In this document: positions 1 to 64,000 of the stretch, piece after piece
How the letters are laid out: each line of letters opens with the position of its first letter
How positions within the stretch are numbered: the stretch's first letter is position 1
NCBI RefSeq assembly: GCF_000027125.1
Contig: NC_017627.1
Length of the DNA: 64,000 nucleotides
Strand: one strand, 5' to 3'
Source of the DNA: Escherichia coli 042
GTDB taxonomy: Bacteria > Pseudomonadota > Gammaproteobacteria > Enterobacterales > Enterobacteriaceae
Made by a program: the position numbers and the translations under genes
The notes under the pieces: generated by a model
Seen by the model: the letters and a program-made list of their open reading frames with translations, nothing else
Told to the model about the DNA's origin: nothing
Databases searched by the model: none

Positions 1-161
1 ACGCCCGGCCACAACCCGGGGTAAATGTTCTTCAAAGTGAAGACGTAAAGCTTCAGTGATCCAGGTCCGGTGTTTCATACGATAGTGTCCATTAAAAATG
101 ATGGACATTATTTTTGTAGAGCCGGAGGAAACAGACCAGACGGTTTAAATGAGCCGGTTAC

Positions 162-368
162 GATGGTGTGTCATCTCTGCATTGAGAGCGGCTTCAACGC
201 TGAGCTTTTTCAGCAGCCGATCAAACTGACTGAGGTCTTCAGGGGTTTTGAGGTTTTTGGCCAGTTCGTTAGCCAGAGCCTGTAACTGTTTTTCGTCCAT
301 AAATTAACCTTCATTTGATGCTGGATTGAACATATCAAAATCAGGCAATTACACAAATCTATGTACAG
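162..368 (-). mobile_element. IS256-family insertion sequence fragment (terminus plus first ~47 codons of transposase, then diverges into a stop)
   Basis: About 207 bp identical to the 5-prime part of the IS256-like copies at 59508-60139 and 62689-63333; ORF begins MDEKQLQALANELAKNLKTPEDL and breaks after MTHH. Confidence 0.5.
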
Positions 369-1157
369 ACTCAACCGGGTTGATGAACTCCTGCCATGGA
401 ACGTAGTACTCACCAATAAATAAGCGTCAATACGGTGCTCCGTTGACGCTTACGAATGGTGGAATGACTGAGTGGACCTAACTGCAGGGCGATAGCCCGG
501 ACAGATAATTGCTCGTCGAATCTTAGACGTAATGCGTCTGGCAAATAAGAGCGAAAACCGGTGATATCTTTTGCTGTCTGAGAATTCATCGTTCGTGTCC
601 ATCAATATAGATGGACGCGATTGTTGCCAGACAGGACAACCATCACAAGACGTTACAGACGGAGCGCTTACTTTTGTGAAATTAATCAAAAAATATAAAA
701 TCACGACTTAATACGGAAAAAACTCTGTGCTACTCAGAACTGTCCGGTCATACTTCCCGACCGGATATTAAAAAAAGCAAATCTCATAAACTTCTTTCAG
801 CCTTCTGAATCCCTGGAGTAATGAAGGCTGCTTTTTTCGTTACACCCTTCCCCGGCTGCGCCGGTGGCAGTGTTCAGCCCTTTTTCGGGCAAACTGCTGC
901 CAGTCTGTCCGGGGCGCAACACCGGCAGCCCGTCGCCATGCTTCTGCCGCTTCCATCCAGCGTCCACTGACCTCCAGAATAACGGCCCGGCTTCCGGCAC
1001 GCTGCCAGCGCCAGACCTGACCGTTCCGTGAACTGTTTCTGAATCCATTCATCTTTATCACTCCTCTTTAACCCGTCAGTATTATGGTGTTAAATAATCT
1101 ACTGAATTGGCTTCCTTTCGGGTACGGAAGTTATTTCCTTTTAAGCCTTATTTCCCT

Positions 1158-1186
1158 GCCTCCTCTCTGATGGAGGCTTTTTTTTA
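1158..1186 (+). terminator. Hairpin plus T-run (plus-strand intrinsic terminator-like) abutting finO stop
   Basis: gcctcc...ggaggc stem followed by a run of 9 T on the plus strand. Confidence 0.35.
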
Positions 1187-1744
1187 TTTCTCATCAAGCA
1201 CGGCCTGAAGTTCTGCCTTTATCCGGTTCTGGCGGCGGATTTTATCCAGACGCGCTGCCGCATACGCTTCCTCCTCCTGAGAAATATGCTCCGTCACATA
1301 CCCTTCCGTGTCATACCGGCAGGCACCGGCTTTCATGGCACACAGATAGCTTTCTGAACGGGTGATGGCCTTCAGCGCCCTGCGCAGTTTTTTATGCGAG
1401 AGCGGGATATTCCGCTGCGCCACGTCTTCCAGTAACACGTCCCGGATACCGCAGGCCAGAAGCCGGGGCGTGTCACCGTCAAACAATCCCGGCCACCAGG
1501 GCTTCAGGGTGTTCACGGCCTCATCCAGTGTGGGCAGGTTCAGATAAATGGACAGCGCCTGTCTGGCCTGCGCTTTTTTTGCCGCCAGCTCTGCTTCCCG
1601 GGCTGCTTTCTCGGCCAGCTTCTGCTTTTTCACCTTCCACTTTGGTGGCGTGGTGACATTGATGATGGTTTTCCGGCTGCGGACAGGCGTCTCCCCTTCC
1701 GTTTTCCGCTTCAGTGTCAGTACCGGTCGCTTCTGCTCTGTCAT
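1184..1744 (-). CDS. finO: FinO fertility inhibition RNA chaperone
   Basis: 186 aa, [20 protein letters not shown]... near-identical to F/R100 FinO from memory; sits at distal end of tra operon. Confidence 0.95.
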
Positions 1745-1798
1745 GCTGTGTTCTGCCTCTGACGAATCATCCTGTTACGGTCAAAGATACCACACCCG

Positions 1799-2545
1799 TC
1801 ACAGCGCCAGAACGCCCAGCACAGCCAGATGACAGGCGTAGAATACCGGGAAAAAATCCCCGGGCCAGAAACGGGGTAATGATTTTCCTGCACACGACAC
1901 CAGACCAACGGTCAGCACCGTCATCACAAGACCGGCCACCGCCGCTGCATCACTGGTGGCAAGGTTAAGCGCCGGAATAACAGCCAGCAGGCAGGCGACC
2001 AGCGCCAGACGTTCCGCTCTGTCTTCCGCCCGGTACAGCCGGTGGCTGACTGCCAGCATCAGCAGCCCGGCAATGCCGTAACTGGTGCCGGACAAAGGCC
2101 CCCACAGGGCCATCAGAAGAATGGCCGCTGCTGTACGCCACCCACTGCGCGTTTCACACCACGTCAGCACCTGTGCCGCCACTGCAAAGGCAAACAGGAT
2201 ATTCCCCTCATACCAGGGAAAGCCTGCCAGATAATATGCGAACTGGGCAATAATTCCCCATCCCCACAGCCGGTTAATGGCTGGTTGCCGGATATGCGCA
2301 TGACGGGACAGATTCAGCCCCCACACCAGGGCAAAAAGCGGAAAGGCTCCTCGCCCGGTCAGAAACATCCATTCCTGCTTCAGCTGGAATATCAGATTGA
2401 TGTGGTCCAGTACCATCAGCACCAGTGCCACCGTTTTGATGATATCCCGCTGTCCGGGTGACCAGACCAGAAACGACTGCAACCAGGTATCGGTCCGTGC
2501 AGCCAGTGAATCGTTACGTGTCGTGTTCGTGTTATCCGTTGTCAT
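1799..2545 (-). CDS. traX: TraX pilin N-acetylase
   Basis: 248 aa polytopic membrane protein in conserved position between traI and finO. Confidence 0.92.
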   Translation of the reverse strand: MTTDNTNTTRNDSLAARTDTWLQSFLVWSPGQRDIIKTVALVLMVLDHINLIFQLKQEWMFLTGRGAFPLFALVWGLNLSRHAHIRQPAINRLWGWGIIAQFAYYLAGFPWYEGNILFAFAVAAQVLTWCETRSGWRTAAAILLMALWGPLSGTSYGIAGLLMLAVSHRLYRAEDRAERLALVACLLAVIPALNLATSDAAAVAGLVMTVLTVGLVSCAGKSLPRFWPGDFFPVFYACHLAVLGVLAL

Positions 2546-2564
2546 CAGCGTTTATCTTCCTGTA

Positions 2565-5500
2565 TCAGTCTCCGCCCAGGGTTTTCTCTTTCTGCAGGTC
2601 ACGGACCATATCCCGCTCCATCTGCTGCAGACGCTCCTGCAGCAGATTTTCCCGGGCAACCTCCCGGACCGCTTCCCGCTCCCGTTGTGATTCACGCAGC
2701 ACACTCTCCGGCAGTGCGGTTTCCCGTTCAGAAGTGGCAGTCCGGTCACGTTCCTGCCCGGCAATCTCCCTGACAGCCTGCTCTGTTTTGCCATCCGGCA
2801 GGTCAGGTTTGTTCTCTGCCATTTTACGGACAATTTCATCTGCGCGACGTTCCGTTTCACGGCGGATGGCCTCTTCAGCCTGCCGCTGTGCCAGCACTTC
2901 AGCTGTAACCGGTTCACCATTTCCGGCCCCCGGCTGGACGCTGTTATCCGGGATATCCCCCCACACGCGGCCACCGGTGATGGCACCGGGATTCCACGGA
3001 CGACCTTCACCGGCAATTCTCACCACCACACCGCTGTCAGGATTATCACGGGCAATCCGGACACCATCCTGCATATTATCAGCCAGCAGGCTTTCTCCGT
3101 TACGGCTGCCCTGCAGGGCCACGAACTGCGCATCCCCGCTGCCCTTCACCCGTCCTTCACCGCTGAATCCCCGCAGCCCGTTTCCGTCATCCGTGGTCAG
3201 TGGGTTCAGCCAGATACCGGCGGACCTGCCGTTACGGTCAAACGCCGGCAGTGCCACATACGGCTGCGGATATTTACGTCCCGGTGCAATAAACCGTGCA
3301 GGGCTGTCTCCCCCGGCCAGCCCTGCCTGACGGAGAACGGCACGGCCTGCCGCCACGTCCCGCAGTTCCCGTGCCGTACTGAACAGCCGCTCTGCATTCA
3401 TGACCTCCCGGTCCGGTTTCGGTTCAAACACATCGTGGGCTGTTCCTTTCTGTACGGCATTGTTAATGGCATCCGTCCAGCCCTGACGGTTATCGGTGTA
3501 CACCTGCACATGCTGCTTCATACGCGACAGGGCCACGTAGGCTGACTCAAAGCCTGCCATCAGTTTCCGGTTACCTTCCGTGCCTTCAAGCGCGATGGCA
3601 AAGGTTTCACTCGCCCCCTGCGCACCGTGGGCGGTGATGGCATAGGCCAGGTCAATATGTTGCTCTGCCCGCTCCTGTCCGGGGCGAATCACCCGGGTCT
3701 GCTGTCCGTCCGACAGCGTGACACTGTCACCGGAAACCGCTGTCACCGTCCAGACGCTGTTGGCCACATAACCGCGCTCCCGGTCACTCTTCGTGAAGCG
3801 CATCCGGTCGCCGGTTCCCACCCGGATGGTGTCCGGGGTGTACAGTGTGACGCCTTCAGCCACCGCCTCCCGGGGCGAAATCAGCCGCGTGTTACCTTCC
3901 GCATCCTGCAGGGTTATCAGCCCGTCATCCTTACTGACACCGGCAATCCGGTGATACACATTATCCACCAGGGCAAGGGCATCCGGGTTATTCTCCCAGG
4001 TGGAGAGACGACGCAGTTCCCCGTCGCGTATATTCGCTGTATTCAGGACAGGCACCATGACCTGCTCTTTCCCCAGCTCACCGGCCTTTTCCCGTGCATC
4101 ATGAATCATGCTGTTCAGTACGCGCCGGTCCTCATTCAGGTGCGTGACAATCAGCGTCTGCTCCCGTGCTTCCGGTGTCCTGCCGGTATAGTCGCGGACA
4201 ATGGCTTCATACAGTGTCATGGGGACATCCGGGAAAGCCTCGCCTTTCAGCATCGCCTTCTGCTGCGCTTCTGCCAGTTTCGCTTCCTGGCTGTGACTGA
4301 ACTCCGTCACGGAGTGCTCCGGTGCCCATGCGCCCTCCAGACGTGGCACCTGAGACGGTTTCACACTCTCAAGCCCGGACAGTGCCCTTTCCACATCCCG
4401 GTTAATCAGGCTGTATACCGCCTCCCGCAGTTCCGGCGTCTGACGCACAATCTCCTTCATGATGACCACATCGGCAGCACTGCGCGTCTGCTGGAGACGG
4501 AAAGGCTGACCGGGCGCGATGGCCTGCAGCTGGTCCGTGTCACCGCTGGCCACAGCACGACCGCCACCGGCCGCAATCAGGGCGTATGCCCGTGCCATGT
4601 CGGTATTGCCCACCATTGAGCTCTCATCGAGCAGGAACAGCGTGTTGCTGAAATCCGGCGTTTCTCCGCTGCGCTGCTGCAGCTGCGTGTCATGCAGAAA
4701 GGACGCCAGCGTCTGTGCATCCACGCCGGCGCTGCGCATCTCACCGACCGCACGGTGCGTGGGCCCCAGCCCCACAACTCGGGGACGCTCACTCGCCGGC
4801 AGCATGTTCACGGCTGACATCACCGCCCGGAACTGTGTGGTCTTACCCACACCGGCATAACCCTGTACCACCGTGAAACGGTCGGACGTTTCCAGTATCA
4901 TGCGGGTGGCGGCACGCTGTCCTGATGTCAGTTTCTCCATGAGTTCGCCAGGTACTCTCTCCATCAGCGGCGTGACCGCCTCCTTACCTTCGAGAATATG
5001 GCGAAGAATGCTCTTTTCTGCCTCATACGACGCACGGGAAACCAGCAGGCCTGTGCCATAGCCTTTTGCCACATCCACATACAGTAAATCACCGCGTTTT
5101 ATCTGCGCATTGATTTCCCCTCCCAGTTCAGTAAAACCGGTTCCTTCTGCAGCAAACGACTTCGCCTCTGTCAGCAGGTCCACCATGCTGAAGGCCAGGT
5201 TTTTACTTTCCAGCACAGGAAGGGCCAGATGAATGGCCTGGTGTGCCGGCGTGTGCAGCCCGGCTTTCTGCAGACTGATAGCGGTTTCCAGCGATGTCTC
5301 ACCGGCCCGCGCCTTTATCTGCTCAGAAACCACCGTAAAGGAGGGATGGCGGGCAAGTTTTTCCGCAGTACGGGTTTCATCCAGTGAGGAATACAGCCGG
5401 ACATCACGACCGCTGCGGGCCAGACCGTTCAGGGTGGCGTTGTCCATTGCCATCTGTGTGACGGAGGCAAACACCGTCGCACTGTCACTGACGGAATGCC

Positions 5501-7835
5501 CGGGCGTTTCCACCCAGCCGTTCTCCAGCTTCAGTGCCGTGAACGGTGAATCGCTCACAGGCAGGGAGGCCGGTTCAGCCCGCCCCGGCACAACAACCGT
5601 CATCGCATCTTCACTGACGGATGCCACCTGCAGGCGGTCACCGCCGGAGACGCGGAGTCCGGGAATTTTCCCTGTCACCCTCAGTCGCTCGCCGTCTGCC
5701 ACCGGCATTTTTTCCGGCCGGAACAGCGACCAGCTGCTGTCCAGGGAGGAAATACGCACCACCTGCGTTTCGCCCTGCGCATCCCGCAGGGTCAGGCTGT
5801 GACTCTGCGCTGTCACCCGGTCTATCACATAGCGGTCATGACTGCGTGTCTCCGGGTTCCACTGCTCCATCACCATCCCCGGTCGGTACATATCCCGCAG
5901 ATAACGGCTCCGGCTGTCCAGCCAGACCGGTGACAGTGCAGTCATGGTCACCTCAGGGTGTCCGAGCACGCCCTGCGTTTTCAGCTCACTGCGAATGGCC
6001 TGTGTCAGTATGGCCTGTTCCCGTACCCCGCTGACCTGTGCCACGCTCTCTTCTCCGGCTTTCACGCTGGCCGCAAAATCTCCGGCCAGCCGGGCATAGC
6101 GGACATTACGGTCCGGTTCACTGATGATGGTGGCCGGTCGCTGTTCTCCGCCCTGCCAGCGATATGTGTTCACCCCGGCATCCTTCATGGCCATCAGCGC
6201 ACTGCCTGTACCGGTTCGCTGCCCGCTGTCGGTTATCAGGACCTGTACGTTATGACGTGCGGCACCGTCCAGCAGGGTTAACGTCTCTTTCAGGGAGAGT
6301 TTTTCGCCCTGGTCGACGATAACAGTACTGCCCGGCGTGAAGGCCATGCCCTCCTGCAGCTGACGACGTCCGGTTATCAGCTCACCGGACAGCCGTTCAT
6401 CCTGCTTCAGGTTCATCTGCGAGCGACGGTCAGCGGCGATAATCTGCATCTCCCGCCCCTGCTCCCGGGCCATCATGACCAGTTCAGCCACCCGCTCACG
6501 CTGCCCGGCTGCACCGCCCTGCCCGGAAACAATGGCCAGCGACGGACGGTCCTGTGCCAGAACACTGACCGCATCGCTGTAACCAGCCGTCCGGGGGACA
6601 CTTTTCTCCGGATGTACGGTCACCCGGTTCTGTTTCATGATGTCACGACTGAGTGCCCGGACGGACAGCTCATCGAGCACATGAATTCCTGATGTGAACA
6701 GCCCCTTCTCACGGTCGAGGGGGATAAGCTGCTCACGACTGATGGCCTCATCGATACCGGCGCGTGCCCGTTCAATCACACCATTTTCCGGCGGCAGTAT
6801 ACCGACCGTTCTGGCCAGCACGTCCGTGTACGTAAACTGCACTTTTCGTTCACTTAATCCGGCAATGGCCTGTGTCACCGCCTGCTGCACATCCGGCCCC
6901 TCCTGTGAAACAGCCCCGGGCGCCTGCGTGTGGGTCTCCGCACGCTGATCCGCCGCGTCACGATATGCCCGGATGTCGAACCCGGTTTCCTTCAGCGTCT
7001 GCATCCATTCAGCCATTCTGACTTCAGGATCGACGTGCTGTTTGGATTTTCGCGTATCCAGTGCCGCCACATCCCGGGATTTCAGTGAGGCCCCTTCACC
7101 GACGGCCTCCCGGATAGCCTGTGAGCGTCCGGAGAAGGCTTCCACCGGTACGCCCGGCATCTCCCACATACCGTGCTTACCGACCACTTCGGTTTCATAG
7201 CCCAGTGCCTCAACCTGCTCTTTCAGTTTTTCCCGGTAGAGCCTGCCAAAGGCAATCTGATTAGCGTACACATTCTCAATGAACCCCGTTTTCCCCACTT
7301 TGTCACTGCTCAGTGTCTTCCACTCACCGTTATGCTGCGTGACATTAGCCACCACCGCATGCGTGTGTAACTGTGGTTCCTGATCGCGACTGGTGTCGTG
7401 GTTAAACAGTGCCATCACCAGATTACCGGTCAGTACCGTTTCTGACTGTCCGTCCGTCATCACCCGTGTGGAGGCCAGCGCCTCCACCTGACGAACAGCA
7501 AAGTCCACGGCCTGGTTATGTGCATCAATCAGGCGCTTATCGCCACCTAACATGGCCATCATGGAGACACTTTTGGGGGCGGAGAAGGTCAGGTCGTAGC
7601 CGGGACGATGCTTATTACTGCCATCCTGCATGCGGCTTAGATCCGCTCCGTCCGGCAGCCTTCCCTCCAGAAGACGGGTAAAAACATCCTTATCGACACT
7701 GCCCTGCAGTCCCAGCTGTTCAGCCCCCCTGCCGGCCCAGCGTTCTCCCATGCTGCCCAGTACATAGTAATTATCCTTGTCGGTATAATAGTTACCGGCA
7801 CTTCCGGCCGATCTGACCTGCGCGATACTCATCAT
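2565..7835 (-). CDS. traI: TraI relaxase/helicase
   Basis: 1756 aa, same length as F TraI; N-terminal relaxase region, helicase Walker A GYAGVGKT, long C-terminal domain. Confidence 0.97.
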   Translation of the reverse strand: MMSIAQVRSAGSAGNYYTDKDNYYVLGSMGERWAGRGAEQLGLQGSVDKDVFTRLLEGRLPDGADLSRMQDGSNKHRPGYDLTFSAPKSVSMMAMLGGDKRLIDAHNQAVDFAVRQVEALASTRVMTDGQSETVLTGNLVMALFNHDTSRDQEPQLHTHAVVANVTQHNGEWKTLSSDKVGKTGFIENVYANQIAFGRLYREKLKEQVEALGYETEVVGKHGMWEMPGVPVEAFSGRSQAIREAVGEGASLKSRDVAALDTRKSKQHVDPEVRMAEWMQTLKETGFDIRAYRDAADQRAETHTQAPGAVSQEGPDVQQAVTQAIAGLSERKVQFTYTDVLARTVGILPPENGVIERARAGIDEAISREQLIPLDREKGLFTSGIHVLDELSVRALSRDIMKQNRVTVHPEKSVPRTAGYSDAVSVLAQDRPSLAIVSGQGGAAGQRERVAELVMMAREQGREMQIIAADRRSQMNLKQDERLSGELITGRRQLQEGMAFTPGSTVIVDQGEKLSLKETLTLLDGAARHNVQVLITDSGQRTGTGSALMAMKDAGVNTYRWQGGEQRPATIISEPDRNVRYARLAGDFAASVKAGEESVAQVSGVREQAILTQAIRSELKTQGVLGHPEVTMTALSPVWLDSRSRYLRDMYRPGMVMEQWNPETRSHDRYVIDRVTAQSHSLTLRDAQGETQVVRISSLDSSWSLFRPEKMPVADGERLRVTGKIPGLRVSGGDRLQVASVSEDAMTVVVPGRAEPASLPVSDSPFTALKLENGWVETPGHSVSDSATVFASVTQMAMDNATLNGLARSGRDVRLYSSLDETRTAEKLARHPSFTVVSEQIKARAGETSLETAISLQKAGLHTPAHQAIHLALPVLESKNLAFSMVDLLTEAKSFAAEGTGFTELGGEINAQIKRGDLLYVDVAKGYGTGLLVSRASYEAEKSILRHILEGKEAVTPLMERVPGELMEKLTSGQRAATRMILETSDRFTVVQGYAGVGKTTQFRAVMSAVNMLPASERPRVVGLGPTHRAVGEMRSAGVDAQTLASFLHDTQLQQRSGETPDFSNTLFLLDESSMVGNTDMARAYALIAAGGGRAVASGDTDQLQAIAPGQPFRLQQTRSAADVVIMKEIVRQTPELREAVYSLINRDVERALSGLESVKPSQVPRLEGAWAPEHSVTEFSHSQEAKLAEAQQKAMLKGEAFPDVPMTLYEAIVRDYTGRTPEAREQTLIVTHLNEDRRVLNSMIHDAREKAGELGKEQVMVPVLNTANIRDGELRRLSTWENNPDALALVDNVYHRIAGVSKDDGLITLQDAEGNTRLISPREAVAEGVTLYTPDTIRVGTGDRMRFTKSDRERGYVANSVWTVTAVSGDSVTLSDGQQTRVIRPGQERAEQHIDLAYAITAHGAQGASETFAIALEGTEGNRKLMAGFESAYVALSRMKQHVQVYTDNRQGWTDAINNAVQKGTAHDVFEPKPDREVMNAERLFSTARELRDVAAGRAVLRQAGLAGGDSPARFIAPGRKYPQPYVALPAFDRNGRSAGIWLNPLTTDDGNGLRGFSGEGRVKGSGDAQFVALQGSRNGESLLADNMQDGVRIARDNPDSGVVVRIAGEGRPWNPGAITGGRVWGDIPDNSVQPGAGNGEPVTAEVLAQRQAEEAIRRETERRADEIVRKMAENKPDLPDGKTEQAVREIAGQERDRTATSERETALPESVLRESQREREAVREVARENLLQERLQQMERDMVRDLQKEKTLGGD

Positions 7836-10186
7836 CAGAAATCATCTCCCGGCTCAACATCCTCCCCACGCTCCCGGTGCACATTAATGTTCACCTCTTC
7901 ACGACGCTGCATCTGCTGCTGGATGTCCGGATGATTTTCCTGTTGCCATGCCTCATAAGCGGCCATATCCACCACTTCACCGGATTCACTGATCCCGGGT
8001 GGCAGTTGCTGTTCCATCTCTTCTTCCGGTTTCATTTTCAGCTCCTGCTCGATCCCCCCTGCCGGAACACTCACACCTGCATCTGACTTCTTATCATTGA
8101 TGACAGAAGACACTGGCTGTTGTGACTGTTGTGACTGTTGTGGCTGTTGTGGCTGTTGTGGCTGTTGTGGCTGTTGTGGCTGTTGTGGCTGTTGTGGCTG
8201 TTGTGGCTGTTGTGGCTGTTGTGGCTGTTGTGGCTGTTGTGGCTGTTGTGGCTGTTGTGGCTGTTGTGGCTGTTGTGGCTGTTGTGGCTGTTGTGGCTGT
8301 TGTGGCTGTTGTGGCTGTTGTGGCTGTTGTGGCTGTTCAGCCTGAGTTACGTCTTCTCCGGAGGCAACCTCCGGTTCGAAGAGGCTGGCCATCTGGCGAC
8401 CTTCTGCTTCCCTTGCAGCAAGTACGGCACTCAGACGGTTCTCCATTTCCGGGTTGATGTCACGCGGAATAAACTCCGGAGCGACCTTCGGTCGTGTCTG
8501 ATATTTCAGGGAGAGTTTGACTGCCGGATACGGTCCGGGCAGAGTGACATAGCAGGTCAGATCCGGCAGAGACTGAATGTCGGAATAACTGACCAGCGTC
8601 TGACGCTCCATATCCTTACCGGTCGATACCCCGTCACGTACCGGGTCAGCACCGTAAGAATACTGCTCGCTGGCTTTCAGGTGCTCTTTCTCACCAATTT
8701 CACCGGCAGCGAACTCTGCAATCTTATGGCTGGGAGAACGGAAAAAGGCACGGGTGTTCATGACGTCAAACAGCGTGGCCGCCGCTTTCTCACCGTAGAT
8801 ATCTTCCAGCTGGGCATAGGACTGGATACCAAACACATAACAGCCACCGAACTTACGGGCTTCCGGCAGGATCTCCACCAGGTCCGGCAGTTTGTGTAAC
8901 GTGGGTAACTCGTCACAGAAAAACCACACACGACGATTACGGTTTTCTCCCATTGCCAGCAGACCACGAATGGCAATGGACAGCCACATGGAGATCACCG
9001 GCTTCAGGGAGGCATGGGTGTCGGCATTCGACGAGATAAACAGCCAGCCGTTTTTCTGATCTTCCCGGACACCACGCATCCAGTCACGGATGGTAAAAGA
9101 CTCACCGTTATGCTCAATCCCCTGCAGGTAACGGATGGCTTTCACGTAGTTGGTCAGCACAGCACGGATGGAAATCGCCGTTTTCTCAATTTTCTCTTCC
9201 ACCAGGTTGGCTGCCGGTGAATTACGCAGGAAGGTACGCAGTTTTTCAATTTTGATGGAAAGCAGTGTGTCCACCAGTTTGCTGTAGCTGCGGTTGGGGT
9301 CATTACGCATCAGGTACGCCGCTTCCGCAAAAATGGTACGTCCTGAACCCTGCCAGAACGGGTCCTCTTTTGTGCCCATCGGGATCAGCGTGTTCGCGGT
9401 ATTATCAAAATCCGGCTGTGTCAGGCACTCCTTCCACAAATCCCAGGCGGCACAGCGGGCATCCAGCGGATTCAGGATTTTATCGATGGAGGGATCATAG
9501 TAACTTTTAACAAATTCCCCCGAACGGTCATAAATCACCACCATATCTCCACGCTGACGGGCGTAGTTGGCCAGACGACGGATAACTTCCGACTTACCGG
9601 CCCCGACCGTGCCGTGCAGACAGAAGTTCTGGATTTCGGAATCCCGGATAATCGGCAGGTCGCCAATCCGTATATCGGAGTCCTTGCCGTCTTTTTTCAG
9701 CATCCGGGCAACATCTTTCGGGTTTTCCGTCAGCTGACGACCACCTGTAACTTCATTTTCGCTCTGTTGTTTACCCTGACGCCCCAGAATCCAAGAGACA
9801 ACAAAGAAGGTGATCAGGCAAATAACCAGTGCCACGACAGACGCCAGAACGAATGCGGACCATAGCTGCTCACCGCACCAGATCATATATTTATCATGCA
9901 GTACCTGGGCAGCGTTCATCCGGAAGGTTTTGCCGTAATACTGGATCTCATATACTGGCTGGGACTTGATTAAATCCCGCATGCCTTCCAGCGTGGTACA
10001 CCACCAGTAAATACAGCCGTTCACAAACGTCTGCCAGCTTATTTTTACCCATAAAATCAGACCAACGAGTATCCAGAAAAAAATAAACAGGCAGTAAAGC
10101 ATGATATTGGCGATCTGGCTGAACATGCGGATACGCATGGACGCAATCTGACCGCCCTGGGTCATATCCTTTGCGTTAAAACTCAT
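7835..10186 (-). CDS. traD: TraD type IV coupling protein with expanded C-terminal QQP repeat
   Basis: 783 aa, [22 protein letters not shown]..., Walker A GTVGAGKS; stop overlaps traI start (TGATG). Confidence 0.97.
8116..8333. repeat. Tandem 9-bp repeat (CTGTTGTGG/CTGTTGTGA), about 24 copies, encoding (QQP)n in TraD
   Basis: Perfect head-to-tail 9-mer array visible directly in the sequence. Confidence 0.95.
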
Positions 10187-10236
10187 GATGAAACTCCGGG
10201 AAAATCTGGAACAGGGCAGAAAAGGATGATGTGGGG

Positions 10237-10977
10237 TTAATTCACAGAAACAGACCAGGTGTACCCTGTATGCCGGTGGTGATACCCGCCTGCAGTCCTG
10301 CCGGAAGAGACCTTCTCTGTAACAATGTCAGTCAGGCGCAATACTTCAGACCAGTCACTCCCGTGCGGAAACTGGATCTGAATAAAAAGGCGTACCCGTT
10401 CACGGTGATCCAGAACTGTGTCCGGTTCATAAAAACGGCCACTGTCAGGAGAAACACGGGACGTTTTATTGATGAGATCATACTTATCGGCAGGAGACTG
10501 CGATGACAGAGACCAGGTAATATTTTCGCCCTGATGACCATCAATACGACTGCTCCCCGGCGTCCATGCAATTTCCTGCGCACTCGCCACGATGATCTCC
10601 CTGGAGACTTCTGCCAGCTTTCTGGGTGTACCGAATACCGGTGCCAGCACACACAGGGACAACAAATTACAGCTGACCGCTTCCGGTTTAAGCGAATTGC
10701 TCCCGGATTTTTCAGGAAAAGATATTTTTGTCAGTATTTCAGTTAATTCCTTATGCCTGAGAGAATTAATAAAGTACATGATAAGCATCATGAGAAACAA
10801 TATAACAATAAGCCCTCCGATAACCACTAAAAGGTTAGTATCAATATTATTGCTGTACAGATAGTCTTTAGTGGTCACTGTATTATCCTGTATCACCGGG
10901 GGGTATTCAGTTACAGGCTTCTCAGTAAATTGATTATTCTCACCAACATATTCAGCGATATTGTCTGATGTCATAAT
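10237..10977 (-). CDS. Hypothetical single-pass membrane protein inserted between traT and traD (not a canonical F tra gene)
   Basis: ORF 10237-11040; likely start ATG at 10977 with GGAG about 9 nt upstream; one TM helix [25 protein letters not shown]; AT-rich 5-prime half. Confidence 0.5.
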
Positions 10978-11176
10978 GACTTTCTCCGGAAGATCCCGAC
11001 TTCGCCGGCAACACTTCACGGTCGCACAAAGAATTTGCACAACCGCTCAGTGTTTTCATATTTATTTCGGAAACGCCGGGAGGTGACAAAATTTATTTTG
11101 TTACATCCCGGGGTTGGACAACGAGCAACGCGAGGCGTCAGCAAGGAGGCCGGTCAGATCAGCCTCCTGACGAGGT

Positions 11177-11908
11177 TCAGAGAATATTTGCGATTGATTT
11201 GGCCAGCTGGTCTTCGAGAACAGGCTTCGCCTCTTCAAATTTCAGGTTAACCTTGTTCGCATTTGAGACCACACGGGTCTGGTATTTATGCTGGTTACCC
11301 GTTTCAGTACTGGTCTGAATTTTCGCACCGGATGTGCCCTGACGCAGGGCGGCAACATTATCCGTTGTCACCGTTGCCTTAGTACGCTCTGCAATCTGTA
11401 CATCCGTGATCATGGTATAGTTCACATCTTCCACCATCGCATCTGCAGCCATACCCACCAGACCGGCAGCAAGGCCTACACCGAGTGTGGCACCGGCAGA
11501 ATTTGAGTTATAGCCGGTAATACCGGCACCTAACGCTGCACCAACAGCTGCGCCTTCATAACCACGGTTCAGCCATCCCTGAGACTCCCGCAGATCCATC
11601 TTATCAGCCTTCAGCACATTCGCCTGAATCCAGTAGTAGGCTTTATCCGGAGAAGTCACCACCTGATATCCTTTTGCTTTCACAGCATCAGCAATTTTGC
11701 CCTGCAGCCCACTCATGTCTTTATCAGACGTGTTTTTGATCTGCAGAAATACCGTGCGTTCGCTGTCGGGTTTAAGCCAGATGGTCTCACTCATCTGAGT
11801 CTTCACCTCAAGGTTACGCTTCTTGATTGCTGTGCTCATCGCACCACACCCTGAAAGGGCCAGAGTGGAACTGACCAGTGCAACCATCATCAATTTTTTT
11901 GTTTTCAT
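11177..11908 (-). CDS. traT: TraT surface exclusion / serum resistance lipoprotein
   Basis: 243 aa from [21 protein letters not shown] (lipobox), near-identical to F TraT from memory. Confidence 0.95.
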
Positions 11909-11939
11909 CAAATTACCTTTATTACAAACCACAGTTTTC

Positions 11940-12443
11940 TTATCGCCTGTCATCATAGTCCTGCCAACAAGTCCCAAAAGTATTTCCTGCTGAATCAAAT
12001 CCTCCATGCATAGCTAATCCTGTTGCCGGATTAGTACGATAAAAATCCACATAATCAAAATTCACATCATCAAAATCCAGATGCAAATCTTCATTAGTTT
12101 GTTCATTTACCTGAGATTGCATCCATTCTCTTACACTTACACAACCACTAATTCGCCTTAATTCGTATAGTGTACCAATGATAAAAACCATCAGGCTTAA
12201 TAACGGAGAGAGTAAGGAAGATAATGGCATCAGTATATACCAAACGCCTTTACTGAATTTAAACTCATCCGACACATGCCGTTTTTTTCGTATTTGAGAA
12301 AACAACCATATAAACAATCCCTGCCATAGTACAATAAAGCACAGGATAAAAATTGTTTCGGCACTCCCCCAATCAGCCAGATAACAGGCAATGAACTGTA
12401 TCACCGTCACCAGAGCAATATGAGCTAAATTTTTCATTATCAT
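11940..12443 (-). CDS. traS: TraS-like entry exclusion inner membrane protein
   Basis: 167 aa hydrophobic protein in the traG-traS-traT position; assigned by synteny. Confidence 0.6.
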
Positions 12444-12457
12444 CTCCCCATACGATA

Positions 12458-15280
12458 TTATTGCTTGTGCTTATCCTGATACTCCTTTGCTCTTTTCATC
12501 AGTTCCTGTGGACTGTCAGCACCAGGCATTCTTTCCTGACCCGATTTTTCTTCATTATATTTATTATTCTGAGATAATGCCTCTGTTTTATGGTGATTTT
12601 GTAGTTCAGAATACTGTCTTCCTACAATATTTTCTTCGCCACGTATGCTGCTCTGAGTATCTCCGATATTGCCACGATATTCTGTGACCATATTATCAAC
12701 CTGATGTTTTACATCATTACGGATATTACTGTCCTGCGTTCTTTGCTCAATAATGGCCTGATGTCCCTGATGGTCAGCAATAATATTCTGGCTGCCACCG
12801 CCCGAAGGTACGCTCTCCATTCCTTTACCGATGTCCCCACGGGATTCACGCCAGGCATTATCAACACCAGGCTGTACCTGTTCCTGCACAAAAGACCACG
12901 CCATAGCCCGACGGCGTTCTGCAATCTCCGGCGAACTGGTATTTGTCAGAATAGCTTCTGCATCCTGCGGTGCGCGTTTCATCACATACTGTGCAAACTG
13001 TTGCGACAGGTCTTCACTCATCTGCCCGCTCATGCTTTCAGTACGGGAGGCCATTTCCGCATATTCATGGCTGCGGGTCATATTCGTCGTGTACTGGTCG
13101 TAACTCTGTTTCGCTGAGTTCAGGGCTGCAGACAACTGATCCACACGGGAATCGGCATTATTGTCCGTATGGCTGCCGGATTCACTGACCTTGCGACTGG
13201 TAAAGTAATCGCTGGCCTCTTTAAAGTCTTGTGTAGCCCTGGCATCGATATCATGGCGAGCATCATGGCTGGCCCGTGAACCACTGCTGGCCTGATGCGC
13301 ATCCTCATCACTCCAGTCAATACTTGCCCGACCACCACCTCTAACACCTGCGCCACCACCAACACCAAGAATTTTAGGTTTAACCCCCCATTCAGCATGA
13401 ACATCGCCATACATCCCCGCAGAACCTCTCGTACTTCTTGATGCCAGTTCTCTTGTTGCCTGCTCATTACTGATATTATGCGCCTTCGCATAGCTTTCCA
13501 CTGCACTGCGCATACGGCTGGCCATCATGGAGTCCTGTGCACTCATGGTGCTGTCAGCGCCACCGGTGACAGAATCACTGCTCCCCCGGTTAGAACCAAA
13601 CTGACTGAGCGAGTTCCAGGCACTGGCAATACTGCTGCTGAAACCATGCAGGGCACTTTCTGCTCTGTTCGACGCCTCCCGGGCCATTTCCTGTTGTGCC
13701 GCTGCAATCTGACGCGTTGCATTGATACCAACCGGTAACCGGGACATCGCTCCGCTTGCATCCATCACCATATTACCGTCACGGGTCTGTGTGGCAGTTG
13801 CGCCACTGCCGGTCTGGTACATCATCTGACCAAACGACGTGGTGCTGTTGGTGCTCCAGCTGAAGCCGTTCACGTTTTCCGTCTGCATGTTGCCGTAGGA
13901 GTAATTACCGTCAACCACACTGCCTGCTGCACTGGCCGTCGGACTGATAGAGGAAGAGGCGAAGTGGCTGTACACGCTGGAAAAACCTGCGCCAAGGCCT
14001 TTTACCATCATCCATGACAACGGGGGGATCATGGCTGAAAGATACCCGGCAGTAGAGGCCAGGTCAGAGTATTTCAGCTGTATCTGAGAGAGTTCAGACA
14101 GCACGACCGGCGCACCATTCATCTTCGCATAGAATGTCATGGCACTGTTCAGAATGGCATACAACAACGGCCAGGTCTGCAGCCACATCAGGGCAAACAC
14201 ATAGCCTTTCAGGACGGACAGTGTCAGTTTGTTGAAGACAGCTGCCAGTACCAGAAGCGGGAAAATACCAATGGCAATTCCCGTCAGGATAGTCTGTACC
14301 ATTGGCAGGTTTCGCATTGTCACATGACCGATAGAGACATGCGCCAGACGTTGCTTCTCCATCGATGACGTGGTGGCCAGATTCACCAGGCTGGCGGTGT
14401 CACCATTACGGGCGGCATTACTGGTGATACCCTCTTTCAGGGCATTCATGGTGACGTTCTGGCGCATAATCTGGCTGGCAGACTGACTGGAGCCGTAGAA
14501 ATAACTGTAACTGTCACTGACCAGTTGTCTGAATAACAGGTCCGGGTCCGGTCTGCCGCCAAATATCTGCTGCACATAATAATGCCAGGTCTTGCCTCCC
14601 GTCTTTGTATCGAGATTCAGCCTGTCTTTCAGCGTGACCGACGCATCCTTACAGGTTATGAAATTATTATTGTTGTCATAAACGCCCCGTAGCGGGCTGG
14701 GTCGGGAAAAAATCAGCGTGTAGGGGTCAGCGGAGGCCATCAGATCTTCCAGCGTGTATTTATGATTCAGGTAAATATCACCCAGCACGCAGTTCTGGAC
14801 GTAGTCCTGGAACAGATTGATGATTTCCGGATTCCGGGACAGGAAATCGGTGCTTTTCACAATCAGATTCGCCCCGAACAGCATGCCTGTCTTGCTGTAG
14901 GTGACGCTGTCCGGTTGGGTGAATATCATCTCGTAGCTGACCACCATCGCATGCCCGATACGTGTCGTCAGTGAAAGTGGCATCGCCAGACCGACCGGCA
15001 CATTATCCACCCGATGGACTTTGACCAGGTCACTGTTATCAATAATCTGCACCGATGTGCGGACATTAACCAGCAGGCTGATAAGCACAAACACCGCCAC
15101 CCAGCCCAGTAAATCCATCACGTTGTGCCGCTGTACCCACATAAAAGCCACAGCAACAACAGACAGGGTGAGCGCAATTTTTTCAATGGAATCCCAGGTC
15201 CGGGTACTCATAAATGCTGCAATGGCATTCAGGTTGTTACGCAACCACTCACCACCGGCAATCACATAAACTTCATTCAC
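12458..15280 (-). CDS. traG: TraG mating pair stabilisation / entry exclusion protein
   Basis: 940 aa, N-terminal polytopic region and large periplasmic C-terminal domain; F TraG length. Confidence 0.95.
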   Translation of the reverse strand: MNEVYVIAGGEWLRNNLNAIAAFMSTRTWDSIEKIALTLSVVAVAFMWVQRHNVMDLLGWVAVFVLISLLVNVRTSVQIIDNSDLVKVHRVDNVPVGLAMPLSLTTRIGHAMVVSYEMIFTQPDSVTYSKTGMLFGANLIVKSTDFLSRNPEIINLFQDYVQNCVLGDIYLNHKYTLEDLMASADPYTLIFSRPSPLRGVYDNNNNFITCKDASVTLKDRLNLDTKTGGKTWHYYVQQIFGGRPDPDLLFRQLVSDSYSYFYGSSQSASQIMRQNVTMNALKEGITSNAARNGDTASLVNLATTSSMEKQRLAHVSIGHVTMRNLPMVQTILTGIAIGIFPLLVLAAVFNKLTLSVLKGYVFALMWLQTWPLLYAILNSAMTFYAKMNGAPVVLSELSQIQLKYSDLASTAGYLSAMIPPLSWMMVKGLGAGFSSVYSHFASSSISPTASAAGSVVDGNYSYGNMQTENVNGFSWSTNSTTSFGQMMYQTGSGATATQTRDGNMVMDASGAMSRLPVGINATRQIAAAQQEMAREASNRAESALHGFSSSIASAWNSLSQFGSNRGSSDSVTGGADSTMSAQDSMMASRMRSAVESYAKAHNISNEQATRELASRSTRGSAGMYGDVHAEWGVKPKILGVGGGAGVRGGGRASIDWSDEDAHQASSGSRASHDARHDIDARATQDFKEASDYFTSRKVSESGSHTDNNADSRVDQLSAALNSAKQSYDQYTTNMTRSHEYAEMASRTESMSGQMSEDLSQQFAQYVMKRAPQDAEAILTNTSSPEIAERRRAMAWSFVQEQVQPGVDNAWRESRGDIGKGMESVPSGGGSQNIIADHQGHQAIIEQRTQDSNIRNDVKHQVDNMVTEYRGNIGDTQSSIRGEENIVGRQYSELQNHHKTEALSQNNKYNEEKSGQERMPGADSPQELMKRAKEYQDKHKQ

Positions 15281-16650
15281 AGTGAATTCCCTCCGAAGTG
15301 ATAGTTGTTCTGGTAACGGCTGAGCATACGGGCGGAAAGCTGCTGACGCATGTAGCTCATCTGACGTTCGACAACCAGCAGCGCATCCTGCTGGACCTGT
15401 ACCTGACTCTGGAAAATGGCAATCTGTTGCTGTGCCTGATTCAGATTCTCCAGAACATTGTCCATCACAGCCTGCGGATAGTTCCCGGTGGCAATCATGG
15501 CCCGGGCCTGCTGAAGCAGTTCCTGAATGTACTGGAGCATGATGTCGTAGCCGATATAGTCCGTCAGCTGGTAAACGACGCTGTTGGACACACCGAGCAT
15601 CTGCGGGTCAATCAGATATTTAAAAACGGGAATGGTGGTGCTGGAAATAAACCCCTGTTCCCGGGCGTCAAGCGGAGTGTCACTCACTGCTTTATTCTGA
15701 ATACTGGTCAGCAGTTTTGTAATCTGTGACTTCAGGGCTTTATCCCGGGCGATGGTCACATTTGCATCCGCCACCACCTTCAGACACTTGTCCGAATCGT
15801 TGCAGTGGTAAATTTTTGCCGTTCCCCCCTCCATAATCGCCCGGAGGATATCGCGGTCAGTGGTACTCGCCGGCAGGGGGGTAATCTCGCTGTCTTCCCC
15901 AAAAATCAGCGTACCGGTGAGCGTCATGATAAATTCTTTCAACTCTTTGTTGCCGTCAAACATTCTGTTTTTTTTCAGCGCCTCCCATATGATATTCTGG
16001 TTTTTCAGCACCCGCTCCTTGTCCTTGTCGCTGGCTTTGTCACGAACAGATGAGGACTGCCCTCCGACCGTGCACCCCTGACGAGATGCGGCCCAGTCGG
16101 CGAAGATATTGCTTTCACTGCCAATGTCCTGACAAACTTTCTGCTGAGATTCCTGCGTCTGAGGGAACAGCCCCCCCACAAGCCCCTGTGCCACCTGACA
16201 GGAACTGAGGTTCATACTGTTAATGTCACTTGCCATTTTCTGCAGGAAGTCTTTTGCGGTTTTTATTTCCGGCACCGTTGTCTGCAGGGCAAGGTCAAAA
16301 AAGTAACCGGCAGCATTGCTCATAATCTGCTTAACAAAACGCTGCAACTGATCGCCATTAATAAAACTGAACGAGCCGAGATAGGCGTCGATGCCGCCAC
16401 ATCCGGCATTGATATCCGGCAGCGTCATGGAAATCAGCTGGATATTTTTGACCTGGGTGCGGGCATACAGGGAGCCACCATAGGCATACCCGGCGGCCTG
16501 CCCCTGCCAGACGCCCGCCTGGGTGACATTGGACGCAAATCCCAGCTTATTAAAGAACTGATTCATGTCGCTGTTCACATCCGCTGACGCTGCGGGTGTG
16601 ACCGTCAGTAAAACGGCACAAAGAACCAGAAGAGGTTTAATGCGAGGCAT
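15277..16650 (-). CDS. traH: TraH pilus assembly protein
   Basis: 457 aa with signal peptide; F TraH size and position. Confidence 0.93.
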   Translation of the reverse strand: MPRIKPLLVLCAVLLTVTPAASADVNSDMNQFFNKLGFASNVTQAGVWQGQAAGYAYGGSLYARTQVKNIQLISMTLPDINAGCGGIDAYLGSFSFINGDQLQRFVKQIMSNAAGYFFDLALQTTVPEIKTAKDFLQKMASDINSMNLSSCQVAQGLVGGLFPQTQESQQKVCQDIGSESNIFADWAASRQGCTVGGQSSSVRDKASDKDKERVLKNQNIIWEALKKNRMFDGNKELKEFIMTLTGTLIFGEDSEITPLPASTTDRDILRAIMEGGTAKIYHCNDSDKCLKVVADANVTIARDKALKSQITKLLTSIQNKAVSDTPLDAREQGFISSTTIPVFKYLIDPQMLGVSNSVVYQLTDYIGYDIMLQYIQELLQQARAMIATGNYPQAVMDNVLENLNQAQQQIAIFQSQVQVQQDALLVVERQMSYMRQQLSARMLSRYQNNYHFGGNSL

Positions 16651-17029
16651 CGTTATTCCCCTCCCTGAAACTGTTCTCCCGGCGCATACGGCGTTTCAGC
16701 CGGAATATCCTGATCCCCCCGTTTATTAATTCATTCAAAGGGTTCCTGACGTATACGATAAGAAATCCACCTGCAAACGCCCATAACGTATACGGAATGA
16801 CATACATCAGGATGTTCCACATATAACGAAAATTATTTAATTCCGGGTCAGCTTTCCACGAATCAATACAGGCATCAAAAATACTGTGCATAATCACCCA
16901 TAAAAAAGTTCCGGCAGCAACGAACACAAAAAACAGATCAAAATATATATCAGAAACCCTGCATTCATAATCATAATCCCGTTTAGTTTTTCTGTTTTTT
17001 AGTTCCGCATCATTTCTTTTTTCTTTCAT
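16637..17029 (-). CDS. trbF: TrbF-like small membrane protein
   Basis: Position between trbJ and traH; start chosen at internal Met (MKEKRNDAEL...) to approximate F TrbF length. Confidence 0.5.
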   Translation of the reverse strand: MKEKRNDAELKNRKTKRDYDYECRVSDIYFDLFFVFVAAGTFLWVIMHSIFDACIDSWKADPELNNFRYMWNILMYVIPYTLWAFAGGFLIVYVRNPLNELINGGIRIFRLKRRMRRENSFREGNNDASH

Positions 17030-17297
17030 TATAAGTTTCCTCTGATATTTCTGATGATTCATTCAGACCGGTCATGCGGCTGTAATATATTTCAGACACC
17101 AAAATCCATCCCACAATTGCTCCCACAAAAAACACAACAGAAACAGAAAAGGTAAGACACAGCGAAACGACAATTTCCACAGGGCTGGCGGGATAAAAAA
17201 GCCCCTGACGGATAAAGGGGATATTCAGGCTGACGATTATTCCCGTCGCGACGCCGGATATTCCGGCAATGAGTAACACCACCTGCTTATTTCGCAC
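17010..17297 (-). CDS. trbJ: TrbJ-like small membrane protein
   Basis: About 95 aa hydrophobic protein after trbB; probable GTG start. Confidence 0.45.
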   Translation of the reverse strand: MRNKQVVLLIAGISGVATGIIVSLNIPFIRQGLFYPASPVEIVVSLCLTFSVSVVFFVGAIVGWILVSEIYYSRMTGLNESSEISEETYNERKKK

Positions 17298-17832
17298 CTT
17301 TTTCCTCTCCGTACATCTGCAGAACGGTATCCATCCGCGCCATAAAACTGGCGGCATCCGTTGCCCCCTGCAAAAGCGGTAATGCCTCAAGTGTGTTGAC
17401 GTTGACCAGGAAGGTGGTCGGTGTGGCCACCGGGATATTCGGGAAGAAGGTCTGCATCACGTCCGGTGGCACCGGTAATGCTTCCGGAAAGGCAGTATCC
17501 CCCTGACCATCCAGGGTGTAGGGAAAAACGGAAAAGCCGTACTGCTGTGCCATCTGCTTCAGTACCGGGTCAAACTGGTGACAGTAAGGGCAACGCCCCT
17601 GCATAAACAGCACCACCTTCCAGTCGGCCAGGTTAACCTGCCTGCCGTTGCTGAGGCGGAACCAGCGGGGAGCCGGCTTTTCTGTCCGGGCTGATGTGTC
17701 TGCTGCCGGTTGTGCAGGCTGCGCGGCCATGCCCTGCGGATTCCAGAGTCGTTCAATTTCATCCCGGGTGGAGGCCTGCACACCTGTGGCCATCATCAAC
17801 AAAATGACCGGCAGTAATTTAGTGAGAGACAT
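17287..17832 (-). CDS. trbB: TrbB periplasmic thiol-disulfide isomerase
   Basis: 181 aa, signal peptide, thioredoxin CPYC motif. Confidence 0.9.
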   Translation of the reverse strand: MSLTKLLPVILLMMATGVQASTRDEIERLWNPQGMAAQPAQPAADTSARTEKPAPRWFRLSNGRQVNLADWKVVLFMQGRCPYCHQFDPVLKQMAQQYGFSVFPYTLDGQGDTAFPEALPVPPDVMQTFFPNIPVATPTTFLVNVNTLEALPLLQGATDAASFMARMDTVLQMYGEEKGAK

Positions 17833-18103
17833 GTCCGCCCTCCTGCTGCCCTTCCATCATGGCCTGCTGCCTGGCTTCCAGTGCCTCACGCTCTTCCAGG
17901 CTGACACGTGCAATCCATGCATCCAGCACCTGGTATGCGCCGAACAGCACAAGGATGGCCGCAATCAACTCCGCCAGAAAAAAAGCCATCCAGGGTTTGC
18001 TGTAAACAAGACGGGCGACGATATGAAACCAGACACCCAGGGAAAATACCCACATACCCGTAATATCAAGCCGGGGTAAAGAGAATCTGCATTTACTTAT
18101 CAT
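17819..18103 (-). CDS. traQ: TraQ pilin chaperone
   Basis: 94 aa, same length and position as F TraQ. Confidence 0.88.
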   Translation of the reverse strand: MISKCRFSLPRLDITGMWVFSLGVWFHIVARLVYSKPWMAFFLAELIAAILVLFGAYQVLDAWIARVSLEEREALEARQQAMMEGQQEGGHVSH

Positions 18104-18374
18104 GTTAAACTCCGGTTATTATTTACATGAGAATATTCATGTCTGTAATATTCGCGTTTGTGTGATATTAATCAGATCAACCTCATTATTTTGTATGGTT
18201 TTTATTACCGTTTTATATGACTTAGCCTGTCATAAGCCCCTTATAAAAAACCACATCACTCCGGACCATGCCGATGACAACATAATACAGATAAATATTC
18301 TTCTGAACCTGTCGAAGCTCGTAACGTTCGGTAATGAACCAATAACCATTGGAACAACCATTGCTGCGCCCTGA
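18102..18374 (+). CDS. artA: ArtA-like ORF antisense to the traQ-trbA region
   Basis: Only plus-strand ORF within the tra operon at the position where F artA lies; assigned by position only. Confidence 0.3.
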   Translation: MLNSGYYLHENIHVCNIRVCVILIRSTSLFCMVFITVLYDLACHKPLIKNHITPDHADDNIIQINILLNLSKLVTFGNEPITIGTTIAAP

Positions 18375-18568
18375 TTCATAATTGCACCACACAGAAACCA
18401 GAGACTGGCGGTAAGCACATATAAACACGCGATATTAATAACAAGGAAAACCAGTGAACTCAGGAGAAACATTTTCCTGTCATTACGCTCAGAAAAGAAA
18501 TAACCGGCAATAATGACAAATATTAACAGAACAACACCTGTAAACATTTTCAAATAATCTTCACTCAT
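18230..18568 (-). CDS. trbA: TrbA small inner membrane protein
   Basis: 112 aa hydrophobic protein between traF and traQ. Confidence 0.8.
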   Translation of the reverse strand: MSEDYLKMFTGVVLLIFVIIAGYFFSERNDRKMFLLSSLVFLVINIACLYVLTASLWFLCGAIMNQGAAMVVPMVIGSLPNVTSFDRFRRIFICIMLSSAWSGVMWFFIRGL

Positions 18569-18583
18569 AAATCAAATCCGCGA

Positions 18584-19327
18584 TTAAAAATTTGGTTTAA
18601 AATCTTCAGAAACGTTCAGGAATTGTTTTGCCAGGTCGTCCTGCGAAATAAAGCCGTATGATAACGGGCGAACACTGCCCTGTTTCGGGTCAACCAGCAT
18701 CATGGCCGGGAAATATTTCACGCCGAGGCGCTGCGCCTGCCCCTGGTCAGTCCGGGAATCCGGCAACAGCGGATTAATCACGCCATCCACGGAAACGGGA
18801 ATAACACTCAGACCATACGTATCCCGGAAGCCATTAATGACCTGCGCCAGCTGCCCGTCGATGGGGTCCTGCCCCCGGTAAAAAAACATGATGCCGTAGT
18901 GTTCAGCCAGTTTCGCAATGGCCTGTCGCTGCTGCGCCTGGTCTGCCGCCAGCTGGTTCCGTACCGTGCCGTTGTAATGGCTGTACTGCAGGTTATAGTC
19001 CAGTTCGGGATGTGCCAGCATGGCCTTTTTAGCACTCATGGTGAAAAGCCCGGCCTGCTGAGTCCAGTAATTCTGCAGCCGGAAATATTTAACAAAATTA
19101 TCCACGCCGGGATACAGAATGGCTTCGTACAGCGCCCGCTTTGTTGCCGTCTGCAGCGCGGCCAGTTTCTGCATAATATCCGGCTCCTGACGGGGGGCTG
19201 CAGGTACAGGTTTATTTTCTTTTTCCTTCGGATTTATTTTCTCGTTATACCACTGCCAGCCTGCATCTTTCCCTGACGCCGGAAAAATAAAGCAGCAGAG
19301 TAACAGTGGCAGTAATGCTTTATTCAT
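18584..19327 (-). CDS. traF: TraF thioredoxin-like pilus assembly protein
   Basis: 247 aa from MNKALLPLLL..., signal peptide; F TraF length. Confidence 0.9.
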   Translation of the reverse strand: MNKALLPLLLCCFIFPASGKDAGWQWYNEKINPKEKENKPVPAAPRQEPDIMQKLAALQTATKRALYEAILYPGVDNFVKYFRLQNYWTQQAGLFTMSAKKAMLAHPELDYNLQYSHYNGTVRNQLAADQAQQRQAIAKLAEHYGIMFFYRGQDPIDGQLAQVINGFRDTYGLSVIPVSVDGVINPLLPDSRTDQGQAQRLGVKYFPAMMLVDPKQGSVRPLSYGFISQDDLAKQFLNVSEDFKPNF

Positions 19328-19580
19328 CTTCATTCCTTTCATCATTTTTTCTTTCATCATCTTTCTGCAGGCCAGTCAGGGCAGAAAAACAAAAATACAG
19401 AATAAACAGGAGCACACCGGAGTAAAAAATAACAAAACAAGCAGCAAGCATCTCACCTGCAGTGGTTTCTTTTACCGTATCCCACGACCAGATAATTACC
19501 GGGGAAATGACAATCGCTGTAATCAAAAGCCGGATAAGAAAATCAATAAAACGGTTCGACGTGAATATGACTTTCATCAT
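19320..19580 (-). CDS. trbE: TrbE small membrane protein
   Basis: 86 aa, same length as F TrbE, between traN and traF. Confidence 0.8.
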   Translation of the reverse strand: MMKVIFTSNRFIDFLIRLLITAIVISPVIIWSWDTVKETTAGEMLAACFVIFYSGVLLFILYFCFSALTGLQKDDERKNDERNEDE

Positions 19581-19603
19581 TTCCCCCGGTTATTTTCCAT
19601 ACC

Positions 19604-21454
19604 TTACTGTCCTGCCTGTTTCAGCTGGTCAGCAATCTGCTCTTTCACTTTCTGCGTCAGAACGCCACTGTCCGGGATTTTCTGGTTATTCATCAGGTCT
19701 TCGTAGAAGTTAGTGAAATCCAGTCTGTCGAACTGAATTTTCTGCAGCTCATCAACCGTAATCCCCCGACAGTCAGGATGCTTCGCACTGCCAAACCCGA
19801 TACGCAACTGCCCGTTACGCCCCTGCTGCTGAACTATCTGCGCCAGCTTCGAATCAAACTGACAGTAGCTGCGTTTTTTCTGCAGACAGACCCCCAGCAC
19901 CTTTTTCGAACAGAACTCACCCACACTCACCGTCAGTTTATTGTCCTTTGCCTTTCCCAGCGCCTTTTCTTCACTGTTACACTTCGCCAGCCCCACATCC
20001 TGACCCCAGCCGCCATCCTTACAGCAGTTACTGAAGCCGGCTGCGGCCTTACGGCAGAATTTCGCCTCACCCGTGAAAGCCCTGACATCCACACCATTCA
20101 GGGCGGCAACATCCTTACCTGCGGCGGCAAGCGCAGCCAGCTGTGATACTGCTTCACCAAAATCACTGCTTTTTCCGCTCTGTGCCTTATCGCATTCACC
20201 GTCAAGGCAGAAGACATCACCACCACAGACCATCACTTTTCCTGATGTTTTTGACTCGCAGGAGTACGTGGCGTACTCATGCAGACAGGTTCCCTCATCG
20301 GAATAAAACGCGCACTGACGTGAGGCCAGCGTACAGGCCGGATTATCGACATATTTCTGACAGGTGCCGTTATCTGCGGACTGAGTGACATATTTATCCC
20401 GGTATGCCCAGCATGCCTGTGTGATGTTCCAGGGTTTACCTTCCATCACTCCGGTTTTCGTACCACCCGGCTCTGAACACTCAGTGCCTGTCAGCACGCC
20501 ATCCGCTTTATTAAACGGACAACTCTCCACCCACTCCACCCGGGGAACCCATTCTTTATCACGGACCTTCATCCTGAGTTTCAGCGTAAAGGTGGAAGCA
20601 CCACTGACAAGCGATTCATAGACTTTCCTGTCACCATTCCCGTGCGGGAGGCAATTACCGTTAGCAGTACAGCCACTACCGGTCAGAACCTGCCCCTGTG
20701 TCACCTGCAAACCTGTCGCCCCGGACAGGGGGTAAGTATCCGACTGCCCGTTTGCCAGGCCGACATTAAAGGTTGTATTCATGAAGGTATAACGGGAGTT
20801 CAGGAAGAAAAAAGCGGCGTATACAGACAATGATGCACTTTCCACTGTACCGGTTACCGGAGCCGTGACACTGAACACCAGTTTCAGACCGTTCATACTG
20901 AACCGGAACTGTGAGTGCGGTATCGTCACCTCACGATATTCATCCGTGTATTTCCAGTCCCCGGTGATACTGGCAGTCCGTGTGCAGTACTCCTCCACCA
21001 TCGTGTCCCGCTCACAGGTATAGTTTGTGAACTCACTGCGGTTTATCTGCTGCGCACTGCACTGCTGCCCGGTGTTTCCCACAATGCTGTCAGCCCGGTT
21101 CACCACATCCCTGCCGGTCTGAATGAACGGTGCATCCGGTGACAGAATGTCTTTCGGCTTGTTCATGAAGGACTCTGTGATGGTTTTTCCGGTTTCACCT
21201 GTCGCCCATTCCGTGGTGCCGTCATTTTTCAGGCCGCCATCCCCGCCGGCAGTCACGCCACCGTAATATTTTGTCTCGTCCGGATTCGCGTTATAGCCGG
21301 GGATACTCTCCTGTGGCTTAAAGCTCTGAATACTGCCTGTACCCTGCCCCTGAATCTGACGGGCAAAATCAGAACCGGCCCGGTAATCACTGTTGCTGTC
21401 AGCCTGTGCCATGCCGGCAACCAGAGCCAGTATCAGAGGTAAAATACGTTTCAT
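19604..21454 (-). CDS. traN: TraN outer-membrane mating pair stabilisation protein
   Basis: 616 aa, signal peptide, cysteine-rich C-terminal half. Confidence 0.95.
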   Translation of the reverse strand: MKRILPLILALVAGMAQADSNSDYRAGSDFARQIQGQGTGSIQSFKPQESIPGYNANPDETKYYGGVTAGGDGGLKNDGTTEWATGETGKTITESFMNKPKDILSPDAPFIQTGRDVVNRADSIVGNTGQQCSAQQINRSEFTNYTCERDTMVEEYCTRTASITGDWKYTDEYREVTIPHSQFRFSMNGLKLVFSVTAPVTGTVESASLSVYAAFFFLNSRYTFMNTTFNVGLANGQSDTYPLSGATGLQVTQGQVLTGSGCTANGNCLPHGNGDRKVYESLVSGASTFTLKLRMKVRDKEWVPRVEWVESCPFNKADGVLTGTECSEPGGTKTGVMEGKPWNITQACWAYRDKYVTQSADNGTCQKYVDNPACTLASRQCAFYSDEGTCLHEYATYSCESKTSGKVMVCGGDVFCLDGECDKAQSGKSSDFGEAVSQLAALAAAGKDVAALNGVDVRAFTGEAKFCRKAAAGFSNCCKDGGWGQDVGLAKCNSEEKALGKAKDNKLTVSVGEFCSKKVLGVCLQKKRSYCQFDSKLAQIVQQQGRNGQLRIGFGSAKHPDCRGITVDELQKIQFDRLDFTNFYEDLMNNQKIPDSGVLTQKVKEQIADQLKQAGQ

Positions 21455-22101
21455 TTCCCGGAATCTCCTTTCCCTGCCAGTAAATCATGAGCCACCTGCC
21501 GGCAGTCACCCGTGGCGGCAACTTTCTCCAGCGCCTGCCTGACGCGCAGATTTCCCCGGATGATGTCGTGCCCCTGGCTGCAGAACACCACCAGGGCCGG
21601 AACGCTGCGAATGCCGTACTGTGAAAACAGCGTCGGGTCGATCTGAACACCATCAGTTGCGCCGTCTTTCACCAGGGACAACACGGCGTCAGCCGTGGCC
21701 TTCAGGTCGTTGTTCACCATGCCCCGCAGCGTGGCGGGAATACCGTAGTGCCGGGTTTCGCTCAGCATCCTTTTCAGCCCCTCTTCGGGTATGGAAAACG
21801 ACACAAAATACAGGGCACCCTGCCGGGGTTTCCCGTCCTGCGAAGCCTGCTGTTTACGAACCAGCTCATCCAGAAAATGGTTATCTGAACGCTGAAGGGG
21901 GTTTTCCAGCACCTGTTTCTCCGCCCAGGCTTTCAGCTGATGGTCAGGTTTCTCTCGCAGTTGTCTGCTTAAATTTTCCTGCTGCTTCAGGAACTGGCGG
22001 TTTTCAGTTGTGTTCACATTTTCTGAAGCATGAACAGCAAGATGCATCCCTGCTGTCAGAGCAAAAAGTGCAAATATTTTCCGGTTCATGATATTTCTCA
22101 C
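21451..22101 (-). CDS. trbC: TrbC periplasmic pilus assembly protein
   Basis: 216 aa with signal peptide, between traU and traN. Confidence 0.9.
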   Translation of the reverse strand: MRNIMNRKIFALFALTAGMHLAVHASENVNTTENRQFLKQQENLSRQLREKPDHQLKAWAEKQVLENPLQRSDNHFLDELVRKQQASQDGKPRQGALYFVSFSIPEEGLKRMLSETRHYGIPATLRGMVNNDLKATADAVLSLVKDGATDGVQIDPTLFSQYGIRSVPALVVFCSQGHDIIRGNLRVRQALEKVAATGDCRQVAHDLLAGKGDSGK

Positions 22102-22409
22102 TTTCTGCTATTTACAGGCATGAACTCATCAGAAAAAAGATAATTGAGAAAAACAGCCATAAACACACATGTAAATGTCACCTTCAGATATAATCTGACA
22201 AGTGTCACTTGTTCTGATATATCTGCCTTCTTCCATTCATGAATAATTTCAGCGAGAAAACTGTCAGGTGCAAAATAAAATAATATAACGGGCACCATTA
22301 CAAGACCAAAAGGAAATAAATTTAATGTTCTGCTTATCAGCCTGAGCAGCACAGCACCTATTTTCCTGAGGTGCTGAATATATTTACTGTCCATTGTTGC
22401 CATTTTCAT
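22098..22409 (-). CDS. Hypothetical small two-helix membrane protein inserted between traU and trbC
   Basis: 103 aa, hydrophobic segments IGAVLLRLISRTLNLFPFGLVMVPVILFYFAP and VTFTCVFMAVFLNYLF; strongly AT-rich relative to flanking tra genes. Confidence 0.45.
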   Translation of the reverse strand: MKMATMDSKYIQHLRKIGAVLLRLISRTLNLFPFGLVMVPVILFYFAPDSFLAEIIHEWKKADISEQVTLVRLYLKVTFTCVFMAVFLNYLFSDEFMPVNSRK

Positions 22410-22432
22410 TTCCTCTTATTCATTAAAATGAT

Positions 22433-23425
22433 TTACAGGAATACACAGTTACGTTTACGCCACATCAGGTAGCCGAAGTTTTTCTTTGTGTTGGGCGGAT
22501 TTTTTCCCGTCTCCCAGCGCATCACACTGCGCCCGAACGGATGGCACTGTCCGCTGTCCGGATACATATTCACCATCTGATAACGCCAGCGTTCTTTGGG
22601 CAGGATTGGGGACGGATATTCATTACAGACGGCGTTATTTTTCCCGATGGTTTCCATAATCATGCCCTGACGGTGCAGCTTGAATGCCATGCGTTCACTG
22701 ACCAGCAGGGAGGACTGCAACGGACTGGACTCATTACTCACCCAGCCATTGAACGGGTACATACTGCCCTGCGAACCGGCACACCAGAACAGAACATCGA
22801 GAGGCATATTAAAGGCACTGGCAATGGCATCTGCTGCGCAGGCCCCCTGTGCTATCGGATTGGCAAAAATGACGGCTTCCGGGTTGAGAATGGTGGTCAG
22901 GCTGCTGTCCGTCCAGGTGGGGTCGATTTCAGAAAGATAAGCGATATCCAGGTCACCACCTTCCAGACAGCCCAGCGATGTGATGATGTTCAGCCAGTAC
23001 GTCAGCGGGTATTTGTACCAGTGAACGTGATAGAACGCCCCGTTCACCTGCTTCTCATCCTTTTTCGCCGTTCCCTGTGCCGTTTTACCAAAAGCCGGCA
23101 GGCTGAAGCCCAGGTTAACCATGCATCCCGGTGATCGGGTGACGTCCGTCAGCGCCATCGGCTCCCAGTAACCAATGGCCAGCCCGATACGCCTGAACAG
23201 CGGCGGCGGTGCCGGACAAATCTGAATGGGCATCGACGGGTTCGCCGTGTCGGGGACCTTACCCTGACTGACTTTGATACTGCCCAGCGAGAGCGGGAAA
23301 ATACAGCTCCAGCAGATATCCGTGATCGGGTTTACAAAACGCCCCTCACAGGCAGAATCCGCAGACGCCGCAGGGACATGACCGGCGAGAAGGAATAACA
23401 TCAGCAGCCACAGTCTTCGCTTCAT
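22433..23425 (-). CDS. traU: TraU pilus assembly / DNA transfer protein
   Basis: 330 aa with signal peptide; F TraU length. Confidence 0.95.
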   Translation of the reverse strand: MKRRLWLLMLFLLAGHVPAASADSACEGRFVNPITDICWSCIFPLSLGSIKVSQGKVPDTANPSMPIQICPAPPPLFRRIGLAIGYWEPMALTDVTRSPGCMVNLGFSLPAFGKTAQGTAKKDEKQVNGAFYHVHWYKYPLTYWLNIITSLGCLEGGDLDIAYLSEIDPTWTDSSLTTILNPEAVIFANPIAQGACAADAIASAFNMPLDVLFWCAGSQGSMYPFNGWVSNESSPLQSSLLVSERMAFKLHRQGMIMETIGKNNAVCNEYPSPILPKERWRYQMVNMYPDSGQCHPFGRSVMRWETGKNPPNTKKNFGYLMWRKRNCVFL

Positions 23426-24054
23426 TTTCTGCCCTCCTCTGCCGAAATAAATTCCACCTTCAGGAAGCGATCGCCGGGAACGGCGCTCACCCGTGCCGGG
23501 ACCTGATCAATGCCGAGGCGCTGGCAGAGCACACCGTTCTGGTCAAAGTAAATACGGCTGTCCAGCACTTTCTGCATCTCCGGGATACTGCCCTGCACGA
23601 GGATAATTTTGCTCTCCAGTGTGGGCGGCGTCTGGCGTTTCATCCAGGCCACCTGCGCCGGATCATCGCCATTGATGAAATACAGCGTCTGGTTAAAAGG
23701 AACATACTGCAGCGGATTCATCACTTCACCCTGACGGGCAAACACCCGCCCTTCGTTATCCCGGATATCCGCAGCCAGTCTGACGGACGGGTCAAACAAC
23801 CGGCTGCTGTATTTCTCCGTGCGTCCGATACCGGGCACGGCAGGGGGCCGCAGACTGTTGCGGATCACCCGCTCCTTAAAGGCATCCATTTTCCGGCCCA
23901 TCTCACCGGACTGCTCCAGTGCCGTCAGGCGCTGCATGATCACCGTCAGCATGTCCGGCTCCTTTACCGGCCACAGATCGCCCCAGGTGCCAAGATCGGC
24001 GGCGGCCACACTCTGCCCCCATATCAGCAGGGCAATCAGCCCCCGGCATCTCAT
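23422..24054 (-). CDS. traW: TraW pilus assembly protein
   Basis: 210 aa from internal Met MRCRGLIALLIWGQSVAA (signal peptide); the longer ORF extension is probably not translated. Confidence 0.9.
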   Translation of the reverse strand: MRCRGLIALLIWGQSVAAADLGTWGDLWPVKEPDMLTVIMQRLTALEQSGEMGRKMDAFKERVIRNSLRPPAVPGIGRTEKYSSRLFDPSVRLAADIRDNEGRVFARQGEVMNPLQYVPFNQTLYFINGDDPAQVAWMKRQTPPTLESKIILVQGSIPEMQKVLDSRIYFDQNGVLCQRLGIDQVPARVSAVPGDRFLKVEFISAEEGRK

Positions 24055-24437
24055 GGTTCCGCCCTCATTCGCCGGGCAATATCCTGCTGGATTTCCCGGG
24101 TGATATCCGGTGCCCCCTGTACCACGGCAGGCGACACCAGAATGACCGCGTGGTGTTTCTGCTGCCATGCCTGCAGGCTGGCTTCCAGTGCCGTGTTAAA
24201 ACGCGCTGAAAGGGCTTTTGACTGTGCTTCTGACAGTTGTTTCTGACTGGCGCTGTCAAAAAACGCATCCACGGTCTGTTTCATGTTGAAGGCGGCAGTC
24301 ACCGGTGCGTTCAGTCTGACAATGCCATAACTGATGGCTGCGTTCAGTAACACCATTGCCAGGCATCCCGGCACGGTCCACCACCAGTGGCTGCGTCGGG
24401 GGGCTGTAACGTCAGTCGTTTTTTGCGTTGTGGTCAT
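24051..24437 (-). CDS. trbI: TrbI
   Basis: 128 aa, same length as F TrbI, one TM helix. Confidence 0.9.
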   Translation of the reverse strand: MTTTQKTTDVTAPRRSHWWWTVPGCLAMVLLNAAISYGIVRLNAPVTAAFNMKQTVDAFFDSASQKQLSEAQSKALSARFNTALEASLQAWQQKHHAVILVSPAVVQGAPDITREIQQDIARRMRAEP

Positions 24438-27061
24438 GCAACACTCCTGTATTTCTCATGTTCTTCCAGCCAGGCCTCCAGCGAAGCCATCTCCGGCCCC
24501 GATTTCTTCCACGCCAGCTGCCACACCGCCTCATGAATACTCATACCCTCTCTGCGTTTCTGCTGCACAAACTCAAAATCCGGGCCGTCAGAGCTGTACA
24601 TGGCACGGCTTAACGGGTCCACAAACAGACGGTGCCAGGAGGAATGGTTTTCCACCTGCAGCAGGAAGGAACTGAACCACTGGTCTTTGGCCGCACCAAA
24701 CTTACCAATCATGTCGCGCTGCAGTGGCAGGAACTGGTCCGGATACAGCTGGTTGTATTTCGCGAACTCCTTCGCACTCTGTTTGAGGATAATTTTGTAG
24801 GAGGAGTTACCCCATGCCGCGCGGGCCGCACTGGAGGCCTTGTCAGAGTCAAAGTCGACGATGTTCTGTGTGATGGTGATATAGGCACCGGTATGACGGC
24901 GGGCGGTACGGTAACCTTTCTCAATAAATTCACCGACCTTGTGATTTTTGAAGTCCAGCAGACGCCAGCCTTCATCAATGACGTTCAGTTTCTTGAGGTT
25001 ACGCGGCGTGCGGTACATCCGGTTCTCAATGTAAATGATAAGGCTGAACATCACCGCAACCAGCAGGGACGGACGGTCTTCCAGTCCGCCCAGCTCCAGC
25101 ACCACCATTTTCGCATCATCCCGCAGGGACGGCTCATCGGAGTTGAAATACTGGCCATAAGTGCCGTTAGCAGTGTACTGGTCAAGCAGCACAATCATTT
25201 CGTCCAGACGGCTGCGGATAGTCGGTGACTCTACATACTGGTCGTTATCACGGGCGTTTTTCAGGAAATCCACCACATCATCGATGCGCGCCTTATTCTT
25301 TTTAGCCAGCCAGGAGGCCCTGACCGCCTGCAGCAGCAGACCTTCATGCACTTCATCCAGGTTACCGTTGGGGCTGGCCATCACCGACAACTGGTCGCGG
25401 ACACGCTCCGCTGACTGGTCAATATCGGTGATGTTCGCAAACGGGTTAAAACGCAGGGTTTCACCGTCCAGATATACGCCCCCCATGTTCTCACACAGGG
25501 ACTTGTAGCCATCCCCCATGTCGAACACCACGGCAAAGCCCCCGGAGTCCAGCACGCTGCGGATAAGTGGCTGTATCAGCCCGGTTTTACCGGCCCCGGA
25601 GGTGCCACAGACCGCCATGTTGTAGTTGGTGTTATTCATCCCCCGGAAGAAAATATCGATAAACGCCAGCTGATTACGGTAGGTGGGTGCCAGCAGACCT
25701 GCCGGTGTCAGGGGGTTATCCGCCACTAACGGCATCAGGTTGGCCACATTAAAGCTCTCTGCGCGCTGTACCACTCCGGCCTCTTTCAGCTGTTTAAACA
25801 ACCCTTTCCCGGCCATAAAGGGCAGGCAGGTCAGGAAATTGCGCATGTGGTTAAAGCGCGGTGAAATCAGCTCAAAACCGTTTTTACGGAAGCTGTTCAG
25901 GATGTCCTGCTCCACTTCCAGCGCCGTTTCATTATTGTCCTTGCAGAATGCTGTGATGTTGAGGAAGTAGGACACGACAGAGGACTGACCGGAGCCCAGC
26001 CGCTGACGCAGTTCCCCCCACTCCTTCGCCTCTTTCTCCACGGACGGAAACCATTTGGCATAGGAGGTCTTCGACTTTTTCTCCAGGTCCATGTACTTCA
26101 GGTTGGCTTCGCTGTGAGTTTTCACCTGGTCTTCCACCACCAGAGTCAGCGTCAGGATGAACGGACAGGAGATGGACAGTTCCGGGTTCAGCAGGTTGCT
26201 GTAGTTGTCGGCCATGTTCCACAGGAAGGCGATTTCCGGGTTACGGGCCAGATGGAAATTCAGGATGCGGGCCGTGCTGTTCCTGCCGTTCTCACGCAGG
26301 CCCAGCGTCAGGTAATCCGCCCGGACTTTCAGGTCAAAACTGTCCTCCACACACTGATAATTCAGATCAGAATACGGGTCCAGCTGACGTCTTTTCGGAT
26401 ACAGGGAGTCCGGGTTATGGTTAATCATCTCCCCGACAATATCGATAAAGGCCTGTGCATCCACCGCCTGTGTGGTGATACTGGCCCCCTGTAACGACGC
26501 CCGGATGATTTTCACCAGGTTTTCCATTTCCAGAATGTCAGCCCGGCTTTTTTTCTTCGAGGGAGAACAGTACGAGAAGAATACCCGGTAATGGCGCAGG
26601 GTCAGGGGCAGATTCATCCCCTCCGGCAGCGGAAACTGTGTCGCTGCCGCGTTCATATAATAGGCACGGGTAATGGCGTTAAACCGTTCAGCCTGTTCAC
26701 CGGACCAGGAGAACTCACGCAGCCCGTATTCAATTCTGTCACCAACAAGCTGACTGGACATCAGATGGATGCAGAACGGCACTCCGCGCGGCAGTTTGGT
26801 GCGCAGCATGTGGTCGAGCGCCTCCACAATGGACTCATTCGCCCCATTGATGGGAATGGCTTCCAGCATAAAGCCCATCGTGGTGTCATTCATGAACAGA
26901 CCGGATTCCTGGTTATAATCACGGTACGGCAGCAGACGGCTGAACTGCGGGAAGCTCATTTCGCCCAGAACTTCATTGGCCTTTGCGGATTCGTCAGGCA
27001 GTTTCAGTGCTGTGACGAGGGAGTTAACCGCCTGAGTGACGGCCTCAAGTGGGTTATTCAC
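24434..27061 (-). CDS. traC: TraC VirB4-like ATPase
   Basis: 875 aa, same as F TraC; Walker A GTSGAGKT. Confidence 0.97.
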   Translation of the reverse strand: MNNPLEAVTQAVNSLVTALKLPDESAKANEVLGEMSFPQFSRLLPYRDYNQESGLFMNDTTMGFMLEAIPINGANESIVEALDHMLRTKLPRGVPFCIHLMSSQLVGDRIEYGLREFSWSGEQAERFNAITRAYYMNAAATQFPLPEGMNLPLTLRHYRVFFSYCSPSKKKSRADILEMENLVKIIRASLQGASITTQAVDAQAFIDIVGEMINHNPDSLYPKRRQLDPYSDLNYQCVEDSFDLKVRADYLTLGLRENGRNSTARILNFHLARNPEIAFLWNMADNYSNLLNPELSISCPFILTLTLVVEDQVKTHSEANLKYMDLEKKSKTSYAKWFPSVEKEAKEWGELRQRLGSGQSSVVSYFLNITAFCKDNNETALEVEQDILNSFRKNGFELISPRFNHMRNFLTCLPFMAGKGLFKQLKEAGVVQRAESFNVANLMPLVADNPLTPAGLLAPTYRNQLAFIDIFFRGMNNTNYNMAVCGTSGAGKTGLIQPLIRSVLDSGGFAVVFDMGDGYKSLCENMGGVYLDGETLRFNPFANITDIDQSAERVRDQLSVMASPNGNLDEVHEGLLLQAVRASWLAKKNKARIDDVVDFLKNARDNDQYVESPTIRSRLDEMIVLLDQYTANGTYGQYFNSDEPSLRDDAKMVVLELGGLEDRPSLLVAVMFSLIIYIENRMYRTPRNLKKLNVIDEGWRLLDFKNHKVGEFIEKGYRTARRHTGAYITITQNIVDFDSDKASSAARAAWGNSSYKIILKQSAKEFAKYNQLYPDQFLPLQRDMIGKFGAAKDQWFSSFLLQVENHSSWHRLFVDPLSRAMYSSDGPDFEFVQQKRREGMSIHEAVWQLAWKKSGPEMASLEAWLEEHEKYRSVA

Positions 27062-27220
27062 ATGAATTCCTTAGTTGAAAAATAAAGCGAGAAATGCGGT
27101 AGCCATGAAGGGAATACCTGTAATTAACGCGCCATTTCCCGGCGCATATACAAAGATTTCGGTTTTCTGAATATCAACTCATGTTCATCCGGAATTAAAT
27201 CAATATGTTCTGCGACTGAC

Positions 27221-27442
27221 TTATGCATAATGTTTTCTCTGCTTTTCCTGATACGCCTGACATTCAACGCACAACGTCACACCGGGAAATATTTTCCGCC
27301 GGGCTTCCGGAATAGGATTTCCGCATGCTTCACAGAGATAAACAGGAATACCATGAGCATTTATTTTCTGGCGTATCCGGTTTATTCCTGTCATGGTCAG
27401 TTGTTCTGTTACTGAATATGCTTCATCGACTTCATCACTCAC
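27221..27442 (-). CDS. traR: TraR DksA-like zinc-finger protein
   Basis: 73 aa, CxxC...CxxC motif (CEACGNPI...CVEC). Confidence 0.9.
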   Translation of the reverse strand: MSDEVDEAYSVTEQLTMTGINRIRQKINAHGIPVYLCEACGNPIPEARRKIFPGVTLCVECQAYQEKQRKHYA

Positions 27443-27576
27443 GGAATATTCCTCCCGACATGTTCTGACACGCTACCGCCCATCCCTTTTCACGCACAGG
27501 GCACTCGTTTTACAGGCAGATTTTGAATACAGAAAGCCCGCCGGCATTGCCGGCTGATATACAACTTCAGGGCCAG

Positions 27577-28092
27577 TTAATTAATACGTGGTTTTCCCCA
27601 CGCAGACGGTTTAATAACAAAAAACACACTGGATGGCTGATGATAAACATCCTGATTATCAATATAAGGCGCTATCCATAATGCAGCCGTCTGCTCACCC
27701 GTTCTTAGCGGGCGGGGAGGTGTTACCGGCGCAACTGAACTGACCGGAACAATCGTTTTCACTTCCCGGGCAGCCGTAAACAACGGACGTGGTGCCAGCA
27801 GTTTCTGCTCCGGAAGTGCCGTCACCGCAGGTCTGCTGCCGGACGGAGTGGTCGCGGTGACGGTCTGCACCGGCATTGTCCGGAAGTTCCCTTCAGCCAG
27901 GCGCGGCAGTGATGCCGCAACCGGCTTTGCTTCTGAGGACTGCTCCAGTTTTTTGGCCTTCTCATTGGCCTGCTCCATCGTCATACAGGTATCGGATGTG
28001 GTGGCGTTACACTCAAATTCCGTATTTGTTCCTGCGCAGCCGGAAAGTAATAAGGTTCCCAGCAGAGGAATAAATAAAGAAATCTGTTTCAT
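27577..28092 (-). CDS. traV: TraV outer-membrane lipoprotein
   Basis: 171 aa, lipobox LLLSGC. Confidence 0.9.
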   Translation of the reverse strand: MKQISLFIPLLGTLLLSGCAGTNTEFECNATTSDTCMTMEQANEKAKKLEQSSEAKPVAASLPRLAEGNFRTMPVQTVTATTPSGSRPAVTALPEQKLLAPRPLFTAAREVKTIVPVSSVAPVTPPRPLRTGEQTAALWIAPYIDNQDVYHQPSSVFFVIKPSAWGKPRIN

Positions 28093-28403
28093 TGCCCTTC
28101 TCCTTTTTTATTACTCCCCACAACAGCAGAAATTAACTCTGCTGTCAGATTTGTTTTTCCTGCACAGGGTTGTCCGGAGACTACTGTATTTCCCGGAGAA
28201 GAAAATAAGCTCATCGATATACCCTTCTTCATCACACCGACAGCTGCCATATTAAAATTGTGCGGCAATGATTCAGAACTGAACAGCTTCGGAGCAGGAA
28301 GAACTATTTTTGTGGTGCAGTTACTGAGAACAGCATTCATAAAATCATCTGATACGCTTTTATCCGGTACAGAGCGTGCAGTAATAATATTAATATTACG
28401 CAT
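28089..28403 (-). CDS. Small ORF in the trbD/trbG position
   Basis: Position between traP and traV; start chosen at the internal Met nearest the traP stop. Confidence 0.4.
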   Translation of the reverse strand: MRNINIITARSVPDKSVSDDFMNAVLSNCTTKIVLPAPKLFSSESLPHNFNMAAVGVMKKGISMSLFSSPGNTVVSGQPCAGKTNLTAELISAVVGSNKKGEGQ

Positions 28404-28977
28404 GTTCATTTTTATCTCCGTTGTTTCTGTTTGCCCTGTCATCAGGGAAATAAACATGGCATTTCCTGATTTTTTCCGACAGAGAAGTGTCTTCTGCAAG
28501 AACTTCCTTCAGACGCTCATCTGCTGTTGCCACACGGACACATTTCATTTTTCCGGGTCGCACCGGATATTTCCCGGCGCCTGCCGCAAACGACATATAC
28601 ATAAGTGCCAGCGTTGCCCAGAATGCGGTGACCAGTTGCATCAGTGACCGGTCAGTCTCCCTGACATAATCTGCAGCATCAGCAGCACGGTAACGGCAGA
28701 TTTTCTCTTCTGCTCCTGGAAGATCATGCAGAGAAGGCAAACATTCTCTTACAGGAAACTGCCCGGCAGGGGCTGTTTGTCTTACGAAGTCAATTTCCTG
28801 AACCAGTAATTTTCCTGGTGTGGTGTTGTCCTTCCATAAAACAAACAGAGCCATCAGGGCCATTGTGGCCAGCGGCCAGATAACCACAAACCTGACGACC
28901 CACAGCAGCCAGCGAACGACAAACGCCACACGGAATGTCAGTGCATCACCCGCCATTTCCGCCCTCCTTGCCGGCAT
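28396..28977 (-). CDS. traP: TraP
   Basis: 193 aa membrane protein downstream of traB. Confidence 0.85.
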   Translation of the reverse strand: MPARRAEMAGDALTFRVAFVVRWLLWVVRFVVIWPLATMALMALFVLWKDNTTPGKLLVQEIDFVRQTAPAGQFPVRECLPSLHDLPGAEEKICRYRAADAADYVRETDRSLMQLVTAFWATLALMYMSFAAGAGKYPVRPGKMKCVRVATADERLKEVLAEDTSLSEKIRKCHVYFPDDRANRNNGDKNEHA

Positions 28978-30397
28978 CCCCGCCCTGCGGGTTCTTGTCT
29001 CCGGACATAAACTGCTGCGGATTCAGATTGCCCAGCTGCTTCAGCATCTGGTCGGTGTTAAAACCGTTCAGGTGGCTTTCTGCCGAGGGAGGATTCGGCA
29101 CAGGGCTTTCCGGGTTACCCTCTTCCGCTGTACTCTGTGACTGCTCCAGCGCCATTTCCTCCACGGTTTTCAGCTGGAAGCCGTCCTGGAACACCACGGT
29201 CACTTCGTTGCCCGCACCAATCGGTATCACCGGGTGATACTGTTCGGCACGTTTGATGTAGTAGTCACTGAGCGTCTGTGCGGCTTTCGATGCGCCGCCA
29301 CCGATACCCATTTTAAGGACATCGCCGGCCCCGTAAGCGGCTGTGGCACCCAGCCCGACAGCCGGCTGGGAGGCGCGCTCCATTCCCTGACCGATACCGT
29401 CAACAAATCCCGCGCCCCATGCCCAGCCGAGGATTTTGCCGTTACGCATCACCACTTCGCCCTTGATACCGTTTTTACCCCGGAAGCTGACATGCCCCTT
29501 AATCGGCATATCAATGGTTTTGCCATTCTTCAGGCAGCTGATATTACGGGTGCGAACAATAGCACGTTCACTGGAGACATCCCCCCAGGCTTCCAGCCCC
29601 ACAAAACATCCCGTTGCGTCATACGTCTTGCTGTTCGGCATTTCCACCAGACCGGTGATACGCAACTGCATCGGCACCGTGGATTCATTACCGGTGACTG
29701 AGGCATTGGCATCCGCCCCTTCAATCAGCATGGCTTTCGCAAAACTTCCTGACGGAATGTACGGCAGCGATGGTCCCTGTTTTCCCTCATTACGGGTAAA
29801 CACCTTACGCTGTATCCGGTTAGGCACCGGCACAGACTGGTACGTCACCTGTGGTGGTGGCGTGACACCATTCCCGGGATAAAACGCCGTCGGCGGTGGA
29901 ACAGCAACGCTGCCCTGCGGCGGGAAGGATACGGGGGTGTTTCCTGGCTGTGGTTCGCCTTCCGGCCCGGGCGGTGAGGCTGGCGTCTGCGGTACAGGCT
30001 CACCGGTCGCGGTGACGGGATTTGCACCCAGGGCTTTTACCTGCTCTGCCAGGGCAGCATTATCCTGTCCCAGCTTTTCAATACGACGCTGGTCATCACC
30101 GCGCTGTTTGTTCAGGACATCCAGTTCACGACGGATTTCCTCATACTGCTTCTGCATCTGCGCTGCCGTCACCTGCATCTCTGTGGTGGCATGCTGACGC
30201 ACCTTGTCATCAAAGGTCGTATCCACCACACCGGTCATATCCGGCACAGGCTCCTGTTCAGCCACCGCCTCACCGTTACCGGACATGTCCACATCAGACA
30301 GATACAGTGCACCACCAATCGCGGATGCTGCACCGACAACCACAATCCCCAGCCACAGGTACTGCTTGCGTTTCACAATGGTATTGATACTGGCCAT
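28946..30397 (-). CDS. traB: TraB (VirB10-like)
   Basis: 483 aa, N-terminal TM helix, proline-rich linker, C-terminal domain. Confidence 0.95.
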   Translation of the reverse strand: MASINTIVKRKQYLWLGIVVVGAASAIGGALYLSDVDMSGNGEAVAEQEPVPDMTGVVDTTFDDKVRQHATTEMQVTAAQMQKQYEEIRRELDVLNKQRGDDQRRIEKLGQDNAALAEQVKALGANPVTATGEPVPQTPASPPGPEGEPQPGNTPVSFPPQGSVAVPPPTAFYPGNGVTPPPQVTYQSVPVPNRIQRKVFTRNEGKQGPSLPYIPSGSFAKAMLIEGADANASVTGNESTVPMQLRITGLVEMPNSKTYDATGCFVGLEAWGDVSSERAIVRTRNISCLKNGKTIDMPIKGHVSFRGKNGIKGEVVMRNGKILGWAWGAGFVDGIGQGMERASQPAVGLGATAAYGAGDVLKMGIGGGASKAAQTLSDYYIKRAEQYHPVIPIGAGNEVTVVFQDGFQLKTVEEMALEQSQSTAEEGNPESPVPNPPSAESHLNGFNTDQMLKQLGNLNPQQFMSGDKNPQGGDAGKEGGNGG

Positions 30398-31125
30398 CAG
30401 TTGCCCTCCCCGTCACGGATGACATACACATCCATGCGCGCACCTGCCAGTAACTGGCTGGCAGGCTGGCTGAACATCACGGCACGGGTTCCCGGCTGCC
30501 AGAAATCACTTTCCCGGATATTCAGGGCAGACAGCGTTTTATTTTCCACGGCAAAGCGGACCATCTTCAGGTGATTCCCCGTCCATACGGCATCTGCCAC
30601 TGAAGACAGCCCCGCCGGGGCCTGCAGGGTTTCCTTTGTCACAGGAACCTGATACCAGCCTGCAGGTAATTTTCCGCCACGGACAGCCTGGCTGATGGTC
30701 ACAAGCAGGGATTCGTAAGGCGTGGACGTTTCCCACGCACCGGCTTCTTCTCCGGTTCCGCGCAGGTCACTGACCAGCTGAATGGTACGCCCCGCGCCTT
30801 CACGGGGAACGGCCTGAATGGAAAGATTCAGACCACGTTCTGTTTCCAGAATGAACGTAAAGGGCTTTTTGTTGACGGTGGCAACCACCACACCGCCGGA
30901 GGCGGTCTGCTCATTATTGGTCAGGGCACCATCCAGACTGTTCACGGCGATAATCCGGTCACCGGGAACGGTAAACAGATTCGGGCTGGTATTGCTGATG
31001 GCAATACTGGCCTGACCACCGTTCACCATTGGCACCACGGTGGGGGACAGCGTACCGTTTGCGGCCATCACGCTGCAGGAAAAAAACAGGCTGCCGAATA
31101 TTATTGCCGTATTATTTTTTCTCAT
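30397..31125 (-). CDS. traK: TraK secretin-like protein
   Basis: 242 aa, same as F TraK. Confidence 0.95.
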
Positions 31126-31678
31126 CGTCTGTTTCCCCGAAATTATCCAGCCAGGTCACCCCGTTTTCCCGCTTCAGAATAAGGATGTAATGTTTGATAT
31201 CAGTGAAAGGTTTTGAATCACCAATCCAGGTTTTAAGCACACCACGAATTTCCACACGGCCATACTGAGGCCAGACACGAACACTGGTCTGGAAAAAGGC
31301 TGAGTTCACGTTATCGTTTTTAATACGCTTCGCTTCTTCAGCCAGAATAACTTTCATCTGGTTCTGTGCGCCCGGGCGGATATATTGCAGAAGCGCCTGA
31401 TGTGAGGCATCGACGGTTTCTGATGAAACATTCAGACGGAGGGCAATAAATGACAGCGCCATCTGCTGTAAATAAGAGGCGTCGGCACTGTTCTGTGACA
31501 CGGCAAAGGGCACATTAAATCCCATTGGGGTCACGGCAGTGCGTTGCTCATTCTGAAGACGGTAGTTATTCACCCCCTGAATGACGTTAACAGAGAGGCT
31601 GAGAACAATAAGCACTGACATAAATATAAAGGCGATGGCCATTACACGACTGGTACTTAAACGGGCACCGTGTTCCAT
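31112..31678 (-). CDS. traE: TraE
   Basis: 188 aa, same as F TraE. Confidence 0.95.
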
Positions 31679-31699
31679 ATAACAATCCTGGTATCAGTT

Positions 31700-32011
31700 C
31701 TATTTAATCCACTGCCGGAAACACGAATCGGGAACATTATGAAAAATACCGCGCAGCAGGGCTGTTGGCATATACCAGTAAATCAGGTCACGTAACCAGG
31801 AACTGCCCCGCCCTTTTTTCAGTTTTTTAATCCCGAAATAAACCAGAACCGCTGCACCAATACCGAACAGATATTTTGATGTTGTGATACCCCAGCCAAT
31901 ACAGACTGCTGCGGGGATCAGTTCATCCAGTGGCAGGCCAAACCAGCGGCTCTGGTTGGTCAGTGTTTCCGGGAAACGATATTTCTTAAGTTTATTCTCG
32001 TCTCCCGACAT
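31700..32011 (-). CDS. traL: TraL
   Basis: 103 aa small membrane protein following traA. Confidence 0.9.
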
Positions 32012-32025
32012 CGTTTTATTTCCTG

Positions 32026-32391
32026 TCAGAGGCCAACGACGGCCATACCCACAGCAATAAATACAGAGATGATGGCAAAACCGGCCAGGAACTTGACGTT
32101 TTTGGTCATCATGTACATGACCGCACCGACCAGAACTTCAGCCAGAACAACCCATTTAACAACACTGGAGTCCTTACCGAAGGTCGCCTTAACCGTGGAG
32201 TTACCACTCTGCATCAGGTCCTGACCTGCCCCCTGGGCGGCCATTGCCAGTTGCGGGAAGAACATCATCAGAACAGCAGCAGGGATCACAGCGCGAACCA
32301 GGCGAAGCATATTCAGACGAGTGAATTTAGAAAAAAACGATTTCTTTTCAACGGGCGCAGAAGCACCCTGAACACTTAAAACAGTATTCAT
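32026..32391 (-). CDS. traA: TraA propilin (F-pilin)
   Basis: 121 aa, leader plus mature pilin ...[67 protein letters not shown]. Confidence 0.97.
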
Positions 32392-32424
32392 ATGATTCCT
32401 CTGTTTAATATTGATAGATAAAAA

Positions 32425-32652
32425 CTAAAGTTCTTTAAATGTTGACTCGTTCTCTTCGATCACCTCCCTGAATATTTCTTCATTATAGAAATCAGGAAAC
32501 CGTTTCAGATGATCTCTGAGACGGATCTGAACCTCTATAGTTTTACTTCTACCGCTACGATCTTTGGCCCGAATAAGTTGGTTATTTGTATCTTCATCGA
32601 GATACACTGAGACTGTTCTGCTTATCCCGCCTCTCGCGTTACGCCTCCTCAC
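32425..32652 (-). CDS. traY: TraY (R100-type, 75 aa ribbon-helix-helix oriT accessory protein)
   Basis: 75 aa basic protein immediately upstream of traA. Confidence 0.85.
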   Translation of the reverse strand: MRRRNARGGISRTVSVYLDEDTNNQLIRAKDRSGRSKTIEVQIRLRDHLKRFPDFYNEEIFREVIEENESTFKEL

Positions 32653-32745
32653 TCAATTCACCTCTGTTTCCCGACTAATAAAATCATGATTGCACAGAAA
32701 CCGACAAAAAAAAACACACCAAAATTGGCGTGCCTTATTTAACAT

Positions 32746-33432
32746 TTACTTAACACCATAAAATTCACGAATTATACTTAATAGCGAATCTATTTCTCCT
32801 TTATAGATACATGACACTCTGAATAAATCAAAGTGTTCAAAAAATTCTTTTATTTTCCGTTTAACTGGTTTAATTCGATCCTCAGATGCTCTGTCTGTAA
32901 TACCCAACTCTCTGGCAATTGTTGCGTGACCAACACCCAGCATATAAAAAGAGAAAACAACCAATGTCCCTGGAGAAAGATCATTCCATATCGTTAATTT
33001 ATCAGAAGTATTTGTATTACTTCCACTCTGATTTAACGCAAAAAATGGATAATCAGGAAACGGATTAATTTGCCATAAAACAACAGATTCGTCATTATAA
33101 AAAGAAACATTCTCCATCCTTATCTGATAGATTTCGCCATGAAAATTAAAACGACGACAAAATGCAGAGCCATGTCCAAGAGCCTGGCATTCCAGTTCAA
33201 GTGATGAAAGAAAAATTTCAACCTGCAGACGTATATAACTCTCTCCGGATAAGGGTTTATCTTCTCTGGAAAAGAGTTCAATAAAAGCCCCATTGGCATA
33301 AAGGATTTTCCGGTTTTTGTTACGGACACAAACCGGAACGGGAGAATTTCTGTAGATATTCTGAACGTTAAGGATGTATTTATTTACAGATTGACTGTTA
33401 AGTGGCCTTTCTCTACGATCCAGCGCACACAT
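32746..33432 (-). CDS. traJ: TraJ transcriptional activator of the tra operon
   Basis: Start at ATG 33432 (MCALDRRER...) preceded by GGAGG; the longer ORF to 33492 is probably leader. Confidence 0.85.
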
Positions 33433-33505
33433 AGGAACCTCCGTTAAGGATTCTATGGACAGTCGATGCAGGGAGGTCTGAACTCCCTGCATCGGCGATT
33501 TTCAG
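33427..33505 (+). ncRNA. finP: FinP-like antisense RNA (antisense to traJ leader, RBS and start)
   Basis: Plus strand carries the complement of the traJ RBS, then stem-loop gcagggag...ctccctgc and a U-rich tail; ends approximate. Confidence 0.5.
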
Positions 33506-33625
33506 TTTCAATTTTTAACGTGGCATTAACCACGTAATTAATATAACCTTTATGCGGTTAATTGTCATCAAATTGAACCAGATCAAAATCCTGTTATTTG
33601 AAGCAAATCAACTTTTAATTCTTTT

Positions 33626-34009
33626 TTATTCCTCATCATTTTCTGGAAAGAACCTCTCCATCTCAGATGACACCTTATCCCTGATATCTTCGACCATATT
33701 CGCATATTCAAACTTTGGATTCCCGGAAACATGAGGGCTTAGTGACTCAATACCTAAAATCTTAGCAACTGTTGACTGTGTTTTTACCGCACATTCAAGA
33801 AGTACCTTATTAAACTCAGCCTGATTGAACGCTGACTCTTTACGCTCCATCTGAGCCTCATATACACGAAGCCCTAATTCGAGAAGCATAGTGGATATGC
33901 TTGAGAAACTTACATCTGTACTTTTAGCTCCTTCTGCACGTCTTCTTTCCACAATTTTATTTATTTTATAGACAATTTCGTCACTGACATAAGCCTGCAC
34001 TTTCGCCAT
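33626..34009 (-). CDS. traM: TraM relaxosome accessory protein
   Basis: 127 aa, MAKVQAYVSDEIVYKINKIVERRRAEGAK... Confidence 0.95.
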   Translation of the reverse strand: MAKVQAYVSDEIVYKINKIVERRRAEGAKSTDVSFSSISTMLLELGLRVYEAQMERKESAFNQAEFNKVLLECAVKTQSTVAKILGIESLSPHVSGNPKFEYANMVEDIRDKVSSEMERFFPENDEE

Positions 34010-34430
34010 ATGTATACCTCTTTATTTTCTTATCGAATCAAATTTATTTCACATATAAAAAAATGACAATTCATCGATGAATCGAATCGTGACGCAAGTT
34101 ACGAAAATTACGATTCATGCAGCAAATCACATCACGAATTGAATCTAGAGTCAATTCGCTTTAACTCGTTGTTTTATTATTACTGATTCATCTATGAGTT
34201 GCGTTAAATTCATTGGTGAATCATATGCGATTCACCAATGAATCCTTTTTATAATGTAAAATAAATTAAAATACATTATTTAAAACATAAGTTAATGATT
34301 CAAATAGCAAATCAGCAAAAACTTGTTTTTGCGTGGGGTGTGGTGCTTTTGGTGGTGAGAACCACCAACCTGTTGAGCCTTTTTGTGGAGTGGGTTAAAT
34401 TATTTACGGATAAAGTCACCAGAGGTGGAA
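34010..34430 (+). promoter_or_regulatory. oriT: oriT (origin of transfer); nic site predicted between 34341 and 34342 on the plus strand
   Basis: F-type nic motif GTGGGGTGT/GGTGCTTTT at 34333-34350 between traM and orf169; AT-rich region 34020-34300. Confidence 0.85.
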
Positions 34431-34432
34431 AA

Positions 34433-34942
34433 ATGAAAAAATGGATGTTAGCAATCTGCCTGATGTTTATAAATGGGATCTGCGAAGCCGCCGATTGCTT
34501 TGATCTTGCAGGTCGGGATTACAAAATAGACCCGGATTTACTGAGAGCGATATCATGGAAAGAATCCCGTTACCGGGTTAATGCCATCGGTATTAATCCG
34601 GTAACGGGATATGGCAGCGGACTGATGCAGGTAGATTCCCAGCATTTTAACGAACTGGCCCGCTATGGAATTAAGCCGGAACATCTGACAACAGATCCCT
34701 GCATGAACATTTATACCGGTGCTTATTATCTGGCAATAGCCTTTAAAAAATGGGGCGTCTCCTGGGAGGCCGTTGGTGCATACAATGCCGGATTCAGGAA
34801 GACCGAACGCCAGAACCAGAGACGTCTTACCTACGCATCAGAGGTTTACCGGATTTATACCTGGATAAAGAGCAGTAAAGGCATCCGGGTTCCGACCACG
34901 AAGAAATCACTTTCCCAAATTAACAGTGTGCAGAACAATTAA
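34433..34942 (+). CDS. Orf169 / gene X lytic transglycosylase-like leading-region protein
   Basis: 169 aa from [19 protein letters not shown]; soluble lytic transglycosylase-like [10 protein letters not shown]...GLMQV. Confidence 0.9.
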
Positions 34943-35200
34943 TATTGTATACATTGTCAAATACCGGTTATGCCGCGACAGCGGCATGGAAGGCCACACA
35001 CAAAAATATCATATGAGTGATAATGCTGACTGGCCGAAGCCCCGCAAAGCGGGACCCCATCTTATATATATCCGGTAACTGCACAGCCTCCTGCCAGACC
35101 ATTTTTCGCGGGCACAATATTTACAGACTACCGAAAAGCCAGTTGATGAAATTGAGGCATATCAGACGACACAGCAATGCCGCAGGATGATAATATAAGT

Positions 35201-35228
35201 AAAGCCCCGAAAAATTTTTCGGGGCTTT
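35201..35228. terminator. Bidirectional hairpin terminator between convergent orf169 and the yubP-like gene
   Basis: aaagccccgaaaaatttttcggggcttt. Confidence 0.5.
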
Positions 35229-35238
35229 ACTTATATTA

Positions 35239-36060
35239 TCATGACTTCCACTCCCTGAACTGTTCGGCAATCATCCATAATGCTTTGTTGATTCGGATAT
35301 CACCGTCAATGCCTGTAATGGCTCTTGTTCTGGTATTTTTACCGGAGGCACTTCGCCCCGATAATCCACCTTTTATCATATTCTCCTGAACCCGCTGCCA
35401 AGTTGTCCAGAGATCGTTCTGTTTATCCTCCCAACGGCGGGGAGTAATTATTTGTTCTGGCGTCACTGGCGTTTTATTTTCATCTTCGTACCTAGCCATC
35501 AATGCAGCTCTGCCAAATAAATGTTGTTCGTCACTGTTAAGATGTATCTCTTTCATTGTCTCCATATTTTCAGTGACTTTATCAAAGACACCGAGCACTT
35601 CATACGCTCCCTCAATAACCTGCCCGACAATATCACCTTTATGTGGAACGCGGATTTCGCCAAAATTATTCCCACACACCAGGCCATTTGTGCAGACAAA
35701 ACGAAAAATTCCTGGGATCATCTGATAACTGGATGAACCATCATGTGAATTAAGCAGGATAATTTCAGGAACTTCTTTCCCGTTAATATGCCCTTCCCTG
35801 CGAAGACGTAACATATGTTTACTGTATTCGCGGCGTCCCAAATCACGAACCCGACTCTGACAGGCAAAGAACGGCTGGAAACCTTCATCACGTAACTTAT
35901 TGATGATATTGATGGTTGGGATATATGTATAACGCTCACTCCGGGATTCATGTTTATCACCAGAAAAGACAGATGGAACAAACTGCATTAATTCGTCATC
36001 CGTTAACGGGCGCTCACGGCGAATAGAATTATATCGACCAAAACGGGAAGCTAATCGCAT
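35239..36060 (-). CDS. Conserved leading-region protein (YubP-like, 273 aa)
   Basis: 273 aa ORF next to orf169; family assignment from memory of F leading-region gene order. Confidence 0.7.
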   Translation of the reverse strand: MRLASRFGRYNSIRRERPLTDDELMQFVPSVFSGDKHESRSERYTYIPTINIINKLRDEGFQPFFACQSRVRDLGRREYSKHMLRLRREGHINGKEVPEIILLNSHDGSSSYQMIPGIFRFVCTNGLVCGNNFGEIRVPHKGDIVGQVIEGAYEVLGVFDKVTENMETMKEIHLNSDEQHLFGRAALMARYEDENKTPVTPEQIITPRRWEDKQNDLWTTWQRVQENMIKGGLSGRSASGKNTRTRAITGIDGDIRINKALWMIAEQFREWKS

Positions 36061-36170
36061 AACAGTAACTCCTTTATGAAGGCATAAAATTAATAAAATT
36101 TTTTTCGCTTAATATCATCCCCCCTCGGTTATCGTTAACAAAAAGACAACAATTCCGAGGGGAAGGACCA

Positions 36171-36467
36171 TCAAATCAGGTCAGTTCGGGACTGACCAAC
36201 CTGCCGAGTGAAAAGCAGTAACAGCGCGATCAACTCATCAGCGTTTTTTCTGACAAGAGGAGTATGATTCTCCAGGCTATCCAGTAAGTCATGCAGCTCA
36301 TTATTGACCTGATGGAGCACCTTAAAGAGTGCACCAGAATCCCGGCAGCTCTGATATGCAAGATTTGCCTGAACAGCACGATTCTGCATGATCCCGATTT
36401 GTGCGATTGCGTCTTTCTGCTGATCGCCTGTTGGCTGATAAGTGGTGTTAAAAGAAAATGCGCTCAT
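36171..36467 (-). CDS. Hypothetical leading-region protein (98 aa)
   Basis: ORF immediately downstream of Frpo-like repeat A. Confidence 0.45.
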   Translation of the reverse strand: MSAFSFNTTYQPTGDQQKDAIAQIGIMQNRAVQANLAYQSCRDSGALFKVLHQVNNELHDLLDSLENHTPLVRKNADELIALLLLFTRQVGQSRTDLI

Positions 36468-36483
36468 AATTCCTCCTGTATCT

Positions 36484-36944
36484 GATGTTTTCAGCCCCCA
36501 TCATCTGTTGAGTTTCGGGAGCCGCGGTTTTGACGTTTTGCGGGGACCTGCCTTTTGTTCCCTCCGGTATTCACCATCACCTGTTTGAGAACCTTCGCCG
36601 CAAGGGGCATCACTGCCACGGCCTGACGCACCTGTCCTGGGCAGAACGCAAAATTTTTTACCGGGTTTTAGGTAAAAAATTTTGTGGTCTGTTCATTTAC
36701 CCTGGACAGTCAGTGCGGCAGGTTGTGGCTGTATCAGCCCCCGGCGACAGGGGCTTAAACAGGTGAATGGCACCGGACACAACAACGGGCAGGGACCCGC
36801 CGCAACGACGTGAAGCGCGGTTTGCGAAACGGCGTTGCGCCTTACATCCCGGCGGCCTTTTGCCGGGATGCCAGGAGCGCAGGCCACGGCGCGACAGAGG
36901 CGGCGCGACCGGAACGGTCGCTGCAAGCCCGGGGTTTCGCGTCA
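36484..36944. repeat. Frpo-like repeat A (putative single-stranded DNA promoter element)
   Basis: Near-identical to 42053-42506 and 45451-45900; internal palindromes such as aaaattttttaccgggttttaggtaaaaaatttt. Confidence 0.7.
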
Positions 36945-37316
36945 GGGATGGAAGCCCGCCAGGGGGACGCCCGGAAAAGACACTGCCAGGAGAACAACAA
37001 AACAGACAATAATCAGGGCAGCAGTAATCAGAGTCAGAACAGGAGGAAAAAGAGAATAATCAAAGGGAAGGTGATGTGATTTCTGACAGGTCATAAACAG
37101 AGAAGGCGGGGGAAAAGAACGGGCGCCGCAGGCGCGCGTTCTTCCCCGTTCCCGGAGGGAAACGGCCTTCCTGGCAGTCTGGTTGTTCATGCCCGCACAA
37201 TGCCAGCAAGGAGAAAGGGGCCACCGGCGAACCAGCAGCCCCTTTATAAAGGCGCTTCAGTGCAGTCAGACCAGCATCATCCCTGAAAAGGCGGGCCTGC
37301 GCCCGCCTCCAGGTTG

Positions 37317-37478
37317 CTACTTACCGCCGGATTCGTAAGCCATTGTTGCCGTAACTTCCCTGTATCCGTCCTTCAGCCGGACTTCGCACAGACGATTCCG
37401 GGTCAGGAATGTGAATATCAACAACGTGCAGCACACGATTAATACGCACCAGATAAGGGCGTTTCCCGGTAGTTTCAT
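37317..37478 (-). CDS. hok: Hok/Gef-family membrane toxin (flmA/hok-like)
   Basis: 53 aa [53 protein letters not shown] with AGGAGGAG SD; not in the supplied ORF track because it is nested in the mok-like frame. Confidence 0.85.
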
Positions 37479-37536
37479 GGTTTACTCCTCCTTGCAATTT
37501 GCACGGTAAGAGGCCATACTGACGTGGACTAGACAT
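37321..37536 (-). CDS. mok: Mok-like overlapping reading frame
   Basis: 71-aa ORF overlapping hok in another frame. Confidence 0.45.
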
Positions 37537-37560
37537 GCAGAGGCCTCGTGGGTTAATGAA
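37485..37560 (+). ncRNA. sok: Sok-like antisense RNA (approximate)
   Basis: Plus-strand promoter-like ttgcaa-17 bp-catact opposite the mok start; ends not determined. Confidence 0.3.
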
Positions 37561-37685
37561 AAATTAACTACGGGGCTTTTGTCCTTCTGCCACACGACAC
37601 GGTAACAAACCACCTTCACGTCATGAGGCAGAAAGCCTCAAGCGCCGGGCACATCATAGCCCATATACCTGCGCACTGACCACAC

Positions 37686-38033
37686 TCACTTTCCCTGAAA
37701 ATAATCCGGTCGTTCAGCCAGTTCACGGGCTATCAGTTCATCCGCAAACAGTGGTGCATGCCTGTTGATACGTTTCTCCAGATTCCGCCGTCGTACCGCA
37801 GCCTTACGTTCTTCGCTCCAGCGGCGCACCGGGCGGTCAGAAATAAAATCCAGACAGACCGCATACCCTGCTCCGGCAACCCAGCGTGACATAACGGATG
37901 CCGGTGCAGGCTGCCCCGCCTCCACCACTTCTGAAACCAGTTCATGCTCGCCAGGACAGGGATAAGGCAGTTTCCAGCGCAGTGAGTAACGCCACTTCAC
38001 GCCGCCTCCCGGAGTTTGTTCGGCACCATCCAT
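37686..38033 (-). CDS. Hypothetical ORF overlapping the 3-prime end of psiA
   Basis: 115-aa GC-rich ORF; may be non-coding hok mRNA leader. Confidence 0.25.
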   Translation of the reverse strand: MDGAEQTPGGGVKWRYSLRWKLPYPCPGEHELVSEVVEAGQPAPASVMSRWVAGAGYAVCLDFISDRPVRRWSEERKAAVRRRNLEKRINRHAPLFADELIARELAERPDYFQGK

Positions 38034-38716
38034 CGCTCCATCTCACGGACGGCATGACCGGCCTCCCTTGCCGCCATACCAGCCTCTGCGATGACCTGCC
38101 AGAACGGCATATCCTGCCACTGCCAGCGTTCCATTCCGGCCAGTGACGGGAAACGCTCGCCCCACTGCCAGAACAGGGTTTCCAGGTCATGCTCTGCCAC
38201 CCGGTCACTCCAGCGTGCATGCCAGCTTCCAACTGTTTCCGGCGAATGGAATGCCAGTTCGACTTCAGCCTGAGCGACCAGCGCCTGGTACGCACGGGCT
38301 TTCTGCTCTGCCTCCCGTGCCTGCTGGCGGCTGTACTTCTGCATGACCAGCGCGGATTTATGGCGACTGCGCTCCCTGACGCGGAACCGCACCGACGGAA
38401 ACAACCGCTCTGCTGCATCACCGGGAAGGGGAAGGAGGCAGACCTCGCCCTGTGTTTCAATCAGCACATCGACGGCATACAGCCACTGAAGACGGCTGCC
38501 GTGCAGTTCTTCTGCGGTCAGGGATGGCATGAAAAATCGCAGGTCAGACAGCGAAATCCTGCGGCTTCCGTTCAGACAGCGGAAAAACGCTCCCGCATAC
38601 GGATATTCCGCCAGCGTGTTTCCCTGATGGCGGCGTTTTTCCGTCTCCGCCACCGCCCGCCATGCGGCCTGTTGCTCTGCGCTGAGGGGAACCAGTGTCT
38701 GTGATCGTGCGCTCAT
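37997..38716 (-). CDS. psiA: PsiA
   Basis: 239 aa [32 protein letters not shown]..., matches F PsiA from memory. Confidence 0.95.
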
Positions 38717-39147
38717 GCCTGACCTCCTTCCGCCATCAGGATATGAATGATGTCGTTAACGCTGTACCCCTGCGCATCCAGTGACGCCGCCAGTGCCAGT
38801 GAATGGCTGACAGCTTCCGGTGCAAACCGCCGCTGCACCTGAACCACCGCAAACGGCTCACCACCGGCATTCACCAGAACCAGCACCCAGACCTGAGAGA
38901 CATCGCCCGGTGAACATAACGCCAGGTGAAAACATTCGTGGGCAGGCGTGAAACGGACCTGGACGGGGAAAAATCCACCAAACTCGCTGCCGTACTCGCC
39001 GTTCATCGTCCAGTTGTCCGGCGCATCCAGTTCCCGCATCACGGCGTGTGTCAGCTCACGACGTTCATCACTTCCGGCAGCCCGGATATCTTCATATTCC
39101 TGTGCGCTCATGGTCTGTAATACATTCAGGGTCAGTTCAGTTTTCAT
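38713..39147 (-). CDS. psiB: PsiB anti-SOS (RecA-inhibiting) protein
   Basis: 144 aa [40 protein letters not shown]... Confidence 0.95.
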
Positions 39148-39201
39148 CACAGTATCTCCCTTGCTGCCGCCCCGTCTCCGGCGGGGCGGTGTGGTTGTTC
39201 A

Positions 39202-41160
39202 TCAGGCGGCATCAGCCAGGTTATCGGTGCGTTCAGTGGCATCTGTCTGTGGATGTGGTGCACACATCCAGCCTGGAACCCAGCGGTTGTCTTTCATATT
39301 GTGCTCTGCATGTTCAGCCGCATCACCTTTCTTCATCTTCTCCGCGTCCCGTGCGGCACCGGACAGCCCTGCCTCATTCAGGGCTGCGATAATCTGCGGC
39401 TTTTTCAGGTGTCCGAAGAAGTTTGCTTTTGTCGGCTGCCACCAGTCACGCATGTGAAAGCCGATGGCGCTTTCCAGCGAGTCAAGCGGACTGCGTGACG
39501 TGTGACCACACTCGCGGGTCTGAACGCCGTGGATGCTGCACGCGGTACAGAAGCTGAGCAGGGATAACAGCACCTCCTGGCTGAGTGACAGGAACGTCGT
39601 CATATCCCGTTCCCATCCTTCCGGCAGCAGGGCAGCAAAACGAGAGTGTTCTGCCATCAGCGCCATGAATGCGGCACCTTCCTTCCCCGACGGTGCATCG
39701 CTGGTCAGCGCATAATGCTCACATTCCAGGCGAATTCTGGCGGGACTACTATGCGCTTTGCTGCCAAACACATTCAGGCAGAGCGTCCATGCCAGCAGTG
39801 TCAGGGATTTGTCCGGTTGCTGCATCAGTGCCGCCTGGACTGCCAGCGTGCGTTCGGAAGACATTTTCGTCAGCAGTGGCAGACTGATTTCCTCCACTGA
39901 CGCTTTTTCCTGCACCTGTTCCGTGCGGTCAGCGTCGTCAGCCGCATCATCCTCACTGCGTAACTGCACACCACGCTGGACACATACGTTTCCATAACGC
40001 CAGGACACCACCACTCCACCTCCGGCACGCATCTCCGGCGTCCACGCTCTGACCTTCGCCATGCAGCGCATCAGCTTCATTTCTGCTTCCAGCAGGTCAG
40101 ATTCCTCACACTGATTTTCCAGCGCGTCGTAACGCGTCATCAGTTCGTTCAGACGTTCTTCTTCCGCCTCCGTCAGCACCGCTTCCGGCTCCGGCAGACA
40201 GCGGTATGTTCCGGCATCCTCACGGCACTCACCGACAGGCTCCATGCGTCCGGCGCACCATCCCCAGCCTTCGGCTTCCCGAAGGAACTCTGCAACAGCC
40301 TGGAGTTTTTCCAGCAGGGCGGCATCGAGCGCAACACAGTCCACATAGCCACCCTCGTCGTCGCTGAACAAATCAGTGCGCAGTTCATCTGGCGAGAAGG
40401 CATCAGCCCCCACAAAGCGGAATTTACTGTTCCCCGCCACCGCCACTTCACTTTCGGTCACCAGACGACGAATGGTCTGTACTTCCGGTTTACCGCCCCA
40501 TCCCGACTGGCAGGCGGCTTCAAACACCTGCACCTGACGCGCGGTGTCGTTCTCCAGCGCCAGCGCCTGACAGTGCTCTGTGGTGATGCGGTCTTCTGCC
40601 AGCGCATCGAGGATGACAGGCGCAAGGTCTGCCAGTTTCAGCATTCGCTGAACGTGGCGGGGCGAATAGCCCAGCAAATCACCGATTTGTGCAGGCGTTT
40701 TGCCTTCCTGCGCCATCGCACGGAATCCGGCAATCTGTTCGGCAGGGTGCATATCCCGACGATGACCGTTTTCAGTCATTGATGCAGCCGTCGCCAGCTC
40801 CTGCGGAATAACCTTCACGCGTACAGGCCAGTCAGCCGGAATGATGCCACGCTCTGCCAGCATGTTGAGTGCTGCCAGTCGGCGACCACCTGCGGCGACA
40901 CCGTAACGGTCACCAGGCAGGGTATGCACGACCAGATTCTGCAACAGGCCAACGCCCTTAATGGACTCCGCCAGTTCGCTGACGGACTCTGCGGAATACG
41001 GCACAGTGCGCACATTCAGCGGTGATTTAATCAGTGAAGCCAGCGGCACACTCACTTCCTCCGTCTGCGCCAGCAGGGCAGACAGGACTGTTTCCTGCGT
41101 TTTTGCATATTTACGGCTTGCTTTGCGGGTGGTTTCTGGTTCACACTTCGTTACAGGCAT
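39202..41160 (-). CDS. ParB-like nuclease-domain leading-region protein (652 aa)
   Basis: N-terminal ParB/Srx-like region LQNLVVHTLPGDRYGVAAGGRRLAA; conserved position between ssb and psiB. Confidence 0.85.
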   Translation of the reverse strand: MPVTKCEPETTRKASRKYAKTQETVLSALLAQTEEVSVPLASLIKSPLNVRTVPYSAESVSELAESIKGVGLLQNLVVHTLPGDRYGVAAGGRRLAALNMLAERGIIPADWPVRVKVIPQELATAASMTENGHRRDMHPAEQIAGFRAMAQEGKTPAQIGDLLGYSPRHVQRMLKLADLAPVILDALAEDRITTEHCQALALENDTARQVQVFEAACQSGWGGKPEVQTIRRLVTESEVAVAGNSKFRFVGADAFSPDELRTDLFSDDEGGYVDCVALDAALLEKLQAVAEFLREAEGWGWCAGRMEPVGECREDAGTYRCLPEPEAVLTEAEEERLNELMTRYDALENQCEESDLLEAEMKLMRCMAKVRAWTPEMRAGGGVVVSWRYGNVCVQRGVQLRSEDDAADDADRTEQVQEKASVEEISLPLLTKMSSERTLAVQAALMQQPDKSLTLLAWTLCLNVFGSKAHSSPARIRLECEHYALTSDAPSGKEGAAFMALMAEHSRFAALLPEGWERDMTTFLSLSQEVLLSLLSFCTACSIHGVQTRECGHTSRSPLDSLESAIGFHMRDWWQPTKANFFGHLKKPQIIAALNEAGLSGAARDAEKMKKGDAAEHAEHNMKDNRWVPGWMCAPHPQTDATERTDNLADAA

Positions 41161-41218
41161 AATCATCCCCTTATAATTGCTTATGTCCTGCCGGACGTTC
41201 GCGCGTCCGGCACCTCTC

Positions 41219-41452
41219 TTACTTAAGAATGCCGAAATTCCGGATGACATGGTTCATCCAGTACCCGGCACCGTCCTCAAAATTCCAGGTACGCCAGACC
41301 AGGCCACTGTTATTGCGGACAACCAGGCGAAAATGCGTTCCCTGATCATCCTCGATAAAGACATTCCGGTACTGTGCGGCAACGGCTTCAGCCTGTTCGC
41401 GGGTAAAGGAGCCGTCAGGCAGCCCCTGAAATATTCTGAAATATTCGCTCAT
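41219..41452 (-). CDS. Small conserved leading-region protein (YubL-like)
   Basis: 77 aa from [10 protein letters not shown]..., between ssb and the ParB-like gene. Confidence 0.5.
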
Positions 41453-41507
41453 CCTCATCTCTCCGGTGATGCCCCGCACTGGACGGGGCGGTTGTCACTG
41501 TCTTAGT

Positions 41508-42035
41508 TCAGAACGGAATGTCGTCATCGAAGTCATACGCGGGTTCAGACGGCTGCTGAGGCTCGGGCTGCGCGGCCTTACGTCCACGGCCTTTCGTTTT
41601 CGCGCCACCTTTTTTCAGTTCCGGCTGTGATTCCGGCTGAGGCTGACCGCTGAACTGTTGCGCCTCTTCCGGCTGAGTCTGAGTACCTGCGGCACGTCCC
41701 AGCATCTGCATGGTGCCCGTGGTCTTAACAAGAATTTCGGTGACGTAACGGGTGATACCGTTATCCTCCCAGCTACGGGTGCGAAGCTGACCTTCGATGT
41801 AGACCTGCGCGCCCTTGCGCAGATACTCACCAGCCACTTCCGCGAGCTTGCCGAACAGCACCACGCGATGCCATTCTGTCTGCTCCCGCATCTCCCCCGT
41901 CTGTTTGTCACGCCAGCTTTCTGACGTGGCCACCTGCAGGTTTGCCACTGCGCCCCCGTTGGGGATGTAACGGATTTCCGGATCTTTTCCCAGACGACCG
42001 ACAAGAATGACCTTGTTAATGCCACGAACTGCCAT
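41508..42035 (-). CDS. ssb: Plasmid single-stranded DNA-binding protein
   Basis: 175 aa from [23 protein letters not shown]..., acidic tail DFDDDIPF. Confidence 0.95.
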
Positions 42036-42052
42036 GATGTGTCTCCTTCTGT

Positions 42053-42690
42053 TGATGTTTTCAGCCCCCATCATCTGTTGAGTTTCGGGAGCCGCGGTTT
42101 TGACGTTTTGCGGGGACCTGCCTTTTGTTCCCTCCGGTATTCACCATCACCTGTTTGAGAACCTTCGCCGCAAGGGGCATCACTGCCACGGCCTGACGCA
42201 CCTGTCCTGGGCAGAACGCAAAATTTTTTACCGGGTTTTGGGTAAAAAATTTTGTGGGCTGTTCATTTACCCTGGACAGTCAGTGCGGCAGGTTGTGGCT
42301 GTATCAGCCCCCGGCGACAGGGGCTTAAACAGGTGAATGGCACCGGACAGAACAACGGGCAGGGACCCGCCGCAACGACGTGAAGCGCGGTTTGCGAAAC
42401 GGCGTTGCGCCTTACATCCTGGCGGCCTTTTGCCGGGATGCCGGGAGCGCAGGCCACGGCGCGACAGAGGCGGCGCGACCGGAACGGTCGCTGCAAGCCC
42501 GGGGTTTTCACGCATCGGACCGTAGCGACAGCCCGAAACCGCGCCAGCGGGTTCGGCGGAGACTGGCGGGTGCGCCAGCAGCTGCCTGTCGGAGTCGGGC
42601 CTGACGACCGGATGCCGCCAGGCAGCCGGGAGCCGAAGGTGCGCCCGGCAGACAGGACAACACTGCAGTAGTCAGAATCAGAGCGGCAGG
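42053..42690. repeat. Frpo-like repeat B, immediately upstream of ssb
   Basis: Near-identical to repeat A over about 450 bp and to repeat C over about 600 bp. Confidence 0.7.
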
Positions 42691-42700
42691 AAAAAGAAGA

Positions 42701-42784
<84 letters not shown>

Positions 42785-42961
42785 ACAACAACATCATCAG
42801 TAACAGACAAATGACAGGTCTGAAAAGACAGAAGCCCCCATCAGAACGTCCGCGTAATGAAAGGGGCGGCGCGTGAGCGCGGCCCCTTTCAGCGCCACCG
42901 GCGCGCGGTCTTTTCCCGGCGCGGACAGACGGGCATTTATCCTCCCGCCAGCCCTGTGTCA

Positions 42962-43525
42962 TCAGGCACGCAAACGAATAATCATCGTCGGGACATCGGT
43001 ATAAGCAAACGTGCCGCGCGGCAGCTCCTCGCGGATGTCAGAAAACGGTAACAGCTTCTCCTGCTGGCGCGGCCCGTTCAGACAGACGGCAACCAGCACG
43101 CCCCCCGGACGCAACAGGGAAAAAGCCCGCAGGATATGCCGGATATCCTGCCCGTGGATGAACGGCGGATTCATAATGATCCGGCTGTAATACTGCACCG
43201 GCTGCCATTCCATGAAGTCGCCACACTGTACCCTGACACCGTTAAAATTTTCCCGCAGATACCGGACCAGCCCGCTGTTAATCTCCACCGCATCACACAT
43301 GGCCTCCGGCGCGGTATCCCGAATCGCCCGCAGTATGGCCCCGGTGCCGGCAGAGGGTTCCAGAATGTGATCACGGTTGCTGATTTCCGCCAGCGTCACC
43401 AGGCGATCACAGACCGGGGCAGGACTCACAAAAAGCTGAGATTCAGCCCGGATTTCAGCAACCGGCGCGGCGTTATCCAGCCTTGCGCGCATCAGCCGGA
43501 TACGTTCTCTTAACTGACTGTGCAT
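42962..43525 (-). CDS. Small orphan SAM-dependent N6-adenine DNA methyltransferase-like protein
   Basis: 187 aa; motif I-like EPSAGTGAI followed by NPPF (motif IV); no adjacent restriction gene. Confidence 0.75.
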   Translation of the reverse strand: MHSQLRERIRLMRARLDNAAPVAEIRAESQLFVSPAPVCDRLVTLAEISNRDHILEPSAGTGAILRAIRDTAPEAMCDAVEINSGLVRYLRENFNGVRVQCGDFMEWQPVQYYSRIIMNPPFIHGQDIRHILRAFSLLRPGGVLVAVCLNGPRQQEKLLPFSDIREELPRGTFAYTDVPTMIIRLRA

Positions 43526-43571
43526 GTCATTATCTCCGTCATCCCCCGGGGATTTCCCGGGGGGATATACC

Positions 43572-44933
43572 TTATTTCTGTGGGATTTCCGTGATTTTCA
43601 TGTCGGTAATATACACATTCACCAGGCGGAAATTATTGTCCATTGTGCGGCGGTAGCGGTATGCCCCGTGGTCTTCTGTCTCTGCCACACTGCGCACGGC
43701 CTTACAGTCCCGGGGCAGGGCGGCCCACTGCGCCTTTGTCATTTCCCGGAAACCTTCCCCCGGATAGTTGACTACCGGCGGACGCTTCGCGGCCTGACTG
43801 GCGACGGCAGCCTCTTCTGCCGATGGTGCTTTGTAGTCCGTGATGCGATCGGGCGTCACTTTCATCGTGCCGCTGTACCCGAGAAAACTGTAATTTGGCG
43901 TTGTGACTGAACTCACCGCCCCGTTGCTTTTGTTCACGCGGATGATGGTCAGCCACTCGCCCCGGCTGAAAACCTGTCCGCCCGGCTCAAAATCCTGTGT
44001 CCGGGTAACCACGCCGCCGCTTTCGTCCAGCATGGCACGCTCATAGATCAGGCGGTTCTGATAGTGGTTAACCCAGCGTTGCTGATGCTGAATCTGCCGT
44101 TCATGACAGCGGATCGCAATTTCGCGGGCCTGCTCCGTGGTGATGATGTCATCATCCAGGGCCGACCATAACGATCGACTTCCTTCATACTGGCTTTTTT
44201 CTGCCGGGCGCGGATACCTGTCCAGCGGGAAACAGGCGCTGATATGGTCATGACTGCTGATGAGTTTTGCCATATTCAGATCCAGCGATTCAGCCCGCCA
44301 CATCGTCAGATATTTCTGCGACTGTGCGATGGTCTTTTCCGCCTTGCGCAAATCAGCTTCGATTTTTTTGATACGACGCCAGCGAACGTCCGGACGTTCT
44401 TTATACTTCGCGTGAAGCAGTGCCGACCGCGCCCGCTCTTCCCAGTATTCCGCACGTTCAAAGAGCATCACAGCACGTTTCATACCGTTTTCAATACGCT
44501 GTGCATCACGACGGGCGCGGCGTTCGCTGTGATGCCCCACAAGAATGGGCTGACCGGGCGGGATCATCGCGGCCAGTCTTTCCACTTCATCAAGTGCCTG
44601 TGCGGATTCACTGGCCCGCTTTCCGCTGTATCCGGTAAACCGCTCCGCCCGTGCTTCCTGACGTTCAGCGAGCGTGCTGTCTTCATCCTCAATCTCTCCG
44701 GCAAGTGAGAGGAGCACGTCTTCCCGGCCCGGTGTCCAGGCTGGCGCGACAAACAGCGCCTGTTTGGGTGCCCAGCGAAAACCGGCATCATGCACTTTTT
44801 TATACGTCTCCGGGTCAAGACGTGACGCGGCATACAGGCGCAGTTTGTTGTCATCCGGTGAGTAGGTCGCGCGGTACATCTGCACAGGGCTGGCGGCTTC
44901 CGGGGCGGTCATGGTGATTGCTGCTAATGTCAT
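43572..44933 (-). CDS. Conserved leading-region hypothetical protein (453 aa)
   Basis: Long ORF with charged coiled-coil-like middle region; no catalytic motif recognised. Confidence 0.55.
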   Translation of the reverse strand: MTLAAITMTAPEAASPVQMYRATYSPDDNKLRLYAASRLDPETYKKVHDAGFRWAPKQALFVAPAWTPGREDVLLSLAGEIEDEDSTLAERQEARAERFTGYSGKRASESAQALDEVERLAAMIPPGQPILVGHHSERRARRDAQRIENGMKRAVMLFERAEYWEERARSALLHAKYKERPDVRWRRIKKIEADLRKAEKTIAQSQKYLTMWRAESLDLNMAKLISSHDHISACFPLDRYPRPAEKSQYEGSRSLWSALDDDIITTEQAREIAIRCHERQIQHQQRWVNHYQNRLIYERAMLDESGGVVTRTQDFEPGGQVFSRGEWLTIIRVNKSNGAVSSVTTPNYSFLGYSGTMKVTPDRITDYKAPSAEEAAVASQAAKRPPVVNYPGEGFREMTKAQWAALPRDCKAVRSVAETEDHGAYRYRRTMDNNFRLVNVYITDMKITEIPQK

Positions 44934-44984
44934 AAAATGTTCTCCTTCCGTCTGTTGCCGCCCCTCGCGGGGCGGCTCACCTCA

Positions 44985-45215
44985 TCAGTTAAAAGCGCGT
45001 TTCAGTTCGAGTGTGCGGAGCACCTGCCCGAAAGCCGTATTTTTCATGGCGGGGATGTGTACACCACGTCCCCGGTGAAAACTCCGGGCAATGTGTCGCC
45101 CGAAGGCTTTCAGCACGGGGTCAATTTCCGGCGCGGGGATGTCTTCGCGTCTGAAACGGGGATGACGGCGGGGCTTTACAGCCGCTGCGGAAGGTGAAAC
45201 AATACTTACTGTCAT
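44985..45215 (-). CDS. Small hypothetical protein (76 aa)
   Basis: First ORF downstream of Frpo-like repeat C. Confidence 0.3.
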   Translation of the reverse strand: MTVSIVSPSAAAVKPRRHPRFRREDIPAPEIDPVLKAFGRHIARSFHRGRGVHIPAMKNTAFGQVLRTLELKRAFN

Positions 45216-45450
45216 AAATGCATCCTTATGACTGTTGACTGGAGCCGCAAAAACTGTTCGTGCAGTCTCTGCAGCATGGATTAAGCAGGTTCCTGACCTG
45301 CTTTTTTCATATCTGCATCTGACGCTTTCCGGTGTTTTCCTCCTTCTGTTCCTGCGTTCTCATTACCTGCCAGCCGGATGACTGACAGAACACATAAATG
45401 CGTATTGCCGGAGCCTGAAATAAATCCTGATTTTTAAAGAACATCACCCG

Positions 45451-46060
45451 TTGAGTTTCGGGAGCCGCGGTTTTGACGTTTCGCGGGAACCTGCTGCTGT
45501 ATTCCCTGTGGTATGAACTTCACCCGTTTGAGAACCTTCGCCGCAAGGGGCATCACTGCCACGGCCTGACGCACCTGTCCTGGGCAGAACGCAAAATTTT
45601 TTACCGGGTTTTGGGTAAAAATTTTTGTGGGTTGTTCATTTACCCTGGACAGTCAGTGCGGCAGGTTGTGGCTGTATCAGCCCCCGGCGACAGGGACTCA
45701 TACGGGTGTGTGGCACCCGGCAGGCAATGAGCAGGGGCCCGCTGCAACGACGAAGAGCGCGTGCGCGAAACGGCGTTGCGCCTTACATTCCGGCGGCCTT
45801 TTGCCGGGATGCCGGGAGCGCAGGCCACGGCGCGACAGAGGCGGCGCGACCGGAACGGTCGCTGCAAGCCGGGGGTTTTCACGCATCGGACCGTAGCGAC
45901 AGCCCGAAACCGCGCCAGCGGGTTCGGCGGAGACTGGCGGGTGCGCCAGCAGCTGCCTGTCGGAGTCGGGCCTGACGACCGGATGCCGCCAGGCAGCCGG
46001 GAGCCGAAGGTGCGTCCGGCAGACAGAACAACACTGCAGTAGTCAGAATCAGAGCAGCAG
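45451..46060. repeat. Frpo-like repeat C
   Basis: Shares about 600 bp with repeat B including the tail ...cactgcagtagtcagaatcagag. Confidence 0.7.
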
Positions 46061-46247
46061 ATAAAGGAACAACAACATCAGGAACAGTTCCATAACATAA
46101 GAAAGAAACACTCCTGAGTCAGACACATCACAGACGGGAAGGGTAACGGGCGACGCGCCAGCGTGGCCCGCTTCCCTTCCGGCAGGCGTCAGCCTGCCAG
46201 GGGTTTTCGCGCGGGCTGACAGGCGGCCTCCACCGCCTGCCCCTGTA

Positions 46248-46439
46248 TCACCTGTTTCTGCTGCCCTGTAAGATGTAGTGACCGCCCAGGAAAACCGCCT
46301 GCTGATTCGCCACAAAATCGCAGATTTCATCAACAATCTGCGCGGTGGTGAGCGGTTTCTGCCCCATTTCACGACGCCGCGCATTAATCACGGCCCTGTA
46401 ATTACGCAGAATTTCGCGGGTTTCCGTGCTGATATTCAT
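46248..46439 (-). CDS. Small hypothetical protein (63 aa)
   Basis: ORF overlapping the stop of the upstream gene by 4 bp (operon-like). Confidence 0.35.
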   Translation of the reverse strand: MNISTETREILRNYRAVINARRREMGQKPLTTAQIVDEICDFVANQQAVFLGGHYILQGSRNR

Positions 46440-46858
46440 GACATCGTCTCCCCGTCCAGCGCCTGCAACACAACGTCCATTGCTTCGCGTTCCTCCCTGA
46501 CGAATGCGTCACCGTCGCCCCCGTTCTCACTCCCGACGGCATACAGGCGCTTCATTTCACTGCCTGCCAGCGCCATCACTTTTTCCAGCATCACCGCCGG
46601 GACTGTCACCTGACGGCTGGCGTGCTTTTCCTCCATCAGTTCACGAACAACGTCGTGAACAACGCTGACATCCGCACCATGCTCAAAGGCATCGTCCAGC
46701 CGCTGCATGACGGTTTCCAGCTCATCGTCTGTCAGACTCCAGTCCTGGGCTATGTGACGCACATCCCCACGAGTCAGCACCACGGCAAAAACGCATTCAC
46801 TGTCCGGCACGTCTGTATCCAGCACTTCGCGGATAATTTCTTTAACAGTACAGTACAT
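46436..46858 (-). CDS. Hypothetical leading-region protein (140 aa), paralog of 48561-48995
   Basis: Shares MY.T...E...RQVTVPA..L pattern with the 144-aa ORF. Confidence 0.5.
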   Translation of the reverse strand: MYCTVKEIIREVLDTDVPDSECVFAVVLTRGDVRHIAQDWSLTDDELETVMQRLDDAFEHGADVSVVHDVVRELMEEKHASRQVTVPAVMLEKVMALAGSEMKRLYAVGSENGGDGDAFVREEREAMDVVLQALDGETMS

Positions 46859-46904
46859 GTTCTCGTCTCCTTTACAGGGGCGGCATTGCCGCCCCGTCCG
46901 TTAA

Positions 46905-47330
46905 TCAGTCCAGCGCCGCATAAATCGCGTTACATTCGGGGTGAAATTCGATGTGGCTCCACAACTGCGCATCGCGCATCCTGTACAGGTGAGTCAGCCC
47001 TGCGCTACCGCTGTCGTGGTACAGCCACAACTGGCGGTTAATCACAAGGGAGGTCAGGATGATGCCTGCGGCATCAGCACTCACGGTACGGTCAAACCAG
47101 TTTTCACCGTTAACCAGATGAAAACGGTCGCCATCCGGCATCATGTAACCGCCACCGTCCGGCAGGCGGATGAAGTGCCAGAATCCGCCTTCATATTCCG
47201 GCATCATTTTTTTCGCCAGCGCGTACACAGATGCCTCGGCATACAGAAAATCCAGGCCAAACAGGTAAGGCAGAAAGGAGAGACGGTCGCACTCTTCAAC
47301 ATTCAGAGTGACAGGTTTCGCATATTGCAT
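46905..47330 (-). CDS. klcA: KlcA/ArdB-family anti-restriction protein
   Basis: 141 aa [25 protein letters not shown]...[21 protein letters not shown] resembling KlcA/ArdB. Confidence 0.8.
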
Positions 47331-47366
47331 GATGTTTTCCTCCGTTGTTCACATATTCCGCGACAC

Positions 47367-47600
47367 CGGGCGGTGCCGTGCCTCCATCTTTGCCGGGCCT
47401 GCAGGGTTGCAAGGGCGCAAGGGAAGCCGCAGCCTGACGCACACGGCTGGCGGGAGTTGGAGGGTGAGACCGCGAAATCTGAGCGGGTGAACGACCGGAA
47501 AATCACGGCAGACGGGAAGGAGGGACCGGGTGACCGCAGCGGTTCACCTTACCTTGCAACCCGCCCGCAGAAGCCCGGCTACGATGGAGGCACGGCACAG
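47367..47600. promoter_or_regulatory. Long imperfect inverted repeat (about 230-nt hairpin) upstream of klcA; candidate ssDNA promoter distinct from the Frpo-like repeats
   Basis: Arms 47367-47415 and 47548-47600 are reverse complements (ccgtgcctccatc / gatggaggcacgg; gggttgcaagg / ccttgcaaccc). Confidence 0.45.
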
Positions 47601-47745
47601 CCCGCACACGACGCTGAGGCCACATAACTGAAAACCCACAAGGCCATGCCCCGCATGGCCGGGTAAAGCGGAGCCTGCGGCGACATCCTTTTGCTCTTTC
47701 CGGGGACCGGCTGGAAAAGGCGGAGATTTTTCCCCGCCAGCGTCA

Positions 47746-48561
47746 TCATTTCCGGATTTTCGCCAGTGCATCCGCCATGCTGCGGATTTCATCCCGTGCC
47801 TCCAGAACAACCTCCCGCAGAATATCCCGGTCAAACCAGCGACGGGACGGTTCATCCGGTATACGCAGCACATCACAGACCAGACCACTGGACAGGATAT
47901 GCTCCACACACTCACTGACCAGATACATTTCCACCGCCGAAAAACGTGCTCCCCGGTTCAGGATAGCATCGAGCACCACGGGCAGATTTTCGTCATCTTC
48001 ATCAAGCCAGCAGGGGTAATCGCTTTCCTTCACAACCAGACGAAAGCGGCGCGTCTGGCGGGTCAGCAACGTCTGACCGGTGGTGGTCAGCGCCGCACGG
48101 ATACGCCGCGCATCTTCTGCCACCCGGCAACTGACACTGCATACTGCATCGCGCACCGCATCAAGAACCGCCCTGATTTCTTCCTCCGTCAGCCATTCAC
48201 CGGCATACGGGAAAGACACCTGCGTTCCGTCTGCCGGAAGTACCGGCAGCGACTGCCACTGACTGCCGGACAGAACAAGTTCCGCTCCGGTTCCGGTCAG
48301 TTTCTGAATGGCAGAGGCCAGGAGCGGCGGCAGTACGCCGCCGTGACGGTTGATAAGTAACGTCGCCAGCCGGGGCGCATCCAGCCGCACGTAAATGCTG
48401 ATCCAGCCCGGATAGTGCGGATTCAGTTGTTCAATATCCGTCTCTTCCGGCCAGCCCTGCGCCAGCAGCAGGTTACGGGCGTGGCGATAAACCAGTGCAT
48501 TCAGCGTTTTGTTCATGATTAATGGTCTCCCTGAATCGCCGCCCGAAAGCGGCGATAACAT
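47746..48561 (-). CDS. Hypothetical leading-region protein (271 aa)
   Basis: ORF contiguous with the upstream 144-aa ORF (stop/start adjacency). Confidence 0.5.
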
Positions 48562-48995
48562 CAGTCGTTTTCGTGTGTGTTGTTTTTCAGCAGGGCGCGG
48601 GCCTGATTAACCACCGCCTGACGGCGGGTGACACATTCCGGGACGGCGAGGCCATGATCCCGGGCGGCCCATTCACGTTTCCACAGTGCCTGTTCGGCGG
48701 TCTGAATCAGGGACGCCAGCAGTTCAGCCGGGACGGTCACCTGGCGGTTTTCTCTCACGTTATTGATGATCTCCATCGCCACGCCGGAAGAAATACCGGA
48801 TTCAGTCCGCTGGTCTTCCGGGATGTCCTCCAGGCGCGCCAGGACAGTCCTGATTTCATGATCGGACAGGGAAATATCCATTCCGTCAGCGAGGGCCTGA
48901 ATTTCTTCCGGGGACCAGATAACCAGCATCAGCGGCGTGTCTCCCGGATACTGCGCTGCCAGCTCCCGGCATAGCGTTTCGCATGTTCCGTACAT
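48561..48995 (-). CDS. Hypothetical leading-region protein (144 aa), paralog of 46436-46858
   Basis: Conserved [10 protein letters not shown] motif and N-terminal MY.TCE. Confidence 0.5.
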
Positions 48996-49008
48996 TCTCG
49001 TCTCCTTC

Positions 49009-49230
49009 TCAATCTTTGAAGCAGGAATCCAGTTCCAGAATTTCGGTATACGCCTCCATGAACAGGCGATTGGCGCGATACAGCGTCTGGCGTGTCAGGC
49101 GTTCAACAAGCACATCGGAATCAAAGCGACAGCGATGCTCCATATCGTTCAGCCTGGCCCGAAGGTCACACATGGTGTTGGCCACCTCCGCCACGTCGGC
49201 GCGAAGTTTTTCGTGTCCGGCATAGTTCAT
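49009..49230 (-). CDS. Small hypothetical protein (73 aa)
   Basis: ORF directly downstream of the methyltransferase gene. Confidence 0.35.
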   Translation of the reverse strand: MNYAGHEKLRADVAEVANTMCDLRARLNDMEHRCRFDSDVLVERLTRQTLYRANRLFMEAYTEILELDSCFKD

Positions 49231-49914
49231 TTACGCAGCCTCCGGTTCAAACCAGTTATCATTCGCGGCCCCCTGCTGCATGGCCCGTTGCACGGCGGCC
49301 AGTCGTTGCTGTCCGGCACGGTGATACTGTTCAAGCAGCTCGATACCGATATACCGGCGTCCGGACTGAAGGGCGGCGACGCAGGTTGAGCCGCTGCCTG
49401 CAAACGGGTCCAGCACAATCGCGTTCGGGTGTGTGAAGCTCTCAATCAGCGGTTGCAGGCTGGTAACGGGCTTTTCAGTCGGGTGATGACGATTGCCTGA
49501 ATATTTCCAGCCCAGCACGTCGGGCAATGGCTTCTGAGGCAGCGCCGGACGTCCTTTTGCCAGGATGTAGGCGCATTCGTGGCGATAGCCCACATATGCG
49601 GCCTTCGATGTGTAGGTTTTGGTAAACACCAGGTGGCCAACCACGCTGAATCCCGCATTTTTCCAGGCGGCCATAAAGCGATCGACGCGGTTCCAGCCAT
49701 AGAAGCTCACCATTAACGCGTCTTTTTTGAGTACGCGGTACATTTCATTACAGGCTGGTTGCAGCCATTCATCGGTTTTATCGCCGGCGATGGTGCGCCC
49801 GGAACGGTCACGGAAACCGACGAGATACGGCGGGTCGGTGAGGATGAAATCGACAGCATTGCCCGGAAACGTGGCCATAACACGCACGCAGTCACCCAGG
49901 ATAAAACGGGACAT
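49231..49914 (-). CDS. Orphan DNA adenine methyltransferase-like protein (beta-class amino-MTase motif order)
   Basis: 227 aa; DPPY motif (ILTDPPYLVGF) N-terminal and FxGxG-type DPFAGSGST C-terminal; no cognate endonuclease nearby. Confidence 0.85.
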   Translation of the reverse strand: MSRFILGDCVRVMATFPGNAVDFILTDPPYLVGFRDRSGRTIAGDKTDEWLQPACNEMYRVLKKDALMVSFYGWNRVDRFMAAWKNAGFSVVGHLVFTKTYTSKAAYVGYRHECAYILAKGRPALPQKPLPDVLGWKYSGNRHHPTEKPVTSLQPLIESFTHPNAIVLDPFAGSGSTCVAALQSGRRYIGIELLEQYHRAGQQRLAAVQRAMQQGAANDNWFEPEAA

Positions 49915-50249
49915 AACAGCACTCCTTCTCTTACAGAGGGCACCGGGAGGGCACCCCTGTGGTGCCCGTTCCCCGCTGCCTGTGGGCTGTTCACCGCGTC
50001 CGGTAACGGGTCAGGCCGACCGTGGAATACCGCAGCCGTCGTCTTTTTGACGGCAAGGCTATGCCGCGAAAGCGGCTTGAAGGGCGTTCATCAGAAAAGG
50101 GCTCCCGGCTGGCGTACACTGTCACCAACGCCAGCCGGGAGCGGTAAAAGCGCCCGTCCCGTGCCCGGCCGGACGCGGGACACTGACCACAGGCAGCGTT
50201 CCTGCCGCGCCGCGTCAGCCGGCGCAGTAAAAAGAGGAGCCCGGCGACA

Positions 50250-50431
50250 TCTTTTGTCACCCGCCAAACAAAACCCAAAAACAACCCACACCCAACCCAA
50301 TAAAACACCAAAACAAGACAAACAATCATTGATTGATGGTTAAAATGGGGTAAACTTGACAAATAAACCCACTTAAAACCCAAAACATACCCAAATACAC
50401 ACCAAAAAAAACACCATAAGGAGTTTTATAA
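50250..50431 (+). promoter_or_regulatory. parC: parC-like centromere/promoter region upstream of parM
   Basis: A/C-rich repeated motifs (aaaccc, acccaa, aaaaca) upstream of the parM RBS. Confidence 0.55.
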
Positions 50432-51394
50432 ATGTTGGTATTCATTGATGACGGTTCAACAAACATCAAACTACAGTGGCAGGAAAGCGACGGAACAATT
50501 AAACAGCACATTAGCCCGAACAGCTTCAAACGCGAGTGGGCAGTCTCTTTTGGTGATAAAAAGGTCTTTAACTACACACTGAACGGCGAACAGTATTCAT
50601 TTGATCCAATCAGCCCGGATGCTGTAGTCACAACCAATATCGCATGGCAATACAGCGACGTTAATGTCGTTGCGGTGCATCACGCCTTACTGACCAGTGG
50701 TCTGCCGGTAAGCGAAGTGGATATTGTTTGCACACTTCCTCTGACAGAGTATTACGACAGGAATAACCAACCCAATACGGAAAATATTGAGCGTAAGAAA
50801 GCAAACTTCCGGAAAAAAATTATATTAAATGGTGGGGATACATTCACAATAAAAGATGTAAAAGTCATGCCTGAATCTATACCAGCAGGTTATGAAGCTC
50901 TACAAGAACTGGATGAGTTAGATTCTTTATTAATTATAGACCTCGGGGGCACCACATTAGATATTTCTCAGGTAATGGGGAAATTATCAGGGATCAGTAA
51001 AATATACGGAGACTCATCTCTTGGTGTATCTCTGGTCACATCTGCAGTAAAAGATGCACTTTCTCTTGCGAGAACAAAAGGAAGTAGCTATCTTGCTGAC
51101 GATATAATTATTCACAGAAAAGACAACAACTATCTGAAGCAACGAATTAATGATGAGAACAAAATATCAATAGTCACCGAAGCAATGAATGAAGCACTTC
51201 GTAAACTTGAGCAACGTGTATTAAATACGCTCAATGAATTTTCTGGTTATACGCATGTTATGGTTATAGGCGGTGGCGCAGAATTAATATGCGATGCAGT
51301 AAAAAAACACACACAGATTCGTGATGAACGTTTTTTCAAAACCAATAACTCTCAATATGATTTAGTTAACGGTATGTATCTCATAGGTAATTAA
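50432..51394 (+). CDS. parM: ParM (StbA) actin-like partition ATPase
   Basis: 320 aa [32 protein letters not shown]..., essentially R1 ParM. Confidence 0.97.
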
Positions 51395-51396
51395 TA

Positions 51397-51747
51397 ATGG
51401 ACAAGCGCAGAACCATTGCCTTCAAACTAAATCCAGATGTAAATCAAACAGATAAAATTGTTTGTGATACACTGGACAGTATCCCGCAAGGGGAACGCAG
51501 CCGCCTTAACCGGGCCGCACTGACGGCAGGTCTGGCCTTATACAGACAAGATCCCAGGGCCCCTTTCCTTTTATGTGAACTGCTGACGAAAGAAACCACA
51601 TTTTCAGATATCGTGAATATATTGAGATCGCTATTTCCAAAAGAGATGGCCGATTTTAATTCTTCAATAGTCACTCAATCCTCTTCACAACAAGAGCAAA
51701 AAAGTAATGAAGAGACCAAAAAAAATGCGATGAAGCTAATAAATTAA
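51397..51747 (+). CDS. parR: ParR (StbB) centromere-binding protein
   Basis: 116 aa MDKRRTIAFKLNPDVNQTDKIV... Confidence 0.95.
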   Translation: MDKRRTIAFKLNPDVNQTDKIVCDTLDSIPQGERSRLNRAALTAGLALYRQDPRAPFLLCELLTKETTFSDIVNILRSLFPKEMADFNSSIVTQSSSQQEQKSNEETKKNAMKLIN

Positions 51748-51762
51748 TTCAATTATTATTGA

Positions 51763-51799
51763 GTTCCCTTTATCCACTATCAGGCTGGATAAAGGGAAC
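51763..51799. terminator. Hairpin terminator after parR
   Basis: gttccctttatcca ctatcaggc tggataaagggaac, perfect 14-bp stem. Confidence 0.5.
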
Positions 51800-51985
51800 T
51801 TAATCAAGTTATTTCATTAGCAATGATCACATAAAATAAATACAGTGTCGTTATTATGAAATTATTTCACGGCACTTATAAAAAACAGTACCAATAATCA
51901 AACCTGGTGAGTTCGCAATGTCTGGCAATAACGTTTTTGATGGGTTGTTTTCCAGCCCGGAGCGCGATATTGCCACCAGTCACAG

Positions 51986-52246
51986 AAACACCGAGAACAC
52001 CAGATTTCAGCGGTCGCTGAATTTGAACGAGATCTTTTACTTGAACGAACTTATTCAGGGATAGCAAGAGCACGGGATGCAGGAAAACGTTTTGGTCGCC
52101 CACCGGTATTAAATGAAGAACAAAAACAGAAGGTGCTCGAACGCATTAAGTCTGGGGCAAGTATAAGTGCTATTGCCAGGGAATTCCGAACCACACGGCA
52201 AACAATTCTGAGAGTTAGAGCGAAACAGCAAACTGTTACTGTATAG
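51986..52246 (+). pseudogene. Serine recombinase (resolvase) C-terminal fragment
   Basis: Translates to ...[59 protein letters not shown]... with no start codon and no N-terminal catalytic domain. Confidence 0.6.
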
Positions 52247-52262
52247 AAAATAGTCTTAGCGT

Positions 52263-52448
52263 GGGATTCCGTTTTCCAAGCGGACCCCAAGGAAGACTAC
52301 ATCGCGTTCATGCCGAAACCGAATGTAAGAACGGCATTGCATAATCTTGCAGTGGCGATCGAACATTACAATGAAAACCATCCGCACAGTGCGTTGGGTT
52401 ATCGCTCTCCGCGAGAATATCGACGTCAGTGGGTAACGTTAACTTAAG
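52263..52448 (+). pseudogene. IS3-family-like transposase C-terminal fragment
   Basis: Translates to ...[27 protein letters not shown], typical integrase-core C-terminus; no upstream ORF. Confidence 0.5.
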
Positions 52449-52595
52449 ATACAACCCCTGTCTGGAAATAAGGGGGCAAGAACACATTGACACTGTAATA
52501 TGGCATTGTATAAAACTCCGCCCCAATAATGAGTTTCATTTGCATTACTCCCATTTGCTGGTCATCCACTCGCCTGTTTACAAGGATAGCGTTTA

Positions 52596-53594
52596 ATGAA
52601 GAAGGTCCTTTGCGCGTTAGGCTTGATGTTCACCGCCGTCAGTTCCGCGCTGGCAACAACCTACCCCCTGACGATTGAAAACTGCGGCTATCAGGAGACC
52701 TTCACCCGGCCGCCGGAGCGCGTGGTCGCGCTGGGGCAAAATACGGTCGAAATTCTGCTGCTGCTCGGGCTGCAAAAGCAGGTGGTCGCCAGCGCCTTCT
52801 GGCCGACCAGCGTTTTACCGCAGCTGGCTGAGCAAAACGCGAAGATTAAAACCTTGACGGTGGAAATTCCGAGCCTGGAATCGGTGCTGGCGCAAAATCC
52901 TGATTTCGTTCCCGCCCAGTTGCCGCTGCTGCTGGGGCCGGAAAGCAAAGTCGCCAGGCGTGAAGATCTCGCCACCGTCGGCGTGAACAGCTACGTCTCA
53001 CCGGGGATGTGCGCCACCAAAAAGGCCACCGGCGATATGTACGGCAGCCGGAAAAAGCTGTGGGATATGACCTGGCTGTATCAGGAAATTAGCGATTTTT
53101 CCCGCATTTTCAACGTCGAAGATCGTGGTCAGGCGCTGATTGCCGATTTCAAAAAACGTGAAGCCGACCTGCGCCAGGAGTTTGGTAAAAGCAAAAAGGA
53201 TCTCTCCTTCGTCTTCTGGTTCTCCAGCGCCTCACCTTCGGCCGATGCCTATGTCGGCGGCAAAAACAGCGCCTCCGGATTTATCGCCAGCGTGCTGGGC
53301 GGACATAATGCGATTACCTCCGAAACCGAGTGGCCCACGGTGAGCTGGGAGAGCATTATTGCCGCCAACCCGGATGTGATCGTGGTCGCCAGCCTAGATC
53401 GTAACCGCTGGGCGCTGGATAAGGCCGAGGAAAAGATCAAATTCCTCAAAAGCGATCCCGCCGTCAGCCAGCTGGAGGCGGTGAAAAAAGGCCATATCGT
53501 GGTCATGGACGGTCAGGCGATGAATCCGACCATTCGCACGCTTTACGGCGCGGAGCAGGTGGGCGAGCAGCTGAGAAAAATGGGGCTGAACTGA
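52596..53594 (+). CDS. ABC transporter periplasmic substrate-binding protein (iron/siderophore-type)
   Basis: 332 aa with signal peptide; GC-rich; followed by FecCD-like permease remnant. Confidence 0.8.
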   Translation: MKKVLCALGLMFTAVSSALATTYPLTIENCGYQETFTRPPERVVALGQNTVEILLLLGLQKQVVASAFWPTSVLPQLAEQNAKIKTLTVEIPSLESVLAQNPDFVPAQLPLLLGPESKVARREDLATVGVNSYVSPGMCATKKATGDMYGSRKKLWDMTWLYQEISDFSRIFNVEDRGQALIADFKKREADLRQEFGKSKKDLSFVFWFSSASPSADAYVGGKNSASGFIASVLGGHNAITSETEWPTVSWESIIAANPDVIVVASLDRNRWALDKAEEKIKFLKSDPAVSQLEAVKKGHIVVMDGQAMNPTIRTLYGAEQVGEQLRKMGLN

Positions 53595-53890
53595 TGAGCG
53601 TCGCCGCGATTGAGACGCGCCGCAGCATACTGCTCACCGGCTGGTGTGTACTGGCAGCGATCGTGCTGGCGCTGGTGATCGCTGTGGGCGTCAGCGTTGG
53701 CGAGCTGGCCATCCCGCTGCAGAATGTCTTTTATGCTATCAGCAACAGAACCGGCTTAACCGCTGAGCCGCTCAACCGTATCTATGAGAGCGTTATCTGG
53801 GATTTCCGCCTCAGCCGCGCGCTGGTCGCCGCCTGCTGCGGCGCCGGCCTCGCTATCTGCGGTGTTGTGCTGCAAAGCTTGCCGGCATGA
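53594..53890 (+). pseudogene. FecCD-family ABC permease, N-terminal fragment only
   Basis: 98-aa ORF with permease-like N-terminus that switches frame at about 53887 into an ATPase C-terminus. Confidence 0.6.

Positions 53891-64000: not shown

Follow-up and report, generated by a model that had tools for sequence, protein, structure and literature searches.

A finO-linked ANR-family gene and the antisense RNA AS-pc02 at a junction of F-plasmid backbone and IS66-family remnants

Introduction

What occupies the roughly 0.8 kb between finO and an IS256-like fragment near the start of the window (the whole 64-kb stretch of DNA that was analysed), and does this interval hold a gene? The window opens with the last genes of an F-type transfer region, read on the minus strand: traI (2565-7835), traX (1799-2545) and finO (1184-1744). 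The last of these encodes 186 aa and was identified from its ORF and from a FinO annotation in CP091411.1, a plasmid record identical over this stretch. An initial annotation treated what follows finO as one uncharacterised segment in which nothing was recognisable, and suggested that it could hold a small RNA or a remnant gene. A literature search for the gene downstream of finO found no useful publications.

Here, comparison with databases shows that the interval is a junction between conserved F-plasmid backbone and nested insertion sequence (IS) fragments, not one unit. No base of 372-1186 is left over: each can be placed in a backbone gene that is already known, in an antisense RNA listed in Rfam, in a terminator-like hairpin, or in a remnant of the IS66 family. 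These parts are already known (an annotated ANR-family gene, the catalogued AS-pc02 and IS66-type debris), and the segment is in this respect ordinary; we consider their identities to be very likely correct. The identities, coordinates, reading-frame selection, family signature, conservation, and gene order reported below were computed or directly observed.

Results

Positions 1-1800 of the window are 100% identical to the Escherichia coli plasmid p542093_2 (CP091411.1), the sole PLSDB record that covers >80% of this stretch, parts of which are matched by thousands of F-like plasmids. Over the first 8 kb the record and the window share 98.5% identity, and a 14-kb tra segment of the window is missing from the record. 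The same junction arrangement was absent among complete RefSeq E. coli genomes.

BLAST comparisons against annotated plasmids resolved positions 1-671 into four nested pieces. The first (1-162, minus strand) is the left end of ISCro1, an IS66-family element, and includes the beginning of tnpA, whose ATG is at 78; it is 100% identical to 4001-4161 of locus L002 and gives a partial match to NF038385. It is followed by an IS256-family fragment (163-371, minus strand) that contains the 5' end of a transposase gene with its start codon at 300 (ORF 145-300) and has matches annotated as 'IS256 family transposase'. An ISEc23-like IS66-family element contributes its final 82 bp at 372-453 (plus strand), comprising the 3' end of the transposase gene and the right terminal repeat (...GACGCTTAC), with 98.8% identity to 3001-3082 of locus L005, which is annotated as ISEc23. 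The last piece (454-671, minus strand) is a 218-bp IS66-family left end carrying a truncated tnpA (tnpA') and cut at 453/454, as placed by its junctions and by 97% identity to the left ends of locus L004 and others.

The terminal repeat of this last element (GTAAGCGCTCC...) starts at 671, and a palindrome lies inside the element at 597-616. Its tnpA' begins at 589 and keeps the first ~46 codons (452-589) before being cut by the ISEc23 end, so that the remnant gene suggested by the initial annotation does exist here; the 59-aa ORF at 410-589 is this truncated tnpA and matches NF038385 in part (36 bits versus a cut-off of 150). The IS66 terminal repeats start with GTAAGCG, with GTAAGCGCTCCGTCTGTAACG reading leftward from 671 and ...GTTGACGCTTAC ending at 453. 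Backbone and IS sequence meet at 671/672, where uninterrupted plasmids read ...ACACCTTA followed, across the junction point, by TTTTGTGAAATT. Both IS66-family remnants (372-453 and 454-671) therefore intervene before the IS256-like fragment, to which the interval had been thought to run as a single unit.

The GTAAGCG repeats, the NF038385-like tnpA starts, and 97-100% identity to annotated copies place the IS66 pieces with ISCro1, ISEc23, and a relative in pTD225C4_139. Complete IS66 elements have tnpA-tnpB-tnpC between two ends, whereas no tnpB or transposase gene is found here and all three copies are incomplete. Judged by its sequence, 372-671 is non-functional IS debris, that is, remnants rather than elements. 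The right end of ISEc23 is inserted into tnpA of another IS66-family element, and the left end of the latter (454-671) has replaced the backbone from the nuclease gene and hha onwards.

On the other side of the junction, 672-1183 is F-plasmid backbone, and a 519-bp backbone segment was matched in 4,948 PLSDB records. In every locus that we opened, this segment and an ANR gene followed finO. The intact IncFII order is finO, the ANR gene, a thermonuclease gene, hha (two genes downstream of the ANR gene), a DUF2726 gene, and copB-tap-repA. In the window, everything downstream of the ANR gene (the nuclease gene, hha, DUF2726 gene, and onwards) has been lost, and IS material stands in its place. 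Directly after traI-traX-finO one also finds two more distant relatives, P0128 with 48% identity and P0142 with 34%. In the P0142 loci, 16 nt separate the gene from finO, it has its own GGAGG ribosome-binding site, and FinO is still 80% identical. The order of finO and then an ANR gene is thus kept down to 34% protein identity.

The ANR gene itself occupies 840-1052 on the minus strand and encodes 70 codons (8.25 kDa, pI 12.0, three predicted helices), as supported by annotation, the family model NF033650, dN/dS, the family signature and AlphaFold2. It is labelled 'ANR family transcriptional regulator' in CP091411.1, and the same gene is annotated after finO in intact IncFII backbones. It corresponds to a 73-aa ORF (840-1061) minus the first three codons. 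A Shine-Dalgarno sequence, GAGGAG, can be read on the minus strand at 1061-1066 and precedes the ATG (1052-1050) by 8 nt; because the GTG at 1061 falls inside this Shine-Dalgarno sequence, the ATG at 1052 is the likely translation start.

The coding potential of this frame was examined with 11 homologues of about 60-100% DNA identity. The ANR frame gave pS = 0.353, pN = 0.126, and dN/dS = 0.29, and its variable sites were distributed over the three codon positions as 27/25/45. Among the same 11 homologues, the two other sense frames and two of the antisense frames had dN/dS values of 1.13-1.25, and the value of 0.40 in the remaining antisense frame is the mirror effect expected from opposed wobble positions. 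The ANR ORF is a real gene under purifying selection. Frameshifted and truncated copies of it occur as pseudogenes in other plasmids, and the gene is on that account dispensable.

At 62% G+C, the gene stands between AT-rich flanks of 36-40% G+C, a composition that accounts for the overlap of open frames and, in part, for the abundance of Arg, Ala, and Trp. The three overlapping minus-strand ORFs of 84, 83, and 73 aa seen previously are indeed present, at 450-704, 797-1048, and 840-1061. Their description as Trp/Arg-rich fits the 73-aa ORF, with 15 R and 5 W (27% R+W), and not the 84-aa and 83-aa ORFs (12% and 8%). We rejected the 83-aa ORF (minus strand, +1 frame) as a gene, since its frame has a dN/dS of about 1.2, as well as the 84-aa ORF (minus strand), which differs in frame from tnpA' and crosses the IS/backbone junction. 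The plus-strand ORFs at 821-970 and 864-1031 (49 and 55 aa) were likewise discarded, as they are unconstrained antisense frames.

By sequence, the protein belongs to the ANR (AraC negative regulator) family. It matches NF033650 (ANR_neg_reg, NCBIfam) over profile positions 3-51 of 54, with E = 3.7e-8 and 33.1 bits versus a cut-off of 32, a margin of about 1 bit. All 18 aligned members of the subfamily match this model at E <= 0.01, several of them below the cut-off and annotated as 'hypothetical', an annotation also carried by many near-identical proteins. The 70-aa protein had no Pfam hit with the limit relaxed to E <= 1, and neither Pfam nor NCBIfam returned a match to a nucleic-acid-binding family. 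A profile search of 1.84 billion representatives yielded 59 relatives, and the distant ones among them, P0165-P0175, are clear ANRs that score 44-66 bits on NF033650.

In a 28-sequence alignment there were no gaps across residues 16-62; A23, E27, A35, W39, and R58 did not vary at all, and C62 hardly varied. ANR members are of low molecular mass, <10 kDa, and share the signature residues A10, E14, A22, W26, A29, W43, and R47 on three helices (PMC4983702). At 70 aa and 8.25 kDa the F-plasmid protein lies within this size, and the signature is found in register as A23, E27, A35, W39, A42, and R58, plus C62 for the Cys that follows R47 in the published family; six of the seven signature residues are identical and W43 is conservatively replaced by an invariant F54. 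Aar, the ANR archetype from enteroaggregative E. coli, could be translated from CP091411.1 and aligned in register at an offset of +9, with 9 identities over 61 positions (15%), mostly at signature positions. Residues A14, E18, A26, W30, A33, R49, and C53 of Aar correspond, gap-free, to A23, E27, A35, W39, A42, R58, and C62 of the F-plasmid protein. The direct comparison with Aar was not significant (no BLASTP match; hhalign E = 0.086), and the family link is drawn instead from the family model, the intermediate sequences, and the register of the signature.

AlphaFold2 with the 28-sequence alignment predicted helices at residues 5-28, 32-45, and 49-66 with a pLDDT of 87.3 and no beta structure. 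This model was used in place of a single-sequence model with beta strands, which was dropped for its low confidence (pLDDT 65). In a Foldseek search of the PDB, no hit reached E <= 0.001, the best ones being TPR-type proteins with a TM of up to 0.77. A sequence search of solved structures found no solved relative, and gave a designed TPR protein and Hop/STI1, both weak. The profile stretch 'lElrgdfaeAaeaWlraArlAprt' is in register with consensus-TPR positions 11-34. From the predicted fold, we take the protein to consist of a single TPR-like hairpin with a helix capping it, which would make it a protein-binding module.

On the opposite strand, positions 757-943 (plus) match the Rfam cis-antisense RNA AS-pc02 (RF02876) over the full model (1-185 of 185), with 191.8 bits versus a gathering score of 40 and E = 9e-51. 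The RNA overlaps the ANR coding sequence over its 3'-terminal 104 nt (840-943) and extends across its 3' flank. It was found at the same relative position in the intact IncFII backbone L003 (229.5 bits) and in L015 and L006, a set that includes a Shigella pINV and a diverged plasmid, and a match was absent in backbones with a PIN or NYN nuclease gene after the ANR gene. AS-pc02 ('Antisense to pHK01_099') was reportedly described from the IncFII plasmid pHK01, and from position we infer that pHK01_099 is the finO-downstream ANR gene. The published RT-PCR primers for AS-pc02 match 797-816 and 870-889 exactly. AS-pc02 has reportedly been detected with RT-PCR (PMC12370729), for which the amplicon also lies on the sense mRNA. 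With RNAalifold, 8 homologues showed 1 compensatory pair among 42 and a covariation term of +1.22, the sequences being too similar to be informative.

A sigma-70-like candidate promoter for a plus-strand RNA (TTGTGA-16-TAAAAT, plus strand, 674-701) was found by scanning and implies a start near 708. It is the sole consensus promoter, and its implied start does not fit the Rfam 5' end at 757. The same site is present in the intact IncFII backbone L003 and conserved in thermonuclease-type backbones; in the window, the left flank, which would hold the upstream context of AS-pc02, is cut by the IS66-family end 3 bp before the candidate -35 box. The AS-pc02 model runs through a plus-strand hairpin, CAGCCTTC-N17-GAAGGCTG (798-830), that is followed by CTTTTTTCG (T-run 832-837) and abuts the ANR stop codon at 840-842. 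This hairpin is weak alone (-12.5 kcal/mol, z = -1.5), its stem is invariant in 8 homologues, and the terminator scan missed it because its loop exceeds 8 nt.

Upstream of the ANR gene, a plus-strand terminator-like stem, GCCTCC-N8-GGAGGC (1158-1177), is followed by T8 (1158-1185 in all; -12.3 kcal/mol, z = -3.8), and the finO TAA stop codon (1184-1186) lies inside the T-run of this site. The scan found 3 terminator-like sites against an expected 0.8 +/- 0.9. The site at 1158-1185 occurs in every backbone variant with differing stems. Scanning and folding also identified a plus-strand hairpin core, CTTCC-N10-GGAAG, with a T-rich tail (1104-1141). The non-coding block 1111-1157 is the best conserved of the locus, with a mean pairwise identity of 0.86 versus 0.75-0.80 for the coding sequence. 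In three of three backbone variants, antisense-oriented hairpin/T-run sites flank the gene on both sides, and these flanks are non-homologous. Read on the plus strand, 1111-1157 and 1158-1185 combined resemble an sRNA 3' end, with two stem-loops and a U tail. Neither by eye nor by scan did we find a consensus-level plus-strand promoter feeding the hairpins at 1104-1186, or a sense-strand sigma-70 consensus promoter between finO and the ANR gene. There is also no sense-strand terminator between these two genes, as the T-runs of both hairpins are on the other strand.

These comparisons leave the initial annotation partly standing. Its two plus-strand hairpin/T-run sites are borne out at 798-837 and 1158-1185, and the small RNA that it considered possible is present as AS-pc02. 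That the segment could be either a small RNA or a remnant gene was correct insofar as both are there, and it missed an intact, selected, and widely conserved ANR gene along with the IS66-family debris in the left third. With the 73-aa ORF being an annotated ANR-family gene and 757-943 an Rfam family, it is no longer the case that nothing is recognisable, and the label 'uncharacterised' falls because clear matches were obtained to both a known backbone gene and an IS remnant.

Discussion

The genes of this locus can be named with more assurance than their mode of action. Three points are inferred here, namely that the gene is co-transcribed with finO, which partners its protein binds, and what the antisense RNA does. 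The ANR gene is most likely co-expressed with finO, as the final gene in the transfer region, because no sense-strand terminator separates the two and the gap is only 16 nt in distant relatives. Its product, like Aar and Rnr, most likely does not bind DNA, a prediction made by family. It may instead bind AraC/XylS-type activators and/or H-NS-family silencers via the TPR-like helical hairpin capped by the third helix, and such binding would damp or retune the activity of the regulator. AS-pc02 might pair with the 3' end of the ANR mRNA and thereby adjust mRNA stability. By analogy with the family, then, we tentatively propose that the protein modulates AraC/XylS and/or H-NS-type regulators by binding to them, that its gene is co-expressed with finO, and that AS-pc02 tunes it. 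The explanation taken as a whole, that is, a backbone/IS junction with an ANR gene, a family mechanism, co-expression with finO and an antisense layer, appears to us fairly likely. The pI of 12 and net charge of +11 of the protein could point to nucleic-acid binding instead.

The proposal draws on the protein partners reported for characterized family members, which are H-NS and the central region of AggR in the case of Aar and H-NS and Ler in the case of Rnr; both have been reported not to bind DNA (PMC4983702, PMC5570504, PMC10148876). Aar (AggR-activated regulator), like Rnr and Cnr, resembles the F-plasmid protein in being small (<10 kDa), all-helical, and plasmid-borne, and Aar and the F-plasmid protein are matched by the same NCBIfam model. 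They differ in the replacement of the helix-3 Trp by Phe and in an extra invariant Trp (W51) in the F-plasmid protein, and in charge, with a pI of 12.0 and net charge of +11 in the F-plasmid protein versus 8.5 and +2 in Aar. They also differ in setting: the F-plasmid gene is placed in the conjugation backbone after finO, whereas aar belongs to a virulence regulon. ANR genes are typical of genomes with AraC/XylS-type regulators, which often control them. No AraC-type gene, aar, aggR, or hha was found within the 64-kb window, and most plasmids that carry the F-plasmid ANR gene are ordinary IncF backbones. CP091411.1, the one public plasmid with the exact junction, carries the ANR gene and aar 5.2 kb apart and also has aggR, an arrangement noted in this record only. 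Hha/YmoA, H-NST, and T7 gp5.5 are H-NS modulators that are likewise small proteins of plasmids or mobile elements and bind H-NS rather than DNA. The likeness to them is purely one of functional analogy by way of Aar and Rnr, and H-NS binding by the F-plasmid protein is putative.

The strong charge of the protein leads to the alternative that we take most seriously, in which the ANR/TPR-like fold belongs to an Arg-rich nucleic-acid-binding factor, acting for example with the RNA chaperone FinO, and not to a binder of AraC-type or H-NS proteins. The 15 Arg among 70 residues, the contrast in pI and charge with Aar, and the Arg-rich N- and C-terminal tails are all consistent with it, as is a tight and ancient linkage to finO in a subfamily that is strongly basic throughout. 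However, conservation falls on the residues of the ANR protein-binding signature, DNA binding is reported to be absent from canonical ANRs, no nucleic-acid-binding family was matched in Pfam or NCBIfam, and the Arg content is due in part to the 62% G+C of the gene, and we regard this alternative as unlikely. A quite different view would have both the ORF and the hairpins be leftovers in decaying, functionless DNA between finO and the ISs. It has in its favour that 372-671 is IS debris, that the normal downstream genes are lost, and that ANR pseudogenes occur in other plasmids. Set against these are an intact frame under purifying selection with an intact ribosome-binding site, retention of the gene beside finO across thousands of plasmids and even where identity has fallen to 34%, and the fact that non-coding 1111-1157 is the most conserved part of all. 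Decay is thus a highly improbable account of the locus.

Two further readings give the antisense RNA the leading part. The overlap between a small ORF and a convergent small RNA that has a promoter-like site and terminators recalls a type I toxin-antitoxin-like pair that would stabilise the plasmid, and hok/sok systems do lie nearby in F-like plasmids; yet the protein, as modelled, is an all-helical soluble ANR member with no hydrophobic segment, and the RNA overlaps the 3' end of the gene rather than its translation start. Moreover, AS-pc02 is absent from PIN- and NYN-type backbones that keep the ANR gene, and frameshifted and truncated ANR copies persist with the RNA retained, and we consider such a pair very improbable. 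That only RNA is functional here (AS-pc02 and/or a plus-strand RNA ending at 1186), with the 70-codon frame being incidental, would agree with the strong Rfam match, with the conserved plus-strand terminators on both sides of the gene, and with the resemblance of conserved non-coding 1111-1157 to an sRNA 3' end. Nevertheless, a frame-specific synonymous excess and amino-acid conservation down to 34-50% identity cannot come from a constraint on RNA alone, and the 8 closely similar homologues gave no covariation support for the RNA, so that we find this reading scarcely credible.

Returning to the ANR protein as a modulator of other regulators, a broader version of the proposal can be sketched, though we consider it doubtful. 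As the terminal co-transcribed gene of the transfer region, the finO-linked ANR gene might connect plasmid and host: its product, made when the transfer/finO transcript is, could bind H-NS-family silencers (or Hha/H-NS complexes) and AraC/XylS activators, and so exert feedback on tra promoters that H-NS silences. In the many pathogens with IncF plasmids it could also readjust the virulence regulons of the host (AggR, Rns, VirF, PerA). Its level would be set by AS-pc02 and the flanking antisense terminators, and on pAA-type plasmids it would act as a second ANR beside Aar.

A member of the ANR family adjoins finO in about 5,000 sequenced F-like plasmids. Genome surveys list an 'anr' marker on IncF plasmids (PMC11357031), and the finO-linked ANR gene is probably this marker. 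If the protein acts like Aar or Rnr, then a modulator of H-NS/AraC-type regulators would be built into common resistance and virulence plasmids, which would be relevant to the control of conjugation and to cross-talk with the virulence regulons of the host.

Plasmids sharing the IS/backbone junction

Among public plasmids, the exact junction between the second IS66-family left end (454-671) and the F-plasmid backbone (672-1183) was common only to CP091411.1 (p542093_2), a pAA-type virulence plasmid of enteroaggregative E. coli. This plasmid carries two ANR (AraC negative regulator)-family genes 5.2 kb apart, the finO-linked ANR gene and canonical aar, together with aggR, aap, aaf, and aat; its ANR/aggR region, which lies outside the window, occupies positions 82117-82329, 87523-87723, and 92080-92874 of the record (loci L017/L018). 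No aar, aggR, or hha was found within the 64-kb window. A tra segment of ~14 kb (window about 22090-36033) is missing from CP091411.1, which is otherwise the closest record and whose tra operon is cut by an IS1 before trbC. The window and CP091411.1 thus belong to different plasmids, and given this segment, the transfer region is probably more complete in the plasmid of the window.

Both IS66-family left ends in the window, that of ISCro1 (1-162) and that of the second element, have a palindrome with 7-bp arms a few nucleotides before the start codon of tnpA. As read from the sequence, these are TGTCCAT-N8-ATGGACA at 86-107 and GTCCATC-N6-GATGGAC at 597-616, and they may represent an operator or RNA hairpin conserved in the IS66 family.

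Implied recombination breakpoints and conservation around the finO-linked ANR gene

The identity of window positions 672-1186 to other plasmids (loci L003, L011, and L008 were compared) shifts abruptly along the ANR gene (840-1052, minus strand). The intact IncFII backbone, L003, is 99% identical to the window at 672-756 and 61% at 944-1052, while plasmid locus L011 is 100% identical at 1053-1157 and unrelated left of 840. On sequence comparison, these shifts imply recombination breakpoints inside the ANR gene or at its ends. The highest conservation of the whole locus was observed in the non-coding stretch between finO and the ANR gene (1111-1157), with a mean pairwise identity of 0.86 versus 0.75-0.80 in coding sequence. 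On the plus strand, this block and the adjoining 1158-1185 form two stem-loops followed by a U tail. Neither a promoter nor an Rfam family explaining 1111-1157 (+) was found.

AS-pc02, the antisense RNA at 757-943 (+), has been reported by RT-PCR in outer-membrane vesicles (PMC12370729). The amplicon used (window 797-889) falls just as much within the 3' end of the ANR mRNA. The assay distinguishes the RNA strand only if reverse transcription was strand-specific.

Inactivated ANR copies and the variable downstream slot

Inactivated ANR copies were located at about 1660-1880 of locus L006 and at 2501-2875 of L024. The gene is frameshifted in pMyNCGM160, and in the pAA plasmid of O104:H4 C227-11 (the 2011 outbreak strain), which has also lost finO, its 5' end is truncated by ISCro1.

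Directly after the finO-linked ANR gene, F-like backbones carry one of three unrelated nuclease types, thermonuclease/SNase, PIN domain, or NYN domain (L003, 1964-2425; L007/L011, about 510-1111; L008/L009, 420-1046; L023, 5532-5993); hha and a DUF2726 gene usually come next. IS insertion has deleted this nuclease slot from the window. A diverged F-like lineage (L020-L022, 5001-7464) encodes a finO-linked ANR-like gene (34% identical), then PerC-family and Hha-family genes, which together constitute a cluster of small regulators where the transfer region ends.

Follow-up and report, generated by a model that had tools for sequence, protein, structure and literature searches.

The window, by which we mean the whole 64,000-nucleotide stretch analyzed, very probably includes the distal part of a transfer operon of the ordinary IncFII F-like type (MOBF12 / MPF-F). 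This operon is encoded on the minus strand, is mosaic, and has the default junction between traD and traI, the exact place where approximately 0.7 kb of vapBC is found in F and in about one in four of its relatives. Both the traD–traI overlap and the mosaic tra region are ordinary and already known. What changes is how the state of this junction is to be read as a marker of plasmid lineage.

The traD–traI junction and its translation

The minus strand of the window reads TGATG from position 7837 to position 7833 (CATCA on the plus strand, 7833–7837). The stop codon of traD (TGA, 7837–7835) and the start codon of traI (ATG, 7835–7833) have base 7835 in common, a 1-nt overlap, and the ORF list likewise places this base in both reading frames (Table 1). 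Searches with tblastn found no match to VapB, VapC or trbH-region sequence anywhere in the window. An earlier note on this DNA had claimed that the traD stop overlaps the traI start with no trbH between them; the sequence, the ORF coordinates and the tblastn results all agree with this.

The predicted TraD matched profiles NF010254 (1669 bits, cut-off 1221) and TIGR02759 (834 bits, cut-off 521) and was 93% identical in amino acids to TraD from R100 and 88% identical to TraD from F. It is longer than TraD from F (717 aa) or R100 (738 aa) because of the repeat that encodes its QQP tract. The copy number of this repeat is polymorphic, with coverage starts that shift in 9-bp steps between plasmids. 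The predicted TraI, whose N-terminus was read over 17 residues, matched NF011300 (3771 bits), NF010263 (3328 bits) and the MobF profile NF041492 (298 bits), and was 97.4% identical overall to TraI from F and 97.1% identical to that from R100. When compared in 400-bp tiles, the first 400 bp of traI were 97.8% identical to F versus 91.3% to R100. The last 299 bp of traD were 97.0% identical to F, and the 3' end of traD is nearer to F than to R100.

Table 1. Features of the transfer region in the window.
Feature	Coordinates	Strand	Basis or remarks
finO, uninterrupted 186-aa ORF	1184..1744	−	96.8% to R100 FinO
traX, R100-like	1799..2545	−	aa identity 98.4% to R100 vs 91.1% to F
traI, relaxase/helicase, 1756 aa, F/R1-like allele	2565..7835	−	profile matches
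TGATG stop/start overlap	7833..7837	−	also in R100, Klebsiella pBS326-3, Enterobacter pC45-p2
GGGAG, Shine-Dalgarno-like (putative function)	7846..7850	−	within last traD codons
traD, type IV coupling protein, 783 aa, C-terminus …EPGDDF then TGA	7835..10186	−	profile matches
9-bp tandem repeat, 24.9 copies, encodes TraD QQP tract	8114..8337	−	
ORF between traT and traD, R100-type accessory, absent from F	10240..10974	−	96.7% aa to R100 245-aa hypothetical protein
traA, propilin, 121 aa	32026..32391	−	93% to F, 90% to R100
traY, 75 aa, GTG start, short form	32425..32652	−	annotated traY in 99.8%-identical plasmids
traJ allele, 248-aa ORF	32746..33492	−	annotated PAS-domain protein in near-identical plasmids
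traM, 127 aa	33626..34009	−	residues 2–56 = PDB 1DP3

No tra-strand promoter or terminator was found at the junction. With neither element between them, traD and traI share a transcript. Ribosomes that end traD would then sit at the start of traI, where a weak Shine-Dalgarno-like GGGAG also lies upstream, so that synthesis of TraI is probably coupled to translation of TraD. Such coupling is plausible from the overlap. Two observations speak against it: the 10 nt between GGGAG and the traI ATG, a marginal spacing as read from the sequence, are long, and we found no hairpin masking the traI start that could enforce coupling. RNA structure at the junction is not unusual (z = 0.52).

It is possible, although the less likely reading, that the overlap has no functional consequence: translation of traI would start independently at a ribosome-binding site of its own, and TGATG would reflect no more than compact packing of genes. 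The GGGAG ahead of the ATG and a traI start that is not occluded by RNA structure are consistent with this, as is F, where traI is expressed at 715 bp from the traD stop and has a similar AGGG 10 nt upstream. Overlaps of 1 or 4 nt are also frequent in the operon (traC/trbI, trbI/traW, traW/traU, trbC/traN, traH/traG). Against independent translation stand the suboptimal Shine-Dalgarno spacing and the conservation of the exact pentamer even where the flanking DNA and the protein it encodes have diverged. This alternative bears only on mechanism and leaves the anatomy given above unchanged.

Distribution of the direct junction and nature of the F insert

The overlap is not a product of chance; the same arrangement occurs in R100, in PLSDB records and in diverged F-like plasmids. 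Among the 3964 PLSDB records that matched a 120-bp junction probe, 2995 (~76%) have the direct TGATG junction, whereas the F-type insert was found in 1156 of 4213 PLSDB records (~27%), a minority state that includes F, pSLT-type and Shigella pINV-like plasmids. The direct junction is not tied to one traI 5' allele; it was seen with both (identity classes of ≥97.5% and 89.3%, at full coverage). Matches to the junction probe include at least 1427 plasmids at ≥99% identity and approximately 2600 at ≥95%, while the band of 80–90%, to which the R100-like allele class belongs, has approximately 1306. The outgroups, Klebsiella IncFIIK (pBS326-3) and Enterobacter (pC45-p2), also have TGATG. In these plasmids the flanks have diverged in DNA and protein, yet the pentamer is kept and a G-rich tract lies upstream at the place equivalent to that in the window. 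The direct junction is thus the default, majority state of the F-like family and is probably ancestral, from which we infer an insertion into F rather than a deletion in the lineage of the window. The direct junction is shared by approximately 76% of the plasmids matched and by the outgroups, so it cannot serve to diagnose R100 or R1, and the proposal in the earlier note that the lack of trbH indicates an R100/R1-type operon does not hold.

We checked the reference F sequence (NC_002483) for a direct traD–traI junction and it does not have one; 715 bp separate the two genes. This segment holds a 239-codon ORF on the tra strand, the historical trbH, so the earlier note was right that F carries trbH at this place. 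The ORF begins at a TGATG that is a relic of the traI start, and its end overlaps the displaced traI start in an ATGA. In current annotation the same segment is vapC/vapB, encoded on the opposite strand. VapC is a tRNA-fMet endonuclease. An antisense vapBC between traD and traI, in a fixed geometry, is found in F, pSLT-type, E. albertii, Klebsiella and Shigella plasmids. The pSLT-type copy of the insert is at the same site and only 85% identical to the F copy, a divergence that marks the insert as old. From its sequence, trbH of F is most simply read as a frame that is open antisense to a vapBC toxin-antitoxin cassette. Pullinger and Lax reportedly noted in 1992 that vagCD has homology to this region of F. 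In the literature searched we found no earlier explicit statement that trbH is antisense to vapBC/vagCD. The gene has been described as the least conserved of the tra region, occurring in 8% of 256 MOBF12 plasmids (PMC5102898).

We examined whether the openness of the trbH frame is a sign of selection. A null model in which the codons already present are permuted among synonyms is too conservative, as TTA, CTA and TCA do not occur in vapC. When codons were resampled from F tra usage, the frame was open in 10% of trials for F and 8% for the pSLT-type insert. Of four vapBC loci that are unrelated and lie outside this context, two also had a fully open antisense frame. Based on these results, openness of the frame was rejected as a sign of selection.

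A 4-bp direct repeat, ATGA, lies on either side of the insert in F and fits target-site duplication or microhomology deletion alike. An alternative is that the junction in the window is secondary, with vapBC/trbH lost from an F-like ancestor by a precise 716-bp deletion between the repeats. Such a deletion would give exactly the sequence of the window and regenerate TGATG. The insert is ancient, judging by the divergence between the F and pSLT-type copies, and the traI 5' end and traD 3' end of the window are nearer to F. However, the diverged outgroups have the direct TGATG, and the direct junction occurs in so many plasmids with the same allele, counted above at ≥99% and ≥95% identity, that no new deletion is required. 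Homologous recombination in the flanking tra genes, signs of which run through the whole mosaic, also explains F-like flanks beside a direct junction. We therefore regard a secondary deletion as improbable and retain the direct junction as the probable ancestral state.

Another reading concerns the approximately 27% of F-like plasmids with vapBC, where trbH could be more than a relic of annotation and act as a translated bridge over the antisense cassette, one that carries ribosomes from traD to the displaced traI and so preserves coupling. If this were true, the window would represent the uninterrupted, ancestral coupling of traD to traI. We hold this to be very doubtful, and the evidence does not favor it. 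An artefact of assembly or reading, or called ORFs that are not real genes, is already refuted: we found no point in its support, both ORFs match equivalogs over their full length and keep the gene order of F and R100, and the identical junction occurs in thousands of independent records.

Alleles of the tra region and comparison with F, R100 and R1

The gene order from traM to traX–finO is collinear with F and R100, running from 34009 down to 1187 in the window. Along it, 400-bp tiles that are closer to F alternate with tiles that are closer to R100. Together with the per-gene identities and synteny against both plasmids, this bears out the earlier suggestion of a mosaic tra region. The best matches to the region as a whole, in PLSDB and among complete E. 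coli genomes, reach about 98%. The mosaic comprises an apparently R1-type block (traM/traJ/traY), F-like blocks (the traA body, traE, trbA, central traG and the traI 5' end) and R100-like blocks (traP through trbD, traN, trbB/J/F, traH, traS, the ORF between traT and traD, traX and finO).

Residues 2–56 of the window TraM are identical at all 55 positions to PDB 1DP3, which we take to be the DNA-binding domain of R1 TraM. By comparison, the whole protein is 78% identical to TraM from F and from R100 alike. The window TraJ has no meaningful similarity to TraJ from either F or R100 (~25% in a partial match to R100). The window TraY was 49% identical to R100 TraY globally and 55% locally, and 47% identical globally to F TraY. 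R1 TraY is short, at 75 aa. R100 TraY is also 75 aa long, whereas F TraY is annotated as a long (duplicated) protein of 133 aa. The use of a 75-aa TraY as a mark of the R100/R1 type is thus supported in part: its length equals that of R100 TraY, but its sequence is only 49–55% identical. On sequence comparison, the traM/traJ/traY module is a third allele, neither that of F nor that of R100, and the match of TraM to 1DP3 suggests that it is apparently R1-type. The window TraA is almost F-like, as had been noted, although its mature N-terminus (14 residues) is distinct.

The transfer operon of this plasmid is typical of mosaic IncFII/F-like systems and has the default junction; the junction as such matters little. 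The rule drawn from it can be corrected: the presence of vapBC marks a subset formed by F, pSLT and pINV, and the absence of trbH marks no R100/R1 lineage. Better predictors of oriT/relaxosome specificity and of regulatory cross-talk are the alleles of traM/traJ/traY and traI, which in the window are an apparently R1-type TraM and an F/R1-like TraI relaxase domain. In annotation, trbH should be taken as the frame antisense to vapBC. The window has no homologue of the vapB or vapC of the enteric VapBC / MvpAT / VagCD cassette.

Compared with R100 (NR1, NC_002134), the window has the identical TGATG overlap, the ORF between traT and traD, an ORF between traU and trbC (94%), a long TrbD, and R100-like alleles of traN, trbB/J/F, traH, traX and finO. 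Its TraS is 79.5% identical to that of R100 and has no match in F. R100 has neither artA nor trbG; in the window trbG gave no match and artA only a 14-aa remnant. By contrast, R100 carries four ORFs between traR and traC, as well as a hydrolase gene that separates traX from finO, and the window lacks all of these; its trbA is F-like (91% to F vs 56% to R100). The window also differs from R100 in its longer QQP tract and, as given above, in traM, traJ, traY and the traI 5' end; for the specificity genes traM, traJ and traY and for the relaxase domain of traI, its alleles are not those of R100.

The window shares with F its overall synteny, the close identity of TraI including a 12-residue terminus, a 121-aa TraA, highly similar traL, traE and traK (≥98.9%), the F-like trbA and the placement of traC directly after traR. 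It differs from F in that F has vapC/vapB (trbH), the longer annotated TraY, artA and trbG, and is without the ORFs between traT and traD and between traU and trbC. In turn, no similarity to TraJ or TraS of F was detected in the window. The likeness to R1 is that of the TraM DNA-binding domain, presumably represented by 1DP3, together with the length of TraY.

The traD-traI junction

Bases 7833-7837 of the window read CATCA on the plus strand and hence TGATG on the minus strand, where the stop codon of traD (TGA, 7837-7835) and the start codon of traI (ATG, 7835-7833) overlap by one base. Base 7835 is common to both ORFs in the ORF table, and TraD and TraI each far exceed their NCBIfam equivalog cut-offs. 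The sequence and the ORF coordinates thus confirm the overlap reported in the earlier note. Elsewhere in the tra operon of the window, stop and start codons often overlap by 1 or 4 nt (for example in traC/trbI, trbI/traW, traW/traU, trbC/traN and traH/traG), and because of this we regard TGATG as typical operon packing.

Between traD and traI we found no promoter-like or terminator-like site on the tra strand, and the RNA around the junction was no more stably folded than shuffled controls (z = 0.52). A GGGAG tract precedes the traI ATG by 10 nt; it is encoded within the TraD tail, by the conserved codons for Pro-Gly-Asp. Klebsiella and Enterobacter junctions have G-rich tracts at the same position although their TraD C-termini differ. 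The best-supported reading, we infer, is that traD and traI would be co-transcribed and that ribosomes terminating at the overlapping traD stop would help traI to initiate. That traI is initiated independently from its own weak SD is a live, though less likely, alternative.

TraD of the window also carries a very long QQP tract, encoded by a 9-bp tandem repeat. Through this tract the protein reaches 783 aa, versus 717 aa in F and 738 aa in R100. The coverage offsets of database matches step by 9 bp, showing that repeat number varies between plasmids, and the array in the window is among the longest in the matches listed.

Features of the window
Feature	Position	Strand	Remarks
traI	2565..7835	minus	1756 aa, TraI (ORF table, translation)
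traD	7835..10186	minus	F-type TraD, ends …VEPGDDF* (ORF table, translation)
GGGAG tract	7846-7850	minus	
QQP-encoding repeat	8114-8337	minus	24.9 copies, in traD
traA	32026-32391		121 aa
traY	32425-32652	minus	GTG start
traJ	32746-33492	minus	248-aa ORF; PAS-domain protein in annotation of near-identical plasmids
Copies of F segment L001 3563-4012	42057-42507; 45442-45878		90.7%; 82.2% identity
eit cargo	52596-55637		
IS3-family tandem with enclosing repeats	59000-63841		
1140-bp inverted repeats	59000-60139; 62702-63841		perfect
IS3-family transposase ORFs	60182-61072; 61421-62311		296 aa each

trbH and the two states of the junction

The earlier note stated that F carries trbH between traD and traI, and this was borne out by the F reference (NC_002483). 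There the end of traD (91957) and the start of traI (92673) do not join directly but are separated by 715 bp, which hold a 239-codon ORF on the tra strand as well as the annotated vapC (91966-92364) and vapB (92364-92591) on the opposite strand. R100 (NC_002134; traD 76250-78466, traI start 78466) has the same 1-nt overlap as the window. Alignment of the junctions showed that F retains a relic TGATG and that a 4-bp direct repeat, ATGA, brackets its extra DNA. By tblastn, no VapB or VapC homologue was detected anywhere in the window.

Aligned traD-traI junctions
Junction	Sequence
Window	…GGAGATGATTTC TGATG ATGAGTATCGCG…
R100	…GGAGATGATTTC TGATG TTGAGTTTCAGC…
F, left edge	…GGAGATGATTTC TGATG AACAGGTCAACTCC…
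F, right edge	…GGGATATACGT TTATG ATGAGTATTGCG…

In F, the tra-strand frame beginning at the relic ATG continues without a stop for precisely 239 codons, and its TGA overlaps the real traI ATG (ATGA); the remaining two frames of the insert contain 10-11 stops. This ORF is the historical trbH. It runs antisense over vapC, vapB and their upstream region (31958-32677 in the F extract L001; 2785-3504 in a second plasmid extract, L003), and further copies lie in extracts L004, L005 and L006. All five sampled insert-bearing plasmids keep this frame open at the same length of exactly 239 codons, with coupling at either end; these copies have diverged, and the five are not independent. It is codon-aligned antisense to vapC, in which the codons TTA, CTA and TCA are unused. 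When synonymous codons were resampled from F tra-gene usage, the frame stayed open in 8-10% of trials, which is weak evidence for selection. As a control, two of four unrelated vapBC loci of other contexts also had a fully open antisense frame. These controls suggest that the open trbH frame is, in the simplest view, a side effect of how vapBC is encoded and does not reflect selection. That trbH acts as a 'translational bridge' is very improbable, and we found nothing in its support.

We used two probes to determine how frequent each state is in PLSDB. With 120 bp centred on the window junction, where one-piece coverage denotes a direct junction, 2995 of 3964 matching records (76%) had the direct junction, and in about 960 the probe was split between two places. 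With a probe of the F insert extended by about 250 bp into each flank, 1156 of 4213 records (27%) carried the insert at >=80% coverage. Both traI 5' alleles occurred with the direct junction, one F/R1-like (>=97.5% to the probe) and one R100-like (89.3%, full coverage). Insert carriers include F and E. albertii, Klebsiella, Shigella pINV-like and Salmonella pSLT-type plasmids. The 720-bp stretch of the pSLT type is only 85% identical to F with identical geometry, so the vapBC insert is old. The TGATG overlap is also present in two more distant F-like plasmids, K. pneumoniae pBS326-3 and Enterobacter pC45-p2, where the flanks are thoroughly diverged and the TraI N-domain is ~77% and ~81% identical, respectively. 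The simplest reading of these sequences is that the direct overlap would be ancestral and that vapBC inserted once at the junction and later spread by recombination. In a published survey of 256 MOBF12 plasmids, trbH occurred in 8% and ranked lowest in conservation among the tra-region genes (PMC5102898). The earlier interpretation was partly supported: F does differ at this junction and R100 does share that of the window, but a direct junction is the default in the family, and the missing trbH is not diagnostic of an R100/R1-type operon.

Other features of the plasmid

Two IS3-family elements stand in direct tandem (1239-bp spacing, repeats 98% identical), enclosed by inverted repeats, each of which codes for a fragment of an IS256-family transposase. 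Such a nested and tandem arrangement adjoining the IncFII replicon is unusual. The eit siderophore-transport cargo looks damaged. In it, eitA is intact, the EitC-like ORF covers only profile positions 86-251 of 251, and no eitB-sized ORF fits into the 293 bp that separate the two; next comes a gene for an MFS transporter. The F leading-region segment downstream of hok has two separate copies in the leading region of the window, perhaps as a repeated element for single-strand promoter activity or initiation.

The tra region compared with F and R100

The earlier note had taken the 75-aa TraY as a sign of an R100/R1-type operon. Its length equals that of R100 TraY (133 aa as annotated in F), but its identity to the R100 protein is only 49% (global) to 55% (local), and to that of F 47-53%. 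TraM is 78% identical to both F and R100. For TraJ, no similarity to the F protein could be detected, and identity to R100 TraJ is only 25%. The traM-traY module occurs at >=99% identity in at least 313 PLSDB plasmids. Residues 2-56 of TraM are identical (55/55) to PDB 1DP3, which we take to be the R1 TraM DNA-binding domain, and because of this match the traM/traJ/traY module looks R1-type. TraA, described as almost F-like, has 93% identity to the F protein versus 90% to that of R100. The description is fair, except that the pilin differs from that of F in its variable N-terminus. The protein appears internally mosaic: the leader has R100 residues T3, E15 and V32, the first ~14 mature residues match neither F (AGSSGQDLMASGNT) nor R100, and the remainder is identical to F.

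Per-gene identities and 400-bp tiles against F and R100 bore out a mosaic tra region, in which the closest reference switches repeatedly. Blocks closer to F are traA, traE (98.8% versus 92.5% to R100), traR to the traC 5' end, trbA, central traG and the first full traI tile (97.8% versus 91.3%). Those closer to R100 are the traB 3' end with traP (98.2% versus 74.5% to F), trbD, traN (99.8%, with no match in F), trbB/J/F, traH, traS, the traT-traD ORF, traX and finO. This combination of blocks has no verbatim counterpart in PLSDB or complete E. coli RefSeq genomes, where 12-25 kb queries gave no tra-region match above ~98%. The window lacks the traR-traC ORFs and the traX-finO hydrolase gene of R100, and trbG and artA of F. 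Mosaicism is the norm for F-like tra regions, and everything seen here is ordinary and already known.

Follow-up and report, generated by a model that had tools for sequence, protein, structure and literature searches.

The traD gene of the window (the whole 64-kb stretch of DNA analysed here) carries an in-frame array of 25 nine-base units that encodes a glutamine- and proline-rich tract. This array is most probably a slippage-driven, in-frame length polymorphism within a length-tolerant, disordered tether of the coupling protein, of which the window holds a long allele from within the known range; the tolerance of length is judged here only from what occurs in nature. Three lines of evidence are considered below: the composition of the array and its position in the protein, the distribution of array lengths in public records, and the differences in copy number between plasmids whose flanking DNA is identical.

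The array and its position in TraD

The open reading frame (ORF) that contains the array is assigned from its sequence as an F-type TraD coupling protein (Table 1). It matches the NCBIfam families TIGR02759 (834.1 bits, cutoff 521.35, residues 8-577) and NF010254 (1669.2 bits, cutoff 1221), while the ATPase domain of TrwB (PDB 1e9r) aligns with residues 161-573 (E=3.5e-47). In an alignment of 52 TraD homologues there is no variation at the Walker A residues G192, G197, K198 and S199. The gene lies between traT and traI, the same place in the tra operon as in annotated relatives with this gene order, and shares the bases ATGA with traI, whose start codon overlaps the traD stop. TraD of the window had been given as 783 aa and that of the F plasmid as 717 aa, and both lengths are right according to the ORF list and NC_002483.1. 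The F gene (NC_002483.1 89804-91957, 2154 nt) contains two units only (AEQPQQP), and the difference of 66 aa between the proteins consists of 23 extra units (69 aa) less a 3-aa difference just upstream. Between traT and traD there is a further ORF of 267 aa (10237-11040, minus strand) for which NCBIfam gave no match; in relatives this place is occupied by an annotated "hypothetical protein" of 245 aa, and F has no such ORF.

Table 1. Positions of traD, its repeat array and neighbouring features in the window
Feature	Position	Strand	Basis
traI relaxase/helicase, 1756 aa, directly downstream of traD	2565..7835	-	NCBIfam NF010263, 3328 bits
traD, F-type type IV coupling protein (assigned from sequence), 783 aa	7835..10186	-	ORF list; TIGR02759, NF010254, PDB 1e9r
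Distal C-terminal extension, residues 692-783: conserved helical segment 741-765 and acidic tip	7838..8113	-	F TraD comparison
Whole 9-bp array, 25 units	8114..8337	-	Tandem Repeats Finder and unit-by-unit parse
Two adjacent CAACAGTCA (QQS) variant units, array 3' end	8117..8134	-	Scan and comparison of relatives
Perfect core, 22.0 CTGTTGTGG (plus strand) or 21 CAACAGCCA in coding register	8135..8332	-	Regular-expression scan
Conserved TraD core, residues 8-577: N-terminal membrane segments and TrwB-like NTPase domain	8456..10165	-	TIGR02759 span

The original prediction of a nine-base tandem array encoding a QQP tract in traD is confirmed, and the coordinates it gave (8116-8333) are at most 4 bases from the true ends. 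A nine-base periodicity is plainly visible across 7900-8500, and Tandem Repeats Finder reports a single array with a period of 9, 24.9 copies, 99% matches and no indels (score 434), which is the top-scoring tandem repeat of the whole window. On the coding (minus) strand the order of units is GAACAGCCA, 21 copies of CAACAGCCA, two of CAACAGTCA and a last CAACAGCCA, encoding EQP(QQP)21(QQS)2QQP at TraD residues 617-691. A regular-expression scan of the plus strand found 22.0 exact copies of CTGTTGTGG, a perfect run of 198 bp, with two CTGTTGTGA variants ahead of it. The array had been described as perfect, which is correct for these exact copies but not for the two units in which a C>T change replaces Pro by Ser. 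The same nine bases are found in 21 of the 25 units and there is no synonymous variation between units. The perfect core is the slippage-prone portion of the array, and the length of the pure run differs among relatives. An array of head-to-tail, DNA-identical units with a length that is a multiple of three has the form of a coding-region VNTR.

The unit is free of stop codons in all six frames (QQP/NSH/TAT and WLL/GCC/AVV) and therefore generates spurious ORFs on the opposite strand, of 82, 111 and 253 aa (8097-8899, plus strand). The "hypothetical protein" annotated under traD in many public records probably comes from the stop-free array. A second tandem array in the window, at 42699-42784 in the plasmid leading region, consists of 14.3 copies of GAGCAG with 97% matches. 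It is flanked by a 188-aa ORF (41508..42074, minus strand) and a 187-aa methyltransferase-like ORF (42962..43525, minus strand), and is itself covered by short repeat-generated ORFs only. Larger repeats are found at 60128-62617, where an IS3-family element of 1239 bp occurs twice, head to tail, in copies that are 98.4% identical and each encode a 296-aa transposase (NF033516, 315 bits). Both copies seem to have entered a further transposase-like gene.

The tract lies within the C-terminal extension of TraD, past the end of the conserved core at about residue 577. Among the 52 full-length homologues the conserved columns reach approximately residue 605 and restart at approximately 710, with no invariant or near-invariant columns at residues 606-709 and near-invariant columns present at 710-780. 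An AlphaFold model built on the same alignment has a pLDDT of mostly 70-88 in the core, a pLDDT below 50 and no secondary structure at residues 602-728, and helices at 741-751 and 753-765 in the distal tail. Previous studies have described the C-terminal extension of approximately 150-200 residues as unstructured and have located the TraM contact in the C-terminal 8 residues of F TraD and the C-terminal 38 of R1 TraD (PMC3245843, PMC3159463). The last 92 residues of the window protein are near-identical to those of F and its acidic tip (10 letters) is identical to the TraM-binding tail of F; the protein thus carries an acidic tail of the TraM-binding type, for which binding is predicted. The tract had been placed in the tail that contacts TraM. 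It is indeed within the C-terminal extension, but it ends 92 residues before the C-terminus and so is outside the 8-38 aa that form the contact. The gap in conservation, the lack of predicted structure and the location of the TraM contact at the tip together argue that the tract is a spacer in the tail and not a contact surface.

Array length among F-like plasmids

Protein clustering at 90% merges repeat variants (the 723-aa and 717-aa representatives have thousands of members), so the lengths of cluster representatives are uninformative. Public records were ranked by array length using BLAST with a query made of the true flanks and approximately 70 synthetic units, query coverage giving the rank. 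The number of units was calculated as (span - 326)/9, which was confirmed on seven fetched loci; members of the F lineage have 9 extra bases upstream, so that for these the value is a length equivalent and not an exact count.

Complete E. coli genomes gave 3208 matching records, 23 of them longer than the window allele and 7 equal to it, with a longest array of 41 units in an intact TraD of 831 aa. PLSDB gave 3974 matching records, of which 25 are longer and 3 equal. The longest of these, on pNDM-EC16-50 (NZ_MG515250.1, positions 2507-3055, locus L001), consists of 549 bp, or 61 perfect CAACAGCCA units, and leaves the traD frame open, giving a TraD of about 891 aa; the PLSDB gene table for this record is without traD. 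Records taken at even intervals from the E. coli ranking have a median array length of approximately 8 units and an upper quartile of 12, and approximately 25% of them are at the F-type length. The TraD ORF is intact in all checked alleles of 3 to 61 units.

The window allele is therefore in the top ~1% for length, yet inside the known range. The original prediction had called the tract expanded, to be refuted by references with the same repeat number, and such references exist. Both pCV839-15-p1 (CP024975.1) and pCUVET20-PYO1.1 (NZ_CP115391.1) encode a TraD with 25 units and a length of exactly 783 aa, and the proteins of 41 and 61 units are longer still.

Origin and possible role of the length variation

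No plasmid in PLSDB is near-identical to that of the window: over a 25-kb tra segment the closest one reaches 98.1%, and for another 25-kb segment of the window the best match covers 82% at 97.6%. A search of complete E. coli genomes likewise yielded no match that spans the array region of the window at full length in one piece. As the window plasmid has no near-identical relative in either collection, variation between siblings is shown on other backbones. In a 146-kb plasmid family, the members of which have TraI, TraG and TraT protein accessions in common, the public assemblies of pAVS0533-A, pAVS0093-A and pCUVET20-PYO1.1 contain 3, 17 and 25 units respectively with no mismatches over 2 x 9.5 kb of flanking DNA, and a fourth member, pAVS0536-A, contains 6. 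It follows that changes in array length are far more frequent than point substitutions. The expectation that the array would vary between siblings is borne out by the three alleles on mismatch-free 19-kb flanks, as represented by public assemblies of these other backbones, and a copy number that differs between near-identical replicons is characteristic of a VNTR. Some of the public differences in copy number may be assembly errors. One such case could be UC4224, with 29 units, and its lambda-Red-engineered derivative UC4315, with 27, which have no flank mismatches and differ in whole-plasmid length by exactly 18 bp. The independently derived mutants UC4315 and UC4316 both differ from the UC4224 record alike, with 27 units, so the parental count of 29 may be an assembly difference; we have downgraded this pair from proof of change in laboratory time to a weak indication of it.

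The variant units give a further indication of how the array changes. The array of the window ends in SSP, while relatives of the same flank type (loci L010 and L012) end in PSP with one variant unit, which implies that a marked unit was duplicated or lost. Variant units are clustered next to one another towards the 3' end, as SS in the window and as a block of six CAACAGCCG units in locus L003. These blocks, together with the identity of units at all nine bases, argue for duplication and deletion at the level of the DNA and not for selection of QQP at the level of the protein.

We propose that the array is resized through slipped-strand mispairing or unequal recombination between identical nine-base units. 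Neither strand folds better as single-stranded DNA than shuffled controls (z = -0.44 for the plus strand and z = +3.18 for the coding strand), and the coding strand forms no structure in this state. Hairpin-assisted slippage was thus rejected as a driver; more likely, units that are identical simply misalign. Chi-site mimicry was also rejected, the closest 8-mer of the array (GCTGTTGT) having 2 mismatches to Chi (GCTGGTGG), as was a phase-variable on/off locus: the 9-bp unit lies inside the coding sequence and every change in copy number is in frame, so the array cannot switch traD on or off. In the protein the array would provide a Gln/Pro-rich, unstructured spacer inside the C-terminal extension of approximately 200 residues, and this spacer may act as a tether linking the ATPase hexamer, anchored in the membrane, to the acidic tip, which would dock oriT-bound TraM tetramers. 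Such a spacer appears to tolerate a very wide range of lengths, the plasmid with 61 units still being conjugative, and length would then be close to neutral. With such tolerance, mutation pressure would give F-like plasmids alleles that range from 2 units to 61 or more.

The copy number in the window could instead be an assembly artefact, with the repeat mis-expanded or collapsed so that its length would say nothing about the plasmid. The perfect run of 198 bp exceeds typical short reads, and thousands of partial public TraD proteins stop exactly one residue before the tract. The partial clusters P0017, P0018 and P0109 end in ...GEGVTQA or ...GEDVTQA, and P0017 (596 aa) has 4849 member sequences; short-read contigs therefore routinely break at the array. 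Several of the longest public arrays are also out of frame, with lengths that are not multiples of 9, or have split traD annotations. In the window, however, the array is read through in frame within 64 kb of contiguous DNA, the TraD ORF is intact and the internal SSP signature fits the flank type of the relatives. Alleles of 25 units and longer are common in independent complete assemblies, and an error of a few units would leave the conclusion unchanged. We consider an artefact to be very unlikely.

Another explanation, in line with the original prediction that copy number could tune relaxosome coupling, is that the array is an adaptive tuning knob, in which the length of the tract sets the reach or avidity of the TraD tail for TraM on oriT, or the gating of TraD on which RNA phages rely, so that a slippage-prone array would serve as a contingency locus through which plasmid lineages could rapidly adjust transfer efficiency, substrate promiscuity or phage sensitivity. 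The tract is suitably placed for this, between the ATPase ring and the TraM-binding tip. A rough estimate from a general polymer scaling law gives an rms reach of 12.5 nm for the tail of the window protein against 9.8 nm for that of F, approximately 25% more, and a longer tether could in principle alter the capture radius or the effective concentration. Several flexible TraD tails have been proposed to bind TraM tetramers on oriT by avidity (Wong et al., PMC3159463). It has also been suggested that F and R1 may differ in R17-dependence owing to heterogeneity of the C-terminus, QQP length included, and that phage pressure drives diversification of type IV coupling proteins (PMC3245843). The 61-unit plasmid pNDM-EC16-50 is still conjugative and transfers poorly, at a reported 2.5e-7 per donor; this is below related IncFII plasmids in a comparison heavily confounded by many other differences, and as a single confounded data point it argues weakly against full neutrality. 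Against a tuning role, we found no experiment in the literature that varied the tract alone, and the occurrence of 3-25 units on SNP-identical backbones, like the broad distribution of lengths, would also arise if mutation pressure acted on a spacer that tolerates them. As the units share one DNA sequence, the length is recent and not maintained, and a 9-bp unit offers no means of turning the gene on or off. A tuning role for the array is consequently unlikely, and selection on tract length itself, as a fast-mutating length dial on the tether from the ATPase ring to the TraM/oriT relaxosome, is distinctly improbable. If such a dial did exist, long alleles would trade transfer efficiency against, for example, resistance to R17/MS2 or promiscuity towards mobilisable plasmids, and the array would be a contingency locus of conjugative plasmids that is not of the on/off kind. 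An effect of tract length on relaxosome coupling would make it a simple, naturally variable determinant of the spread of resistance plasmids.

The preferred explanation, a slippage-prone array in a length-tolerant spacer, also has practical consequences. The array breaks short-read assemblies of IncF plasmids, and its variation makes the length of traD an unreliable character. The array could also be used as a fast-evolving marker to follow F-like resistance plasmids that are closely related.

Comparison with known repeat systems

In-frame, proline-periodic spacers are found in other proteins, such as the XPZ region of the group B streptococcal IgA-binding beta protein. Spacers of the XPZ type and the TraD tract are alike in having proline at every third position and in being repetitive and of low complexity, and there is no homology between them. 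The tract also gives weak compositional matches to NF038253 (25 bits against a cutoff of 1700) and to the repeat tails of V8 protease and inulosucrase. The likeness of TraD to all of these proteins is compositional only.

The closest systems are found in TraD itself. A full-text literature search for the bare unit CAACAGCCA returned unrelated primer sequences only, but polymorphism of the QQP repeat with the exact 9-bp unit is already published and is very common in F-like traD, its variation in length being described in two previous studies. Lang et al. (2011, Mol Microbiol 82:1071, PMC3245843) reported a length-variable QQP region in the C-terminal extension of TraD, which is QPQQP in F and 23 residues long in R1. 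The tract in the window corresponds to this region in protein, in tripeptide and in position, between the NTPase and TraM-interaction domains, and differs from it in having 72-75 residues, approximately three times the length in R1, and two QQS units.

At the DNA level, repeats of CAACAGCCA in traD were noted by a study of pNDM-EC16-50 and pSJ_94, with 61 and 11 copies respectively in tra regions that are otherwise almost the same (Infect Drug Resist 2019, PMC6402710). The array of the window shares its 9-bp unit and reading frame with both plasmids, while it differs from them in its 25 units, in its two C>T variants and in having traD flanks of a different sublineage. The two public alleles of equal length are also distinct from that of the window: the arrays of pCV839-15-p1 and pCUVET20-PYO1.1 are fully pure and the surrounding traD differs by approximately 1-2%, with 43 substitutions separating the flanks of the window allele from those of pCV839-15-p1.

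Follow-up and report, generated by a model that had tools for sequence, protein, structure and literature searches.

The locus between traT and traD

The minus strand of the window, by which we mean the whole stretch of 64,000 nt that was analysed, encodes the distal portion of an F-like tra operon, as seen in the ORF listing. Along that strand lie traG (12458-15280), traS (11940-12443), traT (11177-11908), traD (7835-10186) and traI (2565-7835). Between the gene for the surface exclusion lipoprotein TraT, which is the upstream neighbour, and that for the type IV coupling protein TraD, which is the downstream neighbour, there is a yhfA-type coding sequence of 738 nt on the minus strand (10237-10974; ATG at 10974, stop codon at 10237-10239). 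It encodes 245 amino acids and its stop codon is 50 nt from the traD ATG. A Shine-Dalgarno sequence, GGAG, is read on the minus strand at 10984-10987, 9 nt 5' of the ATG. The same 738 nt CDS is annotated by RefSeq in the near-identical plasmid pF8704-2_1 (NZ_CP050997), where the product is a 'hypothetical protein', WP_000199910.1. The GC content is 0.31-0.41 across 10700-10999, the 5' half of the gene, compared with 0.47-0.56 in the 3' half.

An earlier note on this DNA had placed an ORF between traT and traD and had given it a Shine-Dalgarno sequence of its own, an AT-rich 5' half and one transmembrane helix, all of which hold. The product was put at 247 residues and should be 245 from the ATG that the Shine-Dalgarno sequence serves, as in RefSeq. 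The interval that was assigned, 10237-11040, does contain the gene on the minus strand, but its outer end is the upstream GTG of a mechanical 267-residue ORF (GTG start, 10237-11040). The 66 nt GTG extension of that ORF (10975-11040, minus strand) is most likely to be an untranslated leader with no coding role, since 10993-11040 is retained in F, which has no gene there, and since the RefSeq CDS begins at the ATG.

Alignment shows that the leader 3' of traT (10993-11176, minus strand) is common to the F and pSLT types. RNA folding places a 9 bp GC-rich hairpin with no U-tract in it, at about 11144-11168 on the minus strand; its folding energy is ordinary (z = -1.3). A promoter and terminator scan of the minus strand of the traT-yhfA leader scored neither a sigma-70-like promoter nor a canonical terminator, and an Rfam scan of the region gave no match. 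A GC hairpin that lacks a U-tract, together with no scored minus-strand promoter, fits read-through transcription. A profile search of all six-frame ORFs of the window gave no yhfA paralogue and no homology to any other window ORF, TraS included.

Identity with yhfA of R100 and the junction in F

The ORF is the R100-type yhfA, the same gene, already annotated and named. It is 97.4% identical in nucleotide sequence to yhfA of R100 (NC_002134, 75462-76199; WP_000199905.1) over all 738 nt, and R100 yhfA also encodes 245 residues and also stands in the arrangement traT-yhfA-traD. The two proteins differ by a few substitutions; the window protein has G115 where most variants have cysteine. The AFDB/UniProt entries named YhfA are 96-97% identical and the protein cluster representatives 97-99% identical. 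Ochi et al. call the gene YhfA, 'found in R100 and not in F' (PMC2762410). As a conserved hypothetical already on record it is no discovery, and it is ordinary for plasmids of the R100 type.

Searches of the literature by gene name, accessions, junction wording and TraDIS found no functional study of yhfA; the mentions of R100 YhfA that were found are descriptive (PMC2762410 and one bioRxiv mention). The matches for 'YhfA protein' concern the chromosomal OsmC-family YhfA of E. coli, which has the name alone in common with the plasmid protein. The two are unrelated, as the plasmid protein has no OsmC, Pfam or NCBIfam match.

The traT-traD spacer of F is 252 bp in length and has no ORF inside. 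According to blastn and a global alignment, the homology of F with the window extends from traT as far as 19 nt before the yhfA ATG and returns 12 nt before the traD ATG. Between these points the window has a segment of 794 nt (10199-10992, minus strand), consisting of the Shine-Dalgarno sequence, the gene and 38 nt, in place of a 56 nt AT-rich spacer that is unique to F. The identity between F and the window is 93% over a 307 nt alignment that includes the 3' end of traT; for a pSLT-like plasmid it is 86%. The pSLT-like plasmids have the same left breakpoint as F and a different spacer. The gene is absent from F and from pSLT-type operons, and no remnants of yhfA were found in the spacers of F, pSLT-like plasmids and Edwardsiella.

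An uncharacterised single-pass membrane protein gene beside the traS/traT module and missing from F is what the earlier note described and what is present. The note had also taken traT to be followed directly by traD in both F and R100, which is correct for F but not for R100, and had called the gene non-canonical, a term that does not suit R100 yhfA, present in roughly half of the plasmids with this junction.

Coding status and selection

Selection was assessed by Nei-Gojobori dN/dS on eight variants, taken from independent plasmids and aligned by codon; as a control, the alignment was displaced by one or two bases. In frame, the C-terminal domain has a dN/dS of 0.15-0.26 and the N-terminal part one of 0.25-0.6, against 1.1-2.2 in both shifted frames. 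yhfA is a real gene, and its protein sequence is maintained by purifying selection. The neighbouring genes are more constrained, with dN/dS of 0.03-0.14 for traT and 0.05-0.09 for traD. An alternative-frame ORF of 106 residues (10332-10652) was rejected as coding, with omega greater than 1 in the shifted frames.

Between the window and P0103 dS is 1.43 for yhfA and 0.27 for traD; between the window and P0005 it is 0.20 for yhfA and 1.0 for traD. Within the same plasmid pairs the dS of yhfA disagrees with that of traT and traD, so that the region is a mosaic produced by recombination, and the discordant genealogies of yhfA and traD give no sign of co-evolution with TraD.

Architecture of the protein

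YhfA consists of three parts. An acidic N-terminal tail, residues 1-47 (10834-10974, minus strand), has by charge count two Lys/Arg and eight Asp/Glu and is predicted to be periplasmic. A single transmembrane helix follows at approximately residues 48-70 (10765-10833, minus strand), with a mean Kyte-Doolittle value of 3.2 over residues 48-66. A conserved C-terminal domain, defined from alignments A1-A3 as residues 98-245 (10240-10683, minus strand) and predicted to be cytoplasmic, opens with the motif [12 protein letters not shown]. At about 148 residues this domain is shorter than the 170 or so given in the earlier note, which was right in recognising no motif in it.

Each of the 24 intact members in the alignment has one helix, an N-terminal tail of 36-52 residues with 1-4 Lys/Arg against 5-9 Asp/Glu, and 1-5 Lys/Arg in the 15 residues after the helix. 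By the positive-inside rule the topology is predicted to be N-out/C-in, with the tail in the periplasm and the C-terminal domain in the cytoplasm.

The two ends of the protein evolve differently. The N-terminal tail is hypervariable between variants, and in the E. coli clade the N-terminus falls into three unrelated types. Within each of the two clades considered here, that of E. coli and that of Klebsiella described below, the N-terminal 100 or so residues form a mosaic of several barely alignable types, and the C-terminal domain stays conserved. In the alignment of both clades (A3) the invariant residues are P97, L105, C108, V109, P139, G140, R143, D145, W154, G179, P184, Q201, L214, D216, G229, G230, G237 and Y238.

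The AlphaFold2 models reach a pLDDT of 42 when the whole protein is modelled and 48.8 when the C-terminal domain is taken alone, both too low to interpret; the helix is the only region with pLDDT above 70. The low-pLDDT model, with the order beta-alpha ... beta-alpha-beta, suggests an alpha/beta fold for the domain of about 140 residues. The motif [14 protein letters not shown] at the start of the C-terminal domain is probably a buried beta-strand. This hydrophobic segment was considered as a second transmembrane segment or a lipobox and rejected; it is too short, is not N-terminal and is non-hydrophobic in Klebsiella (LSICVEGPAS). A conserved Cys/His metal site was likewise rejected, C108 alone being invariant across the clades.

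Pfam, NCBIfam, PADLOC and PHROGs gave no match for the window protein and divergent homologues from both clades, and the defence profiles of PADLOC-DB v2 assigned 0 families to the window protein and four divergent homologues. The PDB, queried with the YhfA sequence and with profiles A1 and A3, returned only chance matches of transmembrane type (E > 0.3). Foldseek, with the poor, low-pLDDT model as query, returned the protein's own AFDB entries and weak matches to uncharacterised proteins, A0A8T8CB46, A0A7X2MI95 and A0A8A4K8L9 among them, to which we give no weight.

Distribution

About 1,800 PLSDB plasmid records carry yhfA, compared with about 1,880 that have the short spacer of the F type, and in 1,797 of the 1,885 PLSDB matches at least 80% of the gene is covered. 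Among F-like plasmids from E. coli, Shigella and Salmonella that have a traT-traD junction of this type, about one in two carries the gene. It is present in 1,209 of 5,426 complete E. coli genomes (~22%), where 1,398 of its 1,402 places are plasmid-borne. Every variant examined (the window, R100 and six further variants) has the order traT-X-traD, and yhfA was seen in no other slot. An exhaustive HMMER search of 1.84 billion representative proteins returned the family alone, as fragments and variants, with no relative outside F-like plasmids; its most divergent member in that scan, P0103, is 61% identical in the C-terminal domain. No copy was found in 50,697 phage records.

The clusters of intact proteins are large, with 1,341 members in P0001 and 2,474 in P0002. 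Forms of 213 residues arise by frameshifts at differing positions into one alternative frame (ORF 10332-10652 of the window). They are nearly all singletons, mostly from read-assembly sources, and we infer that most of them are sequencing errors. Truncation of the 5' end by insertion sequences is common (P0007, 230 members; P0016, 921 members); in the cluster of 230 sequences an IS66-family element lies in the 5' part of yhfA. The yhfA of the published pEntH10407 carries an ISEc8-like insertion (PMC2762410).

A homologue in Klebsiella IncFIIK plasmids

In the Klebsiella IncFIIK plasmid pKP3 the traT-traD slot is occupied by a hypothetical protein of 229 residues, WP_161283537.1. Alignment of this protein with the YhfA family by hhalign gave a probability of 91% and an E value of 1e-6, with 26% identity over 135 columns; pairwise BLASTP with YhfA gave an E value of 1e-10 and 22% identity. 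A tblastn search with the K. michiganensis member retrieved 3,416 PLSDB records, of which about 1,900 are from Klebsiella and about 1,500 are of the E. coli type, the latter at E values of 1e-5 to 1e-3. A profile search with the combined alignment returned the two known clades alone among the best 120 of 196 hits. On these alignments a diverged homologue fills the same slot in Klebsiella IncFIIK plasmids and the family spans about 3,400 PLSDB plasmids.

Like YhfA, the pKP3-type protein has an acidic tail, one helix, a cluster of Lys/Arg and a C-terminal domain, here of about 135 residues. Unlike YhfA, it is richer in cysteine and has neither the His-rich C-terminus nor the 14-residue motif, of which it shares only L105, C108, V109 and, nearly, P112. 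Across the two lineages the identity is 85% for TraT and 71.5% for the N-terminal 200 residues of TraD, whereas it is only 22% for the protein in the yhfA slot.

The remote homologue in the same slot of the Klebsiella IncFIIK tra operons points to long residence, and yhfA looks like a long-resident and fast-evolving accessory gene of the tra operon rather than recent cargo. This weakens the idea in the earlier note that the gene was inserted as cargo. The gap in the F and pSLT lineages would most simply be loss of yhfA.

Possible functions of YhfA

We consider that YhfA may be a non-essential accessory of the donor inner membrane that acts near TraD in a modulatory capacity, a proposal that we favour only tentatively and judge to fall a little short of an even chance. 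F transfers efficiently without yhfA, so YhfA cannot be a core component; a core component of the F-type T4SS or Dtr would be expected in all self-transmissible F-like plasmids, F included, and yhfA is missing from F and from the pSLT type. According to this proposal yhfA, lying beyond the traT hairpin, would share a low-abundance distal transcript with traD and traI. The protein would be made alongside the DNA-transfer genes in transfer-competent donors and not constitutively, as traS and traT are. Its cytoplasmic domain would then act at the docking site of TraD and the relaxosome on the membrane, and would tune transfer or make transfer conditional.

Some support for this comes from published RNA-seq of pBIC1a, for which the RPKM values are 231 for traS, 282 for traT, 8 for the hypothetical ORF between traT and traD, 7 for traD and 10 for traI (PMC6286996). 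In this single data set, obtained with a Klebsiella IncFIIK plasmid in E. coli TOP10 and with the ORF matched to yhfA by slot alone, the slot ORF behaves like the repressed DNA-transfer genes and unlike the constitutive traS and traT, which are about 30-fold higher. Other observations sit less easily with a TraD accessory. The divergence to 22% identity and the hypervariable N-terminal tail would equally fit a conflict or specificity factor. There is also no structural match to tie YhfA to TraD, the two genealogies are discordant and 5' truncations by insertion sequences are common.

YhfA may alternatively be a factor in genetic conflict, either as a fertility inhibitor aimed at the coupling protein of co-resident plasmids, as a block to pilus phages that exploit TraD, or in defence or anti-defence. 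The gene is dispensable for F-type transfer, it is polymorphic for presence and absence at roughly 50:50, it diverges far faster than its neighbours and, in both clades, its N-terminal region is a hypervariable mosaic, all of which would favour a conflict factor. By analogy, one might also draw a parallel with pifC of F and fipA of pKM101, non-essential fertility-inhibition genes, located within or close to tra regions, whose products act on coupling proteins. We nevertheless think a conflict factor unlikely. Neither clade has a PADLOC or PHROG match, the phage records hold no copy and the representative proteins no relative outside F-like plasmids. Mobile defence cargo usually changes its context, whereas yhfA is seen only between traT and traD, and this position, at the end of the plasmid that is transferred last, is a poor place for early anti-defence.

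A third component of exclusion, working in plasmid-carrying recipients with or beside TraS and TraT to reduce redundant entry, seems to us improbable. The gene adjoins traS and traT, its product is predicted to be an inner-membrane protein as TraS is, and the hypervariable and predicted periplasmic tail resembles the allele-specific variability of TraS. The slot ORF of pBIC1a, again matched by slot alone, is nevertheless expressed at the level of traD and not at that of the exclusion genes. In L008 traT is replaced by an unrelated lipoprotein of 262 residues and the traS slot by a reverse-strand ORF, and yhfA is kept at 83% identity. The same YhfA C-terminal domain also accompanies several traS alleles (161, 167 and 169 residues). 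Its retention in L008 and its occurrence with several traS alleles indicate that YhfA is not the specific partner of one TraT or TraS allele. Moreover, F achieves full exclusion through traS and traT and, as the junction shows, does so without yhfA. The suggestion in the earlier note of an exclusion, defence or anti-defence role is hence unsupported, given the empty PADLOC, PHROG and phage searches, the persistence of the gene without traT and traS and the traD-level expression in pBIC1a.

That yhfA lacks a function, being either a remnant in decay or an artefact of annotation held by linkage to traD, is scarcely credible: many single-member clusters are frameshifted 213-residue forms, IS-truncated forms are common and homologues outside F-like plasmids are lacking, but this reading is largely refuted by frame-specific purifying selection (omega of about 0.2 against more than 1), intact forms dominate both the protein clusters and the PLSDB records, the protein is conserved down to 22-26% identity between two lineages with invariant Pro, Gly and Trp positions, and the frameshifted clusters, nearly all read-assembly singletons, would fit sequencing errors.

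A broader proposal, which we regard as possible but doubtful, is that the YhfA family is an unrecognised and fast-evolving part of IncF conjugation that either gates or tunes TraD-dependent DNA export or serves as a conflict factor, mediated by the coupling protein, against rival plasmids or pilus phages. Either role, as a modulator of TraD or as a conflict factor, would explain the selected retention of the gene in half of the F-like plasmids with this junction type and its absence from F.

What makes yhfA matter is its place, as a gene under selection, within the best-studied conjugation operon. It is carried by about 22% of complete E. coli genomes and occurs, with the Klebsiella homologue, on about 3,400 clinically relevant IncF plasmids (R100-like and Klebsiella IncFIIK among them). 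If YhfA does affect transfer efficiency, plasmid competition or phage susceptibility, this would bear on the spread of resistance plasmids. To what was known of the gene we add a frame-specific test of selection, the connection of the E. coli clade with that of Klebsiella, a consistent predicted N-out/C-in topology and evidence that sets yhfA apart from the exclusion module.

Comparison with known systems

YhfA differs from the TraT lipoproteins (PF05818) in having no Pfam match, no N-terminal signal and no lipobox; its N-terminus is acidic. TraS of F-like plasmids is, like YhfA, a small, fast-evolving and allele-rich inner-membrane protein encoded in the same neighbourhood. No sequence similarity between YhfA and TraS was detected, however, and yhfA varies independently of the traS allele. 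The high constitutive expression of exclusion genes is not seen for the pBIC1a slot ORF in the literature data, where the match to yhfA is by slot alone.

A likeness may also be drawn with the small non-essential genes trbA, artA, trbB, trbJ, trbF and trbH of the F tra operon. These are embedded in the operon, dispensable for F transfer and variably present in F-like plasmids, and their role is mostly obscure. YhfA resembles them in being embedded, dispensable and variably present, and differs from them in its larger size and its distinct, membrane-anchored domain architecture.

The junction downstream of traT

Downstream of traT lies a conserved stretch of about 185 nt (window 10993-11176, minus strand) that is common to F, pSLT-like and R100-type plasmids. 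Its identity to the window is 93% in F, over a 307-nt alignment that includes the 3' end of traT, and 86% in the pSLT-like plasmid. Despite this conservation, the sequence that lies beyond it is wholly different among the three types. A small CCGGC-GAA-GxCGG hairpin closes the stretch, at the breakpoint. The conserved segment may serve the distal genes as a regulatory leader.

Replacement is also seen further upstream. In some related plasmids (L006, L008 and L009) the traS slot is occupied by a reverse-strand ORF of 103-109 aa, and in L008, which carries yhfA, a predicted lipoprotein of 262 aa with an LLGGCGS lipobox, unrelated to TraT and with no match in Pfam, stands in place of traT. The loci listed for the reverse-strand ORF or the traT replacement are L008 1572-1901 and 2037-2825, L006 4661-4984 and L009 1659-1970. 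Such replacements may constitute an alternative exclusion module. The plasmid of Edwardsiella anguillarum (L016) has an F-like operon that lacks both traT and yhfA, with a single 165-aa hypothetical protein, presumably a TraS analogue, encoded between traG and traD (L016 2917-3414).

Integrity and reading frame of yhfA

Insertion sequences have repeatedly hit the AT-rich 5' part of yhfA (L012 295-2910, L013 1-324 and L011), and an ISEc8-like insertion in this part of the gene is present in pEntH10407 (PMC2762410). IS66-family elements cut the product to 219 aa in a cluster with 230 members. A 180-aa form of YhfA, with 921 members, sits at a contig end; on the L011 contig, the truncated gene is preceded by 158 nt.

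A second frame of yhfA holds a 106-aa ORF (window 10332-10652, minus strand), and dozens of database proteins of '213 aa' are frameshifts out of the yhfA frame into that of this ORF. We rejected the ORF as coding, since dN/dS exceeds 1 in the shifted frames of yhfA.

Foldseek searches with the low-confidence model of the YhfA C-domain (residues 98-245) returned uncharacterized proteins as the best non-self matches. These include A0A8T8CB46 of Pseudomonas syringae (probability 0.98), with further matches in Pantoea (A0A7X2MI95, listed as Enterobacter agglomerans, and A0A8A4K8L9), Enterobacter soli and Kosakonia. Remote analogues carried by other mobile elements are one possible reading of these matches; noise from a poor model is another.

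TraD and the traD-traI junction

A vapBC pair, encoding a PIN toxin and its antitoxin on the opposite strand, lies between traD and traI in F (L002 7967-8592), the pSLT-like plasmid (L015 5672-6297), the Edwardsiella plasmid (L016 5783-6408) and some yhfA-carrying plasmids; the pair is also listed at L009 6029-6654. At the traD-traI junction of the window vapBC is not present, and the start of traI abuts the traD stop at 7835. Near the C-terminus of TraD in the window is a long (QQP)n tract encoded by a tandem repeat of a 9-bp unit (window 8114-8337, minus strand; 24.9 copies, 99% matches). Because of this tract the protein reaches 783 aa, whereas the R100 CDS of 2,217 nt encodes 738 aa and the F CDS of 2,154 nt encodes 717 aa.

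What the first reader, a model, noticed from the sequence alone, without database searches (positions are those of the whole stretch)
22098..22409. AT-rich small membrane protein ORF inserted between traU and trbC
A 103-aa two-helix ORF with markedly lower GC than neighbouring tra genes lies in a position where, as I recall, F has traU directly followed by trbC. It overlaps both neighbours by 4 bp (operon-embedded). Could be an accessory pilus, exclusion or small defence-related protein.
Basis: partly seen in the sequence, partly recalled or inferred. Interest (0 to 1): 0.45.

Follow-up and report, generated by a model that had tools for sequence, protein, structure and literature searches.

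The report
Uncharacterised small membrane gene in tra operon
This is a real but already catalogued gene for a roughly 100-residue inner-membrane protein that many R100-type conjugative plasmids carry between traU and trbC; F lacks it, nobody has tested its function, and it appears dispensable for DNA transfer.

Summary
The ORF at 22098-22409 (minus strand) is real. It is the only long ORF in a 343-nt segment of 34% GC that lies between traU and trbC, both 55% GC. A conserved Shine-Dalgarno sequence points to the third codon as the start (22403, 101 aa). It does not overlap traU, and it overlaps trbC only if an unannotated GTG start is used.

F joins traU to trbC with 8 nt and has no such gene. 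R100 has a 94%-identical 101-aa "hypothetical protein" at the same site.

About 2000 PLSDB plasmids carry a family member at this junction. Alleles range from 94% down to 29% identity, while the neighbouring TraU stays at 92-99.7%.

New here: clear homologues (35-36% identity) lie in the distal transfer operon of IncX4/IncX5 plasmids, just upstream of a thermonuclease gene.

The predicted protein is a hairpin of two membrane helices, with both ends in the cytoplasm and a fixed 21-residue acidic loop carrying a near-invariant Trp. It matches no Pfam, NCBIfam, PADLOC, PHROG or PDB entry.

Conjugative plasmids that lack it (F, pHNSHP23) show it is dispensable for transfer. I read it as a fast-evolving accessory envelope protein made in donor cells. 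The mechanism is unresolved. This is a known sequence of modest interest.

The parts
22098..22403 (-). Coding sequence of the 101-aa small membrane protein, stop codon included. This is the likely true start (ATG, Met3 of the 103-codon ORF). The product is identical to RefSeq WP_000224413.1.
   Evidence: ORF list and sequence. 101-aa annotation in H1/L019, R100 and pEFC36a. The exact protein is seen on at least 1000 contigs.
22404..22409 (-). Two extra codons (ATG AAA) of the mechanical 103-codon ORF. Probably not translated.
   Evidence: The GAGG core is only 2 nt from this ATG and 8 nt from the next one.
22410..22417 (-). Shine-Dalgarno sequence AAGAGGAA. The same motif sits 7-9 nt upstream of the start in the divergent IncF alleles.
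   Evidence: Upstream sequences of 10 alleles compared.
22266..22328 (-). Membrane helix 1 (residues 28-48 of the 103-aa numbering), opening with the LFPF motif that is invariant among the IncF alleles. Only Pro33 stays near-invariant once the IncX members are included.
   Evidence: Hydropathy. AlphaFold2 helix 2-46, pLDDT above 90. Alignments A2 and A4.
22203..22265 (-). 21-residue acidic loop (residues 49-69) containing a short helix and the near-invariant Trp59. Its length never varies across the family, and it is predicted to face the periplasm.
   Evidence: Alignment A4 has no indels here. Net charge is -1 to -5 in all 18 members, while the N-terminus is positive in 14 of the 16 members that have one and the C-terminus in 13 of 18. 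AlphaFold2 helix 49-61.
22134..22202 (-). Membrane helix 2 (residues 70-92), preceded by the conserved RLYLK motif.
22030..22434 (.). Segment with no counterpart in F. Homology to F stops at the traU stop codon and resumes 60 nt inside trbC (the signal-peptide region). F has about 70 nt here.
   Evidence: blastn of the window against F: 23500-22435 at 97.3% and 22029-21006 at 94.1%. Junction alignment.
22433..23425 (-). traU, the upstream neighbour (stop TAA at 22433-22435).
21451..22089 (-). trbC, the downstream neighbour (annotated ATG start at 22089).

Best explanation
The ORF is a genuine gene of the R100-type tra operon. It is read through from the long tra transcript and translated from its own ribosome-binding site, starting at 22403. 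This step is inferred from operon position, the absence of any promoter- or terminator-like site, and the conserved Shine-Dalgarno sequence.

The product is a 101-residue inner-membrane helical hairpin. The N-terminus is basic and cytoplasmic. The 21-residue acidic loop, which carries a near-invariant Trp, faces the periplasm. The C-terminus returns to the cytoplasm. This topology is predicted, not measured.

The gene belongs to a very small, unnamed, fast-evolving family confined to transfer operons of enterobacterial conjugative plasmids. In IncF plasmids it sits at the traU-trbC junction. In some IncX4/IncX5 plasmids it sits at the end of the pilX-taxB operon.

It is not part of the core transfer machine and is dispensable for DNA transfer. 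Because the same family serves two unrelated type IV secretion architectures, my best guess is that it acts in the donor on something generic rather than on a specific Tra protein. That target could be the host envelope or a host periplasmic or inner-membrane factor. It would act as a cost- or stress-buffering or protective accessory while the secretion system is made. This last step is inference only.
For: Real gene:
- It is the only ORF of at least 40 aa in the AT-rich segment, and its length is unlikely by chance (P about 0.011).
- The Shine-Dalgarno sequence is conserved across alleles.
- Alleles share only 62-68% nucleotide and 29-45% protein identity, yet keep length, hydrophobic pattern and motifs.
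- dN/dS is 0.3-0.5 between divergent alleles and 0.10 between two IncX alleles.
- The exact 101-aa protein occurs on at least 1000 contigs.

Membrane hairpin:
- Hydropathy supports two membrane helices.
- The AlphaFold2 model has pLDDT 85 with helices 2-46, 49-61 and 64-92.
- The charge distribution fits both ends in the cytoplasm: the loop is net acidic in all 18 members, the N-terminus net basic in 14 of 16 and the C-terminus in 13 of 18.

Operon-embedded:
- No promoter-like site, terminator-like site (the single terminator-like match, 21810-21823, lies inside trbC) or Rfam element lies in the ORF segment or at its junctions.

Accessory and dispensable:
- F has no such gene.
- The family is present in about 2013 of at least 5000 TraU-bearing plasmids.
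- The conjugative IncX4 plasmid pHNSHP23 lacks it (transfer shown in PMC8725589).

Shared by two transfer-system types:
- BLASTP against the IncX5 and IncX4 proteins gives E = 6e-19 and 6e-16, with 35-36% identity and no gaps.
- The IncX context is virB11-taxB-Cag12-TrbM-hyp-[member]-nuc.

Fast evolution:
- Between the window and L002, TraU is 99.7% identical but the ORF only 41.6%.
Against: - No experiment bears on the function, and no paper I could search names the gene.
- No homology to anything characterised: Pfam, NCBIfam, PADLOC, PHROGs, PDB sequences and Foldseek all return nothing.
- Among the closest R100-type alleles, substitutions are mostly non-synonymous (6N:1S, 3N:0S, 8N:4S). This fits very weak constraint, or diversifying selection, as well as a housekeeping accessory role.
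- The envelope-buffering idea rests only on exclusion of alternatives.
- Natural absence shows that transfer is possible without the gene. It does not show that the gene has no quantitative effect.
Confidence: 0.55

Rival explanations
1. It is a conflict or specificity determinant. On this view, a hypervariable inner-membrane protein acts against competitors. It could work like an exclusion or fertility-inhibition factor against other plasmids, or block entry of pilus-dependent phages at the inner membrane of piliated donors.
For: - Allele divergence far exceeds that of the flanking genes: TraU 92-99.7% against 29-45% for the ORF.
- Close alleles differ mostly by non-synonymous changes.
- The composition is AT-rich and foreign, like traS.
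- The junction is a hot spot that collects extra cargo and even tandem paralogues.
- In IncX4 the same slot is filled by a family member, by a non-homologous 102-aa protein with two hydrophobic segments, or by nothing.
- Both IncF and IncX donors make pili that filamentous phages use. This last point is from my own knowledge and was not tested.
Against: - No similarity to TraS of F or R100 or to any PADLOC or PHROG model, and no copies in phages.
- The plasmids already encode TraS/TraT or EexN.
- ORF divergence scales with TrbC divergence (2.4%, 3.8%, 15%, 17% and 29% in TrbC against 6%, 8%, 58%, 55% and 71% in the ORF). Simple fast evolution within a co-inherited block explains most of the pattern without allele swapping.
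- Pairwise dN/dS is below 1 wherever there are enough substitutions to measure it.
- R100-1 and R1-19 donors are classical hosts of male-specific phages (my own knowledge).
Confidence: 0.2
2. It is an auxiliary subunit of the transfer apparatus, comparable to TrbI, TraP, TrbE or TrbA. It would contact a conserved inner-membrane component through its periplasmic loop and fine-tune pilus dynamics or mating efficiency under particular conditions.
For: - It lies between two pilus-assembly genes inside the operon.
- Every context I could identify is a transfer operon.
- The inter-helix loop has a fixed length and, with the two membrane helices, is better conserved than the termini (2.5-2.8 against 2.1-2.2 bits per column).
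- UniProt labels family members 'Conjugative transfer protein', which is an automatic name.
Against: - F and about half of close relatives assemble working machines without it.
- A 35%-identical homologue serves a VirB-type system whose subunits are barely related to the F-type ones.
- No hhalign similarity to TrbE, TrbA or TraL.
Confidence: 0.17
3. It partners the plasmid thermonuclease, for example as a membrane anchor, release factor or immunity factor for the periplasmic Nuc.
For: - In all four annotated IncX loci with a gene in this slot (three carry a family member; L023 carries the unrelated 102-aa protein), the slot gene's stop overlaps the thermonuclease start by 4 bp or the two genes lie 2 nt apart.
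- R100 carries both the ORF and a Nuc that is 55-59% identical to the IncX Nuc.
- pHNSHP23 has lost both together.
Against: - In IncF plasmids the two genes are more than 20 kb apart.
- The window has the ORF but no nuc homologue anywhere in its 64 kb, including the position nuc occupies in R100.
- The Nuc proteins begin with a typical hydrophobic signal peptide of their own, read from the sequences.
Confidence: 0.05
4. It is a non-functional or decaying ORF. On this view the AT-rich spacer matters, if at all, as DNA, for example as an H-NS binding site inside the operon, and the reading frame is incidental.
For: - The gene is dispensable.
- Close alleles have a near-neutral ratio of non-synonymous to synonymous changes.
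- Truncated and frameshifted variants exist in the protein collections.
Against: - The frame stays open at about 100 codons in alleles that share only 62-68% nucleotide identity.
- The Shine-Dalgarno sequence is conserved.
- The loop has no indels and a near-invariant Trp.
- dN/dS is 0.10 between the IncX alleles.
- 1757 of 2013 plasmid hits cover at least 80% of the protein. Most of the remainder are probably the divergent Salmonella allele rather than truncations.
Confidence: 0.03

Closest known systems
R100 / pC15-1a 101-aa 'hypothetical protein' WP_000224416.1 at the traU-trbC junction (called yfdA, 'putative conjugative transfer protein', in pEFC36a; allelic forms WP_000412447.1 and the pSLT-type Q93GM9)
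   Same: Same gene: 94% protein identity, the same 343-nt interval between traU and trbC, and the same Shine-Dalgarno sequence and start. The window's own product is RefSeq WP_000224413.1.
   Different: A few substitutions only. None of these entries has a tested function.
IncX4/IncX5 homologues (pBK31567 WP_015256850.1; pYJ3-b WP_000623495.1)
   Same: 35-36% identity over 71-78 residues without gaps, with the same hairpin and the same 21-residue loop motif. They also sit in the conjugative transfer operon.
   Different: The transfer system is VirB-type (MPF_T/MOBP) rather than F-type. The position is after taxB-Cag12-TrbM, translationally coupled to a thermonuclease gene. The N-terminal helix is more hydrophobic. 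The composition is closer to the backbone (37-39% against 41-46% GC).
F-plasmid small non-essential inner-membrane tra products TrbE and TrbA (also TrbJ, TrbF, TrbD)
   Same: Same kind of object: short, hydrophobic, AT-rich ORFs (38-39% GC here) embedded between essential tra genes. They are known from the F literature to be dispensable for transfer (my own knowledge; Maneewannakul et al. 1992 and Kathir & Ippen-Ihler 1991, not read here).
   Different: No detectable sequence or profile similarity (hhalign probability below 2%). TrbE and TrbA are present in F, whereas this gene is not.
TraS entry-exclusion protein
   Same: An inner-membrane, AT-rich protein that diverges much faster than its neighbours. 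The window's TraS is 79.5% identical to R100's, against 95.5% for TraG.
   Different: No similarity. The locus differs, since traS lies between traG and traT. This protein is about half the size. This family also occurs in IncX plasmids, which use an EexN lipoprotein for exclusion.

Membership tests
Unnamed 'traU-trbC junction' small membrane protein family (R100 WP_000224416 type; no Pfam or NCBIfam model) | Significant sequence similarity to R100, pSLT and other members | tested here: met
   94% identity to R100. tblastn finds 2013 plasmid records. The profile search finds 44 clusters, the best at E = 1.9e-45.
Unnamed 'traU-trbC junction' small membrane protein family (R100 WP_000224416 type; no Pfam or NCBIfam model) | Location between traU and trbC in an F-type tra operon | tested here: met
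   Annotated loci L001-L004, L006 and L015-L019.
Unnamed 'traU-trbC junction' small membrane protein family (R100 WP_000224416 type; no Pfam or NCBIfam model) | Two-helix hairpin with an indel-free 21-residue acidic loop, near-invariant Pro33 and Trp59, and invariant Leu75 | tested here: met
   Alignment A4, the charge table and the AlphaFold2 model.
F TrbE / TrbA class of small non-essential tra membrane proteins | Homology to TrbE or TrbA | tested here: not met
   hhalign probability 0.5% and 1.2%.
F TrbE / TrbA class of small non-essential tra membrane proteins | Small hydrophobic product encoded inside the tra operon | tested here: met
F TrbE / TrbA class of small non-essential tra membrane proteins | A mutant transfers and makes pili normally | not testable with these tools
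   Only indirect evidence is available: F and pHNSHP23 lack the gene and still conjugate.
TraS-type entry exclusion | Homology to TraS and a position between traG and traT | tested here: not met
   hhalign probability below 1% against F and R100 TraS. The window's traS is elsewhere, at 11949-12443.
TraS-type entry exclusion | Reduces entry of the cognate plasmid when expressed in a recipient | not testable with these tools
   Requires mating assays.
Known anti-phage defence systems (PADLOC-DB v2) | Match to a defence-protein model | tested here: not met
   No families at E up to 1 for three alleles and three neighbouring cargo ORFs. No copy in 50,697 phage records.
VirB3 / TraL family (small two-helix T4SS subunit) | Profile similarity to TraL | tested here: not met
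   hhalign probability 0.15%. The operon already has traL.
Class II holin-like proteins | Small protein with two membrane helices and both ends in the cytoplasm | tested here: inconclusive
   The predicted topology is compatible, but this topology is common and the C-terminus is not strongly charged.
Class II holin-like proteins | Match to a holin family, or an adjacent lysis partner | tested here: not met
   No Pfam or PHROG holin hit. The neighbours are traU and trbC.

The most novel reading that the evidence does not exclude
The traU-trbC junction of IncF plasmids and the pre-nuc slot of IncX plasmids are equivalent hot spots. Each holds interchangeable proteins of about 100 residues with two membrane helices that take part in inter-element conflict. 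On this reading the ORF family is one of several unrelated occupants. The occupants would protect pilus-bearing donors, for example against pilus-dependent phage entry at the inner membrane or against a competitor's secretion system, and they would evolve fast for that reason.
Probability: 0.12. Interest if true: 0.6.

Novelty: already known. Interest (0 to 1): 0.25.

Why it matters
IncF and IncX4 plasmids are major carriers of antibiotic-resistance genes, and their transfer operons are usually treated as fully catalogued. This gene is one of the few very common tra-operon genes with no assigned role. It is present in roughly half of E. coli-type F-like plasmids.

Two observations give a concrete starting point for a knock-out study: the same family also sits in IncX transfer operons, and it evolves several times faster than its neighbours. 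If it modulates donor fitness, phage susceptibility or plasmid competition, it could help explain why R100-like backbones spread differently from F-like ones. If it does nothing measurable, it is an example of a tolerated passenger gene in a tightly packed operon. As it stands, the finding is a correct observation of a known but unstudied gene.

Tried and rejected
Searches that found nothing:
- Pfam on the single protein and on the 18-member alignment.
- NCBIfam: only a chance 14-bit hit to a PTS IIC model.
- PADLOC and PHROGs.
- PDB sequence profiles.
- Foldseek against PDB gave noise only. Foldseek against AFDB50 found only the family's own Salmonella member.
- tblastn against phages.

Comparisons that ruled out kinship:
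- Profile comparisons with TrbE, TrbA, TraS (F and R100) and TraL were all below 2% probability.

Alternative readings of the segment as a regulatory element:
- No promoter-like sites. The one terminator-like site lies inside trbC. Only chance Rfam hits.
- A 12-nt imperfect direct repeat brackets the ORF (22110-22121 and 22431-22442). About one such pair is expected by chance in 900 bp, and it does not match F's junction, so I dropped it.

Literature:
- No searchable paper mentions a gene between traU and trbC, yfdA, ygeA or the RefSeq accession.
- The two papers most likely to mention it are not held: Anthony et al. 1999, J Bacteriol 181:5149, and Cox & Schildbach 2017, Plasmid 91:53. R1 (KY749247) and the original R100 record (AP000342) are not in the collections either.

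A lead that failed:
- I tried to use the Tn5 conjugation screen of the IncX4 plasmid pHNSHP23 (PMC8725589) as a functional test of the IncX homologue.
- Mapping the cds4 deletion primers showed that cds4 is a different gene.
- Fetching pHNSHP23 showed that it lacks the family member altogether. The screen therefore says nothing direct, and only the natural absence is informative.

A rejected link:
- An obligate partnership with the thermonuclease was considered and rejected, because the window has no nuc homologue.
Full report
**1. The observation**

The window carries an F-like tra operon on the minus strand: traC, trbI, traW, traU, the ORF, trbC, traN, trbE, traF, trbA, traQ. The ORF runs from the ATG at 22409 to the TGA at 22098-22100 and is 103 codons long.

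- It is the only ORF of at least 40 aa on either strand of the 343-nt interval between the traU stop (TAA, 22433-22435) and the annotated trbC start (ATG, 22089).
- Its GC is 35% and GC3 34%, against 55%/66% for traU and 55%/62% for trbC. The sliding profile dips to 35% exactly over it.
- A stop-free run this long in any of six frames of composition-matched random sequence has P of about 0.011.

- On the traU side, 23-29 nt separate the ORF from traU. This spacer contains AAGAGGAA (22410-22417). The GAGG core lies 8 nt from the second in-frame ATG (22403) and only 2 nt from the first, so the real product is probably 101 aa. RefSeq, R100 and pEFC36a annotate it that way.
- On the trbC side, only an unannotated GTG gives a GTGA overlap. 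The ATG used in all relatives lies 8 nt after the stop.

**2. Comparison with F, R100 and other plasmids**

- F (NC_002483) joins traU to trbC with 8 nt and has no such gene.
- Homology between F and the window stops at the traU stop codon (97.3% identity up to 22435). It resumes at 22029, 60 nt inside trbC.
- R100 (NC_002134) has a 101-aa hypothetical protein at the same place, 94% identical.
- The 801-nt junction is found at 99% identity or more in 624 PLSDB plasmids.
- The exact 101-aa protein is on at least 1000 contigs. It is named "hypothetical protein" or, automatically in UniProt, "Conjugative transfer protein".
- tblastn finds a family member in 2013 plasmids. At least 5000 plasmids carry TraU, and 3612 of those have TraU at 90% identity or more to the window's. 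The gene is therefore common but far from universal.

**3. A fast-evolving family at a variable junction**

The 2013 hits fall into discrete allele classes:
- 90% identity or more: about 1156 records.
- About 42-52% identity, often accompanied by extra cargo ORFs.
- About 29% identity: the pSLT-type allele in Salmonella.

The flanking genes are far more similar. Between the window and L002, TraU is 99.7% identical, TrbC 85% and the ORF 41.6%. Against the pSLT-like plasmid the figures are 95%, 71% and 29%. ORF divergence rises with TrbC divergence but is two to four times larger. Rapid evolution inside a co-inherited block explains most of this pattern.

The junction is also a hot spot for cargo. 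The traU-to-trbC interval measures 8 nt in F, 343 nt here, 945 nt in L002 and 2051 nt in L004. L004 keeps a second remnant of the traU 3' end in front of its allele. L015 carries two family genes in tandem, the second fused to a 173-aa ORF.

The gene is protein-coding throughout:
- The AAGAGGA Shine-Dalgarno sequence is kept.
- The length stays near 100 codons.
- dN/dS is 0.3-0.5 between divergent alleles, where dS is saturated, and 0.10 between two IncX alleles.
- Among the closest R100-type alleles the few changes are mostly non-synonymous (6:1, 3:0, 8:4). This indicates weak constraint or diversification, but the counts are too small to decide.

**4. Relatives outside IncF**

An exhaustive profile search of 1.84 billion representative proteins found only 44 clusters, many of them fragments. 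The distant full-length members are not in F-type operons. They lie in IncX plasmids (MPF_T, MOBP):
- IncX5 pBK31567.
- IncX4 pYJ3-b.
- A metagenomic contig.

In these loci the order is virB11 - taxB - Cag12-like - TrbM/KikA - small ORF - family member - thermonuclease - ... - topB - hha - hns. The member's stop overlaps the nuclease start by 4 bp, or the two genes lie 2 nt apart as in pBK31567. Pairwise BLASTP of the window protein against the IncX5 and IncX4 proteins gives E = 6e-19 and 6e-16, with 35-36% identity and no gaps. About 50 PLSDB plasmids carry this IncX type.

In IncX4 the slot is itself variable:
- p94-2 has a non-homologous 102-aa protein with two hydrophobic segments in the same place, also overlapping nuc.
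- The epidemic mcr-1 plasmid pHNSHP23 has lost the whole segment, nuc included.

R100 also carries a thermonuclease that is 55-59% identical to the IncX one, together with hha and a DUF2726 gene. R100-type IncF and IncX plasmids therefore draw on a common pool of accessory genes. The family's GC (37-39%) is close to the IncX backbone (41-46%) but 20 points below the IncF tra operon. This is compatible with import into IncF from a low-GC plasmid; that is an inference.

**5. The protein**

- AlphaFold2 with the 18-member alignment gives a confident model (pLDDT 85) with three helices: 2-46, 49-61 and 64-92.
- Hydropathy places membrane segments at about 28-48 and 70-92.
- Across the family the N-terminus is net basic (in 14 of the 16 members that have one), the 21-residue inter-helix loop is net acidic in all 18 and never has an indel, and the C-terminus is usually basic. 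This predicts both ends in the cytoplasm and the loop in the periplasm.
- Leu75 is invariant and Pro33 and Trp59 are near-invariant across all members. LFPF, FYF-P-[DE], W-x3-D and RLYLK are the recognisable motifs within IncF.
- Nothing characterised resembles it by sequence, profile or fold. It is unrelated to TrbE, TrbA, TraS or TraL.

**6. What it most likely does**

Shown here:
- It is a real gene, embedded in the operon with its own ribosome-binding site.
- It encodes a small membrane hairpin.
- It belongs to a plasmid-transfer-operon family shared by IncF and IncX.
- It evolves fast.
- It is absent from plasmids that are fully conjugative. These are F (my own knowledge) and pHNSHP23 (PMC8725589).

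Inferred:
- It is an accessory factor made in donors whenever the secretion system is made.
- Because it works in two unrelated machine types, it more probably acts on a generic or host target in the envelope than on a specific Tra subunit.

Four rivals remain, in my order of likelihood:
- A conflict or specificity role. This is supported by the divergence pattern and the hot-spot behaviour. It is weakened by the lack of any similarity to exclusion or defence proteins and by dN/dS below 1.
- A fine-tuning subunit of the apparatus.
- A thermonuclease partner. This is suggested by translational coupling in IncX. It is contradicted by the window, which has the ORF but no nuc in 64 kb.
- A decaying passenger. 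This is contradicted by the conserved frame, Shine-Dalgarno sequence and loop.

None of these can be settled without a knock-out.

**7. Literature**

No searchable paper names or tests this gene. The two papers most likely to mention it are not held. The Tn5 screen of IncX4 pHNSHP23 looked promising. However, cds4 maps elsewhere and that plasmid lacks the family.

**8. Verdict**

The reading of an extra accessory membrane protein relative to F is right. The gene is already present, unnamed and unstudied, in R100 and thousands of sequenced plasmids.

What this analysis adds:
- The IncX connection.
- The measure of how much faster the gene evolves than its neighbours.
- The predicted topology and conserved loop.
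- The evidence that it is dispensable for transfer.

Interest is modest at 0.25. It would rise only if a conflict-type function were shown.

Noticed in passing
window 19320-19580 (-) and 18230-18568 (-): trbE and trbA are also short, hydrophobic, AT-rich ORFs (38-39% GC, GC3 39-42%) inside the 53-60% GC tra operon. They belong to the same compositional class as the finding.
   Followed up: partly
window 11949-12443 (-): The window's TraS is only 79.5% identical to R100's TraS, while TraG is 95.5% and TraT 99%. This plasmid therefore has a different entry-exclusion allele.
   Followed up: no
window 59137-59385 (-) and 63456-63704 (+): Two RepA2/CopB-like matches (50.6% identity to R100 RepA2) lie in inverted orientation about 4 kb apart, next to a repA1 homologue at 57977-58828. 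This could be a duplicated or second replicon control region.
   Followed up: no
window 1-2509: traX and finO are adjacent, so R100's alpha/beta-hydrolase gene is absent. No thermonuclease, hha or DUF2726 homologue follows the ANR-like gene at 843-1052, unlike in R100.
   Followed up: partly
L004 2219-2687 (CP057156.1): A second, 72%-identical copy of the traU 3' end sits directly upstream of this plasmid's allele, downstream of an inserted 180-aa ORF. It looks like a scar of cassette insertion by recombination at the traU end.
   Followed up: partly
L015 3590-3901 and 4001-4780 (Logan SRR25250747): Two family genes lie in tandem at the traU-trbC junction. The second (P0052, 259 aa) is fused in frame to the 173-aa cargo ORF that follows the allele in L002.
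   Followed up: partly
L002 4043-4862 (NZ_CP114987.1): The next junction, trbC-traN, carries a 123-aa hypothetical gene and an HNH endonuclease gene in this plasmid. Several inter-gene junctions of the tra operon therefore accept cargo.
   Followed up: no
L019 23011-24563 (NZ_CP027554.1): A plasmid that is 100% identical to the window over the queried 801-nt traU-ORF-trbC junction (window 21900-22700) has four hypothetical ORFs between traR and traC. The window lacks them: traC ends at 27061 and traR is at 27221-27442.
   Followed up: no
L023 3398-3706 (IncX4 p94-2) and L024 13431-13740 (pHNSHP23): The slot before the thermonuclease gene in IncX4 can hold a non-homologous 102-aa protein with two hydrophobic segments. 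In the epidemic mcr-1 plasmid it is deleted together with nuc.
   Followed up: yes
L009 3715-3936 and L013 442-648: The 68-73-aa ORF just upstream of the IncX-type family members has faint similarity to F TrbD and to the VirB11 P-loop region (E about 0.002-0.007). This may be another small accessory gene shared by IncF and IncX.
   Followed up: no
L011 1606-3444 (Logan SRR21418948): In one metagenomic contig the family member directly follows a 612-aa trimeric-autotransporter-adhesin-like gene, next to Cag12-like and TrbM-like genes.
   Followed up: no

Follow-up and report, generated by a model that had tools for sequence, protein, structure and literature searches.

Folded single-stranded DNA is read by RNA polymerase at the ssoA-type single-strand origins of rolling-circle plasmids and likewise at the hairpin promoters of phage N4, both of which are unrelated in sequence and context to the repeats considered here; the sso elements serve priming only, and at the N4 promoters a phage polymerase reads short hairpins. 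The closest described systems lie in the leading regions of conjugative plasmids. In F, the first two gene blocks are driven by Frpo1 (ssiD, ssp1a) and Frpo2 (ssp1b), as established experimentally, and deletion of Frpo1 or Frpo2 leaves transconjugants without early ygeA, ssb and yfjA expression (PMC9849209). ColIb-P9 and IncI1 plasmids carry ssi1, ssi2 and ssi3, three dispersed hairpin elements of ~330 nt in the leading region (Bates 1999, Nasim 2004, PMC12672017), for which, as for F Frpo1 and Frpo2 (PMC9849209), activity with host RNA polymerase restricted to single-stranded DNA and early transient expression are known (PMC12672017). Start sites of class 1 elements have been mapped in vivo (PMC12672017), and 13,089 Frpo homologues were counted in 6,006 conjugative elements (PMC11541004). 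Through such single-strand promoters, SOS inhibitors, SSB, antirestriction proteins and methylases are made within minutes of plasmid entry, an early expression whose central role in resistance-plasmid spread is established in the literature.

Here we analyzed a 64,000-nt stretch of Escherichia coli 042 DNA (the window), which is an F-like conjugative plasmid whose leading region contains three long repeats. We assign a probability of roughly 0.9 to the reading that these repeats are class 1 single-stranded-DNA promoters (Frpo / ssi / ssp1) acting by the hairpin mechanism proposed below. Their Frpo/ssi nature is already described biology and nothing new; the value for this window is correct annotation.

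Repeats, transferred strand and gene blocks

The transfer origin and its surroundings comprise the following features, the nic region being recognized by an exact pattern match and by reading the sequence.

33426-33535: traJ 5′UTR and FinP
33626-34009, minus strand: traM, with the tra genes below it
34328-34349, plus strand: oriT nic region, F-type TraI recognition sequence TTTGCGTGGGGTGT/GGTGCTTT, which we presume from the F nic sequence to be nicked between 34341 and 34342
34295-34942, plus strand: SLT/orf169 gene, adjoining oriT

Because the F-type nic sequence is on the plus strand and traM and the tra genes lie on the other side, the plus strand is the transferred strand, entering 5′ to 3′ toward higher coordinates and into the leading region. 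The three repeats lie 2.1–11.7 kb from nic. The original prediction that all leading genes have the plus strand as template holds in general, with one exception, SLT/orf169, which is itself on the plus strand.

36471-36937, plus strand: repeat copy A; main hairpin 36504-36829, apex loop 36663-36670; by position F Frpo1/ssp1a
42044-42717, plus strand: repeat copy B; main hairpin 42074-42399; by position F Frpo2/ssp1b
45442-46088, plus strand: repeat copy C; main hairpin ~45450-45771; third class 1 copy, missing from F

All copies are direct repeats, with no fourth copy in the window. Identity is 98.1% between A and B over 467 nt (36471-36937 / 42044-42507), 90.0% between A and C over 440 nt (36499-36937 / 45442-45878) and 91.7% between B and C over 650 nt (42069-42717 / 45442-46088). 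The distal ~200 nt are common to B and C and absent from A, and the divergence of copy C is clear in the lower stem. Three repeats thus exist close to where they had been predicted; their description as near-identical suits A and B only, C being diverged (90–92%), and the similarity of B and C extends ~30 nt beyond the ends first given. Within the distal repeat parts, several ORFs have been annotated whose translations are of low complexity (poly-Leu, Pro-Ala, Thr-Ala) and were not taken as genes; several “hypothetical protein” calls within the repeats are probably spurious.

Comparison with the published F Frpo sequence, suggested at the outset, identified the repeats as homologues. Against the F Frpo2 fragment used experimentally, A, B and C show 96.5%, 98.6% and 91.4% identity, and against F ssiD (F Frpo, D90178) 87.3%, 87.6% and 77.6% over 340–355 nt; all of these matches run in the transferred-strand orientation, and the repeats were also aligned with both Frpo copies of the complete F record. 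Copies A and B thereby belong to the same sequence family as F Frpo1 and Frpo2 (87–99% identity), and they share with them the strand, the hairpin, the positions before ygeA/ygeB and ssb-psiB-psiA, and an equal spacing to the first start codon. Unlike in F, a third copy here heads a DUF3560-methyltransferase block, which F does not have. The layout also resembles that of IncI1 ssi1-3, where each element heads a co-oriented block of establishment genes, and a core near the apex is common to both (GTCC.GGGG, an A/T tract and CCCTGGAC, in that order). Identity to the IncI1 elements is, however, only ~80% over ~80–95 nt near the apex, the lower stem is unrelated, and the IncI1 gene blocks are partly different (ardA in IncI1). 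The element was found in at least 5,000 sequenced plasmid records, and three copies are the usual layout in F-like plasmids that have been sequenced. A scan of genome contigs (298 Gb) with the 15-mer GCGAAACGGCGTTGC, a pattern too short for this use, returned 120 loci, mostly by chance, with 4 real homologues; Rfam holds no family covering the repeats.

Downstream of each copy on the minus strand lies a gene block, delimited from ORFs and from annotations (for block 1, those of matching plasmids and F).

35239-36467, minus strand: block 1, downstream of copy A
36171-36467, minus strand: 98-aa ORF, ygeA/yubO-like (block 1), ATG at 36467
35239-36060, minus strand: 273-aa DUF932 gene, ygeB/yubP-like (block 1)
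37317-42035, minus strand: block 2, downstream of copy B, which also holds a DUF905 gene and hok/sok
41508-42035, minus strand: ssb (block 2), ATG at 42035, 366 bits to NF010292
39202-41250, minus strand: ParB-like gene (block 2)
38713-39150, minus strand: psiB (block 2)
37997-38716, minus strand: psiA (block 2)
37476-37647: Sok RNA
42678-45215, minus strand: block 3, downstream of copy C
44985-45215, minus strand: 76-aa ORF (block 3), ATG at 45215
43572-44933, minus strand: 453-aa DUF3560 gene (block 3)
42962-43525, minus strand: class I SAM methyltransferase (block 3), weak methyltransferase family matches
42678-42962, minus strand: short low-complexity ORF (block 3)

The repeats had been placed immediately upstream of these blocks, which is correct for A and B: both end 16–20 nt short of a start codon and its ribosome-binding site (for A, AGGAGG before the ATG at 36467). 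Copy C is upstream of the 76-aa ORF and not adjacent to it. The order within block 3, with the methyltransferase after the 453-aa DUF3560 gene, is as claimed; at least 4,852 plasmid records contain this block, which is just as common as the element itself. No sigma-70-like site was found on the minus strand ahead of the three blocks.

Hairpin folding and candidate promoter boxes

Each copy was described at the outset as rich in internal palindromes, correctly so: its plus strand folds into one imperfect hairpin of ~325 nt with smaller distal hairpins, at energies of -145 (A), -140 (B) and -125 kcal/mol (C). The -145 kcal/mol fold compares with -87 kcal/mol for shuffles (z = -11.6). The minus strand likewise forms a stable fold (z = -10.6), so the active strand is not identifiable by folding energy alone, and the plus strand was the more stable by 5–14 kcal/mol in all three copies. 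Across 8 diverged homologues, G.T wobbles exceeded A.C mismatches by 34 to 6 cells, an excess which points to the transferred strand as the one that folds, and 11 of the 99 consensus pairs carry compensatory double changes. The long hairpin expected from plus-strand structure prediction is thus backed by both covariation and a strand-specific G.T excess. A structured leader RNA was considered as the cause of 5′-arm conservation and rejected, the leader's fold being no more stable than those of shuffled sequences (z = +0.7 to +1.1).

Within the stem, we considered the following promoter-like elements.

A 36703-36708, B 42273-42278, C 45646-45651, plus strand: TGGACA, -35-like hexamer of the 3′ arm, a candidate -35 if transcription runs from loop to base
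36730-36737, plus strand: TGTATCAG on the 3′ arm of copy A, in a conserved internal loop opposite CATCACT (36608-36614, 5′ arm)
A 36585-36590, B 42155-42160, C 45528-45533, plus strand: TTGAGA, -35-like hexamer on the 5′ arm, pointing to the apex

TGGACA is near-invariant in the 8 diverged homologues, 17–18 nt from the conserved internal loop; in the window type this spacing is 21 nt, a 3-nt bulge included. The candidate pre-melted, -10-like region would be TGTATCAG, whose match to TATAAT is poor. TTGAGA is invariant in all homologues and stands 17–18 nt from the same internal loop. Scanned as linear DNA under strict sigma-70 criteria, the repeat gave no site on either strand, no hexamer pair in the stem agreed even with a relaxed sigma-70 consensus, and none of the hexamers within the internal loop was a good match to TATAAT. 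Position-weight scores in the window copies were low even at best (3.4–6.2). The prediction of a plus-strand hairpin with promoter-like -35 and -10 boxes accordingly stands for the hairpin, with boxes that fit only loosely.

Two other candidates were set aside. The top position-weight match (10.1), TTGAGA-17-CATACT, is peculiar to the old ssiD entry D90178; CATCACT stands in its place in the complete F record and all window copies, and CATACT in D90178 is probably an old sequencing error. A conserved 8-nt bulge, TTCATTTA, was rejected as a general -10, being missing from Serratia and Klebsiella homologues.

Two -35-like hexamers on opposite arms fit one internal loop, so transcription within the hairpin may start from either one and run in either direction. 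Conceivably, a class 1 hairpin fires both ways from one pre-melted bubble, giving a base-ward mRNA and an apex-ward short primer RNA that ends at the loop, an arrangement we regard as a long shot; if true, transcription and priming, both published functions, would each have a start site of its own within one hairpin.

Proposed mechanism and competing explanations

By analogy with the published F and IncI1 experiments, from which polymerase recognition, activity restricted to single-stranded DNA, priming and shut-off are all taken, we propose the following course of events. During conjugation, the plus strand would enter the recipient 5′-first from the nick at ~34341, and each repeat, on arrival, would fold on itself into the ~325-nt imperfect hairpin. 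The stem may then mimic a double-stranded promoter, with a duplex -35-like hexamer and a permanently unpaired internal loop in the place of the -10, such that host sigma-70 RNA polymerase would bind the hairpin and transcribe the incoming strand toward lower coordinates. The resulting minus-sense mRNAs would encode the ygeA/ygeB-like genes (from A), ssb through psiB, psiA and hok (from B) and the 76-aa ORF, DUF3560 protein and methyltransferase (from C), and the same transcripts could prime complementary-strand synthesis. Once the complement was made, the hairpin would be lost and the promoters would fall silent, leaving a brief burst of establishment and anti-defence proteins. Copy C presumably works like A and B. 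As observations on that copy, it is the most diverged of the three, it lies ~210 nt from its first gene, and an antisense RNA gene stands between, all of which count against its being a promoter. In the parts open to sequence tests (strand, homology, fold and position), the original Frpo-type reading of the three repeats is supported.

A possible, if doubtful, alternative is that the repeats are mainly single-strand initiation sites at which RNA polymerase supplies short primer RNAs for the complementary strand, with gene expression secondary or driven from elsewhere. F ssiD, to which the window copies are 78–88% identical, was first isolated as an initiation site, and the invariant 5′-arm TTGAGA, facing the apex, would give a short transcript. 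Reviews describe Frpo RNA as persisting in an RNA-DNA hybrid that serves DNA polymerase III in vitro (PMC7690428), and early conversion near ssp1 sites is reported to depend on transcription in vivo (2026 preprint, 10.64898/2026.01.09.698686). Synthesis of mRNA and priming are not exclusive, however; deletion of Frpo1 or Frpo2 abolishes early downstream protein, deletion of Frpo2 leaves the transfer frequency the same (PMC9849209), and the 16–20 nt from the ends of A and B to the translation signals are hard to square with a pure priming site.

We consider it rather unlikely that the repeats are chiefly homologous-recombination substrates through which leading-region gene blocks are shuffled, deleted or inserted as cassettes, promoter activity being incidental to repetition, even though the block between copies B and C is exactly what F lacks and Frpo2 of F has a mosaic structure, its 5′ part resembling B and some of its 3′ arm resembling C. 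Some IncI1 plasmids carry a 9.7-kb leading block between Frpo repeats and others lack it, with a hybrid repeat left behind (PMC3817090), and Couturier et al. name Frpo1 and Frpo2 as potential recombination substrates (PMC9849209). Recombination accounts for such variation between plasmids, but not for the conserved hairpin, the compensatory changes, the strand-specific G.T excess or the demonstrated promoter function; it follows from the repeats and is not a rival function.

Some psiB and ssb expression is known in established cells, and A and B each contain one weak terminator-like site on the minus strand (36801-36788 and 42371-42358). That the repeats are conventional double-stranded promoters, operators or terminators of established plasmids, their palindromes serving as protein-binding sites or terminators, is nevertheless highly improbable, given a linear sequence without a sigma-70-like promoter on either strand, a 325-nt hairpin whose compensatory changes and transferred-strand-specific wobbles are not expected of a protein-binding site, and the reported inactivity of the elements when double-stranded (PMC12672017, citing Masai & Arai 1997 and Nasim 2004).

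Class 2 and class 3 hairpins

The class 2 (ssp2, “Frpo3”) and class 3 (ssp3) promoters of F and pESBL follow the same principle as the single-strand promoters proposed here, a transferred-strand hairpin before leading genes, with no sequence similarity to the three repeats. Homologues of both are present in the window.

47360-47690, plus strand: hairpin before the antirestriction gene (46905-47330, minus strand), class 2 (ssp2) homologue
49905-50255, plus strand: hairpin before the DNA methylase gene (49231-49914, minus strand; 497 bits to PRK13699), homologue of the F class 3/ssp3 locus by position and sequence

Sliding folds reached -84 kcal/mol for the class 2 homologue (fold z = -4.9) and -98.7 kcal/mol for the class 3 homologue (fold z = -8.1). 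By BLAST, the former shares 88.7% identity with the sequence ahead of F's own antirestriction gene and 79% with a published candidate, and the latter 96% with the sequence ahead of F's DNA methylase gene. The partition of the leading region into blocks by three repeats, as originally drawn, is therefore right for those three and incomplete, these hairpins heading two more; three class 1, one class 2 and one class 3 hairpin would make five early operons. ssp2 is also reported to stall complementary-strand synthesis (10.64898/2026.01.09.698686); the ssp2 primers of that 2026 preprint had no match in this plasmid. On its 3′ arm, the class 2 hairpin carries a clearer promoter (TTGCAA ... TACGAT).

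Class 1 repeats and their published relatives

Homology, the predicted fold of the + strand, covariation and gene layout together support the proposal of the original prediction that three direct repeats in the leading region, here termed copies A, B and C, are single-strand promoters of the Frpo type (class 1). A repeat finder run on the window identified a 300-nt repeat present three times (36483, 42053 and 45426), with one further segment shared by copies 2 and 3. Pairwise local alignment likewise confirmed the three repeats and defined their extents and identities as follows.

Pairwise local alignment of the three repeats (pair; identity; length; coordinates)
A-B; 98.1%; 467 nt; 36471-36937 / 42044-42507
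A-C; 90.0%; 440 nt; 36499-36937 / 45442-45878
B-C; 91.7%; 650 nt; 42069-42717 / 45442-46088

The coordinates first proposed for the repeats are therefore off by no more than a few tens of bases, and their description as near-identical suits A and B (98.1%) but not C (90.0% to A, 91.7% to B). Local alignment found no fourth copy in the 64-kb window, and G+C content is 59-61% in the repeats compared to 53% in the window. Just distal to copy B, 42699-42784 consists of 14.3 tandem hexamers (consensus GAGCAG; variants CAGTAG and CAGGAG). Some ORFs across this array are annotated as "hypothetical proteins" by related records; their translations are strings of poly-Leu or Pro-Ala/Thr-Ala, and they are probably spurious.

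Frpo was characterized as a promoter formed by a hairpin in single-stranded F DNA, and also as a source of primers (Masai and Arai 1997, as cited in PMC7690428 and PMC9849209). Reference Frpo sequences (supplementary file 4 of PMC11541004) were compared to the window by BLAST.

BLAST identity of F elements to the three repeats (element; A; B; C)
ssiD (original Frpo); 87.3%; 87.6%; 77.6%
Frpo2 fragment (set before the anti-CRISPR gene, PMC11541004); 96.5%; 98.6%; 91.4%

All of these matches lie in + orientation and, at 77.6-98.6% identity to published F Frpo, they bear out the recognition of the repeats as a Frpo system, which is correct and concerns a system already known. Matches of IncI1 ssi2 and ssi3 to the window copies are limited to ~80-95 nt around the apex (78-80%); three ssi copies have been described in ColIb-P9 (Bates et al. 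1999 and Nasim et al. 2004, as cited in PMC12672017). Plasmid F (NC_002483) has one copy before ygeA/ygeB and one before ssb, whereas the window carries three; F lacks both block 3 (the 76-aa ORF, DUF3560 and methyltransferase genes below copy C) and its repeat. The core element occurs in at least 5,000 plasmid records (at least 19,277 matching places) and block 3 in at least 4,852, and thus three copies are the usual state among F-like plasmids. Samuel et al. counted 13,089 Frpo homologues in 6,006 conjugative elements (PMC11541004), and Venturini et al. described a leading-region block gained or lost between Frpo repeats (PMC3817090).

F Frpo2 (NC_002483 8090-8660) is itself a mosaic, with a B-like 5′ arm and apex, a C-like stretch in part of the 3′ arm and, beyond it, a return to A/B-like sequence that finishes distally in the manner of copy A. 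This pattern is consistent with recombination or gene conversion between copies and with F having lost the DUF3560-methyltransferase block. Class 1 and class 2 leading-region hairpins of enterobacterial type (68-91% identity) were also seen in contigs labelled Streptomyces morookaense DSM 40503, most likely an enterobacterial plasmid contaminating the assembly.

Transferred strand, gene blocks and further hairpins

Thousands of F-like plasmids from Escherichia, Klebsiella, Salmonella and Shigella match this region; in the best-matching record, traM, traY, traA and subsequent tra genes occupy the minus strand up to 34 kb, and the leading region lies above.

Features of the leading region and its border
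33426-33535: traJ 5′ UTR and FinP (Rfam)
34295-34942 (+): SLT/orf169 gene, adjoining oriT
34328-34349 (+): TTTGCGTGGGGTGTGGTGCTTT (sequence match)
37476-37647: sok (Rfam)
~47360-47690 (+): class 2 (ssp2) homologue, upstream of the antirestriction gene 46905-47330 (-)
~49905-50255 (+): class 3/ssp3 homologue, upstream of the DNA methylase gene 49231-49914 (-)

Because TTTGCGTGGGGTGTGGTGCTTT, which we take to be the sequence recognized and nicked by F TraI, lies on the + strand, the + strand is the transferred strand; its 5′ end at ~34342 enters the recipient first, and the leading region would follow by rising coordinate. All annotated leading genes between 35.2 and 50.2 kb are on the minus strand and therefore have the + strand as their template, as had been claimed for the entire leading region; the claim fails for SLT/orf169, the sole leading-region gene with the sense of the transferred strand itself and therefore unreadable from the incoming single strand. 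According to the annotation of related records, the nic sequence falls within the 5′ end of the longest SLT/orf169 ORF. Just past this gene, 34937-35125 (+) is 91% identical to F ssiE (D90180), a non-Frpo single-strand initiation site different from the repeats; among such signals, it would be the first to reach the recipient.

Copy A ends 16-20 nt upstream of the AGGAGG ribosome-binding site and start codon (ATG, 36467) of a 98-aa ORF, copy B ends equally near the start of ssb at 42035 (366 bits to NF010292), and copy C is ~210 nt upstream of the 76-aa ORF, whose ATG is at 45215. No conventional promoter-like site was found on the minus strand in front of the three blocks, and leader RNA copied from the 5′ arm showed no unusual structure relative to shuffles (z = +0.7 to +1.1). 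In live cells, deletion of Frpo1 or Frpo2 left no early production of YgeA, Ssb and YfjA (Couturier et al., PMC9849209). The gap between copy C and the 76-aa ORF is occupied by a match (45210-45306, +) to Rfam AS-pc01, an antisense RNA originally observed in pHK01. This RNA runs opposite to the first part of the 76-aa ORF, has its own promoter-like site at 45175-45203 (TTTACA-17-AACAAT) as well as an intrinsic terminator at 45283-45303 with a T run, and may silence block 3 after the plasmid becomes double-stranded.

A sliding fold detected two more strong transferred-strand hairpins beyond the repeats. That at 47360-47690 shares 88.7% identity with the sequence in front of the F antirestriction gene and 79% with a published class 2-type candidate, with TTGCAA ... 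TACGAT in its 3′ arm; that at 49905-50255 reaches -98.7 kcal/mol (300-nt window; z = -8.1) and shares 96% identity with its F counterpart, called class 3/ssp3 in the literature. Start sites have been mapped in transconjugants, and classes 1, 2 and 3 defined, by Wen et al. (PMC12672017); a 2026 preprint introduced the names ssp1a, ssp1b, ssp2 and ssp3 and showed that ssp2 acts as a replication roadblock (10.64898/2026.01.09.698686). The three repeats do head gene blocks as originally predicted, but that partition was incomplete in missing the hairpins at ~47.4 and ~50 kb; the leading region thus comprises five hairpin-headed blocks, not three.

Farther along the window, CopA-like RNA matches on opposite strands (58913-59002, +; 63839-63928, -) flank two ALIL pseudoknot matches (60998-61114 and 62237-62353, both -), a layout that suggests a replication-control region inversely duplicated around insertion sequences.

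Hairpin fold and candidate promoter boxes

A stable hairpin is predicted for the + strand of copy A as ssDNA (-145 kcal/mol versus a shuffle mean of -87, z = -11.6), in agreement with the original prediction. The minus strand also folds well (-131 kcal/mol, z = -10.6), as expected for both strands of a long imperfect palindrome; in a 300-nt sliding fold of 33.5-56 kb, the + strand was 5-14 kcal/mol stabler than the minus at all three copies. The main hairpin of copy A (36504-36829) has an A/T-rich apex stem with its loop at 36663-36670, and the folds of B and C resemble it.

Alignment with F, Serratia and metagenome homologues yielded a consensus structure of 99 pairs, 11 of which carry compensatory double changes. 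An enlarged alignment of eight sequences, adding Citrobacter, Klebsiella and one further homologue (67-72% identity), gave 71 consensus pairs with 506 Watson-Crick, 34 G.T and 6 A.C cells. G.T pairs form on the strand shown only and A.C positions could be paired solely in the complement, an asymmetry that argues for the transferred strand as the one selected to fold. Conservation is about twofold higher in the 5′ arm than in the 3′ arm (summed column entropy 10.4 versus 20.4).

A strict consensus scan found no sigma-70 site in the linear repeat sequence. The hairpin contains a single conserved internal loop, CATCACT in the 5′ arm (36608-36614) opposite TGTATCAG in the 3′ arm (36730-36737), and two -35-like hexamers, both base-paired, are spaced from it as in a promoter.

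Candidate -35-like hexamers in copy A
36703-36708, 3′ arm: TGGACA; loop 17-18 nt away in diverged homologues, 21 nt in the window type when a 3-nt bulge is counted
36585-36590, 5′ arm: TTGAGA; invariant in 8 of 8 sequences, loop 17-18 nt away

On this model, TGGACA would direct polymerase from apex to base and straight on to the genes, and TTGAGA would direct it toward the apex. Three indirect points lead us to favor the loop-to-base start from TGGACA: the A/T apex stem fits the A+T-rich UP element placed upstream of the -35 in PMC11541004; the Frpo2 fragment of that study stops ~14 nt past TGTATCAG on the transferred strand and therefore lacks the pairing partner of TTGAGA; and the class 2 hairpin of the window bears its clear TTGCAA ... 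TACGAT on the 3′ arm, in the same loop-to-base direction. The invariant TTGAGA is unlikely to mark a second, apex-directed start. The high-scoring combination TTGAGA-17-CATACT was rejected, as it occurs only in the old ssiD entry (D90178, as in the Nature 2024 supplement); the complete F sequence (NC_002483) and all other copies read CATCACT (alignment columns 175-182), and this one-base difference creates the much better -10 match in D90178 only.
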